Shown here: in pieces, positions 1 through 64,000 of the stretch | How positions within the stretch are numbered: the stretch's first letter is position 1 | Layout: every line of letters starts with the position of its first letter | DNA from: Yuukianura sp. NJ FZ-2021 | Taxonomy: Eukaryota | Reading direction: 5' to 3' | Assembly: GCA_046563655.1 (NCBI GenBank) | Contig: CM102285.1 | Coordinates: forward strand, 8,866,001-8,930,000 | Length of the DNA: 64,000 bases | Program-made: the position numbers and the translations under genes | Notes under the pieces: generated by a model | Database searches by the model: none | What the model saw: the letters and a program-made list of their open reading frames with translations, nothing else | Told to the model about the DNA's origin: nothing

Positions 1-409
1 TGAAATCTGCATATAATGGGAATTTCAAAATTTAAAATTTGAAGGGGATCTCTGAAACAGAAAAAAAAAGTTGTATAGTTTTAGAGTAACTATTACCAGA
101 CGATTAAACGGCTCTTTGCTGGCTCGGCGAAGCCCCAGCAAGCATACACAGCATGTTGGTTGAAAGCTAACAAAAATCCAAGACGCAAAGAAGCCGCTTT
201 TTAGAAGGAAATGGCTTATAGTAAGTAGTCTCTATTAGAGCATGATTTTGTGTCTTAATTTGCTCTCAAAAATCTTTCAAATGAGCCAATGTTCAAGGTC
301 AGTCGTCAGAACAAATCTTGGAATTTAAATTTGTCTCATTTTGCAATAATAATGTATTTTTCTGATATTCAGAATTTTGTCGGATTCACCTAACCTAACC
401 TTTTTGGAA

Positions 410-850
410 TATAACGAGGAATTTGGAATAGTAAAACTTGACAATCAATCTCTAGGAATGAATGCGCCGTTAGCGCGAAAGCTAAAAGTGTAGCTATGAA
501 AGCGTTTGTTATTAGAATGAATTATAGTGAATCCCGGGAGCTTACCAGAATTACTGGAATTGATGGAAGATGAGCCGAGTTCCCATAAAGATTGCTTCCG
601 AAGCGTCATGCGTCTTGGAGATGTTGCAGGGCGAAGCCCGTTTAGATAAGAGGTAACATGAATAGAGCAAGTTATTCAACCACTTACTTGTTGGAAACTG
701 ACCCGAAAGCGTGTTGGGTCAAGCCGATAAATAGTTGTTTGGAGATAGTCCCCCCACAGTTCTTCCTTCTTCCAGAGCCGTTCAGACTTCCCCAGTTTGA
801 ACACGCCGTATCCCGTATCCATACCATGAGGCCTTGGTCTGGGGCCTGTC
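410..850 (-). repeat. Third (partial) copy of the ODC upstream leader exon plus the start of its intron
   Basis: Clear colinear similarity to 9690-10115 and 5030-5480 (for example the identical GGGTCAAGCCGATAAATAGTTG, and GTGAATCC..GAGCTTAC with a GTAAG donor on the minus strand). No ODC coding exon lies to its left inside the window. Confidence 0.85.
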
Positions 851-1473
851 TAAAAAGAAGAACAATTTATAGGACACACTCTTAAGTGGTCACAAAGACG
901 CAATTTTTTGAGGAGTCTGAAAAGGACTGTTTTCGAGAAAAAAAAACACACTACTGAAATTAGTCAGGGATAAGATTTTCAGCTACTAAATCAGACAAAA
1001 ACCTTGTTTTATTTAAAAAAAGAAGATTGTTTTCACACTCTAAAAATTGTATTTTCGTGCCCATAACTTTCTGTACATGTGTCCGGCCATAACTGGCTGT
1101 CCTTACATAGGGATCCGGTCATGCCCAAATTAACGGACTGCGAGGGACATTGTTTTTACCGCAACGTTTTTGCATTCAAAACAGAAACAGTAACGAAAAA
1201 CCTATTTAACAGCAAAAAGTAAAGCATCGACTGTAAAAAAGACGTTTTTTACGGAACACTGGTAAGCACAGAATGTAAAACGGCTATCGTTAACGTAGTG
1301 TGGTTACTGCAATGGACGCAAACCAGCGTTAAACCCACCCTTGCCTTGTGTTTTACCGTAATGTTGCTCCAAGTTGAGAAGAGTGCCTTGTGGACTAACC
1401 ACAAGTTGTGGTGAGGTCCGTACGGGGGTGAACGTCAAGCCTGAAACAGATACGCACGTATAGTTTGTGAACG

Positions 1474-1515
1474 ATATTTCAGATCAAGTTTGTATACAAA
1501 CTTGATCTGAAATAT
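1474..1515. repeat. Perfect 42-bp spacerless palindrome
   Basis: ATATTTCAGATCAAGTTTGTA followed directly by its exact reverse complement TACAAACTTGATCTGAAATAT. Confidence 0.95.
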
Positions 1516-2265
1516 TATATTTTTATAAAAGTATGAACATCATCAAAATCGTTTGTGTAACCTCACTGGCACCACTAATCAACTCCAAATGCATTGTTTT
1601 AACCAAACTGCGGTATTGAGCATATTCTATTGTATGGTAAGGTTATTTGAATTACTGGACAATAAAAACGCATTTTAACACGGCCACCGTCCGTGACATT
1701 GAAATTCAAATGTTGTTCAAACACGATACCAATATGCTTGCAATGGCTAGAAGTTGCAAATTGCAACTTGCTATTCAATGGATTGTTTTTATTTCTTCGC
1801 TTATTTCTATCCACCCAAAAATACGGTTCTACATGAAAAAAAAAAGCGGAAAGCTGTCCGCAAAAGAGTAAAACTTAAAAGTGCAAGGCACTGGAGGAAT
1901 GGTTGTGAAGGCGGTTTACAGTTCCAGAAATATTACAAAGAACACAACGATGTGCATCCTAAAATTGCCTTGAAAAAGCCTAACTGGATAAATCTATCTC
2001 AAATATTGGATCCTATAGGTTCGACTTTTCTCTGCTCAATAATTCCTGCCATTAGAAACTCTCTGTATTAATCCTCCATGGAAAAACAGTTTCATACTGT
2101 TTCGTTTGCGCTTCTGTGGGACTTCAGTCTGAAACGCGGAGGTCATCGATTAAAAGGATGAATCATTAATCGGATTCGATCGAGTTACTTTCACTCTCTG
2201 TGCCATCACTCAACTCGTCCAAAGACACTTTCATTTTGTTCCTGGGGTGGGAAAGCTCATCTCAC

Positions 2266-4845
2266 TCAATCTCGGTTGTCGCTGTCGGTTGAAGTGCAGC
2301 CAACCCTTCCCGTTTTGCAAAGCGGACCATCCGCCACAAATGGATTCTCGTATTCAAGCATTCCCTTCAAGGCGCTCCTAAAGTAGCACAAGCATTTAAA
2401 TTAGGTCACGAAGTCCCAACTTTCAATGAAAGTATAGTATGACATGGCGGTGGATGTGTACATGACCATGCGGGCATCTCCACTCACCAGGCTTCTTCAG
2501 TAACGATGTAGTGCACCTTTGACAATGGAAAACCGTTGAAAGTTCCGGCCTAAAACATAATATTAAATATTTAGAGTTCGTTTTAATCGTTCGAGATTAG
2601 CCAAAATGTTGCAAAAACTCACCGTTGAAATCGAATAAGCTCCCATGTCGTGGAACATAAGCCATTCTCCGAGTTCCATTTCCGGAAGGAGTACGCGTGG
2701 GCAAACGTGATCAAAACTATCGCAAGTTGGTCCCCATACTGGAAAATGGAAGTAATCCTCATGAATCAAACAACAAATCCTACCACTGTCATCAGCACTC
2801 GTATTTTTAAATGAAGATGAACTCACTAGAGCATTGAGCAGTTTCCTGTCGGCTGTCGCTCCGGTGCTAAAACAACAAAACTAAAGTTAAATCTCCCCAC
2901 ATTCGAGAAAATCCTTATATAAAAATAAACGTTTTGTATGAATAATCTGATTACTCGAAGTGTTTGAGGGCTAAGATCAGTATGCTCGGTGAAAACACAG
3001 TTGAAACTGCCGTAGACTCCATCATTGATGTAGTACATAAAGCACTTTTCACCCTTTTCATTTTTGCACTCTCTCAGTGAGTGGATTTGAGTGAAGAGAT
3101 GAAAGGCCGAAGCAACCTGGAAAAGCATTTGATATCTGATTGATTTCAAACGAATTAATCAAAGTACAATTATGAATCTACTTACATAGAAACGTCCCGG
3201 CTCTGCTAAAAACTCCACACCGCACCCCTCCGGAAAGAAATCGTCTATAGCAGAGTTCACGATATTGGCAATCTGGTAAGTAACAAGAAAAGCTTGAGCC
3301 ATGGCTTGAAGAAAATTATGTAAACCAAGAATATTCAGTGTAACGTTTACCTCAGTTATATCTGATCCAGTGTTCCCCGGGAATCCGCCACCAATGTCAA
3401 GGACGTTCATGTTGAATCCCAACTCATAGCCCACGTCGAAGAGCCACTTTGCTGAAGCGATGGCCCTACGAAAGACTGGAGGATCCATGCATCCCGTACC
3501 GACATGAAAGCAGACTCCGACTATGTTCAGTCCAAGCTCTTGGGCAGAAGCAAGAAGCAGCGGAGCGTCATCCAGCGACACTCCAAACTTCTTTCCAAGT
3601 AGTATTAGCGCTTTATCAGCGTCGTAACGAATTCGAATGAGAAGTCTAAAGAATCAAGTAAATGGAAGTTCTACTTATCACGAAAATGATGCCCAAGAAT
3701 TTTTCAAATCACTTTAGATATGATAATGGCATGGCAAGTTTTTATTCGGTGTACCCAAAACCCACGGAGTGTAACCACCACTCTGTATCTTCATATCCAC
3801 TGAGAAGGATACGAAAATACAATGAGCATGAAACACGATTTGTAATTGTAGCCACGGTATTGTATATTGTATAACTATTAATTAGCTAGTTAGGGAAAGC
3901 AGGGTGGCAGCTAACACTGCGTGGGTACAACGAATTGAGGTTTAGTTCACTCGCACAACGAAGAGAAAGTCTCAAAAGTTTTTATGTGAATAGTCACTGA
4001 TCATTCAGTTACCTTCCAAGCTTATCTTTCTGGCTGATCGATCATTGATCAACCAGAAAGATAAGGTTTGGAAAGTAATCTTACCTGGCAGTTGGATGCA
4101 GGGCTTTGATCTTGCGCAACTCACAGACATTGTCAAAGGTCATGAGCGACACATTGAATTTCTCAGCAGCCTGAATGTGGGAAGGTAGCTTGGTGGGGTT
4201 AGCAAAGATGATGCGAGATTCATGAACCCCGAGTCCAATGACCTTGGCCATCTCACCCTAAAGGACAGAGAACAGCATTCAGCAAAAGATCCAACATCCA
4301 AGAGCAGACATATCGTGAAGCTTTAATTGGACTCGAGGTTTCACGACTTCGGTATTGGCGACACAACTGAGACGTCGTCCTGATTACATTTTCAAATGAA
4401 TTAGAGCTGTAAAAAGTAGTTATTTACGTGAGACGCTACGTCGAATCCTGTTCCTAGTGCAGCAAGCAGCCGTATTACATTTTCGTCGTTATTACACTTG
4501 ACAGCTGAAATGAAAATGCCGTTACCATTTTAGACATTAGAATTTCAATAGTAATTCGCATAAATTAAAGTAAAGTTACCGTAGAACGGTTTGATCCTTG
4601 GCATTGCTGCAACCCATTTTTGGTGCTTCCGCGCAATGTCACCGAGGTTACATAGGAAAAACGCGTCATTTGGTTTCTATAATGCAGTGATACGGTCGAG
4701 ATAATTAATTAAATCGATTTGTTACTACTATTAAAAGACCATGTAAATTAATTTTTTGTTTTACCTTTTCTGCAATAAAGTCCCGAGCTAATGATTTAAT
4801 CTTTGAGCGATTTGGAACTATATGAATTGGTTGAGGGATTTCCAT
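2266..4845 (-). CDS. ODC: Ornithine decarboxylase-like paralog, divergent active site, C-terminally truncated (11 coding exons)
   Basis: Manual splicing gives an open frame MEIPQPIHIVPNRSK...PFYAVKCN...GFDVAS...FHVGTGC...DIGGGFPG...AEPGRFYV...[17 protein letters not shown]...WGPTCDSFD...MGAYS...FNGF...GCTSTDSDNRD*. Exons are approx 4845-4765, 4676-4580, 4504-4428, 4257-4085, 3645-3351, 3272-3186, 3116-2955, 2866-2827, 2738-2623, 2549-2488, 2377-2266, all GT-AG. Confidence 0.93.
4009..4078. repeat. Inverted repeat / hairpin (about 31-bp stem) in intron 4 of the left ODC paralog
   Basis: TTACCTTCCAAGCTTATCTTTCTGGCTGATC ... GATCAACCAGAAAGATAAGGTTTGGAAAGTAA; only the right arm has a counterpart in the other ODC copy (7908-7930). 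Confidence 0.85.
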
Positions 4846-5156
4846 TATTATAAAGTTTTGATTAATACAGGCTGATCGTTGAAGCGTTCTGTAAAAAAAA
4901 ATAAGGGAACCGCTATTCCATTAGACCTTTGACCAGCATTTATCCTAAATGCATTATACGTTAACTTGTCACTTATAGCGATTTCGAACTTCAAAATTCT
5001 AAAGATGTTTTTTGAAATAAGAGCATGATTTTCGAATTGCAAAACTTGTCCATACAATTTTTAGGAATGAGTTGATACCCGATACCGCGAACGAACGCTA
5101 AAAGTTTAGCTGAAATCGTTTCGTGTGGAATGAATTAGAGTGAATCCGGAGCTTAC

Positions 5157-5620
5157 TAGAATTGATAGAAAGATGAACCGAGTTCCCGTAACGTTAATTA
5201 GTTGGTAGATTTCTTCCGAAGAAGTGCCGTGTGCTGTAGAAATATTGGAAGGCAGAGCCCGTTTAGACGAGAATTATAAAGTGAATTGAGTAAAAGTTGT
5301 TCAACCACTTATTGAAAACTGACCTGAGAGCGTACTGGGTCAAGCCGATAAATAGTTGGTTGGAAATGTTCACTAGCCGTTTTTCCTCCTTCCAGAACCG
5401 GTTATGCAGTCTTCCCCAGTTGCGTTGCAAGCCGTATACCAGTGACACCATGACGCTTTCGTGTGGGCTACCCCAGGAACAAGGCATGCACGATTTGACG
5501 TAACAAAGGAGTTTGAGCGTCAGAGACTGTTTGCCATGTCAGCTTCGTAAACAATTCCGCGTAAGTTACGGTTTGATGATGCTGATAAACGCACTGACTC
5601 ATTCGCGGAGATTCGGCCTC
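5157..5620 (-). other. Upstream leader exon of the left ODC paralog (degenerate copy of 9818-10302), containing uORF 5263-5487
   Basis: Colinear with 9818-10302 with several indels; GTAAG donor at 5156 and a polypyrimidine-CAG acceptor ending at 4889, just before the ATG exon. Confidence 0.7.
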
Positions 5621-6312
5621 TCAAAAACTTCATCCTAAACTTTGTAGTTCCAAATCTTCTAAAATCTAGATTCTAGTTGAATTTTTCAGCTGAATCAGCC
5701 AGCATTCCAGCCTCTTCAACTTTAGTACCCGCTTAATCGTTAGAAGTTAACACTCATTTTAACACGTCCAGCGTCTGGCAATGTAAAGCTCGTTATAATA
5801 TACACGTCTTTGGTCACCCTTCGAAAGTATTAAACACAAAACCTAATATGTGGGAATGGCCGGAAGTTGCTATTTGAATTATTTTTATTTCTTTGCTTGT
5901 TTCTATTCACCAATACAGTTCTACATGACAATTTAAACCGATCTGACAGGATGTTCACTGTTTGAGTTTTGCGTAAAATTAATAAAACTTAAAAGTACGA
6001 GGCACTGGAGGAATAATTTTGAACGTGGAAATTGACAGTTACAGAAATAATAGAAAGAACAGAACGAAGTGCCTCTTAAAATTGCCTTAAAAAGGCCTAC
6101 GTTGATTAATCTATCTCAAATATTGGATCCTACAGCTTCGGCTTCGTTGGTCATGTATTCAGAATTCCCGTCATTACAAAACTCTCTGTATTTAATCCTT
6201 CAAAAGTAAGATGATTTTGAAATTCTGAGTTAAATATGAATCTAGAGCCTTTAAAAATGGCTCAAAATTGACATGGAAAAGAAGTTCTTTATCCTTAAGC
6301 TTCTGTGGGGCG

Positions 6313-8691
6313 TCAGTCTGAAACGTGGAGGTCATCGATTAAGGACGAAGCATAATCCGATTCGACTGAGTCAGTTTCACTCACTGTGCCATCACTCAAC
6401 TCATGTACAAAGGCAATTTCATTTTGTTCCTGGGGTGGGCAAGCCCACCCCACTGCATCTCGGTTGCAGCCCACCCCTGCCGTTTTGCAAAGCGGAACAT
6501 CTTCCACAAATGGATTCTCGTATTCAAGCATTCCCTTCACGACGCTCCTAAGGTAGTACAAAAGCATTTAAACAAGGTCACAAGTGACAGCTTTCAATGG
6601 AAGTATTATGTGACATGGCCATGGATGTGGACATGACCAAGAGATTTCCACTCACCAGGCTTCTTCAGTAACGATGTAGTGCACCTTTGACACTGGAAAA
6701 CCGTTGAAAGTTCCAGCCTAAAAGATAATATTAAATATTTAGAGTTCGTTTTAATCGTTCGAGATTACCCAAAATGTTGCAAAAACTCACCGCTGCAATC
6801 GTATAAGCACCCATGTCGTGGAACAAGAGCCATTCCCCGAGTTCCATTTCCGGAAGGAGTACGCGTGGGCATACTTGATCCAAACCATCGCAAGTTGGTC
6901 CCCAGACTGAAAATTTGAAAGGAAATGTTATCGTAATCTTTGTAAATCAAACAACAACAACAAAAATCAGCAGCAGCAGCATTTTGTAAATGAAGATGAA
7001 CTCACTTGAGCATGGAACAGTTTCCTGTCGGATGTCGCTCCGGTACTACACCAACAAAATCAAAGTCACATCTCCCGAAATTCCACAAAATACATAAAGG
7101 TAAAGTTTTTGTGTGAATAATCTGATTACTCGAAGTGTTTGAGGGCTAACAACAGCGTGATCGTAGAGAATGCAGTTGAAACTGCCGTAGACTCCATCAT
7201 TGATGTAGTACATAAAGTTCTTTTCACCCTCTTCATTTTTACATTCTCTCATTGAGTGGATTTGAGTCAAGAGTTGGAAGGCAGAAGCAACCTGGAAAAG
7301 CATTTGATATGTTATTAATTTCAAACGAATTAATCAAAGCACAATCATGAATGAACTTACATAAAAACGTCCCGGCTCTGCTAAAAACTCCACTTCCACA
7401 CCACACCCCTCCGGAAAGAAATCGTCTATGGCAGAGTTTACGACATTGCCAATCTGGAAAGAAAAAAGAAAAGCTTGAGCAATGGCATGGCTTGAAGAAA
7501 ATTATAATAAACCAAGAATATTCACTGTAAAGTTTACCTCAGTTATATCTGATCCAGTGTTCCCCGGGAATCCGCCACCAATGTCAAGTACGTTCATGTT
7601 GAATCCAAACTCATAGCCCACGTTGAAGAGCCACTTTGCTGAAGCGATGGCTCGACGAAAGACTGGAGGATCCATGCATCCCGAACCGACATGGAAACTG
7701 ACTCCGACTATTTTCAGTCCAAGCTCTTGGGCAGCAGCAAGAAGCAGCGGAGCGTCATTCACCAACACTCCGAACTTCATTCCAAGTTGACATTGGGCTT
7801 TATCAGCGTCGCAGCGAATTCGAATGAGAAGTCTACAAAAATCAAGTATCACGAAAATGATGTTCAAGACTTTGCCAAATCATTTAGGGTTGATGATTTA
7901 ATAAGTAAGAAAGATAAGCTTGGAAAGTAATCTTACCTGGCAGTTGGATGAAGGACTTTGATCTTACGCAACTCATCGACATTGTCAAAGGTCATGACAG
8001 ATACGTTGAATTTCTCAGCAGCCCGAATGTGGGAGGCTTGCTTGGCAGGGTTAGCAAAGATGATGCGGGATTCATGAACCCCGAGTCCAATGACTTTGGC
8101 CATCTCACCCTAAAGGACAGAGGAGAAGAGCGTTCAGCAAAAGATCCAACATCCAAGAGCAGACAAATCGCGACGCTTTAATTGGACTCGAGGTTTCACG
8201 ACTGCGGTATTGGCGACACAACTGAGACCTCGTCCTGATTACATTGTCAAATGAATTAGAGCTGTAAAAAATATGTATTTACGTGAGAAGCTACGTCGAA
8301 TCCTGTTCCTAGTGCAGCGAGAAGCCGAATTACATTTTCGTCATCGTTACACTTGACAGCTGAAAAGAAGATACCGATAAATTTTTAGATACACATATTG
8401 AGGTTTAGTAAATGGAAGTTTTTACCGTAGAATGGTTTCACTCTTGGCATTGCTGTAACCCATTCATGATGCTTCCGCACGATCTCACCGAGGTTGCACA
8501 GGAAGAAGGCGTCCTCTGGTTGCTATAAGTTTAGACAACAAAGATTCAATCGTGATAATTAATTTAGTCCATTTGTTACTACAAAAAATTAAATTGACTT
8601 ATTTGTTTACCTTTTCTGCAATAAAGTCCCGAGCTAGTGATTTAATTTTGGAGCGATTTGGAACTAGACGAATTGGTTGAGTGATTCCCAT
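6313..8691 (-). CDS. ODC1: Ornithine decarboxylase, canonical (11 coding exons)
   Basis: Spliced frame [15 protein letters not shown]...PFYAVKCN...[11 protein letters not shown]...FHVGSGC...DIGGGFPG...EPGRFYV...[18 protein letters not shown]...WGPTCDGLD...MGAYT...FNGF... with an acidic tail ending DDLHVSD*. All eukaryotic ODC signature residues are present. Confidence 0.97.
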
Positions 8692-9817
8692 TGTTCTAAA
8701 GTTTTGAGTGACACGTTGAACTTTGAAGTATTCTGAAAAAAAATAAGGAAACTGTTACTCCTTTGACCTTTGACAAGCATTTGATATCCTAAATACATTA
8801 CGCCAACTTGCAGCCAGCCATTAAGCGCCTGTCGTCGTTAATAATAATTTTATTGGTTCCTTCACACAAATGATGAGTCAATGACAAGAAACATGACGCT
8901 TTTGTCTTTCAAGCACAGCGTCGTCGGCGTTTCTTGTGCCAAATATCGTTTTTGAGTATCTTTTGTAACATTAGTTATTGAGAGAGATCATTTTCTTACA
9001 TCCTAAGGTCATAAGGTCGTTGAAATGTTGACACAATGTGACCTTCCTCAGTAGCTATCTGCTTAGACAAGACAAAAGCAGATAGAAGAAACGGAACAAC
9101 GAACGCTTACGAAAATCGCTTAAAATTGACCTCAATTTCTGCAGCTGTGGCATTTTCGAAATTTGAACTTTGATTCGTTATTCCTTTGTTCTTTGAATCT
9201 TGAGTTACTGATCTCTATACTAACTTTGTGTCAGCATTTACCAACATGACACAATGAAGCACACGGTTTCGACTTTAGAACTTTAGACTTTATTCGAACA
9301 TGAATATTCAATATTCGCAAATTGCAAATTACTTTCTGCTTGGCAAGCTATTCTGCATTGCATCATGGCGGTTCGTGCGCCCCATGAGTATGATTCAAAG
9401 CACATAATGGCAGAACATGACAATAAATTGTCTAATCTTTCGCCAAGGAAAGTTTCGAGTTGCAAAAATTGTATATTGTGCAATGTTAATGGAACGTTCA
9501 TGCTTTCTGTCCCAAGCAACGATACATTGACCCTGTGACTATCTAACTGAACCAGTCGAGATTCGAGTGCGATAAACTTTACTGATTTGGCATAACCTCC
9601 GTAGCGGAAAAGTTTCTTGCCAAATTTGTCACTTACAGCGATTTCGAAATTCCAAAATCACCAGAGATTTTTTTGAAATAAGAGCATAAATTCGGAATTG
9701 CAAAACTTCACCATTCAATTTCTACAATGAATGCGACGTTACTGCGATACTGCGAATGCTAAAAGTATAGCTGAAATCGTTTCTTATAGAATGAATTAGA
9801 GTGAATCCGGAGCTTAC

Positions 9818-10615
9818 CAAAATTGATAGAAGATGAACCGAGTTCCCGTAAGGTTAATTAGTTGGTAGATTTCTTCCGAAGTGTCGTGTGGTGTGGAAAT
9901 GTTGTAGGGCAGAGCCCGTTTAGACGAGAGGTAAAATGAATTGAGCAAGTTGTTCAACCACTTGTTGGAAACTGACTCGAGAGCGTGTTGGGTCAAGCCG
10001 ATAAATAGTTGGTTGGAGATAGTCCACCCACCGTTCTTCCTCCTTCCAGAACCGTTCAGACTTCCCCAGTTTGAAGCCGTATCGAAGTGATAGCAGGACG
10101 CTTTGGTCTGGTCTTCCCCAGTAACAGGGCATGGACGATGTACCAATCTTCGCAGTAGTCAGACGTTGTCCCCATGGTCTTAGGCGTTTGACGTAACAAA
10201 GGCGCTGGAGCGCTGTTTACCATTTCAAGCTTCGTAAACAATTCTAAGCAAGCTGCTTCCAGTACCACCTTAGATGCTGACTCATTTGCGGAGATTCGAT
10301 TTCTGGAAATGACAGGAAAAATTCATGTTAAACTTTAGTTCTTTAGTGTATTGGCAAATGAGGTTCGATTATCGTTTACCTTCTTTTGTACACAGGAACA
10401 AAGTGGGTTGGTTTCTTCCATGTTGTCATTATTCTATAAAACCTGAGTAAACTGGGTTAGCAAAAATTTCCTAAAATCGTACTGAATGACCTGGCGAGAT
10501 TACAAGGATTTAGTACTTTGCCATTGTTTCGCAACTGGATTTGGTTCCTATTGTAAGAAGGGCATTGAAAGGATCCGGTTGTTCCCAGTTTTAAGCCAAA
10601 TCGTTTCAAAATCAT
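9818..10615 (-). other. Putative spliced 5' leader of ODC with multiple upstream ORFs (exons approx 10615+-10491, 10433-10380, 10302-9818)
   Basis: GT-AG introns of 57 and 77 nt, GTAAG donor at 9817, acceptor ending at 8733 just 5' of the ODC ATG. An Inr-like ATCAGT lies at 10721-10726 on the minus strand. The large exon is duplicated upstream of each ODC copy. Confidence 0.6.
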
Positions 10616-12035
10616 AAGCACTTTGAACTATTTTTAGAAAAGTTCGAAACCTTTTGAGACAAAAGTCATCTAAATCAAACCTATTATCAAGCATTTCGGT
10701 TACAAAGGTCAAGAGTTAGCACTGATTTAGGAACGCAAGCTTAACATAACCTTTCGGTTTCCTGGTAAAGCAGGGTCATCAGCATGCGGTTTTGCTATGT
10801 GAAATTTGTAGCAGATTCTGTTAAAAAAAACTGATTTGAAGCATGCCAAAAAGTCTGCTGAAACCACAAAGTAATTGACCTAGACCACATGAACACGAAA
10901 ACCCATGCTTGTTCATTCACCGCATTAGCACTTTAATGGTTGATCACGACGAAAAGTGTCGTTCAAATCCAATTTCAAATGTAATAGTTTGTCGCAAACT
11001 AGAATTTAGATTCAGCATGCCTCAAGAACCTGATTTTGGCATTATTCCAAGAAAGCAATGACTTAAACATGCAATTCCAGCAGTGATTAGCATAATGAAA
11101 TTGAATCAGCTCTGAAGCAGTTAGGTTAGGAACATAAGCCAGAATTGAATGAGACAAGAAAAACTTAAATATGAGGCCTTATGACGTGCTTGCCCTATAA
11201 AAATAAGGCCATTCGGTAAACATTTAAGCCACTTCAGATAAATCCAGAGTGCGTTTTGGACAAAAAGGACTTTAAACAACTAATCTGTGTTCTCAGGCGT
11301 CTTTTGCTATTGACTTGACCTCCTCAAATCTGAGAATGATCTTAGCACAAACTGGGATTTCAATTTCAACACCAAACTCAGGATAACGTTAACAACCCAA
11401 AGTCATCAGTCCAACTTTTCTTAACAAAGATTGTATTCCGGGTACCTAAAACAAAACTTTTTTAAACAACTTTTTTTGGAATGTGATTGCGGGGTTTATG
11501 ACCGCGTTGGGACAAGCCAAACAATATTAGAACAAGAGAACATAAAATGCATGTCAAACACGCTTAGGTTTAGGATGTCATTAACTTCTGAGAGTCTAGA
11601 GCGGGCTGACACTGCTTTCATCCAGTTTGAAGCGGATTCAAAGCAGATTTCAGCTTTAACGGTCATTCGTTGACGAGATGGCTTACTTTCTAGCGTATCA
11701 AATTCCACAAGCTCTCTGAAACTGACAAGCAAAGAATGAAATAGTAAAGGAAAGCAATGCTGGATGGAGGAAACTGGCAAATTGTTTCCGACAAGCGATT
11801 AATTTATTGTGTTTTAACGTAGACTCTAGCAGAAAGTAAACAATAATAAACTACTCCTCGGATTAACAAGAAATAAGCGAAGAATTTCTTGGGTCTTTCA
11901 CAGACACGCAGTTGACTATTTCAGCGCAAAAAGTTGGTTTAGTGTAAGAGCGATTATTAAATATGAAACATCGGTACGTTACGATTTTTGGTGGTAGGGC
12001 AGCCTTTCTTTGTAATTTCCAAGTGACATCCGAAT

Positions 12036-13770
12036 TTAGGGATTGAGTTCAGGAATGAGGGAAGTGACGAAGGTCATCACAAAAGTTCGAGCAATGTCAA
12101 GAAACGTTTGTTGTTGTTGAACTTGAGCTGGAATCAATTCATCCGCTGGAGAGGGCGCATCTCCTTCGCTGGCCACCGCTTCACCTTCCCCATCAACAAC
12201 TGGAGCTTCTTCAGGGACATCCTGAACAGGGTTGTCTATGTCTTGGTCTTCTCTCTGTTGGTTGTCGTTTGCTTGCCTAAATACGGGTTAAAGAGAGTAT
12301 ATTCATGAACAATCTGTAAAATCATCTCAATATTTTTGTAAATATCAGCAAGGGAGTACCGTTGCGGTTGAGCAGGCTGCGGAGCAACTTGCTGCTGCTG
12401 AAGCGCGTTTAAGAATCTAGGACGGCGCTGGGCACTGCAAAAATGATTCACGGATTAAGTTCATTTAAAAGACCAGTTTCTTCAAGCGCTGGAAACTTAC
12501 AACATGACCAATGCGGTAAACAGGAGTACAAGTAAAAACCGGGTAAAGTTGGAATAGAAATACACGACACTCAGGATTAGAATGAGGCGGCTTGCAGTAT
12601 AAATCCAGTCCAAAATATCTCTCTGCGGTTCATCGTCGTCTTGTGCTTGTGCCCTGGCAACTGCTGGTGGTTGGACAGGAGGATCGTCTCTAGGAGCTAC
12701 TTATGAAGAAAAATAATGATTTCTAACTTAACTGATCTCTGCATCTCACATTGTCATATTTTACAACAAAGTTAGGCAACAAAGCATGTCACTAAGCGAG
12801 TGACCTTACCGGGCTCCTGCTGAAACATAGGTTGTTGTGGTTGATTCATCGGAGGTGGAATTGGCATCTGAGGCGCTTGATTCATGTGAGGTGGCATTAA
12901 CTGCTCCGATGGGACACGAAGGCCTTGCATCATTGGAGGCATAGGGGAAGGCATCCATACTGGAGCCAAATTCCCTTGATTCCTACAAAGTCGTATCCTC
13001 GTATCGTAAGTTTTAACTTAATGGAATCGGTTTATTTTGCTAATAAAAACTAACCACTGGCTCATGAAGTTCATCATTTGTTCAACATACAGCTGGTGCA
13101 TTGCCAACATGTCTTGGGGAATTCCAGCTGGTAAAACACCCTGTGGTGGCTGGTTAATAGGTTCTCGCGGAGCATAGTCCGCATCACCAGTTCCAGCTTG
13201 GTCTTTCTTGGGCTTACTTGCGTCCTCTGACAGGCTGAAATATGTAACACAACTTATATTCAATCTAGATTAGGATTCATATCAGACGAACGTGACAAAG
13301 TACACTTACTTATTCGTATTCGTTTTCCTCAAAAATGTCGAGTTACAAGCTAAATGAAATGTGTAGCCACCGGAAACTGATACTTGACCTCCTTGGGCGA
13401 AAACTTCACGCAGAAGCTGATCATCTTCTAATAAATGTCCAGCGTAAATGATTCTCTGTTCCTTGATTTCCTGAAACAAATAAAATTAAAATTGAACTCA
13501 AAATACTTCGTCTAGTTAAACCATATCACCATATGCCACTGACAGACATACCAAATATGTCAAACGTTTGCGAAACGTGTCCGACATATGTGTAGTTGGA
13601 CTAGTGGTATTAGTGAAACATAAACTTACTGGATGCAAAGGGTATTGATCCTTGATAATTTCTTTCACATTCTTAACGCTTGAACCCAGTGGACACGAAA
13701 TCTCCAAGTCTTCACATCGGTGACTGGCCGATTTGACTCGAATCTTGACAATGTCACCGGAACCTTCCAT
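12036..13770 (-). CDS. HERPUD: Homocysteine-responsive ER-resident ubiquitin-like domain protein (Herp)
   Basis: N-terminal UBL (VKSASHRCEDLEISCPLGSSVKNVKEIIKDQYPLHP..QRIIYAGHLLED), P/Q/M-rich middle, RDILDWIYTASRLILILSVVYFYSNFTRF membrane region, C-terminal TFVMTFVTSLIPELNP* typical of HERPUD1/2. Confidence 0.92.
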
Positions 13771-14028
13771 TTTTTTATGCTGTCTCCTGTCTCGTCACTC
13801 GTCAGTTCCTACTACTTGTTGTTTAGTACACTTTCCTAGGTACTGCGTGTTAGACAAACTACAAAACCAATGAATAACTGTTTTCAAGCAAAAGACCAAA
13901 AAGTAGAAACTTGACAGTAGTGGCCGAGTCTGCTACAGCTGTTCCTAATAATTTAGTGTACTCGGATCGTCGGATCGAAGGAATTTTTATATCTAAAAAA
14001 TCCCTGATGAAACTGAAAGTTAGTAAAA

Positions 14029-14038
14029 GTGACGTCAC
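14029..14038. promoter_or_regulatory. CRE/ATF palindrome GTGACGTCAC upstream of HERPUD (an XBP1/UPRE-like TGCCACGT also lies at 14324-14331)
   Basis: Exact motif about 260 bp upstream of the HERPUD ATG. HERPUD is a known unfolded-protein-response target; function of this site is inferred. Confidence 0.45.
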
Positions 14039-14405
14039 AATAGGCGTAATCGTAAATAAGAGGACGACCTTGATCTCTCTTCCTCCTTTTAAAAACACCA
14101 CCCGGCCAAGCTTTGCTTAATCCACTCCCGCTCCAATGATCTTAGGAATTAAAATCAAAGCAGAATTCTATTAACGCCTTTTGCATATTGGGCTAAGATA
14201 ATAGTGAAAAATTAACTCAAAACGCGTAATTAATTAAGCATACACCCACATTAAGCATAAGAGAAGACATAAACATAAAGTAACATAACCCTATGCAACA
14301 TCGCGCGCGCACCTGTAGTTAAATGCCACGTAGGGTTACACGAGAAGAATGCCACTTTTACCAAAGTACGCAATGAGCGGCATCCGAAAGTTAAATTTGT
14401 AGTTA

Positions 14406-15316
14406 GTATTTTCCCAAATAATACACCCGGTGTACTAATTTTGTTTTCGACTTCTGGGGGTGGTGTACTATTAGGGACCTGGTGTACTATTAGGGACGGT
14501 GTATTAATTCTTTTTTCCAAACAGCATATAATTTTTTTTACTAACCTCTCATTGAAATTACGCAAGAAATATTCGAATTTTGCTTGCAAAAATTTAAAAA
14601 AAGCCTCTACATGATGTGTATTTTGTAGAATTACTTGTGTAGGAACAAGATAGAAAGAACATTACTGTTTTTTCTATTGTATTTAATCAGTGTTGGTGCA
14701 TATCCACTTTTTGAGCATTTCGTCCAGGATATATCCACTGGATAAATGGATAAATCCGGATGAAATCCAGTTTCAGATGGACGAAATTGAGTTTCGTCCG
14801 GAAGAAACCAAGAAAATCCGGATATATCCATCACTTTTATCGAAGTGGAAGAAGTATTTTATCCATCCACCAACACTGTATTTAATTAAATATAGCTAAA
14901 CTTTTCCAGTAGGCATATACTCAGAGTTGCTGGAAATCCACTTTTTCGATATTTCGTCAATCGGTGCGCATATCAAGAGACGGTTTAAAATGCAAATAAA
15001 TTATTTTATAATAGTTAACTTAAATTTATTTGAACTCCGCTGAATTTTTAATTTGTTGCATTCACCGTCCACTACAACCCCATTTATTCAACTGGATATC
15101 CAGTGGATGGATTAAGGCACTGGATGTTTAAGCATACAGCAATACTGGGCATACTCCTTGGGTGTATTACCAAAGACCAAATACCCGGTGTACTATTGGA
15201 GACCCGGTGTACTATTTGGGACGGTGTACTAATTAATTTTTGGGGCCGCGACCCCGGTGTACTATTAGGGACCCGGTGTACTATTAAAGTACGGTGTACT
15301 ATTAGGGAAAATACGG
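14406..15316. mobile_element. Tc2/pogo-like non-autonomous DNA transposon (Tc1/mariner superfamily)
   Basis: Left end TA|GTATTTTCCCAAATAATACACC and right end GGTGTACTATTAGGGAAAATACGG|TA are inverted repeats. Subterminal arrays of GGTGTACTATTAGGGAC-like units lie at 14429-14506 and 15161-15310. CCGTA ends with TA duplication are typical of Tc2-type elements. Confidence 0.75.
14688..14878. mobile_element. hAT-superfamily MITE nested in the Tc2-like element
   Basis: TIRs CAGTGTTGGTG / CACCAACACTG flanked by an exact 8-bp target-site duplication TATTTAAT (14680-14687 and 14879-14886); internal GGAT/ATCC-rich subterminal motifs. Confidence 0.9.
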
Positions 15317-16056
15317 TAATTTAACAGCTTATACGAGGTTAAGAACCATAAAATTTTAAACATTCAATTTACGTCAACAAATCTAAAATTTGAATCGTAA
15401 TATTAATTGAGCGATTTGCTATTATTGTAGCAGCTTCAGAGAATGACATAAAACAGATGGGTGAATTTAGTTGTCATTTTTAAGTATTCCCGTAACAAAA
15501 TGGGTTAACATGAGTTTGAAGTAGAACAACTAACCAATAGTAGTTAGTTTTAAACACATGCAATGCAGAAAAATTGTTAAAAAATTAAGGAATTCAATTA
15601 GCTGCCGATCCGTGAGCGAAGGTGGGGAAGGGTGTGTTTCATGATGCGAAGGGCGGAAGATATCCCGCTTTTTCTTCCCCGAGACGCCCTCCACTTTTGT
15701 TTTCTTTGCCCGCCACTCTCCTACACAAATTAATTGTGCCTTTGAAGATTGAGCAGATGAGCGGGCAGTGGATACTGGTGGAACAGACGGTAAGGGCAAA
15801 TTCCGTTCTTAATTGTTTGTTTATTAAATCCACATTGTTTTTAAGTTCTACTTGTACTGTGTTATCTGAAGGAAAAAGTCACTGAATAATATTTTGAGTG
15901 GTTTGGCGAAGAAATAAGGTACGACTTACATATTACAGAATAATCTTTCCGAAATATGTCTAACTTTTCTAGCTTCTATTTTCCACTGCGTAAATGGTCA
16001 ATACAAAACGTTGTTATTCTTTTAGTAACCTCATTGGGAAGCAGGGATCGGGCAAG

Positions 16057-19000
16057 ATGATAATGCTAACAGAAGAGGAAGAACAAGTGTACGATCGCTA
16101 CCAAGAACTTTGCGGCGATCTGAACCTTGATTCACAGACGAAGGAAGAGACTTGGAAAACATATTATGGTGTCAAACAAATGTATACCTTGGAGGTAAGC
16201 CAAACAAATCGATTGGGTATTACCTTTGTTTGTTTAATTGTCTTGTTTTAATAAGGTTGAGTTGTGATTGACTAGTTTTAAACTCTATGTACTTCTAGGG
16301 CGATCAGGCACATTGGCTTTGTTGTGCAGTATACGTGGCTTGTCGGCAAGCAAATGTTCCGTCAATTGGTTCTCCGACAATGCACGGAAACTATGTGAAC
16401 CTGACTAGGCTTCTTCGAACATGTCACCTAAGGTATTTTAGTTTGCGTTGAAAGTACAAAAATATTGGGCTTACCCAGATTTTTTTTTATTTACTAGCCT
16501 AGTGGATTTTTTCGACAAGAGCCGAAAGTGGGGAGACATGACCAACTTGAAGCAGGAGTACCGCAATAAGATTGAACGATTGGAAAGGAACTTCGCGGTA
16601 ACAACTGTCATATTTAAAAAGTTCGATCCAATCTTTGCTGGAATTTTCAAGGATTTCACACGACGTGATGCAGATTTGAAAGCGAATCGTAAAAAGTGAG
16701 ATTCGGAATTTGTAACATTCAAGAATGGCAGTTTAGAGGTTATAATATTTGTGACTTTGATTTACATTTATTAGACTTTCGTTTCGCTCCGCTGCAGACC
16801 TTTTCGATTATTGCTGGACTTTATTCCTTTGTGTGAAGAGCTCTTTGCGCATAAGCGATGATTTAGTGAATTCTTACCACTTGCTTTTGGCTTGCGTCGA
16901 CTTGATTTTTCATAATGTGGTTCAAGCCGGGAACAAGAACATGCTCACACAACAGTTTGCTGGTAACAGTTTACTTGTAACTTCAGTTTGTAACCTTTCA
17001 CTTCAGTAATAAGATGCATCGTCGTGTTTACACAATTCATAGTTTAACTTAGTTTTACCTTATGTTATTAGATCTCGCGGATGGAATTGGTTATGATTCT
17101 CGTGGAGATCCGAGCTGCATTATTCATTCGCTTTGCGACTTATACGATGGAATTTCTGTTGAAGCGAAGACAATCAAAGAATTTTGGCTGAAACCTAAAA
17201 TTAAGAACATGATAGAGCAGGGCGTAAGTGATTACCTTGCTCTGATATTTTTTTTTACCACAGAAATGTATTCCGTTCTCGTTTTTGATTTTCGTTGATT
17301 TTACAGGTTTTGAGAGGAGAAGCAGAAACTTTGAGCGGACTCATTGACGAAGAATCGTACGAGCACAACTATCGTCGTATGGAGAAGGAGTATGAAGAAT
17401 ATGTTTTGACAGAGGGTGACTTTGACGAGCGAATGTACTTGTCCTCCGAGCGCCAAGCTGACTTTGGAATGGATTCGGCAAATTATGAAGAGTACTTGAA
17501 GGCTCTAGAGAAACAACCAGCCATTAAAACGTTGACACCAGTCCAGGAATTGCGCCATCTCCTGCCTCAAACGCCACTCTCATGTAAACGTTTCGAGAAA
17601 GAAGATTTCTTCAATTCTCCGATTTCATCTGCCACTCAGTCTGTGAGTCGCCTTCAAGCAATTCTCTGCGGAAGAAACACTGAACCTTCAGATCAGCTCA
17701 GAGTCCTTTTGAGTTCATGTGCTCGTAATCCACTCGAAGGGATGATGGAGCGTGTCAAAGCACTCTCCGCCGTCTTCGTTGCAAAGTATACGACAAAGAA
17801 CGACAATCAACCTGGATTTCATGCCGAATTTGTCAAATTCCGTAGTCAGCTTGGACAAACACTGTTCTATCGCCTCCTCGAAAGTGTTCTTACCGTTGAG
17901 AAGAAACGAGAAAACAAATTGGATTTTTCGGTAAGGCTTCCAGTTCCAATCTACTTTTTTTGATTCACTCGAAAATTTCATTGCACTTGAAGTTAATATT
18001 TTTTTGGTTTCAGGATTTGATGGCAGATGAAAACTTTCAGACGAGTCTGTTTGCCTTATCCCTGGAAATTGTTCTTTATTCTTACAAGTCACAAAAACGC
18101 TTTCCATGGGTTCTCGATGCCTTCAACCTGGACGCTTACCATTTTTACAAAGTGATTGAACTCGTGATTCGTTCAGAAGAGAATCTCTGCCGAGATGTGG
18201 TGAAGCACTTGAGCCAAGTCGAGGAGAAAGTCCTGGAAGAATTAGTTTGGAAGGAAGATTGCCCAATATGGACCGTCATTGCCGAAAAGAACGATCCAAT
18301 TCCTTCCTGTGAAGAAGTTTTTCTTCCGTCTCAGATTGACAAGCAAGGAGAGGGCGGGGAAAGTCAACCGAAGAGATACGCGGTTATCAAAAGTAAGTTT
18401 TCCACCATAAAACCTGTTAATTGATCTCTAGCAGTGCAGCAGTACCTCATTGTATGTTTTCACTTTCAGCGCCTGCTGGTGAGAAATGCGTCCCTGTTGC
18501 AGTCGGTGGAACCAATCAGTCAACCTTGATTATCCAAGACAAAACTAGCTCACAGATCCTTGGAGTTGTTCTTCCCTCTAAACATGGAGACAAGCCGAAG
18601 AAGGGCAATTCAATTGCTCTTTTTTTCCGGAAGTTTTATCACTTGACGTTCATTCGACTTCAAGATCTCTGTAAGAGCTTGGGCGTTGAAGAGGAGCTGT
18701 TGCGAAAAATCTGGACATGCTGTCAGGAAGCCATCGTCCACCACGTTGAGGATCTCATGAAGGGTCGACACTTGGATCAGATTATAATGTGCTGTGTTTA
18801 CGTGGTTTCGAAGGTATGAAATAGAAATAGAGTCAAGTTTGTGCTTATGAGATTTTTTGTACTTACTCGTTAAATTAAACTTGTAGGTTGTTGGAGCAGA
18901 GAAGACATTTACGGATATCATGCGCTGTTACCGAATGCAACCTCAGTCCGCATCTCATGTCTACCGAAACGTAATGCTGACGAACCCAGAAGAACGTGGA

Positions 19001-19641
19001 GATCTCATCAAGTTTTACAACACGATTTTTATTGGTCGAATGCAAAAATATGCCCTTCGCTTTTCAAATAAGTCGGTAAGGTAGACATTTTCTTCGTAGA
19101 CATTCTGTAAATACTTTCCGTAAAATGTTTTGATGCTGAGTTTCACTTTTGAACTTGCAGGATGATAACAACGTTGTGCCATTGTCACCAGTACCAAATC
19201 TGAAGGCAACTCCACTCTCTCCGTGTCGAAAAATGTCATCACGCCACTCCGTATTCCTCAGGCCACTTCGTGGAATCAAAACACCTTCACCTTCCAAGCA
19301 GCTTCTGTACCAGTTCAGTCGAAGTCCAAACAACACCCTCAAAGCAATTAATGCAATGGTGCAAGTCGCAGATACAAAGTAAGGATATTAAACTTCATAG
19401 CGTGTAGCACCACATCTACCTTAATCTTATTGTATTCAATTCGGCGATTTCACGAGTAGTTTACTTTTTTATTTTCAGACCGAAGGCCGTGAAGCGTCTT
19501 CTAGCAGAAGACTTTACAGCCATGTCAGCTTCTGTTGATGCTGGCGACGCCCCTCCTGTCAAAGTATTTGCAAGTACTAAATTCCAGGATTTCGGGGAAG
19601 GACACGATCAATCAAACATGGACGGGGACGCTATGGATTAA
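16057..19641 (+). CDS. RBL1: Retinoblastoma-family pocket protein (p107/p130/Rbf type)
   Basis: LCGDLNLD...YTLEGDQAHWL; RLERNFAVTTVIFKKF; EEYVLTEGDFDER; pocket A (FYKVIELVIRSE...DVVKHLSQVEEKVLE); pocket B (LFFRKFYHL...LMKGRHLDQIIMCCVYVVSKV, GDLIKFYNTIF); C-terminal KRLL motif; stop at 19639-19641. Confidence 0.95.
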
Positions 19642-20011
19642 ACTAGACATATAACTTGTAATTTTTTTTAGAACTCACCTATAGCCCAATTTAGTAATTG
19701 TGCAGATTAACTTTAAAAATGTGTTACATTGTAAATATTAATTAATGTTTTAATTTCATATTGATTGACCAGTACTAGTTTCCCGGTCCTCATCCCTCAG
19801 TTCAAAAGTAAGTTCTAAATAAAGCAAGTTGCAATTTGTACTGTGTTTGGTTTAATAAATTCTCTAAGTTCTTACTACGTTGAGTTTTCATTGTAAGTAG
19901 AGTAGTAATGGAATGTGTACGATGATGAGCATTTTGGATGGATTCTCCGACCAACAAACAGTCGAAAGTCGTTTTAGTCGAAGGTATGAAATGGTTAGTT
20001 AACTAGTAAGG

Positions 20012-20894
20012 TTAACCAGTTCCGCAGAAATAGCTGTCAACGTTAATTGTTACGGACTCAAAAGTCGTTTTGGGAATTGACTCAATCTCTGGTGACTTTC
20101 TCTATAGGAAATCACATGAAACATCAAATTACATCCCAAACAATTGATGCATGAACTGAACAGTTAAACTTACGAAGTAATTGAGGACAGAGCGGAGTGA
20201 CGACGAATTCCCAGCAAAGGCATGTTCGGCTTGAATAATTTGTGCTTCTTGTTTGTCTAAGGTGACTTTAATAGCTTGCATTAACTCTTCCAAAGTATCA
20301 ATTCTTCGTTTGACATCAGTGACATGCTCGAGAGCGACATGGATGATTTCAGGAAGGGTTTTTTCGATCCAGTCATTCGTCTCTGCTTCAGTCTGAAACA
20401 ATAATAAAACATGAAATGAATCTGCAAATTCCTGAGAATCTTATACAAACGCTCGAGGTAACGAACGCTGAAAGTCTATGCTGAAAGCGTATCTGTGGCA
20501 CAGCACACATCGACTTCGACACATATAATACCAACGGTTAACCTCTTAAGACGTTTATCAGAAATTCTTCTACCTTATTACTAGGTTTTTGGAAATTATG
20601 AATGGGTTTACCAATTACCATGTCAAAAAGACTTGAAAGCTCGTCCAGTTTAGCGGCCGATTCTTCTAAGAATTCTTGTAGTTTTGATATCTGTCAAATC
20701 AGAACATGAGAGGTTGAATTAATGAGAATTGAAGTCATATATCGTAACAGAGAGTAACAATAAAATAAAGTCATTCATACCGAAGGATAAAGGTCCACTT
20801 TGAAGAACGTTGAGTAATCATAGGCCAGTTTCTGCAGCATCCTATGAGTGGCATCCGGATCCGGCGACGGCGAGCTCTCCAAGTCCAAGCTCAT
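20012..20894 (-). CDS. BLOC1S4: BLOC-1 subunit 4 (cappuccino/Blos4)-like protein, 4 exons
   Basis: Spliced frame MSLDLESSP...KLAYDYSTFFKVDL...LDELSSLFDM...KRRIDTLEELMQAIKVTLDKQEAQIIQAE...FESVTINVDSYFCGTG*. The coiled-coil pattern and C-terminal motif resemble Blos4 as recalled, not searched. Confidence 0.75.
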
Positions 20895-21966
20895 TGTTTA
20901 TAAAGTTGAGTTGGTTTGTGATTATTTCTTGATTCACCACGTACTTTTGAGAGTGACCTTTACAAGATGATGTAAAGGAAACCGATGATTCTTTACATTA
21001 GAAGAGATTAGAAGCTGACAACGAGAACTCCTCGCTTTTGTTTTATTAGTGTTTTTAGAGGATGAAGAATACGATGATCAGCTGAAACAGCAATCTCCTC
21101 AGCTGATTTGAAAGTGTTTGTGAGAAGCTTTTTGAATGGCGGTATTTATTTTGTGGTTTGTGGCGGTCTGCCGGTGAGAGCGATCGATGGAAATTCAGGT
21201 AATATGATGTTGTCTAAATAAGCATAAATCTTAAAAACGATTGTTCGTTATCGTTAGAGTTTTATAGAAGCTTAAATCTTCGTCGTATTACGTTTATTCT
21301 CGAAGCGCAATCAGGTAAGTTACACGTTTGGTTCTCTTAAAATTCTTCAAAAACTAAATTCTATCACTTTTCACATTTTTGTCATTCATTCATTGATTGC
21401 TTTCATTCTAAACCTTCATTTCAGGAAATAAGCGATTGATGATTAGCGGATGAACCGTCGCGAACAATCCCAGCCAGCGTGCTGAGACAAGGTAAGCTTA
21501 AGCTTACCACAAAAACTGTGTAGAGTTACGTTTTGTTGTGTGCATAAGTTGTAAAAACTGGACAAATCCTTTCTTTTATAGGATCTTTAAGTTCAGAAGT
21601 TGTGCTCACACGTCACACGTCAGTGTCGCCAGTCACCAGCAGTGTCGGCTAGCGACTAAGAATTTAGCTCCTGTTTGTTTGACTGTTCACTTGAACTGAA
21701 CACCTTTTGGACTCCGACGTTCACCGTAACACCGAGAGTCAACCTTCAACTAATTGCACTGCTTAGTACTACTCGGGTGGTGCGTAGGACAGGAAGGAAC
21801 GGAAAATACAACGAGATGGGAATGGAATGGGATTACTGAATCTTCATTTTTGTAATAAGGTCGCTAATACAATATTCAAGTACTTATTAATTTTCGAATA
21901 TCGACGAGAAAACGGAAACTTTAAACGAGAATGGTCGGTTTTTGAATTGCTTTAGTGAAAATCAAC

Positions 21967-24900
21967 ATGGGACGGCCAAACCAATACCAGGTCACTTCAG
22001 CCCAATCCTCGACGAGAGGAAGAGGCGGAAGAGGACGTGGACGAGGTCAACTATCATCATCAGTAACCACTTCTTCCAGGGTCCGTGTATCGGGAACTGG
22101 AGGAGGACGTGGTACCCGTGCTCGGACCACGGCGTCGAGAGGTAGAGGTAGAGGGAGAGCTGCCGCTTCTTCCACTGCTGCTAATGCTAATCAGCAGCAA
22201 TCGCTGAACGTTACTTCTACTTCGTTTGATGATGACGATGATGCTGACTTGCTATGTTTACAAGCACTGAGGTAACCACGGATTGTAAAATAGTAATTTA
22301 GATATTGCTTTGGATGACTGTCGTTATTTAACAAAAATATTAAATCTGTGGCAGCAACTTCGAGTTGACAACCAACGATTTTTCGAAAGCTTTTGAGGAT
22401 TTGAACAAGTCGGATCAGTTACCTGGATTCGACAAAGTTGCGGGTTAGTCGATTTCAACTTTCTTACAAGCTATAATAGTAGTCAGGACTTAAGTAATTA
22501 ATTCTGTAAATGTTTTTTGTCCAGGTGATATTTGGATATATCCCACCAACCGTCCGGTTCGAGATTACCAATTCAATATTGTCAGTACTGCTCTCTACCA
22601 TAACACAATGGTGTCTTTACCGACAGGTACTTGATACAAAGTCGTTTTTTATTCATGGAATGGATTCAACTGGGTTTTAGCGTCGAAATCTAATGAAATA
22701 CCTGAACAGGTCTTGGAAAAACGTTCATTGCTGCGGTAGTCCTGTACAACTTTCATCGATGGTATCCTAACAATTTGCTTGTTTTTATGGCTCCTACTAG
22801 GCCTCTTGGTAAGATCAGTAAATAGCCTGTGTTTTTCTTAAATTGTTTCATTTTGTTTCTAATTTCTGCTTATCTGCTTATGATTCTTTAGTCAGACAGC
22901 AATTGGACGCCTGTCATGATCTAATGGGAATTGAACCATCCAAGATGGTAGAACTGACGGGCCATATTTCTCCGAAGCGACGCGAAGAACTTTGGAAAGA
23001 AAAGAAAGGTTCGCCTCGTTTTTCTATGTGTCAAAGCAACCGATAACTGCGCTTGCATCTTGATATGCATTCGATTCATAACCGCATTTCTTTACAGTTT
23101 TCTTCTTAACTCCACAAGTGATGGTTAGTGACTTAGATCGCGGAACTTGTCTAGCCGAAGACGTTCGATGCATCGTTGTAAGTAAAGACATATCCCGAAA
23201 CTGCCCGTCGTTACTCTGTTATCAGTTTGTTAATTTAATTACTTTCTGTATTTTCTAGGTGGACGAAGCACATAAGGCGTTGGGAAATTATGCATATTCA
23301 CAAGTGATTCGGATGGTGCTAGAAAAAAACAAGTGCTTCAGAGTATTGGCTTTGAGCGCGACACCAGGAAATGACTTGACAGCAGTTCAAGAAGTAATGT
23401 TTCTTATCCAAATTGAAGTGATGGAATCGTTATTGATGTTAATTAGTTTTTCTGTGTTAACAGGTCATGGCTAATCTTCTAATTTCGAAAGTAGAGCTGA
23501 GATCTGAAACCTCTTTAGACATTCAGCCGTATACCCACAAGAAACAAATTGAAACAATTGTTGTTCATCTGGACCAAAACATCAACAGTGTTCACGATCA
23601 AGTTATGGAGGTAAGATTGTAACGGCTACATGTCTCGTCTCACTTAATAATAATCATAATTAATAATCTTACTTATTGACTTATTACGACCTATACTAAT
23701 AGGTCGTACTTGGCATTTAATGATCTTCTGTGTCTTTGTTTTCTAATCAGATCTTTCAGCATTTTACCGGGAAACTGATGAAACAAAACGCGTTGGCGGG
23801 AGGTGGTGCATCAACTTTTACGCGCTTCCAGGTATTTTGGTTGTCACTATTGAGTAATGGCTAACCACTATAACGTTAGACAGTTTCACCCTCAAGGAGG
23901 TAAGGAGGATTCATTTTTTATTAGTAATATCATTTTTATTTTCAGCTGTTGAAAGCCAGAGACGCCTACCATCAGAGACAAAAGTCCGGAATGCCAAACT
24001 ACCTAAAGGGCCTCATTGAACTGGACTTTGCAATATGTATCTCTCTGGCCTACGCAATTGACCTCCTACAAATTCATGGCCTCCGATCCTTTTACTCGCA
24101 TTTACATTGTAAGTACACATTATTAAGCTACCTTCTTTTTAACAATATTGCCTGTGATATTGAAATAGGTATCAGCTCAATTTACTCTATTTTTCAGCCG
24201 TTTTGAACAAAGAAAAAGGTTCGGCAGCAGTTGCCGTCCAACTCCGTAAGACGAATTTAGAAAATCTTTTAGATGAAGTGCGACAAAAACTTAACATATC
24301 GAATGCCAGCTCATTTTTTGATCTGGATTCTTCCGGCCTGATGACATCGGTGAGCAATAAGTAAAAGTGTGACTCTGAACGTAAATCTAATCATGTGACA
24401 ATATTTTAGTTTTCTCAACCTTCGTCGGATGAGACCGATGCGGATCCTACAAATCCCGAGGACTATTTGCTGAGCCACCCCAAAATGCGGATTTTGAAAG
24501 ACCTCGTGCAGAGCCACTTCAACTCACATCAATCTGGAACACGGATTATGATTTTCAGCGAGGTAGCGAATGTTTTACAGTTTTATTTCTTTATTTACCC
24601 ACAACTTTTAGTACATTTTGTTTTGATGTTTAGTACCGGAATAGCGTGCAAGAAATAGGAAATATGCTGAATTCTCTGCGACCCGTGGTCAAGCCGATGA
24701 TTTTTTTAGGGCAAGGGAAAGGCGCTGGAGTTGGTGGGCGAGGTCTCCGCCAAAAGGAGCAAGTACAAGTTGTGCAGTCATTTAAGAATGGAGATCTGAA
24801 TGTTCTCATTTCTACTTGTGTTGGCGAGGAAGGTCTGGACATTGGCGAAGTGGATTTAATAATTTGCTACGATGCAAGCAGCAGCCCAACGCGATTGGTG

Positions 24901-27900
24901 CAAAGAATGGGACGAACTGGACGTCAACGGGAAGGAAAGACTATTTTTCTGTTAACTTCTGGAAGGGAGTGGCGGGTAAGATTTTTTGATCCAGAAATAC
25001 CGTTTCAAGTTCGATATTCTTTGACTTTGGAGTTTTTTTTTCAGTTGTACCACAACAGTGTTCAGCAGCAACAAACTATAAGTAAAGGCATAACCGATAC
25101 CAGTATGCTTGAACAGTTTCTGTATAAAGCGTCGCCAAGAATGGTTCCCCCAGGTAAGTTGTTGAAAAAAGTAATCATATGAGTCTTTGTGTATGGTCCC
25201 TTTTATCAATTTTATATAAGAATTTAATTTATGTTTTCAGGAGTTAATCCACGGTGCTTCAAAATGAGTATTCTTTCGTCTACAGACCAAAAGCGTGAAG
25301 CCGATGAAGAAAGTGATTCGGAAGTCGACAGTATAGGTTAGTCTTCGCGAACTTGCGATCTTTGTGACAAGCATCCAGTTGTTCATTGAGGAATTCATCA
25401 ATTTTGTTTAACTTTTACACCCCCTAGATCCTGAGGATAACTCCGACGAAGAAAATGAACGACAATCAAGTTCCATTGGAAAGCGCAAGAAACCGCCGCG
25501 AACGAAAACTGCGTCGACGAGTTCCAAAAATTCGACGACTTCCACTGCCAAAGCCAAGAATAAGAAAAGCAAGAGTGATTCCGCCTTGACAAAGAAAAAT
25601 GGCAAAAGCAACGCCAAAGTACAAAAGAAGCGAGCCACTAAATCGGATTCCATTGGAACGGAAAGTCAACAAGCCGCGTCAACGACTAATCTGTCAATGG
25701 ACGAGCACCTCAGCACCAATGGCGGTGAAGAAGTAGGAATGGACGCGTGTACCTTTGACGATGAAAATCCATTAGACACATCTTTCAACCTAATGCTTGA
25801 ATCGGAGGCTGTAAACGACAACGTGAGGCATGGACCTGACCAGGATTATCAAGCAAATCTCAAGAGAGTGTTTGGAATTAAGGATTTGGAAGCTGGGAAC
25901 CAGACAAAGTGCGTCTTTGTCCCAAAATTGGCGTTGCCATGTGAAGAAATACCGGAACTCCCGCCCCTGGAGGAGTTGGATAACATCTTCAGTGACGTAA
26001 GTGTGGAACGGCTTCGGGAAAAGTTGAACTCCATTTACGTTTTTGGTCCAAACTCTGATCGCTGTGACTGTGGGAAGCTGGTTGTCGATTCTGACGAAGA
26101 GGAAAATAATTTCGTTGAGAAGCCAAACGAACCAAACATGGACATCGAGTTGTATAATGATTTTGACAAACCGAAGCCGCAACTCGCAGTGGATGAGACT
26201 GTTCCAGTTCCAGTTCCTCTTCAAGCATCCATCGAACCTGCTCAGTCTCCGCAACTTTCTCAAAAGGAAAAGGAAGAACTGGACGCGTTTAATCTGGCTT
26301 TTGAAGCAGCTTTTGACGAGGAAAATGAGGAACTGGATTTCTTTCCAGCACCACCTACTGAATTGGAAACTGAAGAACGAAGTCCTATTTTTAAGAGAAG
26401 ATCACTCCCATCCTCTACTCCCACATTGTGCAATTTTGACGATTTGGAAACAAACGCAAGTGTTGTTTCGAAGTCCCAGAATTTTATGTCACCGAAGACA
26501 CAAAACCAGCGATCCTCTCCCAACTCCAGCCCATGTTCTTCTCCAGAGATTTATCCTGCTTCTCCACTTTCCCCCAAGAAGCTGCGACGCGCCGCACCTG
26601 GAAAACTCATACGTAAACCAGCCAACACTTTTCCAGTTGCAAGCTCCAGCACGGAAATGCCAACTCGAGTGCCTCCCACCAGAAAAGAGTTGTTTCCATT
26701 GGTGCCGGCCGCAACAAAACCCGTTTCAACATCACCGCCGTCCTCTGATGCAACGTACTACGAATCAGGCCAATCACAAGATGAAGATCAGATGGAGCTA
26801 AGTCCAATAATTACAAAAACCGTAACTCCTGCTTCACACCCTCCCACCAAAAAATTCATTTTCAAAGACAAAACTTTACCCGAGAGGGAAACTCCTGCTG
26901 AGCCAAGTACAAACAATTTGACGGAGCAGAGCAAAACTCATGATACGGAGATGGTCGGAACGAATTCACCAGGTTCCCATTCCGGGTCGCAAATTAATTA
27001 TTTTTCTCCAGATTGCTTCGACTCAACCAACGTCTCTGCAAATGGAAGTTCAAGAAGAGTATTTTCATTTCGGAAACCCACGGAAGTGCGCTCCACTCCT
27101 GCGGTCCGATTCGAAGAATTGTTACGCGGCCCCATCCTGTTGTCGCAAAATGACGCTACTCCAACATCACAACCCGAGTCTTCGAATATGCCTCAGCAGT
27201 CCCTCAGTAATAGGACATCGCTTTTTTCTCCGGGAATGGTGGAAATGTCCGAGCCAAGCGCTATATGCAAACTAACATTGCCATCATCTACGTTAACAAA
27301 CAAATGCAAAACGCCAACAAGGAATGTTGCGACAAATCAACCTCAACGTTGGTTCAATACCTCACTCAACGTCCAAACAAGTAAACCTTCACAGCCAATT
27401 GGGAGATCCGTCGCAAATGAAGCCGATGAAGACGGATTTAACTCCTCAGACTCGGATGATGTGTTTTTTATTCCGAGGAACAGTGGGACCCAGTCTACTG
27501 CTGCAGCAGCTTCGATGGCGCGCACACCGCCGTCAGTGGAATGCATAACTCCAGAAATGAAAAGCAGCACTCCGCTGAGAAAACCTAGCAGAAGACGAAA
27601 TGGGCAACGCGGGCGCAGGCGAATAGGAAGTGACTTTGTGTTGAATGAGGCTGAAGTCGAAGGAGATACTGGTTCCGATGACTCCGAAGAAATGGGCGAC
27701 ACGGATGCTTATGACACGTCCTTTGTTGCCGTAGAAGAGAGCCCACCACTTGTCACTGAGACGTATGTACTCAACAGTTCGACTTAGGTTTAAAAAAATG
27801 CTAAAAAACGAAACATTTAATAAAATTATCTTGAATGACTTTGTGTTTCAGGCAACAAGTCCGATACATTCAATCAACCAAGGTAACTCCGACCAGATTA

Positions 27901-28323
27901 CCCCACAAGAAGAGATCTCTTCACGAGGTGGCGTTGGACAGAATTGAACGTGCCCAGGATAGAGACCAGTTCCTGGATGAGTATCAAATGGTAGAGCAAT
28001 TTCTTGGCTGAACTATGCTTTAGTTGGACGAGTAGTTTAAATAATTTCTGTTTCTTATTTAGGATGATGAGGACTCGAGTGTGTTTTGCGTACCTAATGA
28101 TTATATTGAATACGAGACTACTGGAGATTTCACACAACGAATGGACGAGGCGCGGCTTGCAATCCAGTTAGAGAGTCCTTCGACTGGATTTAAAAAGAAT
28201 CTGAGGTCAAAGACTCGACGACAAGCGAAAAAGTCACCAGAAGAATTTAAGGCACCGCTGCCAGTGAATCCAGGAGCAAAGAAAAGGAAGAGGGTTGTGA
28301 TTTACAGTTCGGATAGCGAGTAA
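21967..28323 (+). CDS. FANCM: Fanconi anemia group M DEAH helicase/translocase
   Basis: [96 protein letters not shown]; long disordered exon 25429-27763 with [11 protein letters not shown] motif; stop at 28321-28323. Confidence 0.95.
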
Positions 28324-28799
28324 ACTATGGTTTTCCATCTAAAAAAAAAGACTGAATCCTATGTTAACACAAAACTAGCTACAAACTTTCAAGGTTAGAG
28401 AGGGTATTTTCTGAACGAAATTACAATGTGAGCGTCCTGGTTCGGAGGACTTACATAAAAAGTTAACAAATGTGCTGTCTAATGGTGCAAGTCACCTTTT
28501 GACCAAGTCAAATTGACATTGTATTTATCTAAAAGTACTAGGGTTAACATAATAGCGAATTCAATGTTCGATAAACTGGGAGGATACACATCGTAAATGA
28601 GAAAAAGAAATACGCATTTGATACAATCATTGTGACCGTCAGTAACAAAATTATATTCAACTATTTTTTTTTACCGTTTGGATACATATTTTTGTTAGTT
28701 TTAAAGTAAAACGGATGCAATAACTTAGGAAATTAACTCTGTTGATTTTTTTTCAGCTTAAAGTTTTATGTTTAACGGTGAGACCTGCACTCCTTTGGC

Positions 28800-29417
28800 T
28801 TATTTTGAAGGTGGGATTTGTTGAAGGGCTTCCTGTAGGGTCACTGGTTCAATGACATCTAGCCACAATAGCCACATGTACAGAAGGGCAACGAGGCCCT
28901 TGGACAGGGGAACTAACAGGCTCTGAAAAAGCACTAAAAATCCAAGGCCGTACATCGTACCTACAAAAATTTAGTTAGAGTTAGCTGGTTAGATGAAATT
29001 TGAATTTGTTTAAGTTGGAAGTTAGGGGAAAGTTGAGTGTAAAAAGTTACCTAGGAATGTGTATCCAATCATGTACTCTACACGGAGAAAGTCCGGTGGA
29101 ACAGTTATGTCTTTTATCGTAAACTGTTTCTTGGACTTTGAAGTGTCCCGCTGGAGTCGTCGTTGAGTTCTGCCAGAAACTGTCAACGTTTTGGTCAAGG
29201 TCAAAAAATCAGAACCAGAAACCCATAATGCTTCTGTTGACCTCTCTTTGTCGCTAAGAAAGTTCTGCTGGAGAAAATCACTTTCACCTCTACAGTTCTG
29301 CGCTTGGTGTCGTCGCCGGTTCCTAAACGAAATTGAGCGGATTTCCGCGGCCACTACATCCGTGATAATTGTAGTAATTAGTAGTATTGCTCTTACACTG
29401 TCACAATTGAGGTGCAT
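28800..29417 (-). CDS. Uncharacterised 175-aa protein with putative signal peptide and C-terminal hydrophobic segment(s), 2 exons
   Basis: Exons 29417-29051 and 28960-28800 join in frame through a 90-nt GT-AG intron: MHLNCDSVRAILLITTIITDVVAA...RNRRR...YMIGYTFLGTMYGLGFLVLFQSLLVPLSKGLVALLYMWLLWLDVIEPVTLQEALQQIPPSK*. Confidence 0.65.
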
Positions 29418-30666
29418 TTCTACACTCTAACCTCGACATATTCACATGTTGTTGGAGTTACTATTCTTGTCTACAACTTTTGCTTTCTCATTCACCTAGA
29501 AATGACGGTATTTTTGGAATACCGTTACAAATGGAGCCGTGTGTCCAAAAGATTACTCGCGGTATCCCAATTGCATTAAAATAGAAACACGAAATCTTAA
29601 CAAAGCTGCATGCATCTCATCGAATCAGGCCGAGGATCAGCAACAGTGATTGTAGCCTCATGTAACCACCCAGGTTATTTGGTAGCTACTTGCTACACTA
29701 ACCAACATAATGTTGCCGCCGCACAGTATAGCCACCCAACCCGCAAAGTGGCTACAATGAAGGTGGTTAAGCGTTACCGCAACCGCGAATCATGCGCAAA
29801 ATTTAAACAAAATGGCGACGGCTCGAAGTGAAAAACTCATTTAGATTCTCCGGTTGCAGAGATTTGAATACAAGGAAATTCTAAAACATCAATTTAATAT
29901 CTTTAGGTTTTAATTCGGTATCTGCCATTTTAATCTAAATTAGCAAAGGAAACTGACAGTGACTAATTTCTTAAGGCATATTTCCAAACCTGATATGTTT
30001 CTATGTAGGACATCATGGGGTCAAAGGTTATTGGAAAGTCTTGGAATGATATGTTCGAATGAACGAATTCAATCTTCTAGACGTCGTCACGCTTTGCTTA
30101 TACGAGTATACACTGCTCTTCTACTACTTTGCTATCAAAACCAGTCTATAATTTGTCTGAACGTTTGCTACATTTTAAAGCGCCTTTTCCTTAAAACTAT
30201 TTAGATTAACTCCATCCACTTTGTCAACTGATTTCTTTCCGCGGAAAAGTCCGAACAAATACCACAGATACGATTACGAGTGTTTGTAGTGTATGAGCTG
30301 ATTGTCTAAAACTTAATTTTAAAGTTTAAAACTAGTTTGACATTGACTTAATAATGAACTTTCTCTGGTAACAATTGCATAAGTCGGACGATACAGGGAA
30401 TGTTTAGGGTAGATTTCTATAAAATAGCGGCTCTGGGGATCATAATAAAAATGTCAGTGATTCATTTGGCATCTAGACGCTTCACTCTACTAATTTGTCG
30501 CTAACACCTATAACACATGGAAGCTACAAATGATTGTAGGTCATTAGGTCATTGCGATATGTTAATACTGACTTTGAGATGACTATCACAATTGTTCCTA
30601 CCTTCTCGGATTTCTTGGCTTTCTTTTAGCTTATTGCAGACGTTTCCCTTGTTTTGGATTTCGTTG

Positions 30667-33170
30667 CTAATTTTGTCTTGAATTCAGGTCATTGTTAGTA
30701 GCTTGAAGGGGTTTTCGTACTCTTCCTTTGGACTTCACACCTCCTTTTGAAGTGATGAGAAAGGACTCCACTGACTCACTTCTTGAGAGCCGATGATCTA
30801 GGTAACGGTGATGATATTTCTTAAATGTATGGCAGGACATGCAACGCCGTAAAACCGAAGGCTCGTCGTCCGCGTAACCCAGCGAAGTTAAAATATCGTC
30901 AATTTTGTTGGCATATTCCAGATGACCCGAAACAATGGAACTCAAGTCGACGTTGTGCATTCTGGGATGACTCCAAGTGACAGGCTCCAGACCAGCAATT
31001 CTAAAACGTCAAAAGATCATTTACAACATTCAACTTCGTTTGGAACAATTTGTTTCTGTTTCTTCATTTCCAATGGTTTTCCCACCTATAATGCCCGGTT
31101 GTCGTTCGGTACAGAAATTTAAGAAGCCAGTCCCCACTGCAATAGCCGTTCACAATTTTTCCTCCAACGACAGTTGCCAGCTTACTCCAGTCGCTTGCCC
31201 GCCCACTAACCGGAGCTCCTAGCATAATTGCATCCAGAACAATTCCTTCAGAGCCCTTTCGTTGACTCAACTCCTAAAAATCCAAAACAGAGCTAATCAA
31301 AGTAATTACTATGCTTCTTTGGTACTAGTACCTCGCACGCTACGTGCATAATGAGAGGGTACGGAGTATCGGAAAACTTACGAGGAGACAATAGAAGACA
31401 ACACGAGCTCCCAAGCTAAGTCCGATGAGCGTAACGGGTCGATTTCCATGTGTCCTCGAGATTAATACATCCGCCAATTTCCTGCCAATTTGGGCTGATC
31501 TGCGACAGCAAACTCCCCAAGGATTGTCTAAAACCGAGGCCAACGTCAGGAGGCTTGCTGGCCACGCAATGGCACTAATCAACCCTGGAGAAATAAAATA
31601 TTGATTTCATGTGTCTTACAAAAGTATCAACTTAATTATTGCCTTTGCTTAAATTACCAGAAAGAACGGTCATCTTCAGCGCCTCTTGGGCAGCCAGGCT
31701 TACAGCGAAACTAAGCAAGTAGTCGATCGATCGACCCAATTCAATCAAATATTCCGACTCGTACATGAGGCAGTACTGCTCATCAGAAATTTTTAGGTTT
31801 TTCCATGGAATCCAGAATCCACTCTCTCCAACTTGATCATTCAGCCAACCGGATACTGCGATTGTAACATGAAGAGATCTGTACAAAAAATAAAGCTTGT
31901 TAACGCTGTAGGAATTGCAACATTCGAAATTGCGTAATAAGCTTTTCTTTTTACTTCGAATAGGGCCTCCGCATTGATTTGAACCTGAATTCTTCGATAT
32001 CACCAACACGTTTCTGCATTTTGTAACCGGAAAGCCCTGCACCAGCGACTCCAAACAGCGATCCAATGACGGCCACTCCAGCTGCTGAGCCTAATGTAGC
32101 ACCAGCAGTGGCTCCTAGCACAGTTCCCACTCCAGCACCAATAAGTGGGGCAGCTGGAACATAGATTCACCATGATTAATCAGTTTCAGTCTTAAATGGT
32201 AAACGTTTTATGCCATGGAATTTTAAAAACTTACCTAACCCACCACTTAAACCCAGTAGAGTTCCTCCGCCGATGGTAGCCAATCCAACTAGAGCGTATC
32301 TTTTGATCTTCCGATTCCTTTGTCTCTTCATAGTTTCAGCGTCACTGCAATAGTAAACACAACGGTATGCATAAGCGTTCGATTCGATTCTTGATAATAA
32401 ATCGTTTACTCTGCTTTCGGTGGCGCTTCTTCCAGTAGGAACTTCACTGCAGACTCTTCCATCATTTCAAGTAGGCTCAATGGACGTATCTGGAGGAAGT
32501 GTGATACACGCAGAATCAAAGCCCTCGTCCTCGAATCGTAGTTTCCTAAAATACAATTAAATTAATTTCATAGTTTTGTATTTTCCGTTTTAATGAGAAC
32601 GGATGTAGTACTGTGCATGCGAAAACAATTACCCGACGCAACTCCTAGCAGTGATTGCCAAAAGTTAAAAGCAGAAGTTAAGATTTCGAACGATAATACA
32701 CAAGCTTTGAGACAAAATTTAAATCTCCTGACATTTTGGTACATACCTCCACGGACGACGTGATAAATCAAGTCATTCACGATGAAGAACGAAAACGCCT
32801 TGCCCTCACTGCGGACAAGGTCTACGTATACTTCCTGACTTTGGGCACCCTCTCCACGGAAAAGCGCCAGCATGACGTGATCCGTATGAGCTGACATCTC
32901 TAGATGAATTCGAATGCCCTTGATTAGACCTTCAGAGAATTCATAATGAACGGGATCTTCTCCGTACAACTGCTTCAGCGCCAAGGCTGTCAAAGCTGCG
33001 TAGCTATATTTCGCAGCGTCCGTGAATTTCTTGCCTAAGAAGAATAACAACGTTGTTAAAACTTCAAATCACATTTCTCTTATAATTTTTAGAAATTGCC
33101 TACCTGATAAGACTCTTGCCGTTGCCACATTTGAATTGACATCAGGAACTTCTGCGCTAGCACTGGACAT
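30667..33170 (-). CDS. TMCO4: Transmembrane and coiled-coil domain protein 4 (DUF726, alpha/beta-hydrolase-like)
   Basis: YDSRTR, KRYALVGLATIGGGTLLGLSGGLAAPLIGAG, LHVTIAVSGWL, AIAWPASLLTLASVLDNPWGVCCRRS, RPVTLIGLSLGARVVFYCL, NGYCSGDWLLKFLYR, NVDLSSIVSGHLEY. Confidence 0.93.
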
Positions 33171-34555
33171 GACTGAAGAAACCTACGAGTACTGCTGCAG
33201 CACTCGCCAGTCGTCACTAGTCCGTCAGCCACCTCACTAAATGATCTTTTTGTCAACAGCGCCAACGACGGCAGTAGTATCAGTCATTCCAACAACAGTT
33301 ATATGAAATTATGATATGTTATCTTCAGCTCCAAGTGATCGACTAATGACGAATAACTGCTATTATCCAGCACCATGCCCTTGCCCGTGTCCGCCAAGGT
33401 TCTCCACTCTCTGGAATATTTTGAAAATACTAAATTGGTCATTTTCTCAAATCCATTTTTATTGAATTTGAACGATTCCCTAAACGTAATGTTAAAAATG
33501 ACAGGATTCCTTACCTCCTACGCCAACTTCTGTTTAGTCAAAAACCGAAGAAAGCCTTAATGCTGCACTGCGGACATTTGCAAACTGTAAAATCCGGAAA
33601 TCCAGAAATCCAGTCAGTAGGTCAATTGCAACTTTCTCCTATGCCCTAGCCAGGTCAATATGTTTATGTCAATGTGTAAAACGCATCTGTTCTTTAATAC
33701 TTTTGAGGAACCACAATTTAGATGATATGACAATGAAAGAGAGCACGAGAGCAGCTGATGAGCAATAAGTTGGGAGCAATAGGACTACTACGGATTACAA
33801 AAATATGGTGATGATGGACACATTTCCAGGGTTGGACTGAAACTGAAAAAAATGAAACTAAATGGAGAAAGTGATGGTGAAGGGACTGGAAATGTAAATG
33901 TCAGAGGCCAATCTATTTACAGACGGAAGATGACAGAGAGGATATGACAGAGGAGAGATGGGACTTCAAATGAATTTAGGCAAGAGCTTTTTTTTTATTC
34001 TGCTCTCCGAAACAAACAGCAAATGAAAAGGCGTCGAAGCGCATCAAGTGCTCAGCTCAAAATTCGCAAAAGAGAAAGTCACCCAATTTCCTGTGTACTT
34101 GATGCAATTTGCAAAGGGCACATCAAAGCACAGGCTAAAAACTAGAACTAATTTTTCCTTATTACTTGCCAAAACTATTGCATCTTCCAAATAAGTTGAC
34201 CTACTTCTTAAGTATACTCAATCCTTGGTGAGGTTTTGCTCTTTTGGTGGCTCAAAACCTCAAGAATTTCGCAAATTCTTTCCGCATTACTAAATTTTTT
34301 CAACACTTGTTTTCAATTAACTTAAGCTTTTGAAACTCTACGAGAGTCGTCGGAAATATGCTCAATTAGTTGGTTTTGAAATGCTAAAAAAATCGTGCAA
34401 GGTTGATCTAACCGAGGGTTCCAGGATTGACTGTTACATAGCTCAGTTTCAGAAAATAACGTCAGTACAGTAGTAAACTTGGTAGGGAACTTCAAACAAG
34501 CGATATCGCTTACTTTAAACAGCGTTCATTTCTTCGTGTCAATTTTACCTGCTAA

Positions 34556-34728
34556 AGGCGGGTTCACGCCGTGGCCCTGGATGGATTTCCCTTCCCCTTT
34601 CCATGCATAAAGCTCCACGCAAACTTTCTCTGGATGATCCATCTAGAGAAAGCAAATCTGGTGTGAACGACTGAATTGCCGTCCAATGAATGAATGAATC
34701 CATCCAGTGGTCCGGTGTGAACCCGCCT
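34556..34728. mobile_element. PIF/Harbinger (Tourist-like) MITE
   Basis: About 32-bp imperfect TIRs AGGCGGGTTCAC(G/A)CCG.....CTGGATGGATT flanked by a TAA duplication on both sides (34553-34555, 34729-34731). Confidence 0.85.
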
Positions 34729-35084
34729 TAAGTATTTCTCAGAATCTCGGCAGATCTTCAGCAATTTTCAATTCATTTTTACTCACATCGGATCACTGAA
34801 ATGGATGGTGTCAATTGACGTAGCCACATCATCCAGAAACAAAAAGTCGGAAACGCAGGTAAGATGAAAAGTAGTTCAGCTTCCTGGATTCCAACTAATA
34901 AAGAACGAGCTAGATGGCGTATGTCTGGTTGGAATCTAATTTTGGAAATGTAGTTTTTCGTATTATTAAGTTGAACTTCAAAGTTTGGTTAGAAAAATTA
35001 GGTTAAGTAGATTAATAATAGTAGTTGTTAATTAATTGATTGATAATTAAGAGGCAAAACATTGTTAAATGGATTATGAACATG

Positions 35085-38000
35085 TTATAAAATCCCCATT
35101 GTCATGAGGGACATTATTAGAGAAAAGATTTGTCGTTGTGAAATGTTGTAATTGGTGAAATTCCGAGTAGGAGGAGTCGGTTTCTTTGGTAGTGTGGCAT
35201 TAGTATTCGCATTTGCAGTTGAAACTTGCGCAAGCGCAACGTTGTTCGCCAGGTCTCCGTGTCCTTGACCAGGAGAGCCGATGTGACCTTTGGGCAGGGT
35301 TGAAATCCCGAAGATTTCCTGGCCTTGTGGAGATTGGAGCTGGGACAGACTGGATTTTCGCTGAAGCGTAGACGAGGTCGTTGGTCCACATGAAGTTCTG
35401 GGTGAGAAGTGGACTTCCTTGTGAGGCCGTTGACCATGACCTTCAGGCGCTTGACCCTGACTTTGATGTGTCGGGATGAGGTCATTCACGTCGTTGTAGA
35501 AACATGGTGGCTGCCTTCCGCCATGGAAGTTGTAGTTGAGCACTTCGGAGGTATTCGGATCTCCTCGGGGCGTAATGACTCCGACAGTTTCTGGATTATT
35601 GTGTTGAGCAGGAGAGTGTTGTTGAGAGTGATGAAAGGAAGTGGCTGTGGTTGAGCTGGATTTGAGCAGTTCTGGAGGCTCTCCATAATTCTGGAGCTCA
35701 TCTTCTTCCGTAAACTCCGCTCGACGGTCACTGGCTGCCTCTTCGTCGGCACTTCCTCGTCTACGGCCCTTCTTTCTCCTCATCATCTCCTCGACGCGCT
35801 TCTTGTCACGTTGGTAATAGACGAGGGCGAAGATGAAAACATTCAGGATCAGGAACGAACAGCCTAGTGAAGACAAAATAAAAAAAATATTAATAAAATA
35901 AAAGTACATTTTTAGTGTAACATTTTTAAAACAAACCGAACATATTTAAATTTTCCACTTTCTCTAACACTTTTTCTTTTCTTGTACTGCAACTTTTTTG
36001 TTTCTGCTTTAAAAGTGAGTCTAAAAGAAGAAATAAACTGTTTGACCTGACCCTGACCTATTCCGCTTCTACTCCCGAAACTTTCACTCTTTCTGTGAAA
36101 GTGAAAATAATGTCGTAAATCTAAGGTAAATTTATAGTTGATTGCTTTCTTGCGTTAATTGTTCCCTTCCAGAAGATTTGAAAATGAATGGGCTCGTAAA
36201 GAGGAACCAGGGTGGGATATCCATGACCAGGGAAAGCGTTTTCCATTTTGTACAAGATTGATATCTAATCCAAAGGCTTTAGCCAGAAGACAAAAGAGGG
36301 TGGATCGGTGTCCCAACAATTAAGTGCATAAATCCACTCTCTCGTATACACTTAAAAAATACTTTCCTCTTTTCCCAGTTCCAAATCCACAAAAAGTGGC
36401 TGGAGTCTAGAAAAAGTTGCTGGAAATCCACAAATAACTAGTGACCATGTAGAAACTACATGGTTGTTGCAACCGCTTTCTACCATGGGAGAAAGTGGTT
36501 TGAGGGAGAAAGCCCTGACTTATGAGACAGTTGTAATGGTAGAGTGGAGTCCAGCAGAAAAGCAACAGCGGAGAATTTAGTTTTGTTATGTCCGCTTTGC
36601 TTATGTTAGGTTAAGGTTAGGTTTAGGTTAGGTTAAACTGACCGAGTGCAATTGTAATCGAGAGGAGGGTGGTGTACGGTGAGAATGGACTGGAGTTGTT
36701 GGCACTGCTGTTGCTTCCTAGTAGTTCTGTTCTGTTTTTGTGTGACTCGGCAGCGGCTGGAGCTAGAGCAGCGTCAACAGTTGCTAGGCTACCGCGACTC
36801 GCTGCTTCGGAAGCAAGGGAAGACAGGGGAGAGTAGCATGTCGTTGGAGGAGACGGCGGAACTCCGGTGCCATTGTACGAATCTGCTCCCATGTCACCTT
36901 CAAAAGCGGACGGATCCAGAGCCACTTCCAGTTCTTGTGGAAGATGCAAACTAAACAAAAGAAACAAAAACAAAGACAAAAGTGAATTCAAAACAAAAGC
37001 GACAAAACAAAAGTGAATTCAAAGCGGTGAAATAGAAACACTAGGAAAAATGTACCTGCCAACGTAAAGAGATGGATTGTAACCTCCGCGCATTCGATTA
37101 TGGTAAAAAGATGCATACTGAGCTCCACTCCGTTGAAGTTCCGGAACAAGTCTACAAAAAAAGTTGACATTTTTACAATCACTTTTTATGTTTGAAAAAG
37201 CGCTGAAAAGAGGATTAGTTTTCCAGTTTTAGTGGAACTGGGTTCCTGCTGGTGTGGATCTTGCAAGATAAATCCAAAGTTGGCTACTAAAATTTGGAAA
37301 TGAAATGGAGGTTAGGTTAGGTACCCAACGTAAACTTTACCTGAGCCAAATGGCCATTTGATGAGCTCGGAAGTGACTTCTGACTCGAACTCTATTTGCA
37401 CTGATTTCCAGATATTTTTGATGAAGACGGTCGTAGGGTTCCCATTGAACGTTACGATACTTGTTCCGTTCCTTGGAAATTGGCCAAGTCAAAACATCCG
37501 GTTTAATTGGGTCGTTAGTGTCTCTATGAACAAATGAACAAATCCAATTAGTAAGAGTCTCGAGAGTCATGTGACTCAAGAGTCATGAGTCACGAGTCAT
37601 CGACTCAAAGGATTCAATTGATGGTTGGTTACCCAGTGTGAATGAAGTTGGACAGATGGATAACCATGAGTTCGGCCAAGGCAACTTCTGTTTTGCTGTA
37701 ATTCGCTGGAAGTGGCGCTGGGTAGAACGGAACGCCGTGTCCATTGTGGTCCTGGAGCGGCAAGCCGAAGAAGTAATTGAGCTCCTCGCCACCTCCGGGG
37801 CCAATCTTTTGCTGTTAATTGAACCAATTTTAGTTAATTAAATGTAATTAATTGAAGTTAACTCATGTCTACGCAATATGGAATGTAAGAAGCAAGATGC
37901 CAAGGAATGCCAACGGCCGCTCAATCATTTGCCATTATCACCAGTGTAACTTTCAAGGGGGGCGCTTTTCCACAGAATCGGCGGATTCCACTGACACTCT

Positions 38001-41000
38001 CAGGTCTTGATGTTTTCCAAATCCCAGTCGTGAGCGCGTACCATTTATTATAGCGCGTCATTATTGTCATTCTCATTACATAAGTTATGCCAATTTTGGC
38101 ACAGACTTATAAGCACGAATTAATAACACGCAAGCAAGCATTTGCATAATTTACAAATGTGCTTTATGTAATTGTAACTTATGTAAGATGTAAGAGCACT
38201 AACTTGGTAGTTGTAGAGGCCCTCTTTGGTGGAATGATCGAAAACGTAGAAGTATGATTTGTTGAGCCTTGGTGAGTCGAATGAAGATATGACTGGAGCG
38301 AGGCTTAAGGCATCTGTGACCGCAAGAAGCGTGAGGTCACGCGTAGCAATGGGGTGCTGCGGAGATCTAAATCAGGTTGAAAGAATCAAAGAATAAATTT
38401 ATGGAAAGAAAGACGTGATTTGAGTCGATCATTAAAAATATTAAACTTTGGGAATTGGCGCACATTCTGCAGGGGTTTGAAAGTGACGCTCGTCACCACG
38501 GGACAACGACATTGTCGCCTCGTCGTCTGCTGTCAGGGGAAAAAAGAACAAAAGAATTCCTAATGCAAGTCTTATCCTTTCAAACGTGACCAGAAAATTC
38601 AATTCACCCGATTCAAAGACGATGGCATGATTTCGGATTGAATTTTTTTTGAAAACGATTTCAAAAGGAAAACTGAAAATCCTTGAAAAGTTTCTTTAAA
38701 ATTTCTTTTAACTAAAGTCTCAAGTTAAAACAAAGACAAAAGGCGAATTCCAAAAGAGTGAAAAGTTCAACTCATACCTACTATTACTTCGTTATAAGTA
38801 TGGGAAATCCGAATAACCACTATCAAATACTTCAAATTTTTGAAAATTTTTGAAAATCTTGAAATTCTTCCAATTTTACCTTTCCCAGTCGATGTACTCG
38901 TTGGTAATTGTGGCCAAAATCTCATTGAGATGAAATCGATAAGAGTTTCTCACAAGAGTTCTCAAAATTGCATCTCGTCGAAGTCCTTCAAACCCAACAG
39001 CCAAGTCAGCCTGAAATTTTAAAAAATTGAAATTATGAAATGAATTCGAACTGAAATCAGCAACTGCCACTCTTTTTTGAAAGTTCCATTCCACGTTTAG
39101 CTGATTTCCCCAACTTTTCCTCTTTCTTCTCTCCTTCATTTTTCCCCCTTTATTTCTCCCACAATTTTTGAACATTTTCTCTCAATTTTTTTCTATAAGC
39201 AATTTTTCGCTCTTTTATCCTCTCTGTCTCTCATAAAACGTTGAGTGGAACAGGAACATTTTGACCGTTGACCTTTGCCATAAAAAATAGTAATTTTGAC
39301 ATGATTCTTTTGAAAATTTGAAGCTTTACCTCGCTGAATGCCGTGAGCATTTCGACTGAGGAGATTCCGAAGAGTAAATCATACTTGGGCAATAAATCTC
39401 TCTTGCCCATCGGAGACTCACTTCCACTCCCGCCTTGCTACAAAATGGAAAAAAAAACGTAGAAAATGAGTAATGAAAAACAATTTAAAATCAGTCACTT
39501 TCTCTTAACGTTTTTTCATTCGAATTTTTTTAGAAAGGCGCCACTGGACCAAACTTTTCTCTTTTACTTCACTTTCTCTTTTACTTTTACTTTTTTGTGA
39601 AAGTAAAAGTTGCTCTGCTTCAAGATGTTAACTCAAGTGTCAGGTAAAGCGATGTCCAAATGGATAGAAAATAGGCGGGAAACGGAACAGAAATGAAAAG
39701 TTTTTTCATTAATCAATCGTCCTTGTCGTCCTCGTCGCTGGGAGTAGTCGTCAGACACATCGTGGACACTTTTTTGAGATAGTCAACCGATCAACACTTT
39801 TTTTAAGAAACTTCACCTAACTTTAAAAAAATAATAGGAAAACTCAACTTTTCGGATCAAATTGTTTGAAAATAAAATTTTGAAATTGAAGTTTGAGTGA
39901 AAAAAGAAGATGGCGAGGGTTTGATGTTGGGAAATTTGAAAAATTCCGCTCAGACAAAAGTTGAATGGGTTAACTTTGATCGTTGAGGTTAGTTCGGCGG
40001 TGTTTCCTTTTGAGAAAAGTTAGAAAAAAAGACACTAAGGAACAGGCGTGCGCAGGTCGTAATTCACTTCCAATCTTTTTGCTTCCCTAATAGTTTACAA
40101 CAAGAGAAAGACTTTTACTCTTAGTTTTTTTTCCAAATAACTTAACTTTCTTTCTCTGGAAAATAGCTGGAATTTCAAGCCGGTTTTAGGGAGAGAGAAA
40201 AAAGTGATTTACGACCTGTTGTTACCAACTTGTAACCGAGTCTATTCTGGAACATCAGGAAATGACAAAGTCAAAAGAAAGGTAGAATGATGGTGGCGTC
40301 AGCATGTCACTACATGAGTCCAATTACAGAGTAAGTACTAACACTGAAGACAATGTGTAAAATAAACGCTAAATGTAATTACATGTTACGTAACTTTCAA
40401 GAATAGGTTTTCTAACCCGTGCGTTTAACCTCTATTCTAAATCATGCTCGTAGTTGTGATCTGTGTGAGCGCGTCAAATTAATTTTTGACTAATGTGTGT
40501 TGTATTTATGTAAGCGGCACTAACGCAGTTTCTTCTCTACTTTATCTAGATGCTTCCAAGACTCAAGTAGTTTTCCAAATATTACGGAAATTAAACTGGA
40601 AACATTAAAGTAAAAAGTTGGTTTACCTTGAAATCAGGCCGAATTACGATTCCATCAACACTTGGGCCAAAGTCAACAGAGAATTTTGGGGGGTGAAATT
40701 TAGAAAAATATGAAAAGTGTTTATTTTTTAAACAATCGAAGAGTGAGTCTGGAGTGTGTGAGGGCTTTCCATTAGGAGCTCCCATTGGATTTGATCCATT
40801 TTGACTTGCAGCTACATGCGGTGGAATCGAACAATTCAAAGATTCTGCCAATGCGTTAGCAACTGACGATGGATCCTCCACTAACGCCCAAGGCGCATGC
40901 GCCGATCCGGCTATCAACACTGCTCGATGAAACAATCCTACAGAGATCGTATTTTTTTAACTTTAAGAAAACTTGTTAAAATCATGAAAATTTGAAGTGA

Positions 41001-44000
41001 GTCACGAAGTTCATGTTACAGCTACCTTCCATTACAGCCGGGGATGACATGAGGAAATGAATTGAGGCGGCACCTGGAAAAATTCAAAAATCCAGCTCCA
41101 GTTTCTCGTCAGTCGTAGTGACAGTTGCCGCGGTGACTTTTGAGACTTACCGCTTTCATATCCCATCAGCGTAATGCTCTCAGGATCTCCTCCGAAGGCG
41201 GGAATATTTTCTTTAAGCCAGTGCAAAGCCGCAATTTGATCCATGAGACCGTAATTGGCAACGCGTGGTTTCGTGAGAGGTGAAGGATTGACGTTCAGAA
41301 AACCTAAATAGGTTATGTAAGGTTACTTTGGAAACTAACCTTAAATATAAGGTTAGGTTGGAAGTAACGCAAATAGAGTCGGATGGCCAAGCAGAACCTA
41401 TTGATTACTTTCACTTTAACTTTGAAAAGGAAAGTGACAGAGAAAGTTGTAGCTTTTCCGCACAAGGTTCTGCGGAGGTAGGAGGACGGAAAGAGTAATG
41501 TTTCGGTTGGTTGGTTGGGAAATAAATTTGAGACTGTTCTAAAACGCTATAGAACCCAGCATTCCCCCACAACTTCCTTATCCTATTTCCCGCTCTTTTT
41601 CTACTTTCCCCCTCTTTTTCCCCTGTTTCTTTCTTATGCTTTTTTTCAGTCCGTCTTACCCAGGACTCCGAGCCGATAATTAATAGTTACAACGACCACG
41701 TCGGCAGAGACGGAGAGAAGCGTTCCATCATAGAGATTCCCACTTCCCCAGGAAAACTTTCCACCATGAATAAAAACGAGGACGGGGCGCAGGGACTTGG
41801 ACTTTTCTGTTGTAGATGGACCTGCAAGAAAAAAGTTTTGAAAAAAAGTTTTTAGAAAAAATTTAGGACAAGGAAAAGTTTAGAAAACGGAGAAAATGAA
41901 AGACGCGAAACCTAACCGCTATACGATGCTCCAGTTTGGAATTCATAAAAGTCTCAAAAATTTTGCATTCAAGTCAACTCAGGTTTCTAAAAAACTTTTC
42001 AAAATTTAGGACCTCCAATACTCTTTAGCACCCTCGTCCTCCTTGTGGCTTTTAGGGTAGGTTATGCTAACCTAACCTAATTTATCAATAAGTGCATCAC
42101 GTAAACTGCGTAAACATCCACCCACTTTATGGATCCCACAAAAAAGTGGGTCAAAACTCCCGCTAAAATAATTTCGCTAAAAACTCGCTCTAAAATAATT
42201 TTCACTTGATGGTTTAATTTTCCCGTCGAAACTTTGGGACAGTTTAAGTTTTTCAACGCTTCCTCCGTTAGTATGACATAAAAAGTGAGAGCCCTTAATA
42301 ATTTCAGTAGGCAACTTTCCCCAACAGTCGCTAACTCTGTGTATAAAAGGTCCGTTCTCTCTTCCCCTTCGGTTGAAGTAAGGCTGATCCCCGCTAGTAC
42401 ACCATCGCTCATATAAGTTAACCACATGCTATTAACTTATTAGATAAAGATTTACATAAAGATATAATTACATGACAATCCAATCATACCGAATGTAAGC
42501 AATACAACTGGCTACTACGTAGTATGCAATTATTTTTGTAGTAAATGATCTATACGTTACGTACGTAACGAAGAGATCACTAACTACAAAATAATGCAGC
42601 TTAATACTAATTGCCAGCGTAATTCAATGACAAGCACGACTACATCACAAGTATGATCGGCGAGCAAAAAAATCATTGCATGATTACATGAACAATACAG
42701 CTTATTTTGTTGCAGAAAATATTACCCATCCTATTCCTTCAAAAGTAGCTATACTAATGATGTAATGATGTAATAGCTCATACTCTCCGGGGTTATTAGT
42801 TCTGCTTGTGTACGGTTCGCCGGTAGGGTTAGGTGGTGGTACAAAGGACGGGGATAAAATACACTTCAACCTTATGCATCAGAAGGTAGTTACTTCCTCC
42901 TGTAGTTGCTGAGTAGAGCTCATCTAATTAATGGAGCCACATTCCAAGAAGTTCCAAATGTTCTCCATACACTTTCACGTCCACTTTCACTTCTGCTCCT
43001 CGACTAAGCATTGGGATAGCGTGCAGCCCGGAATAACTTTCTGCTTTCACTCCATTCCACGTCCCTTTATTGGAACATTTACATTATTGGTTCCCTTTCA
43101 AAGTTCCCTCCAATACCCAACTCCTTGGAGGCCTCAGAGGAAGACATAAAGCAAGGGCTAAGAGTCTCCCGGGGGGCTGAGGACAAGATCCTACAAAAGA
43201 TATTCTACCCGCTTTCACAATATTCACCCAAAGACCAGCAGGCAAAGTGTCAATTTAAAAACAGACCAAAAGAGGGTCACGCTTTTACTTCCAGGCACAT
43301 GGACGCAAATGTGCCAAAACGAGCGTTTTTTCAAAGAATTCTTTAGTAGAGCCTTATTTCTTGCTAAAGTTTTCTTGCGTGCAGAATGAAGGTTTGACTT
43401 TTCTCCTTGGTAGTTTTCCCTCCCGCTTTTTCAGACTTGTTTTCTTTTTTACATGATTTCTTTTCATCGGGTTTCACAGTTTTTTTGGCGCTTTATTCAT
43501 GGTTTTCTCGTGTTTTTCATCAGTGCTTTCTTCTGCAAATTTTTTCTTGCTACGTTTTTCCTGCTGTTTTTTTTGTGCGTGTTTTCACTCCGCAGTTTCA
43601 TTTTCTTTCACAGTACGTTTTTTTTGGCTGCGTAATTTTCTTCATACTTTTTTTGCTAGTTTTTTGTCCGAGTTTTTTTTTCTGATAGTTTATTTCATTG
43701 TAGTTTTGGATTCGTTTCCTTTTGTGTTTATTATAAGTTTTTAGAATGCGTCGTTTCACTCTTGTTGAAAAAATGAACAAAAAGAAAAGAGGAAACAAAA
43801 CATTTTTATAGTAGAAACGATAAGAGTTGCTTTCCTGCTTTTTGTCATAATCGCGTTCCTTTTCTGAATGTGCTTGGTGATATCTAGTAGGAGAAAGCAG
43901 AGAAAGCAGTAGACGCTGGGTCCAAGAGAAAAGAAAAAAATGGTCATTGTCTTTCAAATGGCGAAGACGTGCTTTCCAGCAAGAAGAAAAATAGCATAAG

Positions 44001-47000
44001 AAAAGGGTGGGAGGAAGAAAAAATTGAACGTCTTCTCAATTCTGATCGACAGCAGATGCTAAGGACTTTGCTTTTGGAATAGAAAAATGGAAGTTTCAGA
44101 AACGACTTCAATTTTTGTTAGAAAGAAGGTTTTTAAAAAGGAAAGAAAAGATTTAACCATGGGAAGAAAGAGAAAATTTTTGAATACAAAATTTTGGTGA
44201 ATTTTGAAAAAAAAAAATGAAACATGTTTTCCCCGCCCGTCTGGTGGATATAATAAAACTGGTTTCACGTTGTTTTATTTTCTGACTTTCTCCCAGAACA
44301 GTTGTAGCTTCTGTGGCATCTTTTCATCGGAACGCATCAGTTCGCGGGAAGTTGAATCTTTTCTTGTCTTTTTTTTTAAAATGGAATTTGGTTGCCGCCA
44401 CCAGCAGCCTCGCGTCTGCCTTAAATTTAATTTTGTTTGGAGGGAGTTGTGCGATATGCTGGTGTGCATTTTCACTTTCTTTTTGTGTTAGGTTAGCATA
44501 ACCTATTTCTGCTTTCTCTCTTTTCTCCTTATCTCTCCATGCCCCTCCAATGAACCCACAGAATGTACCTGTATCATCACGTAACAATACAACCTCATTT
44601 CCATATGAACCAAAACCGTATTTCCAAAATTAGAAAAGAAATATAAAAAAAATGAAAAAAGTCTCAGAAATGAACAAAACCGTGAGCGAGGAATGAAATT
44701 CCTTTTTGGATACTGCGACTTTTTCACCGCATTTCGTTCTCACGGTCTAGACTGTTTTAAAAAAAACTAACTTTACAGTATCACGTTTTTTAATAAAGGC
44801 AAAACTTTTTACAAAAGAAACTTTCATCAACTAGAGGGATGAGTAACCCTTATCTAACTTCTATAAGCTAAGGCGGGTAAGTGTTTGCCGCAATACCTAC
44901 TATACTTCCTCCGATTTATGAAAGTTGACTTTATGCTTACAAAAAATCTCAAGAAATGTGAGAAATGCACTCCGTGAAAAGAGAAGGATTTGAGATAAAT
45001 TTTGACTTTTCAGTTTGTAGAGTTTCAGTTTTTAACATTTCGAGTTTTGGAAGTGAAAGCGGAAGGATGTTTTTTGGTAAGTTCCATCCGGAGAAAAAAG
45101 TAAGCTTTTGGTGCTTCGAGTGAAACTTAATGAATGAGTAATTTTCTTAATTGGGGAAATGGTTTGGGGTGAATGGTTGAGTGCCTCTGAGTAGAGCAGC
45201 AGTGAAAGTGACTGCAAAGAAAGAGCGGGATTTTTTCTGTGTAAAATCTGGACGTCAAAGGGGGTTGTGCGGTGTAAGAGTAATGAGGCTCGGAGAATCA
45301 TAATATCTAGCCTTGGCAACTCTTCAGATGACTTCTCGCTTTCACTTCCTCTGCAGAAACAGAAAAAAAAGCAGAAAAGGCAAGGAAATGTGAGGCTGCA
45401 GTAGCAGCAGCCACGACATTTTTTGGAAGTGAAAGTGGGCAAGGAAAAGTTGGAGAAGAGAAAGCTTTTTCCACAAACATGACGCATTTCCATGTCAGCT
45501 TGCCGCCTGCCTTGTACAAAAGAACACGTAACACGGCACAACTGGAAATTGTTAGACTAGTGACAAAACCATGGCACGCTTTTACATAACACACATTTAC
45601 ATAATTGGTAATTATTTCGGAGGTACAAACTTTAGGATAATATAAACTGAACAGACACAGTACAATAGCAATGTAAGTAATTTACCTTATTATAACTTTA
45701 GTAGAGATCTTCACATATTAATTCAAGCGCATGCACTGCTTACATATTAAGTTGCGCTTGCGCAAGCATAAGAAATAAAACGAGAATAACTCTATTTACA
45801 CAAGGAGTGCCACTGAAGTAGTGAGTGGCGAAGTATTTAAACGCTTTTTTTAACGTTTTACTTTTTGTTTTAACGTCAAGTACAGGAAGATACATTTTAA
45901 ATTGGTTTTGTCGTTTGAAGTGAAAGGGTAAGTTTGTGTTTATTATATTAGCGGAAGTAGTGATTGACTTTTGTTTCAGTTCGCTGAACAATGTGGGTTT
46001 ATCCATGATTTCGGACAGGGTGGACAGGCGCCAAACTTTGAAACAGAGTGGTATTGATACGAAAGAAAAATCAAAGGAAATGGAATGAAAGCCTCATCCA
46101 AAAATTTGGAAAGGGAAATCAAAGCCCGTTGCGTTAGTCGCTCCACTTGGGATTTTAATCATCAATTCTAAACCGGAGAGTGATCGTGGAAAGCTGTCAC
46201 TTTCTATGTCTCGTTATTTGAAATTCTCTCCCTTTTCTCCCGCCGCACTCTCACTTTCTCTTTGAATTTCCATCCTCCGGCTTCCACTGGACCGCAACAC
46301 ACACAAACCACCAACATCCACTCTATGCTCGGTCAATATTAACTCCTTCGGAAGCATTGTGCTACTACAAAATCACCTTTGCAATACAATTCCTTTCAGG
46401 TATTGTTCTGGTACTATGTTTAGACATCCTAACCAGGATTATGGATCACCAGTATTGTATTTACTCAGCTTAGTAACAATATTGCTCACCAAAATATGGA
46501 TCACCCACCATTTTTAAATCATACCAGAATAAGCCAATACCAGATTATGTTATTATGTTACAATAGGATTAGCAATACTAGTGCCAGAGCTTGTTTTAGC
46601 AGAACTTCCTTTACCAGAAGCAGTTACGCTGCTATACCATATAATATGTAAGTAACCTGCTGTAGTAGAATAAGCTAAATTAAAGGCTGAACCAGTTTTC
46701 CCATATTCGTAGGCCTAAGAACTAGAAAGAATTTTGCACAACCTAGATCTGGTTGTTAGGATTTAGAGTGAAAGAGTTTCGCTTGAGTTCTCTGTTCACG
46801 TAGCCTCTTCGTAGGAGTGAAATTTCAATTTGAGTCGTAGTTTAATGACCAAACGGGTCTCTAATTAGGGGTCGTTGAGATTCGAAAGAGAAGGAAACAA
46901 TAGAGAGTTTGGGAAATGACTTATGCTTTCTCTACTTTCCAATTCCATCCACCTACCCTTTGTGCTACCAGATGCTCTAGTTTCCACTTCCCTTTAAGGC

Positions 47001-50000
47001 AGTTTCCACCAGCCTTTTCCCAATTTCCTCATTCAGCTTTGGACCTGCTTTCTCCCTAATTTGGAGGCTCATAGATTAAAAGACCAGCAGACTCCAAGTG
47101 GACCTAAATCCGACCATGCCAAGTTGGCTCTTCCAAGGGAATTCGACCGTGAAAAGTGGAAAATTCAACCGAATGAACATGGCATGCAGTAATAAGGCTA
47201 GGCATGCAACAATGAGGCAGGAAATGCGGAAAAAGTGAGATACAAAAATTAACATTTAGGAGGATAAAAATAGTCGATATTTGCAGGGGAAGAAAACATA
47301 AATAAGCAAAATATTTGGAAATGAATTGGGAAAAAGTGGGAAATAGTACTGGAAATAGTGGGAAATACAAAAAAGAGTGATGGGAAACGCAAGAAAAGTG
47401 TTGGGGGTCTTGAGAACTTTTTCTGGTGAAGTCTCTGGCCTCCCTGGATGTCTCGTTTTGCACTACAAGGGCTGGCGCCCAGTTTGGACTCCTTCCAGAA
47501 CCATTTTTCCAACTGATTCCAGCCCAGTGCGATGCTCCACTTTCACTAACTTTCACTTTCCAACAATATACTGCCAACGAGTTACTATCAATCTATAAGA
47601 GGAAATGGAAAAGGAACAAACGAGTCTCATCACAATAAAAAATAGAATGTGAGCAAAAAATTTTCAGACAAAATTCTTCAAAAAAAGGAAGAAAAAATTT
47701 TGAATCAATTTCCCAAAGAAAACAAGTGCACAATACCAATACCAATTTGCGTAAATTTCAATGCTGAATAGGAGAGTGAGTCTACCACCAAATTTAGAAA
47801 TTTGAATAACAAAAATTTTCCCATTTTAACTTAAATAGGGAATATTTAATGTAAGGGCCTTCTTTCATCTATTACTTTGGGAAAAAATGTGAATTTGAGG
47901 GATTTTTGTTGTTTTTGATTTTTTGCTGTGTAGGAAATTTTGCTTCAAAATAGAGCGATTCACGCGGGTAATTTAGTTTTTCGGATTGGTTTCCAAATTT
48001 CAAAAAGTGATGACACGAGATTTTGACAAAGTTTCATTTGATTTCTGTATCCAATTTACTTTTGTCACTTTCACTCTCTCTTTTCACCACAAGTCAACAT
48101 GACACGACGACACGCGTCCAATAAATGGAATGGTCATTTCCAACTTTAGATTTGACACGCACTTTGACCCGTCAGCCCGTGGCTCGGCCTGCTTCCAAAC
48201 AATAGACGGATAGACTTTGGAACGATGACTCCATGGTGAAAGCAAGTAATTGGAAAAGCAACTCCAACTGTACCCATGACTCGTGGTAGCGTGTGGAGCC
48301 TTCCAGAAGTCGCTTCGCTCCAACTTTTAATTTGTTAGTCGCTTCAATTAAAGTTTCAGCTGTTGAGCTTCTCTTCTTTCACTTGCTGACTTATTTTCTG
48401 GTGTACTGCACTAAAATATTCTACTTTTGCAAGAACGAAGAACTTTTTTTCCTACTACGGAATTCCTCACCCTTTGTTTCGTTTTCTAAAACCAAACTTA
48501 GCACGATCTCCCTCCGCTTCCTCTTGATTAAAATTAATGGGCCCCACCACATCAAGGTGGTCCCACCAAAGGTCATAATTCATTCCCACCAAAGGAGAAT
48601 CACATCTGACAGACCCACCACCCCAATCCCCTCAGACATAAATAACGAAATCCAGTTCTCACTACGGACCTTTCTCCTGCTTGTCACTTTCTAATTTCAC
48701 AAACATTCGCTTTCTTTTCAATTCCCCTTCCCGCCTTCTTTTTGCCCCGCCCAAATGCATTTTTTTGCTTACCGAATGAAATTGTTCGAAAAAAGAAGAA
48801 AAGAACTTTTCTTCAACCTGTCTATAGAAGAGTATGTGTAGAAAAAATCCTTCAATCAAAAAGTAGTAAGAAAAAGAACACAAACAGGCTGACAGACAGA
48901 AAACGTAAATCCGTAAAGTATTTGTCTCTACGTGAATAATTGACGAAACAAATCGTAAACATCTTTGCTACTTACTTGCCGCTGGTGCGAAAATGTTGAG
49001 GTAAAGGCAGTCTTCTGATTGATTTCTTAAGTAGGGCTCTACCCTGCGCAGGTAGTCCAAGTACCCACGTGGCATCTCCCGCAATGCTCCATCTTCATCC
49101 CGTATCTCCGGCATCACCTCAAAACAAAAATAAAATTCCCGGGTAATAAGAAAACCAAACAAATGAATTCTACAACTCTACCCGGGAGAAACTCTCTTTC
49201 TCTCTCCTCGAAAAGAAAGTGGAGGAGACAGAAGGAATCCAATTCCCGTCAGCCTCACCAAGGGAGGGAATTTACTAGATCTCATTCCCACTCTTACTTT
49301 CTCTCTCTCTCTCTTTCTCTCCTAAGTTAACTATAACATACTCACACTAAACTTACATAACAAATAGAAGCGTGTGTTAGTCTAAATTACTCGTTTTACA
49401 ACTCTAGACACTTGACTTAAGCCATACTTAACAAAGTGACGGATGGTTTTGTTTTTCGTTGTTGAAAAAAGCCAAAGGTCACTCTATAAGAGTAAGGAAA
49501 AAAGTCAGAGTCAGAGAAAAAGTGTGAACCAAAGTCAGAGTTGAAAAAAAGTCGGAGAAAAGGTAAAAGTCCAAGAGAGTCCTAACTAAGATGTTTGTAT
49601 GCCATTGTCCGAAGGGAACCGTGTCACCCTGAGGCTATAAACTGTGATTGGTGGTTGTTTTAATAGGTCAACTCAAAGGTTAGGTTGGCATCCTACTGCC
49701 ATAACCATCTCCTTCCATGGATAGGGTGAGATCCTTATGGTAATGCCGTGGTTCTGAAGAGGGTGAAGTACCTACTAACAAGAGAATCCTATTTCCGGTT
49801 ATGACCTCCGGCCAGTCCCATCCAAACGACTTTCTTTGGCCAGCCTAATGGTCAATTTCCAAGCGCCAGAGACTTTGTCATTGGTTGTAGCTAGTTGGAC
49901 AGTGTCATTTCAGCTCATGTCCAATAAGTCGTTTGCGGTGGCCATGTCCAAGTAATTCCCAAATCCAACGGAAGTAGCCCAACCTTGTCTAAATAACCTA

Positions 50001-51140
50001 ATAAACCTGTGACATCAGTCTAATAGGAGTAGTTCATTACCTGTGGACAGACAAATCCTGGTTTGACGGCTGTTTTGATCCCATCCCATGGAAGAGGTGT
50101 TTGGGTGGGGCTGAAGCGATGCGTCTTCACAGGCGGTGATGCATATGGCAGACTCAGGAAGACCTATCGATTCACAATCAAACAAAATTATATCACTCAG
50201 ACGCTTCAATCATGCAAGAGCGAGATAGCTTAACAAAACCGAACGTAACTCTATGTTACTGTAGTGCAATCGGAATGGTTAGAATAAGCTCACAAGATGC
50301 GTTGGAAAGACGGGAAACGGGAGAAAGTTTTGTACTTTCCCTCCGAAGAAAGAACCAACAAAAACGGATCGGTGAATACTTTGAACAAACCAAAAACGGA
50401 AATTTTGGTTTCATTTACGACATGGAGAACGGGAAAAGTAGATTTTCGAAAAACTGAAAACCAGAAAAAGTAAAGAGAAAGGCAGACGAGAAAGGAACGA
50501 GTGAGTGTCATGAATAAACAAGTGTTTACAACGATAATAAACACGGATTACCTCCTACACTACAATCAGCAACCAAACTTTTTCAAAACTTTCCAAAAAG
50601 TGCACGAGGGTAATTTCAAAACTGAAACTTTCAAAAGGCAAAACAAAACAAACATAAAATTTAGTTAACACAAATTACTACACCAGACCAAAATTACTCC
50701 AAACAGAAAAAAGTTGACATGAATTTTCTAAAAACTACTTGCACTTTTCATAAGAAATGCTTCAACTTTTCGCAAAATACCGATTGATAATTTTTATCAA
50801 AACTGGATGAATTTTTTTAAAAGTGTCTTACCTCCACAATTTTGTTTCTGAGTGGATGATTGTTATTTTTGTGACTTGAGAAGAGACTGAGACTTAGGCC
50901 TTGTACTTTTCCGTATTTCGTTTCCACTACGCGGGACAATGTGGTTGACGCAGAAGCTACGGGTTCCTGGACACTGTCAACTGACTCCATGTTGACATTT
51001 TGTGACTTTGTCACGAGGTCACTCGGAAGTTGCAGTGGAAGGTCAAGAGGTAGGTGCCCATGCCCTTCCGCAGCTGAAGTATCGTTGGAGCTCTGGCATT
51101 GCAAAATGCTCAGCAAAATGATGAGACCAAGGCTCTCCAT
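35085..51140 (-). CDS. Nlg: Neuroligin (non-catalytic cholinesterase-like adhesion protein), insect Nlg3/Nlg4-like
   Basis: Exons approx 51140-50832, 50163-50041, 49117-48976, 41821-41660, 41303-41151, 41072-41027, 40937-40628, 39437-39330, 39010-38880, 38366-38204, 37811-37633, 37523-37341, 37151-37056, 36951-36641, 35863-35085. Motifs: signal peptide, VETKYGKVQG, FLSLPYASPP, QSEDCLYLNIFAP, TINYRLGVLG, RVANYGLMDQIAALHW, NEYIDWE, HFRAHQMAIWL, TM ITIALGCSFLILNVFIFALVYYQRDK. The true start may lie in a further upstream exon. Confidence 0.93.
36606..36635 (+). repeat. Short degenerate (TTAGG)n tract (similar tracts near 388, 37311, 41351, 42069, 58146, 58358, 58545, 63176)
   Basis: TTAGGTTAAGGTTAGGTTTAGGTTAGGTTAA; the unit matches the arthropod telomeric repeat, but the tracts are short and interstitial. 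Confidence 0.7.
43400..44240. repeat. Low-complexity T-rich then A-rich tract in a neuroligin intron
   Basis: Long runs of T/pyrimidines (43400-43740) followed by A/purine-rich sequence; produces spurious F-rich and K-rich ORFs. Confidence 0.75.
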
Positions 51141-54100
51141 TCCCACCTATCAGAAACAGTTTAAATTTTAAAAATTTACAATTTGAAAACTTTTGAATCA
51201 ACACAACTTAAAATACACAATCTCCTGCCTATGACAGGTTAAAATTTTTAAATTACCGTTGAAAACTTGAAAATTATAGCATTTTTTTTCCAAACCCCAT
51301 ACTTTTCTGGCTAAAATTCTAAAGATTCTGAATTCTGTTTGTTTATAGTCAAAGGGCAAACAGTTGGGAAGTTCTGTTTGGTGCTTTCTCTTTTGTGGAC
51401 AAAGCTGAAGAGCCTTACGGCGGAGTTTAGAGTGGAGAAAGAGGCACTTTCGTGGCTTTGGCTCAATACCGTTCGAAGTCAGACTTGGCTAATGCCCGGT
51501 TAAGTTAGGCTAGGTTAATGCCCAGTGGCTGTTGTGGCGGGAAATGAGCCGTTTTCAAAAACGTTAAGATTCCAAACCCTTGGAGGGATCCTCCTGACTG
51601 TAGAGTAGTCGGAGGCTTTCCCTAAGTTGTCTTCATAAGAATAACGTAGTTGCCTAACACTCTCCAACTTTCTATACGCTTCACTTTGAAGTGACTCGGA
51701 TGCAGAAACTCGAATGGTTCCACGTTAAAACATAAGTCCAATTTCAGAATTCAAGTTTACATAAGGAACAATTAAGTAAGTTGCAATCAAATGAACAAAT
51801 ATTTACATAAATTCGCTCCTCTGCTTCCTGAACATTTAAATTTAAAATTTATGTAACCATTTTTTTAAACGTCTGTGCCAAATTCGGGTTTTTGTAATTA
51901 TGATGAGTTATGCAAGTTATAAAGGCGTTAAAAGACGTGGGCATGCAATATGCATTATGTTTTAGGCGAATGTGACTTTTAAGTGCCAGCAACAACATGT
52001 GTAATAGTTTCTGATGTAAACGTGGTTATGTTATTGAGCTTATGTAATGACATGCTACGGTATGAAGCACCGCTTAAAACAAAAGTGGCTTATCTCCTTT
52101 TCCACACTTTCACTAGTTGAAAGAAGTCAAGAAGTTTCATAATTCATGTGCAGTAATGCATTGGTTGAAAAGATTGAAAGAGAGGGTGAAGTAGTGTTTG
52201 TGTTTTACTCAATCCAAAAAGGAGAAAGCAAAAAACTGCACAAGCTCATTTGTCCTCAAGTATGTTTACTTTGCAAGCTCAAATAAACATAAATTTTCCC
52301 TCGATGGATTCCACACATTACTTTCACCACTTCCCGCTCTGTTTTGAATTGGATGAACAAAAGTGAGGAGAAAGCACTTATAAAATAAGTCTTTGGGAAT
52401 GCGCTCCTTTTAGGAAGTGAAGGGAAAGGAATTGTATCATTTCCGTTTCTCTTTTCAATGAATAGAGTCACGCCAAAAAGATGATTTTTATAACACCTCT
52501 TTTTCTCCCTCTCTGCCTCTTTTTACAAACTCCACAAAACCCACACGAAAATGGATGTTCAAAGTAGTTCCAATAAAACCTTCCGCCTTTTTCTAAATAA
52601 ACTTACAGGCATATACTCACTTTCCTGTACTAACAAAAACTGAAAGTGAAAAAACGAAAAAAAATGTTTTTTGAAAGTTCTCTTCTTTTTCCCAGCCGAG
52701 AGAGAGAGAGAGTAATCGTTACCGTAAGTCAATGTAATGTTGAAAGTATGCAGAGTGTATGGTAGACTTGAAATGGCCTTTCATAAGCCACCGGAAGGAA
52801 CTCCCACCCTATACAAAGTCCCACGCTTTCTTTCCTTTCACCGTATTTTCCATACACTCTCACCCTGCATTTCTTTTTTACTTTCTCTTTCACCACCGTC
52901 CTCTGCCAATAACCTTAGTACTTTCCATGCACATTCCATTCAATCACATGTCCCATTCTACTCCACTTTCATTCCTGCCTGGGAAAAATTTAGGACCCTG
53001 TTTGGCCTAATATCTTCATGGCACTGTTCCATAGCACTCACATATTGGAAATACTACCACTTTTACCAGGACATAACGGCCAAAGCAAAAGGAGCCAACG
53101 CAATGCAGAAGACTCGAAATAAAAAATTGTTAATGTACATAACAACCCATACCATACATAGACACTAGACACATCATAAAACAAACATCGTAAGACGGTA
53201 CAAAACATAGTAAACATAACATTACACGACATAATCATTTGGGCATTAAAAAACATAACGACAAAGGTCAAAGTGACGAATTTAAAAAAAAATTGAAAAA
53301 AATGCAAAAATGTTTAGTAGATACTACAAATATTGGTGCTATGCTTTTACATGGTAAATTTGAATCGATATATTCGCCCTCTTTGAAATTTGCTAAATTC
53401 GACATTTCAGTCGCATATTTTGTTTTAGCTCTTTTTGAATTTGCTTGTGTTGTTCCGGCTGTTATGGAGTCCCCCTTCCCCTGGTGTGGGTGAGAATGCG
53501 ACCCCCTCCTCCCCCTGTCCCTTTGAAATATGAGAATTAATGTGAGGCTATGGTGGGCTTATTTCTTGAACTCCCATTTGTTTGCATTTGTGAATCAAGG
53601 AATGTCAATAAACCCCCTCCTCCTCCCCACCCACTAAATCACTTTGCAGGGTGAAAGGCACCTTTCTCCATCTCAATCCAAATGGAAACGAGGCAAGCTC
53701 CCGTCCCCCGACGTTTCTCCTAAAGAAATCTCATTTCTAAACAAAAATACTCCAAGGAAATTTCAAAATCCAAAATTTTCTGAAATTTAAAAATAAAATA
53801 AAATTCAATTACAACTTAACTATGTTGAGATCGCTTGAGACCTGAGTTTTCCGACACTCATGAAAGCTTGTGTGCTACTTTTTTTTGCAAATGATGAGCC
53901 AGAAGAAAGCCCAGAGAAGAAAGAAAATTCTCCCACTGCGAGAAGACTTCGTCTAAAAGTAATTTATAACGAAGGGAGAAGAGGAGTTCAATTACAGTTG
54001 GAGTCAATTCCAAAACATAGGGCTTGTCAGGCAGAATGAACACAGTTCGCACTTACTACAGACTCTACATCTCCTCTAAGGATTTCTAGATCTTCCTTCT

Positions 54101-56731
54101 ACGAAATTCTGGATTTCTTGTAAGAATTTCTCGATTTTTCTGTAAGAATTTCTGGTTTTGTAGAGCAGTGAGGATTGGGACGATGGCGTTTAGTGGAGCG
54201 AAGAAAGGAGAAGAGGATTAGAAAGGAGTGAATTTTGACGCATGAACTGACACAGATCAATGATCAGAGGAAGAGGCTAGTCTACTCTTTCTGAAGAAAG
54301 TACTTTTCTCCTTGGTCCTTCTCTTAACAAACTCGTATAAGACTTCTAAGGTTGTGGTGTTAGGCTAGACCTTGTCTTGAAAGGGAGTTCGCTGTTGGAG
54401 AAAAGAGGCTCTCACCACGTACGGATGGAATTCAGCCTGAGAGGAAGAAAGTCAGTTCTGATTGCGTAAAAACAGAGCGTCCAATTCAGATTATGAGATA
54501 AGCCTATTCTTCCAATTCTATGCCAACCGAGGAATCCGATGCCAAATCAGACCTCGACGTCTCCTTTGAGGATATCCTCAAAATACATAATTAGCGCTTA
54601 AATTAGTTACAATTAGTTGTAATACATAATACATGAGCGATACATACCGTTGCAGGAAGTTTGGGTGCCTAGCGTTGCAAAAGAAACGCATACATATTGT
54701 TGTTACCGCGGAACTAGTACACAACTACAATTTATGTAGATTCAAATAATGTAAAGACGTGTAAACAATGGGATTCAGTTGAACAAGGACGTTGTAGAAA
54801 TAATTTAGCAAAGTTAAGGGTAGAGGGTGGGACGGAGAAAACAAAAGACCAAGTCAAAGAAAACCCAATGACCGGACGTTACTCGATCAAGCACTTCTTT
54901 CATCCTGGAAGATGCTCGAGTCCTTTGAACTGTCGGACCATATCAGGCTTGTCGTGGAAATGCGCCCACTTCGTCCACCCTCTTCTAGTCACAATATCCT
55001 CATTTTTCCCTGTCTCCAAGTCTCTGCTTTCACTTGGATGAGTGGGAGTCAAGGGCTCAAGGACCTCGAAATTCTATCTTCCATCTTTTCTTTCTTTTGC
55101 TTTTGGCTGCCAAAGACAGAAAACTATAAGAGTATACGCTCATCTCCTGCCACGTTCTTCCACAAGCCTAATTTCCAATCCGAATTGGGGAATTGGACAT
55201 GGATCTGATACAGGGCAAATCAAATGCAGCACCATTTTATTCCCTGGCTTTCACCCTAATCCGATGCCTCGTAACGGGACTCCTGAGCAGGCCTAGGACT
55301 AACCTAGTTTCAAGTTAGTACAAAAACAAAGCCGACTCAAACTAAATCCACTTTACCAAATCCCACTCTCCTTTCTTCGCAAATTCCACGTCTGCACGAC
55401 TTACATTGAGGTGTAATAAAAAAGTAGAGCTGACATAAAAACTTACATTCGAAGAATAGAAGACATTGCCACAAATTTCAACTTTGTTAGTGTTGACATT
55501 TGAAATGTAAAATTTTAAAAATTGAAGGAGAAAGTCATTTCACGCTACATACCTTAATCAACTTTACTGGAAAACTAATTCCACTTTTACTCAGTCAGTC
55601 TCACATCAACAAATAAGTTCAAATAGAATTCCGTTTATGTAACGTTAAAGTCAAATGCTAAATCAAGTTTGAATTTTGCAGTTGAGAGATGATCATGTTA
55701 GAGCAATAGTTCGAGGGCCAGAATCGAGATTTTTCTTTCTGGGAAAGGCCTGAGAGTCAGTGACCTGTGACTCATGTCCACTTTCTCCGGTTGGACGAAA
55801 GTTCTGAAAGTGGCCACAAATGTGACGGCTCTTGAGCAAAGTGTAGCCTTTTGGTACTCGACAGAGGAAGAGAGGGAGGATGGAAGTGATTTGATTGTTG
55901 AGTTCTCTCAGAAGAGCAAGTGGAGAGCATTTCGTGATATTTCTCATTTTGAGAGAATTCCATTGGACCAAGAGACAAATGAGAGGATCTTATCCGGAAC
56001 AAAATCTTAGACTTTGTGTAATGCCCAGATCTGGATCAATTTGGTCCATAAGTTGTGGAAGTGGGTGGGGTAGCATCTTTTAGCTCCAGTTTTCACCACT
56101 CGTGCTACACAAAATCATTTCCGCCATTTTACCAAAATGAAGCCTCCAACATCTGATAAATATCGAGGTTTTATCATACTCAGACCCATTCAAGTCTCAC
56201 AAACAAAGAGAAAATGGAACCCTACCCATTTTCTTGACTTGGACGTATTTCCACAACTGCTGGAACTAATGCATAGTGACAGTGAGCAATATCTTTTTCT
56301 TTGGTGGGCCTACGACGCTAATGAAGTCAACATAAAGTTTGACTGCATTAGGTTATATTTGCACAATAGCTTAATGATTATTGAAATTCCAGTTAAAGAA
56401 GTGCTGCAAACACATCTTGGAGCGATCTACATAAGCGTAAATTACTTAACTCGGAATTACGTAAGCGGAAAATGCATTACTTGTGCCTACAAGAGCGCTT
56501 GCAGTTACTCATTTCTACTTTACCTAACTATAAGTTTCAGTTGCAAAAGTTGCAATACACTTGTCCAGAGCAACAAACATACTGTAGAGGCAACCGTGGA
56601 CAGACATCAAAGAGATATGTCCACTTTCACCATCTCAATAACCAAGCTGGGTCTGGGCCAAAACAGCTTTAGATTGTCTCCTCACTGACACACAACTCAG
56701 CATCAAAAAGCATTTCAGAAACAATTTTAAA

Positions 56732-56802
56732 TGTAGAGATAATTTTCCAATATTTTCTACTGAATTTGTTTCAGTAGAAAATATTTGAAAATTATTTCTA
56801 CA
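56732..56802. repeat. 71-nt inverted repeat (33-bp stem, 5-nt loop, 2 mismatches)
   Basis: TGTAGAGATAATTTTCCAATATTTTCTACTGAA-TTTGT-TTCAGTAGAAAATATTTGAAAATTATTTCTACA. Confidence 0.9.
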
Positions 56803-59800
56803 AATAAATATTTACAGTGTAACAAGGTGCGTACAACCTAACCCCGTGTGAAATGAGTTGCTTAATTGGAAGATCAAATACCGTAAGAAATAAAACCCAA
56901 CATCTTCGCTATGGTATGTGGCTACTTGATCTGGTTTCAGTTGAAAGGAGGATGATTAGAGACAAGACGTGCGTAAGTTTTGTTAAGTGAGCGGACAGAG
57001 GCTTTTGACAGTTCGTAAAAGCCAAGCTCAGATTCGGATCACATTCGTCCTAGATTAGGTTTCTCTTCGTCCTTTCATCAAAGAGATTAATTCATTAGGA
57101 CTTGGGGAATTGGAAGAAAAAGCAGAAAAACGGCCTTTCCCACTCTAGCTTCCCGCATTTCCCACTCTCTCCGCTTATTTTCCGTTTTTCCCCTACTTCC
57201 ATTTTTATTTTTCCTGTTTTTGTGAAGGTTTGCCAAGTCCGAGCACGTAGCGGGATCAAATGGATGAAGATATGCTGGTGCAGGAGACACCTCTTTGCGT
57301 CCTGACCGCTTCTGCTCCGCCTAAAAATCCGACTTGTCCGGGGAATAGTGTCTCTCTTCGTAAAGTGACAGTAAATTCTCCTGTCTCAAAACTAAAGGAT
57401 TTTGCTCTTCAGTGTTTTTACAATCTTTGATCTTTCCACCCGGCACGCGCCACTTTCTCTTTGCACTTTCTAAACTTTCATTTGAATTGAACCCCGCTCT
57501 TGATTTATTTCCCGCGTCCACCTCTTAGCTTCTCAACTCACAAAAACTCTAGTTCTGAACTCAAAATTATTTGAAATTTGAAAGAGTCAAGGACTCATTG
57601 TTTTCTACTTTCCATTCAAAGTTTCAACTCTCGAGATCTCATATTCTCAAGAGTCTTGATGGAATTTCCAAAATAATTTTAACTCAAGACGAAGTCGCAA
57701 ATGCATACGTAGAATTTCTAAAATATAGTTGCAGAATTAAACATATTCGATACTATAATTTTGAATTCTGTTTTTAGAAATTCTAACAGAATTCTAGGAG
57801 AATTTCTAGAAACTGCGTAGATGCGAGTGAAAAATTAGTTAAGTTATAGAAACTTCGAAAATTGATTTTGTAAAATTAGCAGAAAATTCACATCATAATT
57901 TCTCAAATCTAGCTCTAGAATTTCTTGGAATGTTCTAAAGCCACGTTGGAGCAAGGCAAAACGAAGGCTAGATTAAAGTTGGGTTTCTGCAGCAGCAGTA
58001 TTGGATTTGGGTTGAAGAAGATTGATCCTATTTGTGTGTGTTTAGGGAATTGGTTGGTCATTAAGGAAAGTCGGCTTTCTCCACGTTTGTTTTCTCAAAT
58101 CCACTTGAGCCTCTTCCAACCCCTGCTTCAACATTTCTAGAGACTTTAGGTTAGTTTAAGGTTCCGTTAGGTTTATGTTAGGCCAGGAAATGCGAAACTG
58201 AAGTTTAAGGTTTTGGGTTTTCGTTTAGGTTGAGCTCTACCCTTGTCATAAAAGACAAGGAAATCAGACTCATTTCCCCTTGAGGAGAGGCACAAAACAA
58301 AGAGACTCCGACAAAGTTATTCAGAATACCAAACAACGGAGGAGGAGAAAGTGGAATAACCTAACCTTAACCCTTAGCCTAACTTTGGCGTAACGTCGGC
58401 CTAACCATCTCAACCACAACTAGATGGAATGAGGTCCAAGGGAAACCTAACCCCAGTCGACACGTCCGGAAGGAGCACTTCTTTGACAACAAACTGCTTT
58501 TGTACTCTTGGACTTATAATTACTTCTGCTCAACTCCCCTTCAGGGTTAGGTTAGTTAGGTTAAACGCTCCCGCCCATTCAACATTGAAAGTTTAAAAAA
58601 ATCAATTTTTTTCTTTAAAAATTTTCGTATCATGAATTTGAGCAGGATCATGAGTGGGATCTAAAACCCATTTTGAATCCACTTAGATGATTTTGATAGT
58701 CTGTTTGAATTTCCGTTGTAAAAAGATGGAGGAGCTCTTGAGGATCCTACAGTTGAGTTATTACGTTAGGCTAACATAACCTAAAAATATTCTACGTAGA
58801 AGAAAAGAACGCTCCGTTCTCCGTTGAGGAAAGTTTTATTTGAAATAGAAGAAAGTTTACTTCCGGATTTACCTTCACTTTCTATTTGAAACCTTCCCAC
58901 ACAAAATCCAATATCCGCTCTGTAACATGAACCCGCTCATAAATACTTTTCTCCTTAACTCTGACCACGAGAGCCTCTTGACCTTTACTTGACCTCTGGT
59001 TCACCTGTCGATATTAAACTTCTTACAGAACGTAACCAAAGCTAGCCTGAATTTGGATTTTACCCTTGAGAGGCAAAATTTATGGATATTCGATCACGAG
59101 TGTTAAAAATCTGTTTCTGTTTTTCGAACAAACCACTTTTGGACAGGTTTTAAAAATGGCTGATAGCTTTTTCTCTAATCGATTGTTCACTAAGGACTCG
59201 ATTCCACTTTTCAAAAAATACCTATCGCCTCCCCTGTGTGTAAATGGATTGGATTTTCTTTTGCCAAAACCGAGGAGAGTTAAATTCAACACGCGACTTT
59301 CTTCGTCGTCCTCTTAAAAATGGTGAGAAATGGGGAAAAGAAGGCGTCGCCAGGGAAATTTTGAGCATTGAGAAATAAATCAGAAGGATTTGGCGTGTCT
59401 TGCACATCGAAAGGGGATTTTAAAACACTTTTCTTTTTTCCCTCCAATTTGTCTCCTGTCTCCAACCTCACTGCTTCATCACTTTCTACAAATCCTTCAC
59501 TTTAAAAAAAAAGAGAAAGCGTGAAAACAGTTTCAATTTCAATTTTATGAGTAAAGGTGGGCTGGGCATAGCAATACATCAGATCAACCTAAGTTACATA
59601 AATTGAAATAACAACAGTGGGGCGGTTACAGAAAATTTGCGTTACATAACTTAATATTCGCCATTAAAACCGATCAATCCCATCGTATGCAAATCTTTAT
59701 GTTACGGAACAATTAATGTAATGAAGAGATGCTGCCATTGGGCTCCTGGCTTTCCACTTTTTGGTTCCATATCAGTGATTTTTTATTTTTACCAATGTTT

Positions 59801-62800
59801 ATGAAAACAAACCAAAAGTTTCCAGAGTTTCATGAAAAGTTAGTGCCTTTACCCCTACTTACATAATTTTGAGAAATGCCGCAGGCGTTACCTTGGTCTT
59901 TTTGAAAAGTGAGGAAATGTGATTTCGACAAAAGGAAAGAAACTTTACAAGAAAAAGTTTGAAGGCGGAAGCAGAAAGTGTGTCAGTTGTTAGGAATAAG
60001 AGAAAACAGCAGAAGCAGAAGATGGAGCAGAAGACAATGAGATGGAATCTCCACGAGAGAGAGCCTAATTTGGAATTAATGAACGAACTTATACTTTCCT
60101 ACAACTTAAACTCCAACTGGAAAGAGCGCTAAAAAACTTCATTTTCAAAATGAAGTCCAGAAGAAGAAAGTGGAGACATTTTGAAAACGATGCTCCATAT
60201 ACTCAACACTGAACACTTTTAAATTCTGGTGGGAAGGAGAGGATAAGAAAGGAATATGGGAGCTTATCTCAGTCGAAACAGCGAGCAGCGGGAGCGGAAA
60301 ACAAGGAAAATCTACAGAAAATTCTTTAATCTTTCTTCTACTCTCTTTGCGTTCTAGTTTTGAAAGTCCTTGTTTCAAATTACTTTCACTCCGACACAAA
60401 ATTAGGGTCCAAATTTCTTTTTCAAGAGGAAAAAACTTAAGAGTAGAAAGGGAGAGTCAGACGGGAGTGACAGCACAAAAACTCAGCTTTCTAATGAAAA
60501 ATGTCCAATAATTGAAAAACATTCCTTTTAATTCTAACTTTCAAACCGAGATTTTTAATTTTAAAATGAAACAGTCCAATAAAAAAAGATTTCACTATAC
60601 TTTCTGCGCTTTACAATATGAAATATGCGTAACGACTTATGTAAACCGTACGACTTTTGCATGTAACTTATTGTCGTGTACGAAATACACAATTCTGGCT
60701 TTAGTAAATACAACTTCTTGGGTACTTTTAGCTCTGGGAGTGGCGTACGACTAAAAATTTTGAAGTTGTAGTAGGAAGAACTTTAGCGTTTCAAAAGCGC
60801 AGCACGTGAACTTTTTTTTTTTGAAAAGTTTAACGCATGTTCACCTCTTTGAAAAATCTAAACACAAATAAAAAGTATAAACGTAAGACAAGCCTAAACA
60901 GCCAAGTTATTTTCTCAAAAGTTTGCTTTTCGTCGACACTGCTGTTGTTGGCACATAATGTATGGAACGCAAGACAGAAAACCTTAAATCCTAAGCCCCG
61001 TCGTCACCAGCACTTTTCTCCATCAAATCCCGTCGAATAAAACCCGGGTTTTCTGAAGTTTGACAAGTTTATTATCAGAGGCCCCCTTCGAAGGGCCCCA
61101 TTCCCTTAAGTTTTCATATGACATGTTCGTGTGGCGCAGTTGAAAAGATAAGTTTGTCTTCTTTTCATAAGGAGGAAACGCGGAAAAGTTTGAGAGAAAG
61201 CAAACACGTTAGGGAAATCGGAAGAAAGTGAAAGTTCAATCTTCTTCCTCTGTCCCTCTGAATCATAATCATCATCACGAAAAGCACTTAATTTTACATG
61301 ATTCCAAAAAGTTTCTGTTGAAACAGGGGGAACATTTCAGGAGAAAAGATTTCTTGAGTTGTTGAGAGTTTAACACCATGCAGGAATTTTTGCATCTGGA
61401 TTACACCGTCAAAGAACAACTGGAATTCTTCAAATTTTCAAAATTTTACAACATTACAAAGTTTTACAATTTCAGAATAATTTCGAATTACACTTTATAC
61501 GAATGAACCCTTCGCATACTGTAATGTTCAAACCTTGTTGGCTCCAACTGCTCAGGTTCTCACATTTTAGTTAAAGAGAAAGTTTATAGTTTGTCTTTTT
61601 TTAGAAGGCACTTTTTATTTTCGTTGTTTTTTCATAAGCATTTTTAGCTTAGAATTATATTTCATGTAAACATTTTATAGCCGTAAACCGTGACTTTGAA
61701 ATTTGACTGCTGCTTGCCATGCAATTAGTAATTGTAATATTTTGAGCTCAATTTTGAGCAAGCGTGAATTATGCAATCAAAAATTATGTGGCTTTACGGT
61801 TGTGGTTTTAGTATTTAGCATATCTTAGATAACTAATATTTAATAATTAGGTAATAGTTATGTAAGCGTCACTCATGTAATCTAAGTAGGGCTAGTGTTT
61901 TATGTTAGTATATAGTGTTACTGAACTTATGCAATACTGTGCGTAGAAGTATTCTTATGAAAAAGTACGCTTTTCAACAAAAGAAAGTTGAGCGCTACAT
62001 TCGTCTTCGTCAGCAGGAGGTAACTTTGGAGTTGAATATACTATGAGAAAGTTCCGAAATGGATAAAGATTTCGGCTTACTCTGATTTTGAAAATTATGC
62101 TTTCAAAAAAGGACGAAGAAAATAGCAAGAGAAAGTGAAAATTTGGTAGCGGCATTTGGAAAGTTGGTAGAAAGTGAAGGAAGCTTAACAAGAAAATCCT
62201 GTTTTCATTAAACAGAACTTTCGTTTTTAGCATTCCCAGTAAATTTGTTAGCACTTTATGAGAAAACCACCAACTTCACGCTTTCAAGTGAGACGAGACC
62301 TTAAAACACTTAAGTCCTCGTCAAGCTTGTTTGGATTAGCACGAAATTCGAAACACAAAATTTTACACTAATGACTACAATCTCTAAAAAACAAAATTGA
62401 ATCAAAATTTAGATTTTACCTCCACTTCCACTTCCTTTCTCATGCTTAACATTGATTGAAAATCAAATGTCCATGAATTTTTCAGAAAACTAATCTTTCC
62501 ATTCAAAATTTAGATCACCAGAGAAATATTATTTCGGAAGGTTTCAAAGTTCCTCTCATGACGTGAAAGCCAGTTAGTTAGGTTGAGTTAATTTAATTGC
62601 AGCTAAGTGTGACATGCATTAAGTTAACTAACTGCATGATTGAATTAATCGTCTTACTTGATTTCGAAGAAAGTTTAACAAGGAAGCACGGAATTACGTA
62701 GCGACGTTTTGCTCCAAGTGTTTTCTAAATTGTCTTTCCTCAAAATTCTACAAAATTACACGCTTCTTCCGTTTTCTTTTCTTTCCTTTACAACTTTCAC

Positions 62801-64000
62801 CAAGTCACAAAACTTCAATTTTTGGTGGAATTTTTTTGCAATCCTTTCTTTTTTACGAGACAGGTTACTTGACCAGGTCAACCTTACGTCCAAACGGATT
62901 CAACACGCAATGAGCCATTCACTCTACTTAGAGTATAAAAGGGTTAATTATTGGCAATTTCCAGCAGAAACTTTCCTTCTACTTTCTTCTCTAACTTTCT
63001 TTACTTCTTTTCCTCCGTCGAAGTCTGTACTAAGCTAAAACAATTTTCCAATGAGCGAAAGTTACTCAAAGAAGAAGCAAAAAAGTTAAAGAAAGTTGGC
63101 CAAAGAAGTCTGGTCAGAGGTGACTACACTTAGGACTCATGGATACACTGCAAGAGTTCAAACTACTGTTTTTGTAGGTTAGGCAAGGTTAGGTATTAGG
63201 TTAGATCGAATTAACTTAGGAGAAGTTAGAGATGAACCAACTTTGACCGGAGCTGCACTTGACGAGACTCTTCTTGGGCAGCGCCTGAGTTGAGACTGAA
63301 AGCTTTTCTCCTCCGCAGCTCAAATTCAAGACAGAAATGAAAGAGAGAGGCGGCGGCTGGAGAGGGAAAGTCCAAGAGGAAGCAAAGGAATATCGCCTTC
63401 TTTAATATTTTTAAGCCCAGGATTCTTCATCATTTCTTTTTCAGTTTTCAAACACAATTTTTTTACGAACAATACTTCCGTATTACCAAAAACCTCCGCT
63501 TCCATCTTGTCTATCAAAATACTGAACATTTTCTTCTAAGGCATTATAAAAAATTATAAAATATAATTTGTTTTTATAAAGAAACGAAACTTCAAGTTAT
63601 TAGGCGCGAGGTATTAAATAAGTGCAATTATGAGTTTGTTCTTTATCTTCATGTAGTTTAACCTCCTTGGTCCTTATTTAGTAAGTCAAATTACTTAATT
63701 TAGAAACATTACTTAATGCAATAAATATTATGGTTACGTAAGTGCAGCGAATCTGTATACAGCCTATGCAGTAATTTACGAAAGTGTAATTATATGTTAT
63801 TATACGCTTATTTAGATACAGCTCTAGTTACTATAAACTTTTGCAAATACAACGTACTATGTAATTATGTTCATGTAAACGTACCTTTATGTAATTCTAG
63901 GCTTGTGTATTAACGTGTTACACTTAATTTTGAGGCGGCCAAGACAAAAAAGAAAGCAATTCCTGTGGTTCATTTCCTCTGTCCAAAACCAAAAGGCGAA

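Follow-up and report, generated by a model that had tools for sequence, protein, structure and literature searches.

The window analyzed here, a 64,000-nucleotide stretch of the genome of the springtail Yuukianura sp. NJ FZ-2021, contains two minus-strand ornithine decarboxylase (ODC) genes, copy B at about 1765-5620 and copy A at about 5860-10300. A third intact copy, C, lies beside them and extends beyond the window's left edge, making the array a tandem triplet. The sequence-only reading of this DNA had described two same-strand units sharing a 3' flank and an 11-exon structure, the left one (B) with intact frame and splice sites, and these descriptions hold: A and B are 83–85% identical across their coding blocks, each has 11 coding exons, an open frame and GT..AG boundaries at 10/10 coding introns, and 3' flanks with AATAAA are common to the copies. 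The duplication it proposed is real, but a two-copy model had to be dropped because copy C, which it missed, exists. With dS among the copies of 0.21–0.25 (about 0.21 for A and B), and with independent insertions in the copies, a haplotype or assembly artefact is ruled out. The gene models and their flanks, all on the minus strand, are as follows.

6313..8691, minus strand: coding region of copy A in 11 exons, product of 476 aa, canonical ODC
8691-8611, 8522-8426, 8359-8283, 8109-7937, 7832-7538, 7453-7361, minus strand: A exons 1-6
7291-7130, 7045-7006, 6906-6791, 6717-6656, 6547-6313, minus strand: A exons 7-11
9817-8733, minus strand: A leader intron, 1085 nt
9818..10300, minus strand: putative A promoter and first leader exon, TATA-like box at 10007, initiator at 9975
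about 9973-9818, minus strand: putative A first leader exon, AUG-free
2266..4845, minus strand: coding region of copy B in 11 exons, product of 433 aa, derived ODC paralog
4845-4765, 4676-4580, 4504-4428, 4257-4085, 3645-3351, 3272-3186, minus strand: B exons 1-6
3116-2955, 2866-2827, 2738-2623, 2549-2488, 2377-2266, minus strand: B exons 7-11
4889..5156, minus strand: B leader intron, 268 nt
5157..5620, minus strand: putative B promoter and first leader exon, TATA-like box at 5354, initiator at 5322
about 5320-5157, minus strand: putative B first leader exon, retained, AUG-free
1765..2078, minus strand: 3' flank of B with AATAAA at 1793, homologous counterparts in A (5864-6202, AATAAA at 5889) and in C
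546..850, minus strand: C core promoter and first leader exon, TATA-like box at 733, initiator at 701
G000:C3:8865723-8861036 (L005), minus strand, left of the window: the 11 coding exons of copy C, 419 aa, intact, translation stop-free

All three proteins carry the PF02784 and PF00278 domains and nest among eukaryotic ODCs, forming one clade (support 100/100) within a springtail clade (100/99), and springtail ODCs are their closest named relatives. B and C together form a clade with a remodelled pocket, and alternative topologies are poorer (lnL -4167 versus -4115). Copy A, on a terminal branch of length 0.011, has a canonical specificity helix as well as the conserved tail motif and acidic tail. 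No orthologs of B or C occur among 222 proteins or among 80 metagenome loci (80 kept of 194 confirmed); their nearest look-alikes, P0191 from the mite clade and P0108 from a locust, are unrelated.

Promoters, leaders and C-terminal tails

A TATA-like box and a TCAGT initiator lie 31 nt apart in A, B and C. Transcription probably starts near the initiator, at about 9973 in A, 5320 in B and 699 in C, as the 5' ends of relatives' transcript contigs suggest; in the closest relative (L018) the contig opens some 13 nt past the initiator position. Further upstream, motifs that we take to be AP-1-, FOX- and CRE-like stand at 10284-10189 in A and, the same set, at 5601-5496 in B. They are missing from C, where the upstream promoter has been replaced. 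The C leader has gained three upstream AUGs, one of which overlaps the start out of frame; a new donor near +12 in C may let splicing bypass them. Introns 1 and 3 of C contain large insertions, one with 18-bp perfect inverted ends.

The B leader intron is 817 nt shorter than that of A, close to the 815 bp previously estimated. Loss of the first leader exons from B, also proposed, is not borne out: B retains its first leader exon, and the DNA that it lacks (10310-10615 in A) lies upstream of the TATA-like box and initiator. GT/AG-like sites can be read as leader exons in that segment, but relatives' contigs start near the initiator; a minor upstream start there is possible. Nor did B lose control by an upstream open reading frame (uORF), since the putative leaders of both A and B contain no AUG and hence no uORF. 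An mRNA of a uCC-regulated ODC homolog is defined by a conserved upstream coding region ending PPW..stop, and a conserved uORF of this PPW type is present in 0 of 8 springtail-clade ODC leaders versus 40 of 72 other leaders. Neither of the two long open reading frames tested from the leader region matches Pfam.

The acidic tail of B, by contrast, is indeed lost.

2123..2300, minus strand: B tail, with an in-frame insertion of 18 nt, a premature TGA (2268-2266) and, beyond it, degraded remains of the former tail

In the alignment the in-frame insertion is followed by a nonsense codon, and a frameshift as the cause was rejected. The former tail DNA of B has a further stop and small indels, whereas the coding part has gathered none. 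The conserved tail is retained in L018, L035 and P0121. Because C lost its tail through a 65-nt frameshifting deletion and B by nonsense, the two losses are, as the alignments read, independent. The suggestion that B had shed its feedback controls is thus at most half supported: the tail, a candidate degron, is gone twice, but there was no uORF to lose. Tail-dependent turnover of the kind described for vertebrate ODC would have a weaker hold on B and C.

The substrate pocket and selection on the derived copies

Residue positions follow human ODC numbering, and the 20 catalytically critical residues (PMC5518511) are K69, D88, E94, R154, K169, G171, H197, S200, G235-237, E274, R277, D332, C360, D361, D364, G387, Y389 and F397. 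Copy A matches at 20/20, B at 18/20 (S200T, D332E) and C at 19/20 (D332E). The pocket shared by B and C has lost C164 and carries Y331T, D332E and L363F/V; the changed elements of B are listed here.

3586..3630, minus strand: loop before K169 (human 157-168, approximate span), 157Y, 163L, 164I, 165L, 168K
2970..3005, minus strand: specificity helix (human 327-334, approximate span), L330F, Y331T, D332E, A334T
2623..2738, minus strand: exon 9, C360 loop, G362S and L363F, with C360, D361 and D364 retained
2623..2738, minus strand: exon 9, strand after Y389, T390S, A392S, A393T

Cys164 is found in 96% of 212 homologs, Glu332 in 4/212, and the B/C states I/T164, T200, F323, T331 and V363 in none of them. 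The ornithine-type specificity helix, ending Tyr/Phe-Asp-His, is missing from both derived copies, which have Thr-Glu-His instead.

The 11 columns of the helix and C360 loop were defined from papers, and the pocket partition was drawn after the substitutions had been seen. Within these columns 5/11 sites changed in B versus 50/399 elsewhere (p=0.009), and 5/11 in C versus 26/399 (p=0.0006). When the 158-168 loop, which we count as a pocket element, is added, 9/22 sites are changed in each copy (p=9e-4 for B, 6e-6 for C), while the same 22 columns show 0, 0, 1 and 0 changes in the control lineages. Moreover, B and C carry different replacements at the same pocket sites, and four of the five positions at which A, B and C all differ fall within the 22 columns (p=3e-5). 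The active-site substitutions first remarked on in B are therefore clustered beyond chance, and the claim of a changed substrate pocket is supported by these statistics and by comparison with relatives.

Both derived copies are under purifying selection. Omega is 0.32 on the derived branches versus 0.087 in the background and is below 1 (p=7e-10), as it is on the B branch alone (0.375, p=2e-4) and the C branch alone (0.155, p=5e-7), so that a neutrally drifting young pseudogene, named beforehand as an outcome that would overturn the proposal, is rejected. The critical-20 codons have an omega of 0.16, below 1 (p=7e-4), and evolve faster than background (p=0.003); 90 other conserved columns behave as the background does (0.055, p=0.23), and the remaining protein is relaxed (0.36 versus 0.12). 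For non-critical pocket codons omega is 1.94 versus 0.034 in the background, above 1 at a marginal p=0.03. The branch-site dN/dS check that had been recommended was negative for B, C and their stem together (2dL 0.16, p=0.69) and for B alone (2dL 0), and positive for the stem alone (2dL 4.5, p=0.03, one of four tests). Since the partition is post hoc, the loop an assumed element and the omega of 1.9 marginal, the pocket may have been locally relaxed.

Possible activities of the derived copies

These observations suggest a history in which tandem triplication of a springtail ODC gene followed divergence from the closest relatives found. Copy A would have remained a putrescine-making ODC, while a second copy kept its PLP-binding and catalytic machinery and rebuilt the specificity helix, the C360 loop and the loop before K169. 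B and C would both descend from this rebuilt copy, with further divergence between them at the same pocket positions and separate losses of their conserved C-terminal tails. On balance, we favor the view that both are active PLP decarboxylases, dimeric and shifted in substrate. The likeliest substrate is a basic amino acid that exceeds ornithine in size, because the amine-binding acids E332 and D361 are kept and the Y331 wall is removed.

Our single best guess at that substrate is arginine, given a partial convergence on chlorovirus arginine decarboxylase, of which Glu332 is a feature, though insufficient alone. Conversion of arginine to agmatine is a tentative proposal; another, hydrophobic or modified amino acid seems rather unlikely as the substrate, and lysine very doubtful. 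The two copies may by now have different substrates. We rate low the possibility that an ODC became a genuine animal arginine decarboxylase in B, C or both, through roughly a dozen pocket changes; if it did, this enzyme and bacterial-type agmatine deiminases would form an agmatine route outside the usual ODC control, a gene-level case of animal agmatine synthesis. An earlier mammalian candidate, AZIN2, is reportedly not an arginine decarboxylase. As context, the genome has four intronless agmatine-deiminase-family genes, which score below the aguA cut-off and three of which appear to have signal peptides, and it yields no aguB match above that family's cut-off. Agmatine deiminase is also present in Folsomia candida, whose ODC (P0006) has a canonical helix. 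A search for agmatinase gave four arginase-family loci, none accepted: the two that were scored fall below the cut-offs, one closest to formimidoylglutamase and one to arginase, and the other two are arginase-like by eye.

Alternatively, B and C may still decarboxylate ornithine, at a lower rate but with greater stability or a different expression, a case of dosage or subfunction, and their pocket changes may be tolerated rather than adaptive, in which case the array would be an ordinary tandem duplication of a relaxed ODC. We consider this unlikely, although human ODC D332E alone has near-normal ornithine kinetics, R165E is wild-type-like and Y331S only lowers kcat, about five-fold, to about 18% (PMC4139326), and although the mostly null branch-site tests, the relaxation of the remaining protein, the twofold tail loss and the multiple ODC copies of several insects (PMC12419136) would all fit. 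Against it stand the far denser changes in the pocket, their divergence between B and C at shared sites, and the residue states absent from all 212 homologs.

It is quite unlikely that B and C serve as regulators with little or no catalytic activity, either antizyme inhibitors or heterodimer partners tuning copy A. Positions 165, 331 and 332, all changed in B/C, are three of the five AZIN1-versus-ODC interface positions (PMC4139326); the genome yielded one antizyme locus (G000:C8, near 3,355,300), and the antizyme contact at position 137 has gone from Asp to Cys. However, the antizyme contact Q116 is lost, and A, B and C alike have K at 125 and R at 140, so that these two positions show no gain. 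Both also keep K69, D88, H197, E274, C360 and D361, along with R277 and Y389, where AZIN1-type changes cripple activity, and in C no critical residue besides D332E is altered. Between the two options of the sequence-only reading, a new amine-producing enzyme and an antizyme inhibitor, the latter is thus the weaker, since R277 and Y389 are changed in human AZIN1 and kept here. For the defensive metabolite also suggested there, the analysis turned up no pointer. Finally, it is likewise quite unlikely that B, C or both have fallen silent or died recently, leaving a historical selection signal. In favor of this, both are truncated, C has its intron insertions, replaced upstream promoter and new upstream AUGs, and constraint could be imitated by gene conversion from A, since introns of A and B diverge unevenly (p=0.0008). 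Against it, the reading frames stay open through 433 codons in B and 419 in C, the splice sites of B and the C model are sound, core promoter and AATAAA are retained, the B tail DNA took stops and indels that the coding part did not, and each terminal branch has an omega below 1.

Comparison with known systems

Function has switched several times among ODC paralogs, and the cases considered here, namely the AZINs, mouse leucine decarboxylase and chlorovirus arginine decarboxylase, all lie far from their parent. Plant lysine/ornithine decarboxylase is an ODC-derived broadening of substrate, marked by another residue in place of the His that follows the helix acid; H333, in contrast, is retained in both derived copies. 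Human ODC1 (PDB 2on3/1d7k) shares its fold family and PLP/catalytic residues with the array and is matched by A at every critical site, whereas B and C are tail-less and altered in the specificity helix, C360 loop and pre-K169 loop.

For a shifted substrate, the chlorovirus PBCV-1 arginine decarboxylase A207R (PDB 2nv9/2nva) is instructive. It is ODC-derived, as B and C are, and has Glu332, no Cys at 164 or 328, and Val363; C has all four features and B the first two. The origins are independent, however, and residues 331-333 are Phe-Glu-Lys in A207R but Thr-Glu-His in B and C. Substrate specificity depends on helix position, and the A207R helix lies about 2 A further from PLP, with residue 332 at about 12 A in the viral enzyme and 10 A in ODC (PMC11792860). 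Vertebrate AZIN1 and AZIN2 are ODC paralogs with changes at 165, 331 and 332, as in B/C (PMC4139326), but AZIN1 changed R277 and Y389 as well, and its higher antizyme affinity is set by positions 125/140 (K125, K140), where B and C have no copy-specific gain.

By analogy, the best functional precedent for B and C is mouse Gm853/ODCrp, an animal ODC paralog with impaired antizyme-binding and PEST motifs that acts on leucine and not on Orn, Lys or Arg (PMC5518511). Gm853 retains all critical residues yet uses another substrate, so substrate is not readable from these residues. It is 41% identical to ODC, in contrast to the dS of about 0.21 between A and B, and its substrate is neutral, whereas two acids remain at the pocket floor of B and C. 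In the present array an ancestor-like copy stands beside two young derivatives at about 85% DNA identity, which narrows the putative switch to some 15 residues and makes it testable by swaps.

Three tandem ornithine decarboxylase genes

Self-comparison of the window recovers two minus-strand ornithine decarboxylase (ODC) units, with coding blocks 83–85% identical, and a third match, at 401–842, to the leader block of both alike. A search of the springtail's own genome places a third ODC gene directly left of the window; the sequence-only reading, a two-copy duplication, was thus right about both units and lacked the copy beside them. Two domain searches, run exon by exon, give a lower bound of at least three ODC-domain genes in the genome, all of them the copies listed here. 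In gene models assembled from coordinates, all three frames are open.

ODC copies (A canonical) and neighbouring genes
8691–6313, minus strand: copy A, 476 aa, 11 coding exons, open frame
4845–2266, minus strand: copy B, 433 aa, 11 coding exons, open frame
G000:C3:8865723-8861036 (own genome): copy C, 419 aa, 11 coding exons, open frame
12039–13800, minus strand: HERPUD-like gene, by eye
17289–18816, plus strand: retinoblastoma-family gene
24634–25179, plus strand: helicase
31635–32090, minus strand: DUF726 gene
40594–40956, minus strand: carboxylesterase

None of the five neighbours named within the window suggests an amine pathway cluster. Intron 3 of C carries a MITE-like insertion of ~870 bp with 18-bp perfect terminal inverted repeats (L005:6598-7466), and intron 1 a separate insertion of ~1.27 kb.

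The best named single-domain matches are ODCs of the springtails Allacma, Folsomia and Orchesella, and the nearest relative is L018, a transcript contig from a metagenome, sharing 80% identity with A, 77% with C and 71% with B. A tree built from 35 chosen proteins nests all three copies among springtails as one clade (support 100/100), in which B and C pair together (100/99); branch lengths are 0.011 for A, 0.062 for the B+C stem, 0.13 for B and 0.05 for C. dS between A and B is 0.21. An insertion in intron 4 is common to B and C, whose exon 4 is also nearly identical; A and B are close in introns 5, 6 and 9. A–B intron divergence is heterogeneous (7 of 10 introns compared, p=0.0008; introns 1, 3 and 4, which carry large insertions, were omitted), and the history of the copies is mosaic. 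That the close A–B tracts end short of the changed pocket codons is suggestive only.

Leaders and C-terminal tails

The first leader exons, reported as lost from B, are probably not missing: a first exon with GT donor and an acceptor ahead of the ATG is retained in A, B and C, as is a TATA-like box 31 nt upstream of a TCAGT initiator, both putative promoter motifs. The motifs further upstream in A also occur in B and are absent from C. The L018 contig starts ~13 nt downstream of the initiator; a leader motif shared among springtails lies ~55 nt downstream of it, five more contigs starting ~30–50 nt before this motif and another (L019) ~90 nt ahead of it. Because relatives' contigs start near the initiator, the stretch read as lost exons most likely lies upstream of the transcript. 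The shorter leader intron of B is confirmed, at 817 nt less than in A.

Nor was there uORF control for B to shed. The leaders of A and B have no AUG. The conserved PPW uORF, frequent in other animals, is lacking from springtail ODC leaders: of 8 in the springtail clade, one of them just 87 nt, none has a PPW-type upstream coding region as defined in the accessible text of PMC2811004, versus 40 of 72 others. C has gained three upstream AUGs. A 4-nt insertion in C also makes a consensus splice donor ~12 nt past the initiator (window 686–700), which, if used, would skip all three. Close to their 5' ends, 7/7 long-enough springtail ODC leaders (L017–L023) and 0/72 others carry a short motif, which is degenerate in A (window about 9920–9905), B and C.

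A's conserved tail motif and acidic tail recur in L018, a further locus (L035) and a homolog protein (P0121), so the tail in A is ancestral. As claimed, B lacks the acidic tail: after an in-frame insertion of 18 nt, a nonsense codon ends the protein within the motif, and another stop codon and indels follow downstream. C lost its tail through a 65-nt frameshifting deletion; the two losses are independent events. By analogy with human ODC, in the accessible portion of PMC4595762, the springtail tail would be a degron. The last 29 nt of A's frame, stop codon included (6341–6313), are nearly unchanged in B (2152–2124) and C, where they are noncoding, as an RNA element, through conversion or by chance.

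Pocket substitutions and constraint

Human residue numbers were assigned by motif from the alignment, and the 158–168 loop is taken by us to be part of the pocket. Changes found in both B and C are Q116L, 165L, 168K, S195C, Y331T, D332E and A393T, along with loss of C164 (replaced by Ile and Thr in the two copies); the replacements differ between them at 163, 164, 330, 363 and 392; S200T, A334T, G362S and T390S are confined to B, and Y323F and C328S to C. Among 212 homologs (380–620 aa, arthropod-heavy, exact duplicates alone removed), I/T164, T200, F323, T331 and V363 each occur in none, and E332 in four. Within the specificity helix and C360 loop, as named in the accessible text of PMC11792860 and PMC7857480, 5/11 sites changed in B (50/399 elsewhere) and 5/11 in C (26/399 elsewhere), an enrichment that supports the proposed change of B's substrate pocket. 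With the 158–168 loop included, each has 9/22, and four control lineages have 0, 0, 1 and 0 of 22. Of 20 critical residues (list from the accessible part of PMC5518511), B keeps 18 and C 19.

Cys89→Val and Lys92→His occur in all three copies, canonical A included (window 8283–8295 and equivalents); near-invariant position 89 is Val in 1/206 homologs, and position 92 His in 0/209. Glu332 is also found in unrelated arthropod ODC homologs: a mite-clade protein on a long branch, whose helix end resembles that of B (P0191), a locust paralog with Lys168 (P0108), and an insect clade (L054, L055, L069) whose helix presumably resembles that of AZIN1.

Codon models made for this analysis (410 codons, five sequences) give an omega of 0.32 on the derived branches (B, C and their stem) versus 0.087 elsewhere, below 1 at p=7e-10 and also on each terminal branch, which rules out a young neutral pseudogene. 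Recent silence of B and/or C, more plausible for C, is improbable. Derived-branch omega is 0.16 at critical sites, 0.055 at other conserved columns and 0.36 at the rest; at non-critical pocket sites, a post hoc partition, it is 1.94 (above 1 at p=0.03). The branch-site test that had been proposed responds for the stem alone (p=0.03) and fails for B+C+stem (p=0.69) and for B alone, results that count against an adaptive pocket. The pocket reflects either adaptive change or local release from constraint.

Candidate functions and known systems

The likeliest reading of these sequences, slightly more probable than not, is that B and C are active as decarboxylases and prefer a new substrate. A longer basic substrate would fit because both pocket-floor acids are kept and the Tyr331 wall is gone. 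Two precedents limit this reading, each as far as the accessible text goes: D332E alone leaves ornithine activity of human ODC unharmed (PMC4139326), and mouse Gm853 uses leucine though its critical residues are kept (PMC6313458, PMC7671201, PMC5518511). An attenuated, more stable ODC is unlikely. Less probable again is an antizyme inhibitor or heterodimer regulator: AZIN1-like changes stand at positions 165, 331 and 332, but B and C retain R277 and Y389, and positions 125/140 (accessible text of PMC3084279) are the same in all three copies.

For the new-preference reading, arginine is overall a tentative candidate substrate. Four intronless agmatine-deiminase family genes (PF04371; G000:C3:91547-110743, L150–L153) lie among animal genes, their named top matches mostly actinobacterial, plus Folsomia candida, and are likely an old horizontal transfer; three of the four apparently carry signal peptides. 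The arginine/agmatine reading is limited by Folsomia, which has the family together with a canonical ODC (P0006), and aguB has no match in the genome above its cut-off. An intronless arginase-family gene (L142, G000:C4:681568-685410), closest to formimidoylglutamase, adjoins a long intronless frame resembling a glycoside hydrolase by eye; both are possible horizontal transfers.

Functional switching among ODC paralogs is already known. A drought proteomics study reportedly touches on Collembola and ornithine decarboxylase. Our literature search, with most subscription papers outside its reach, found no account of springtail ODC paralogs and no paper joining agmatine deiminase with springtails. 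The accessible text of an insect survey describes multiple ODC copies in several insects and does not mention a springtail triplet (PMC12419136). The springtail copies are a real, young candidate for neofunctionalisation. The chlorovirus arginine decarboxylase has Glu332 and Val363 and lacks Cys164 and Cys328; C matches it at all four positions and B at two.
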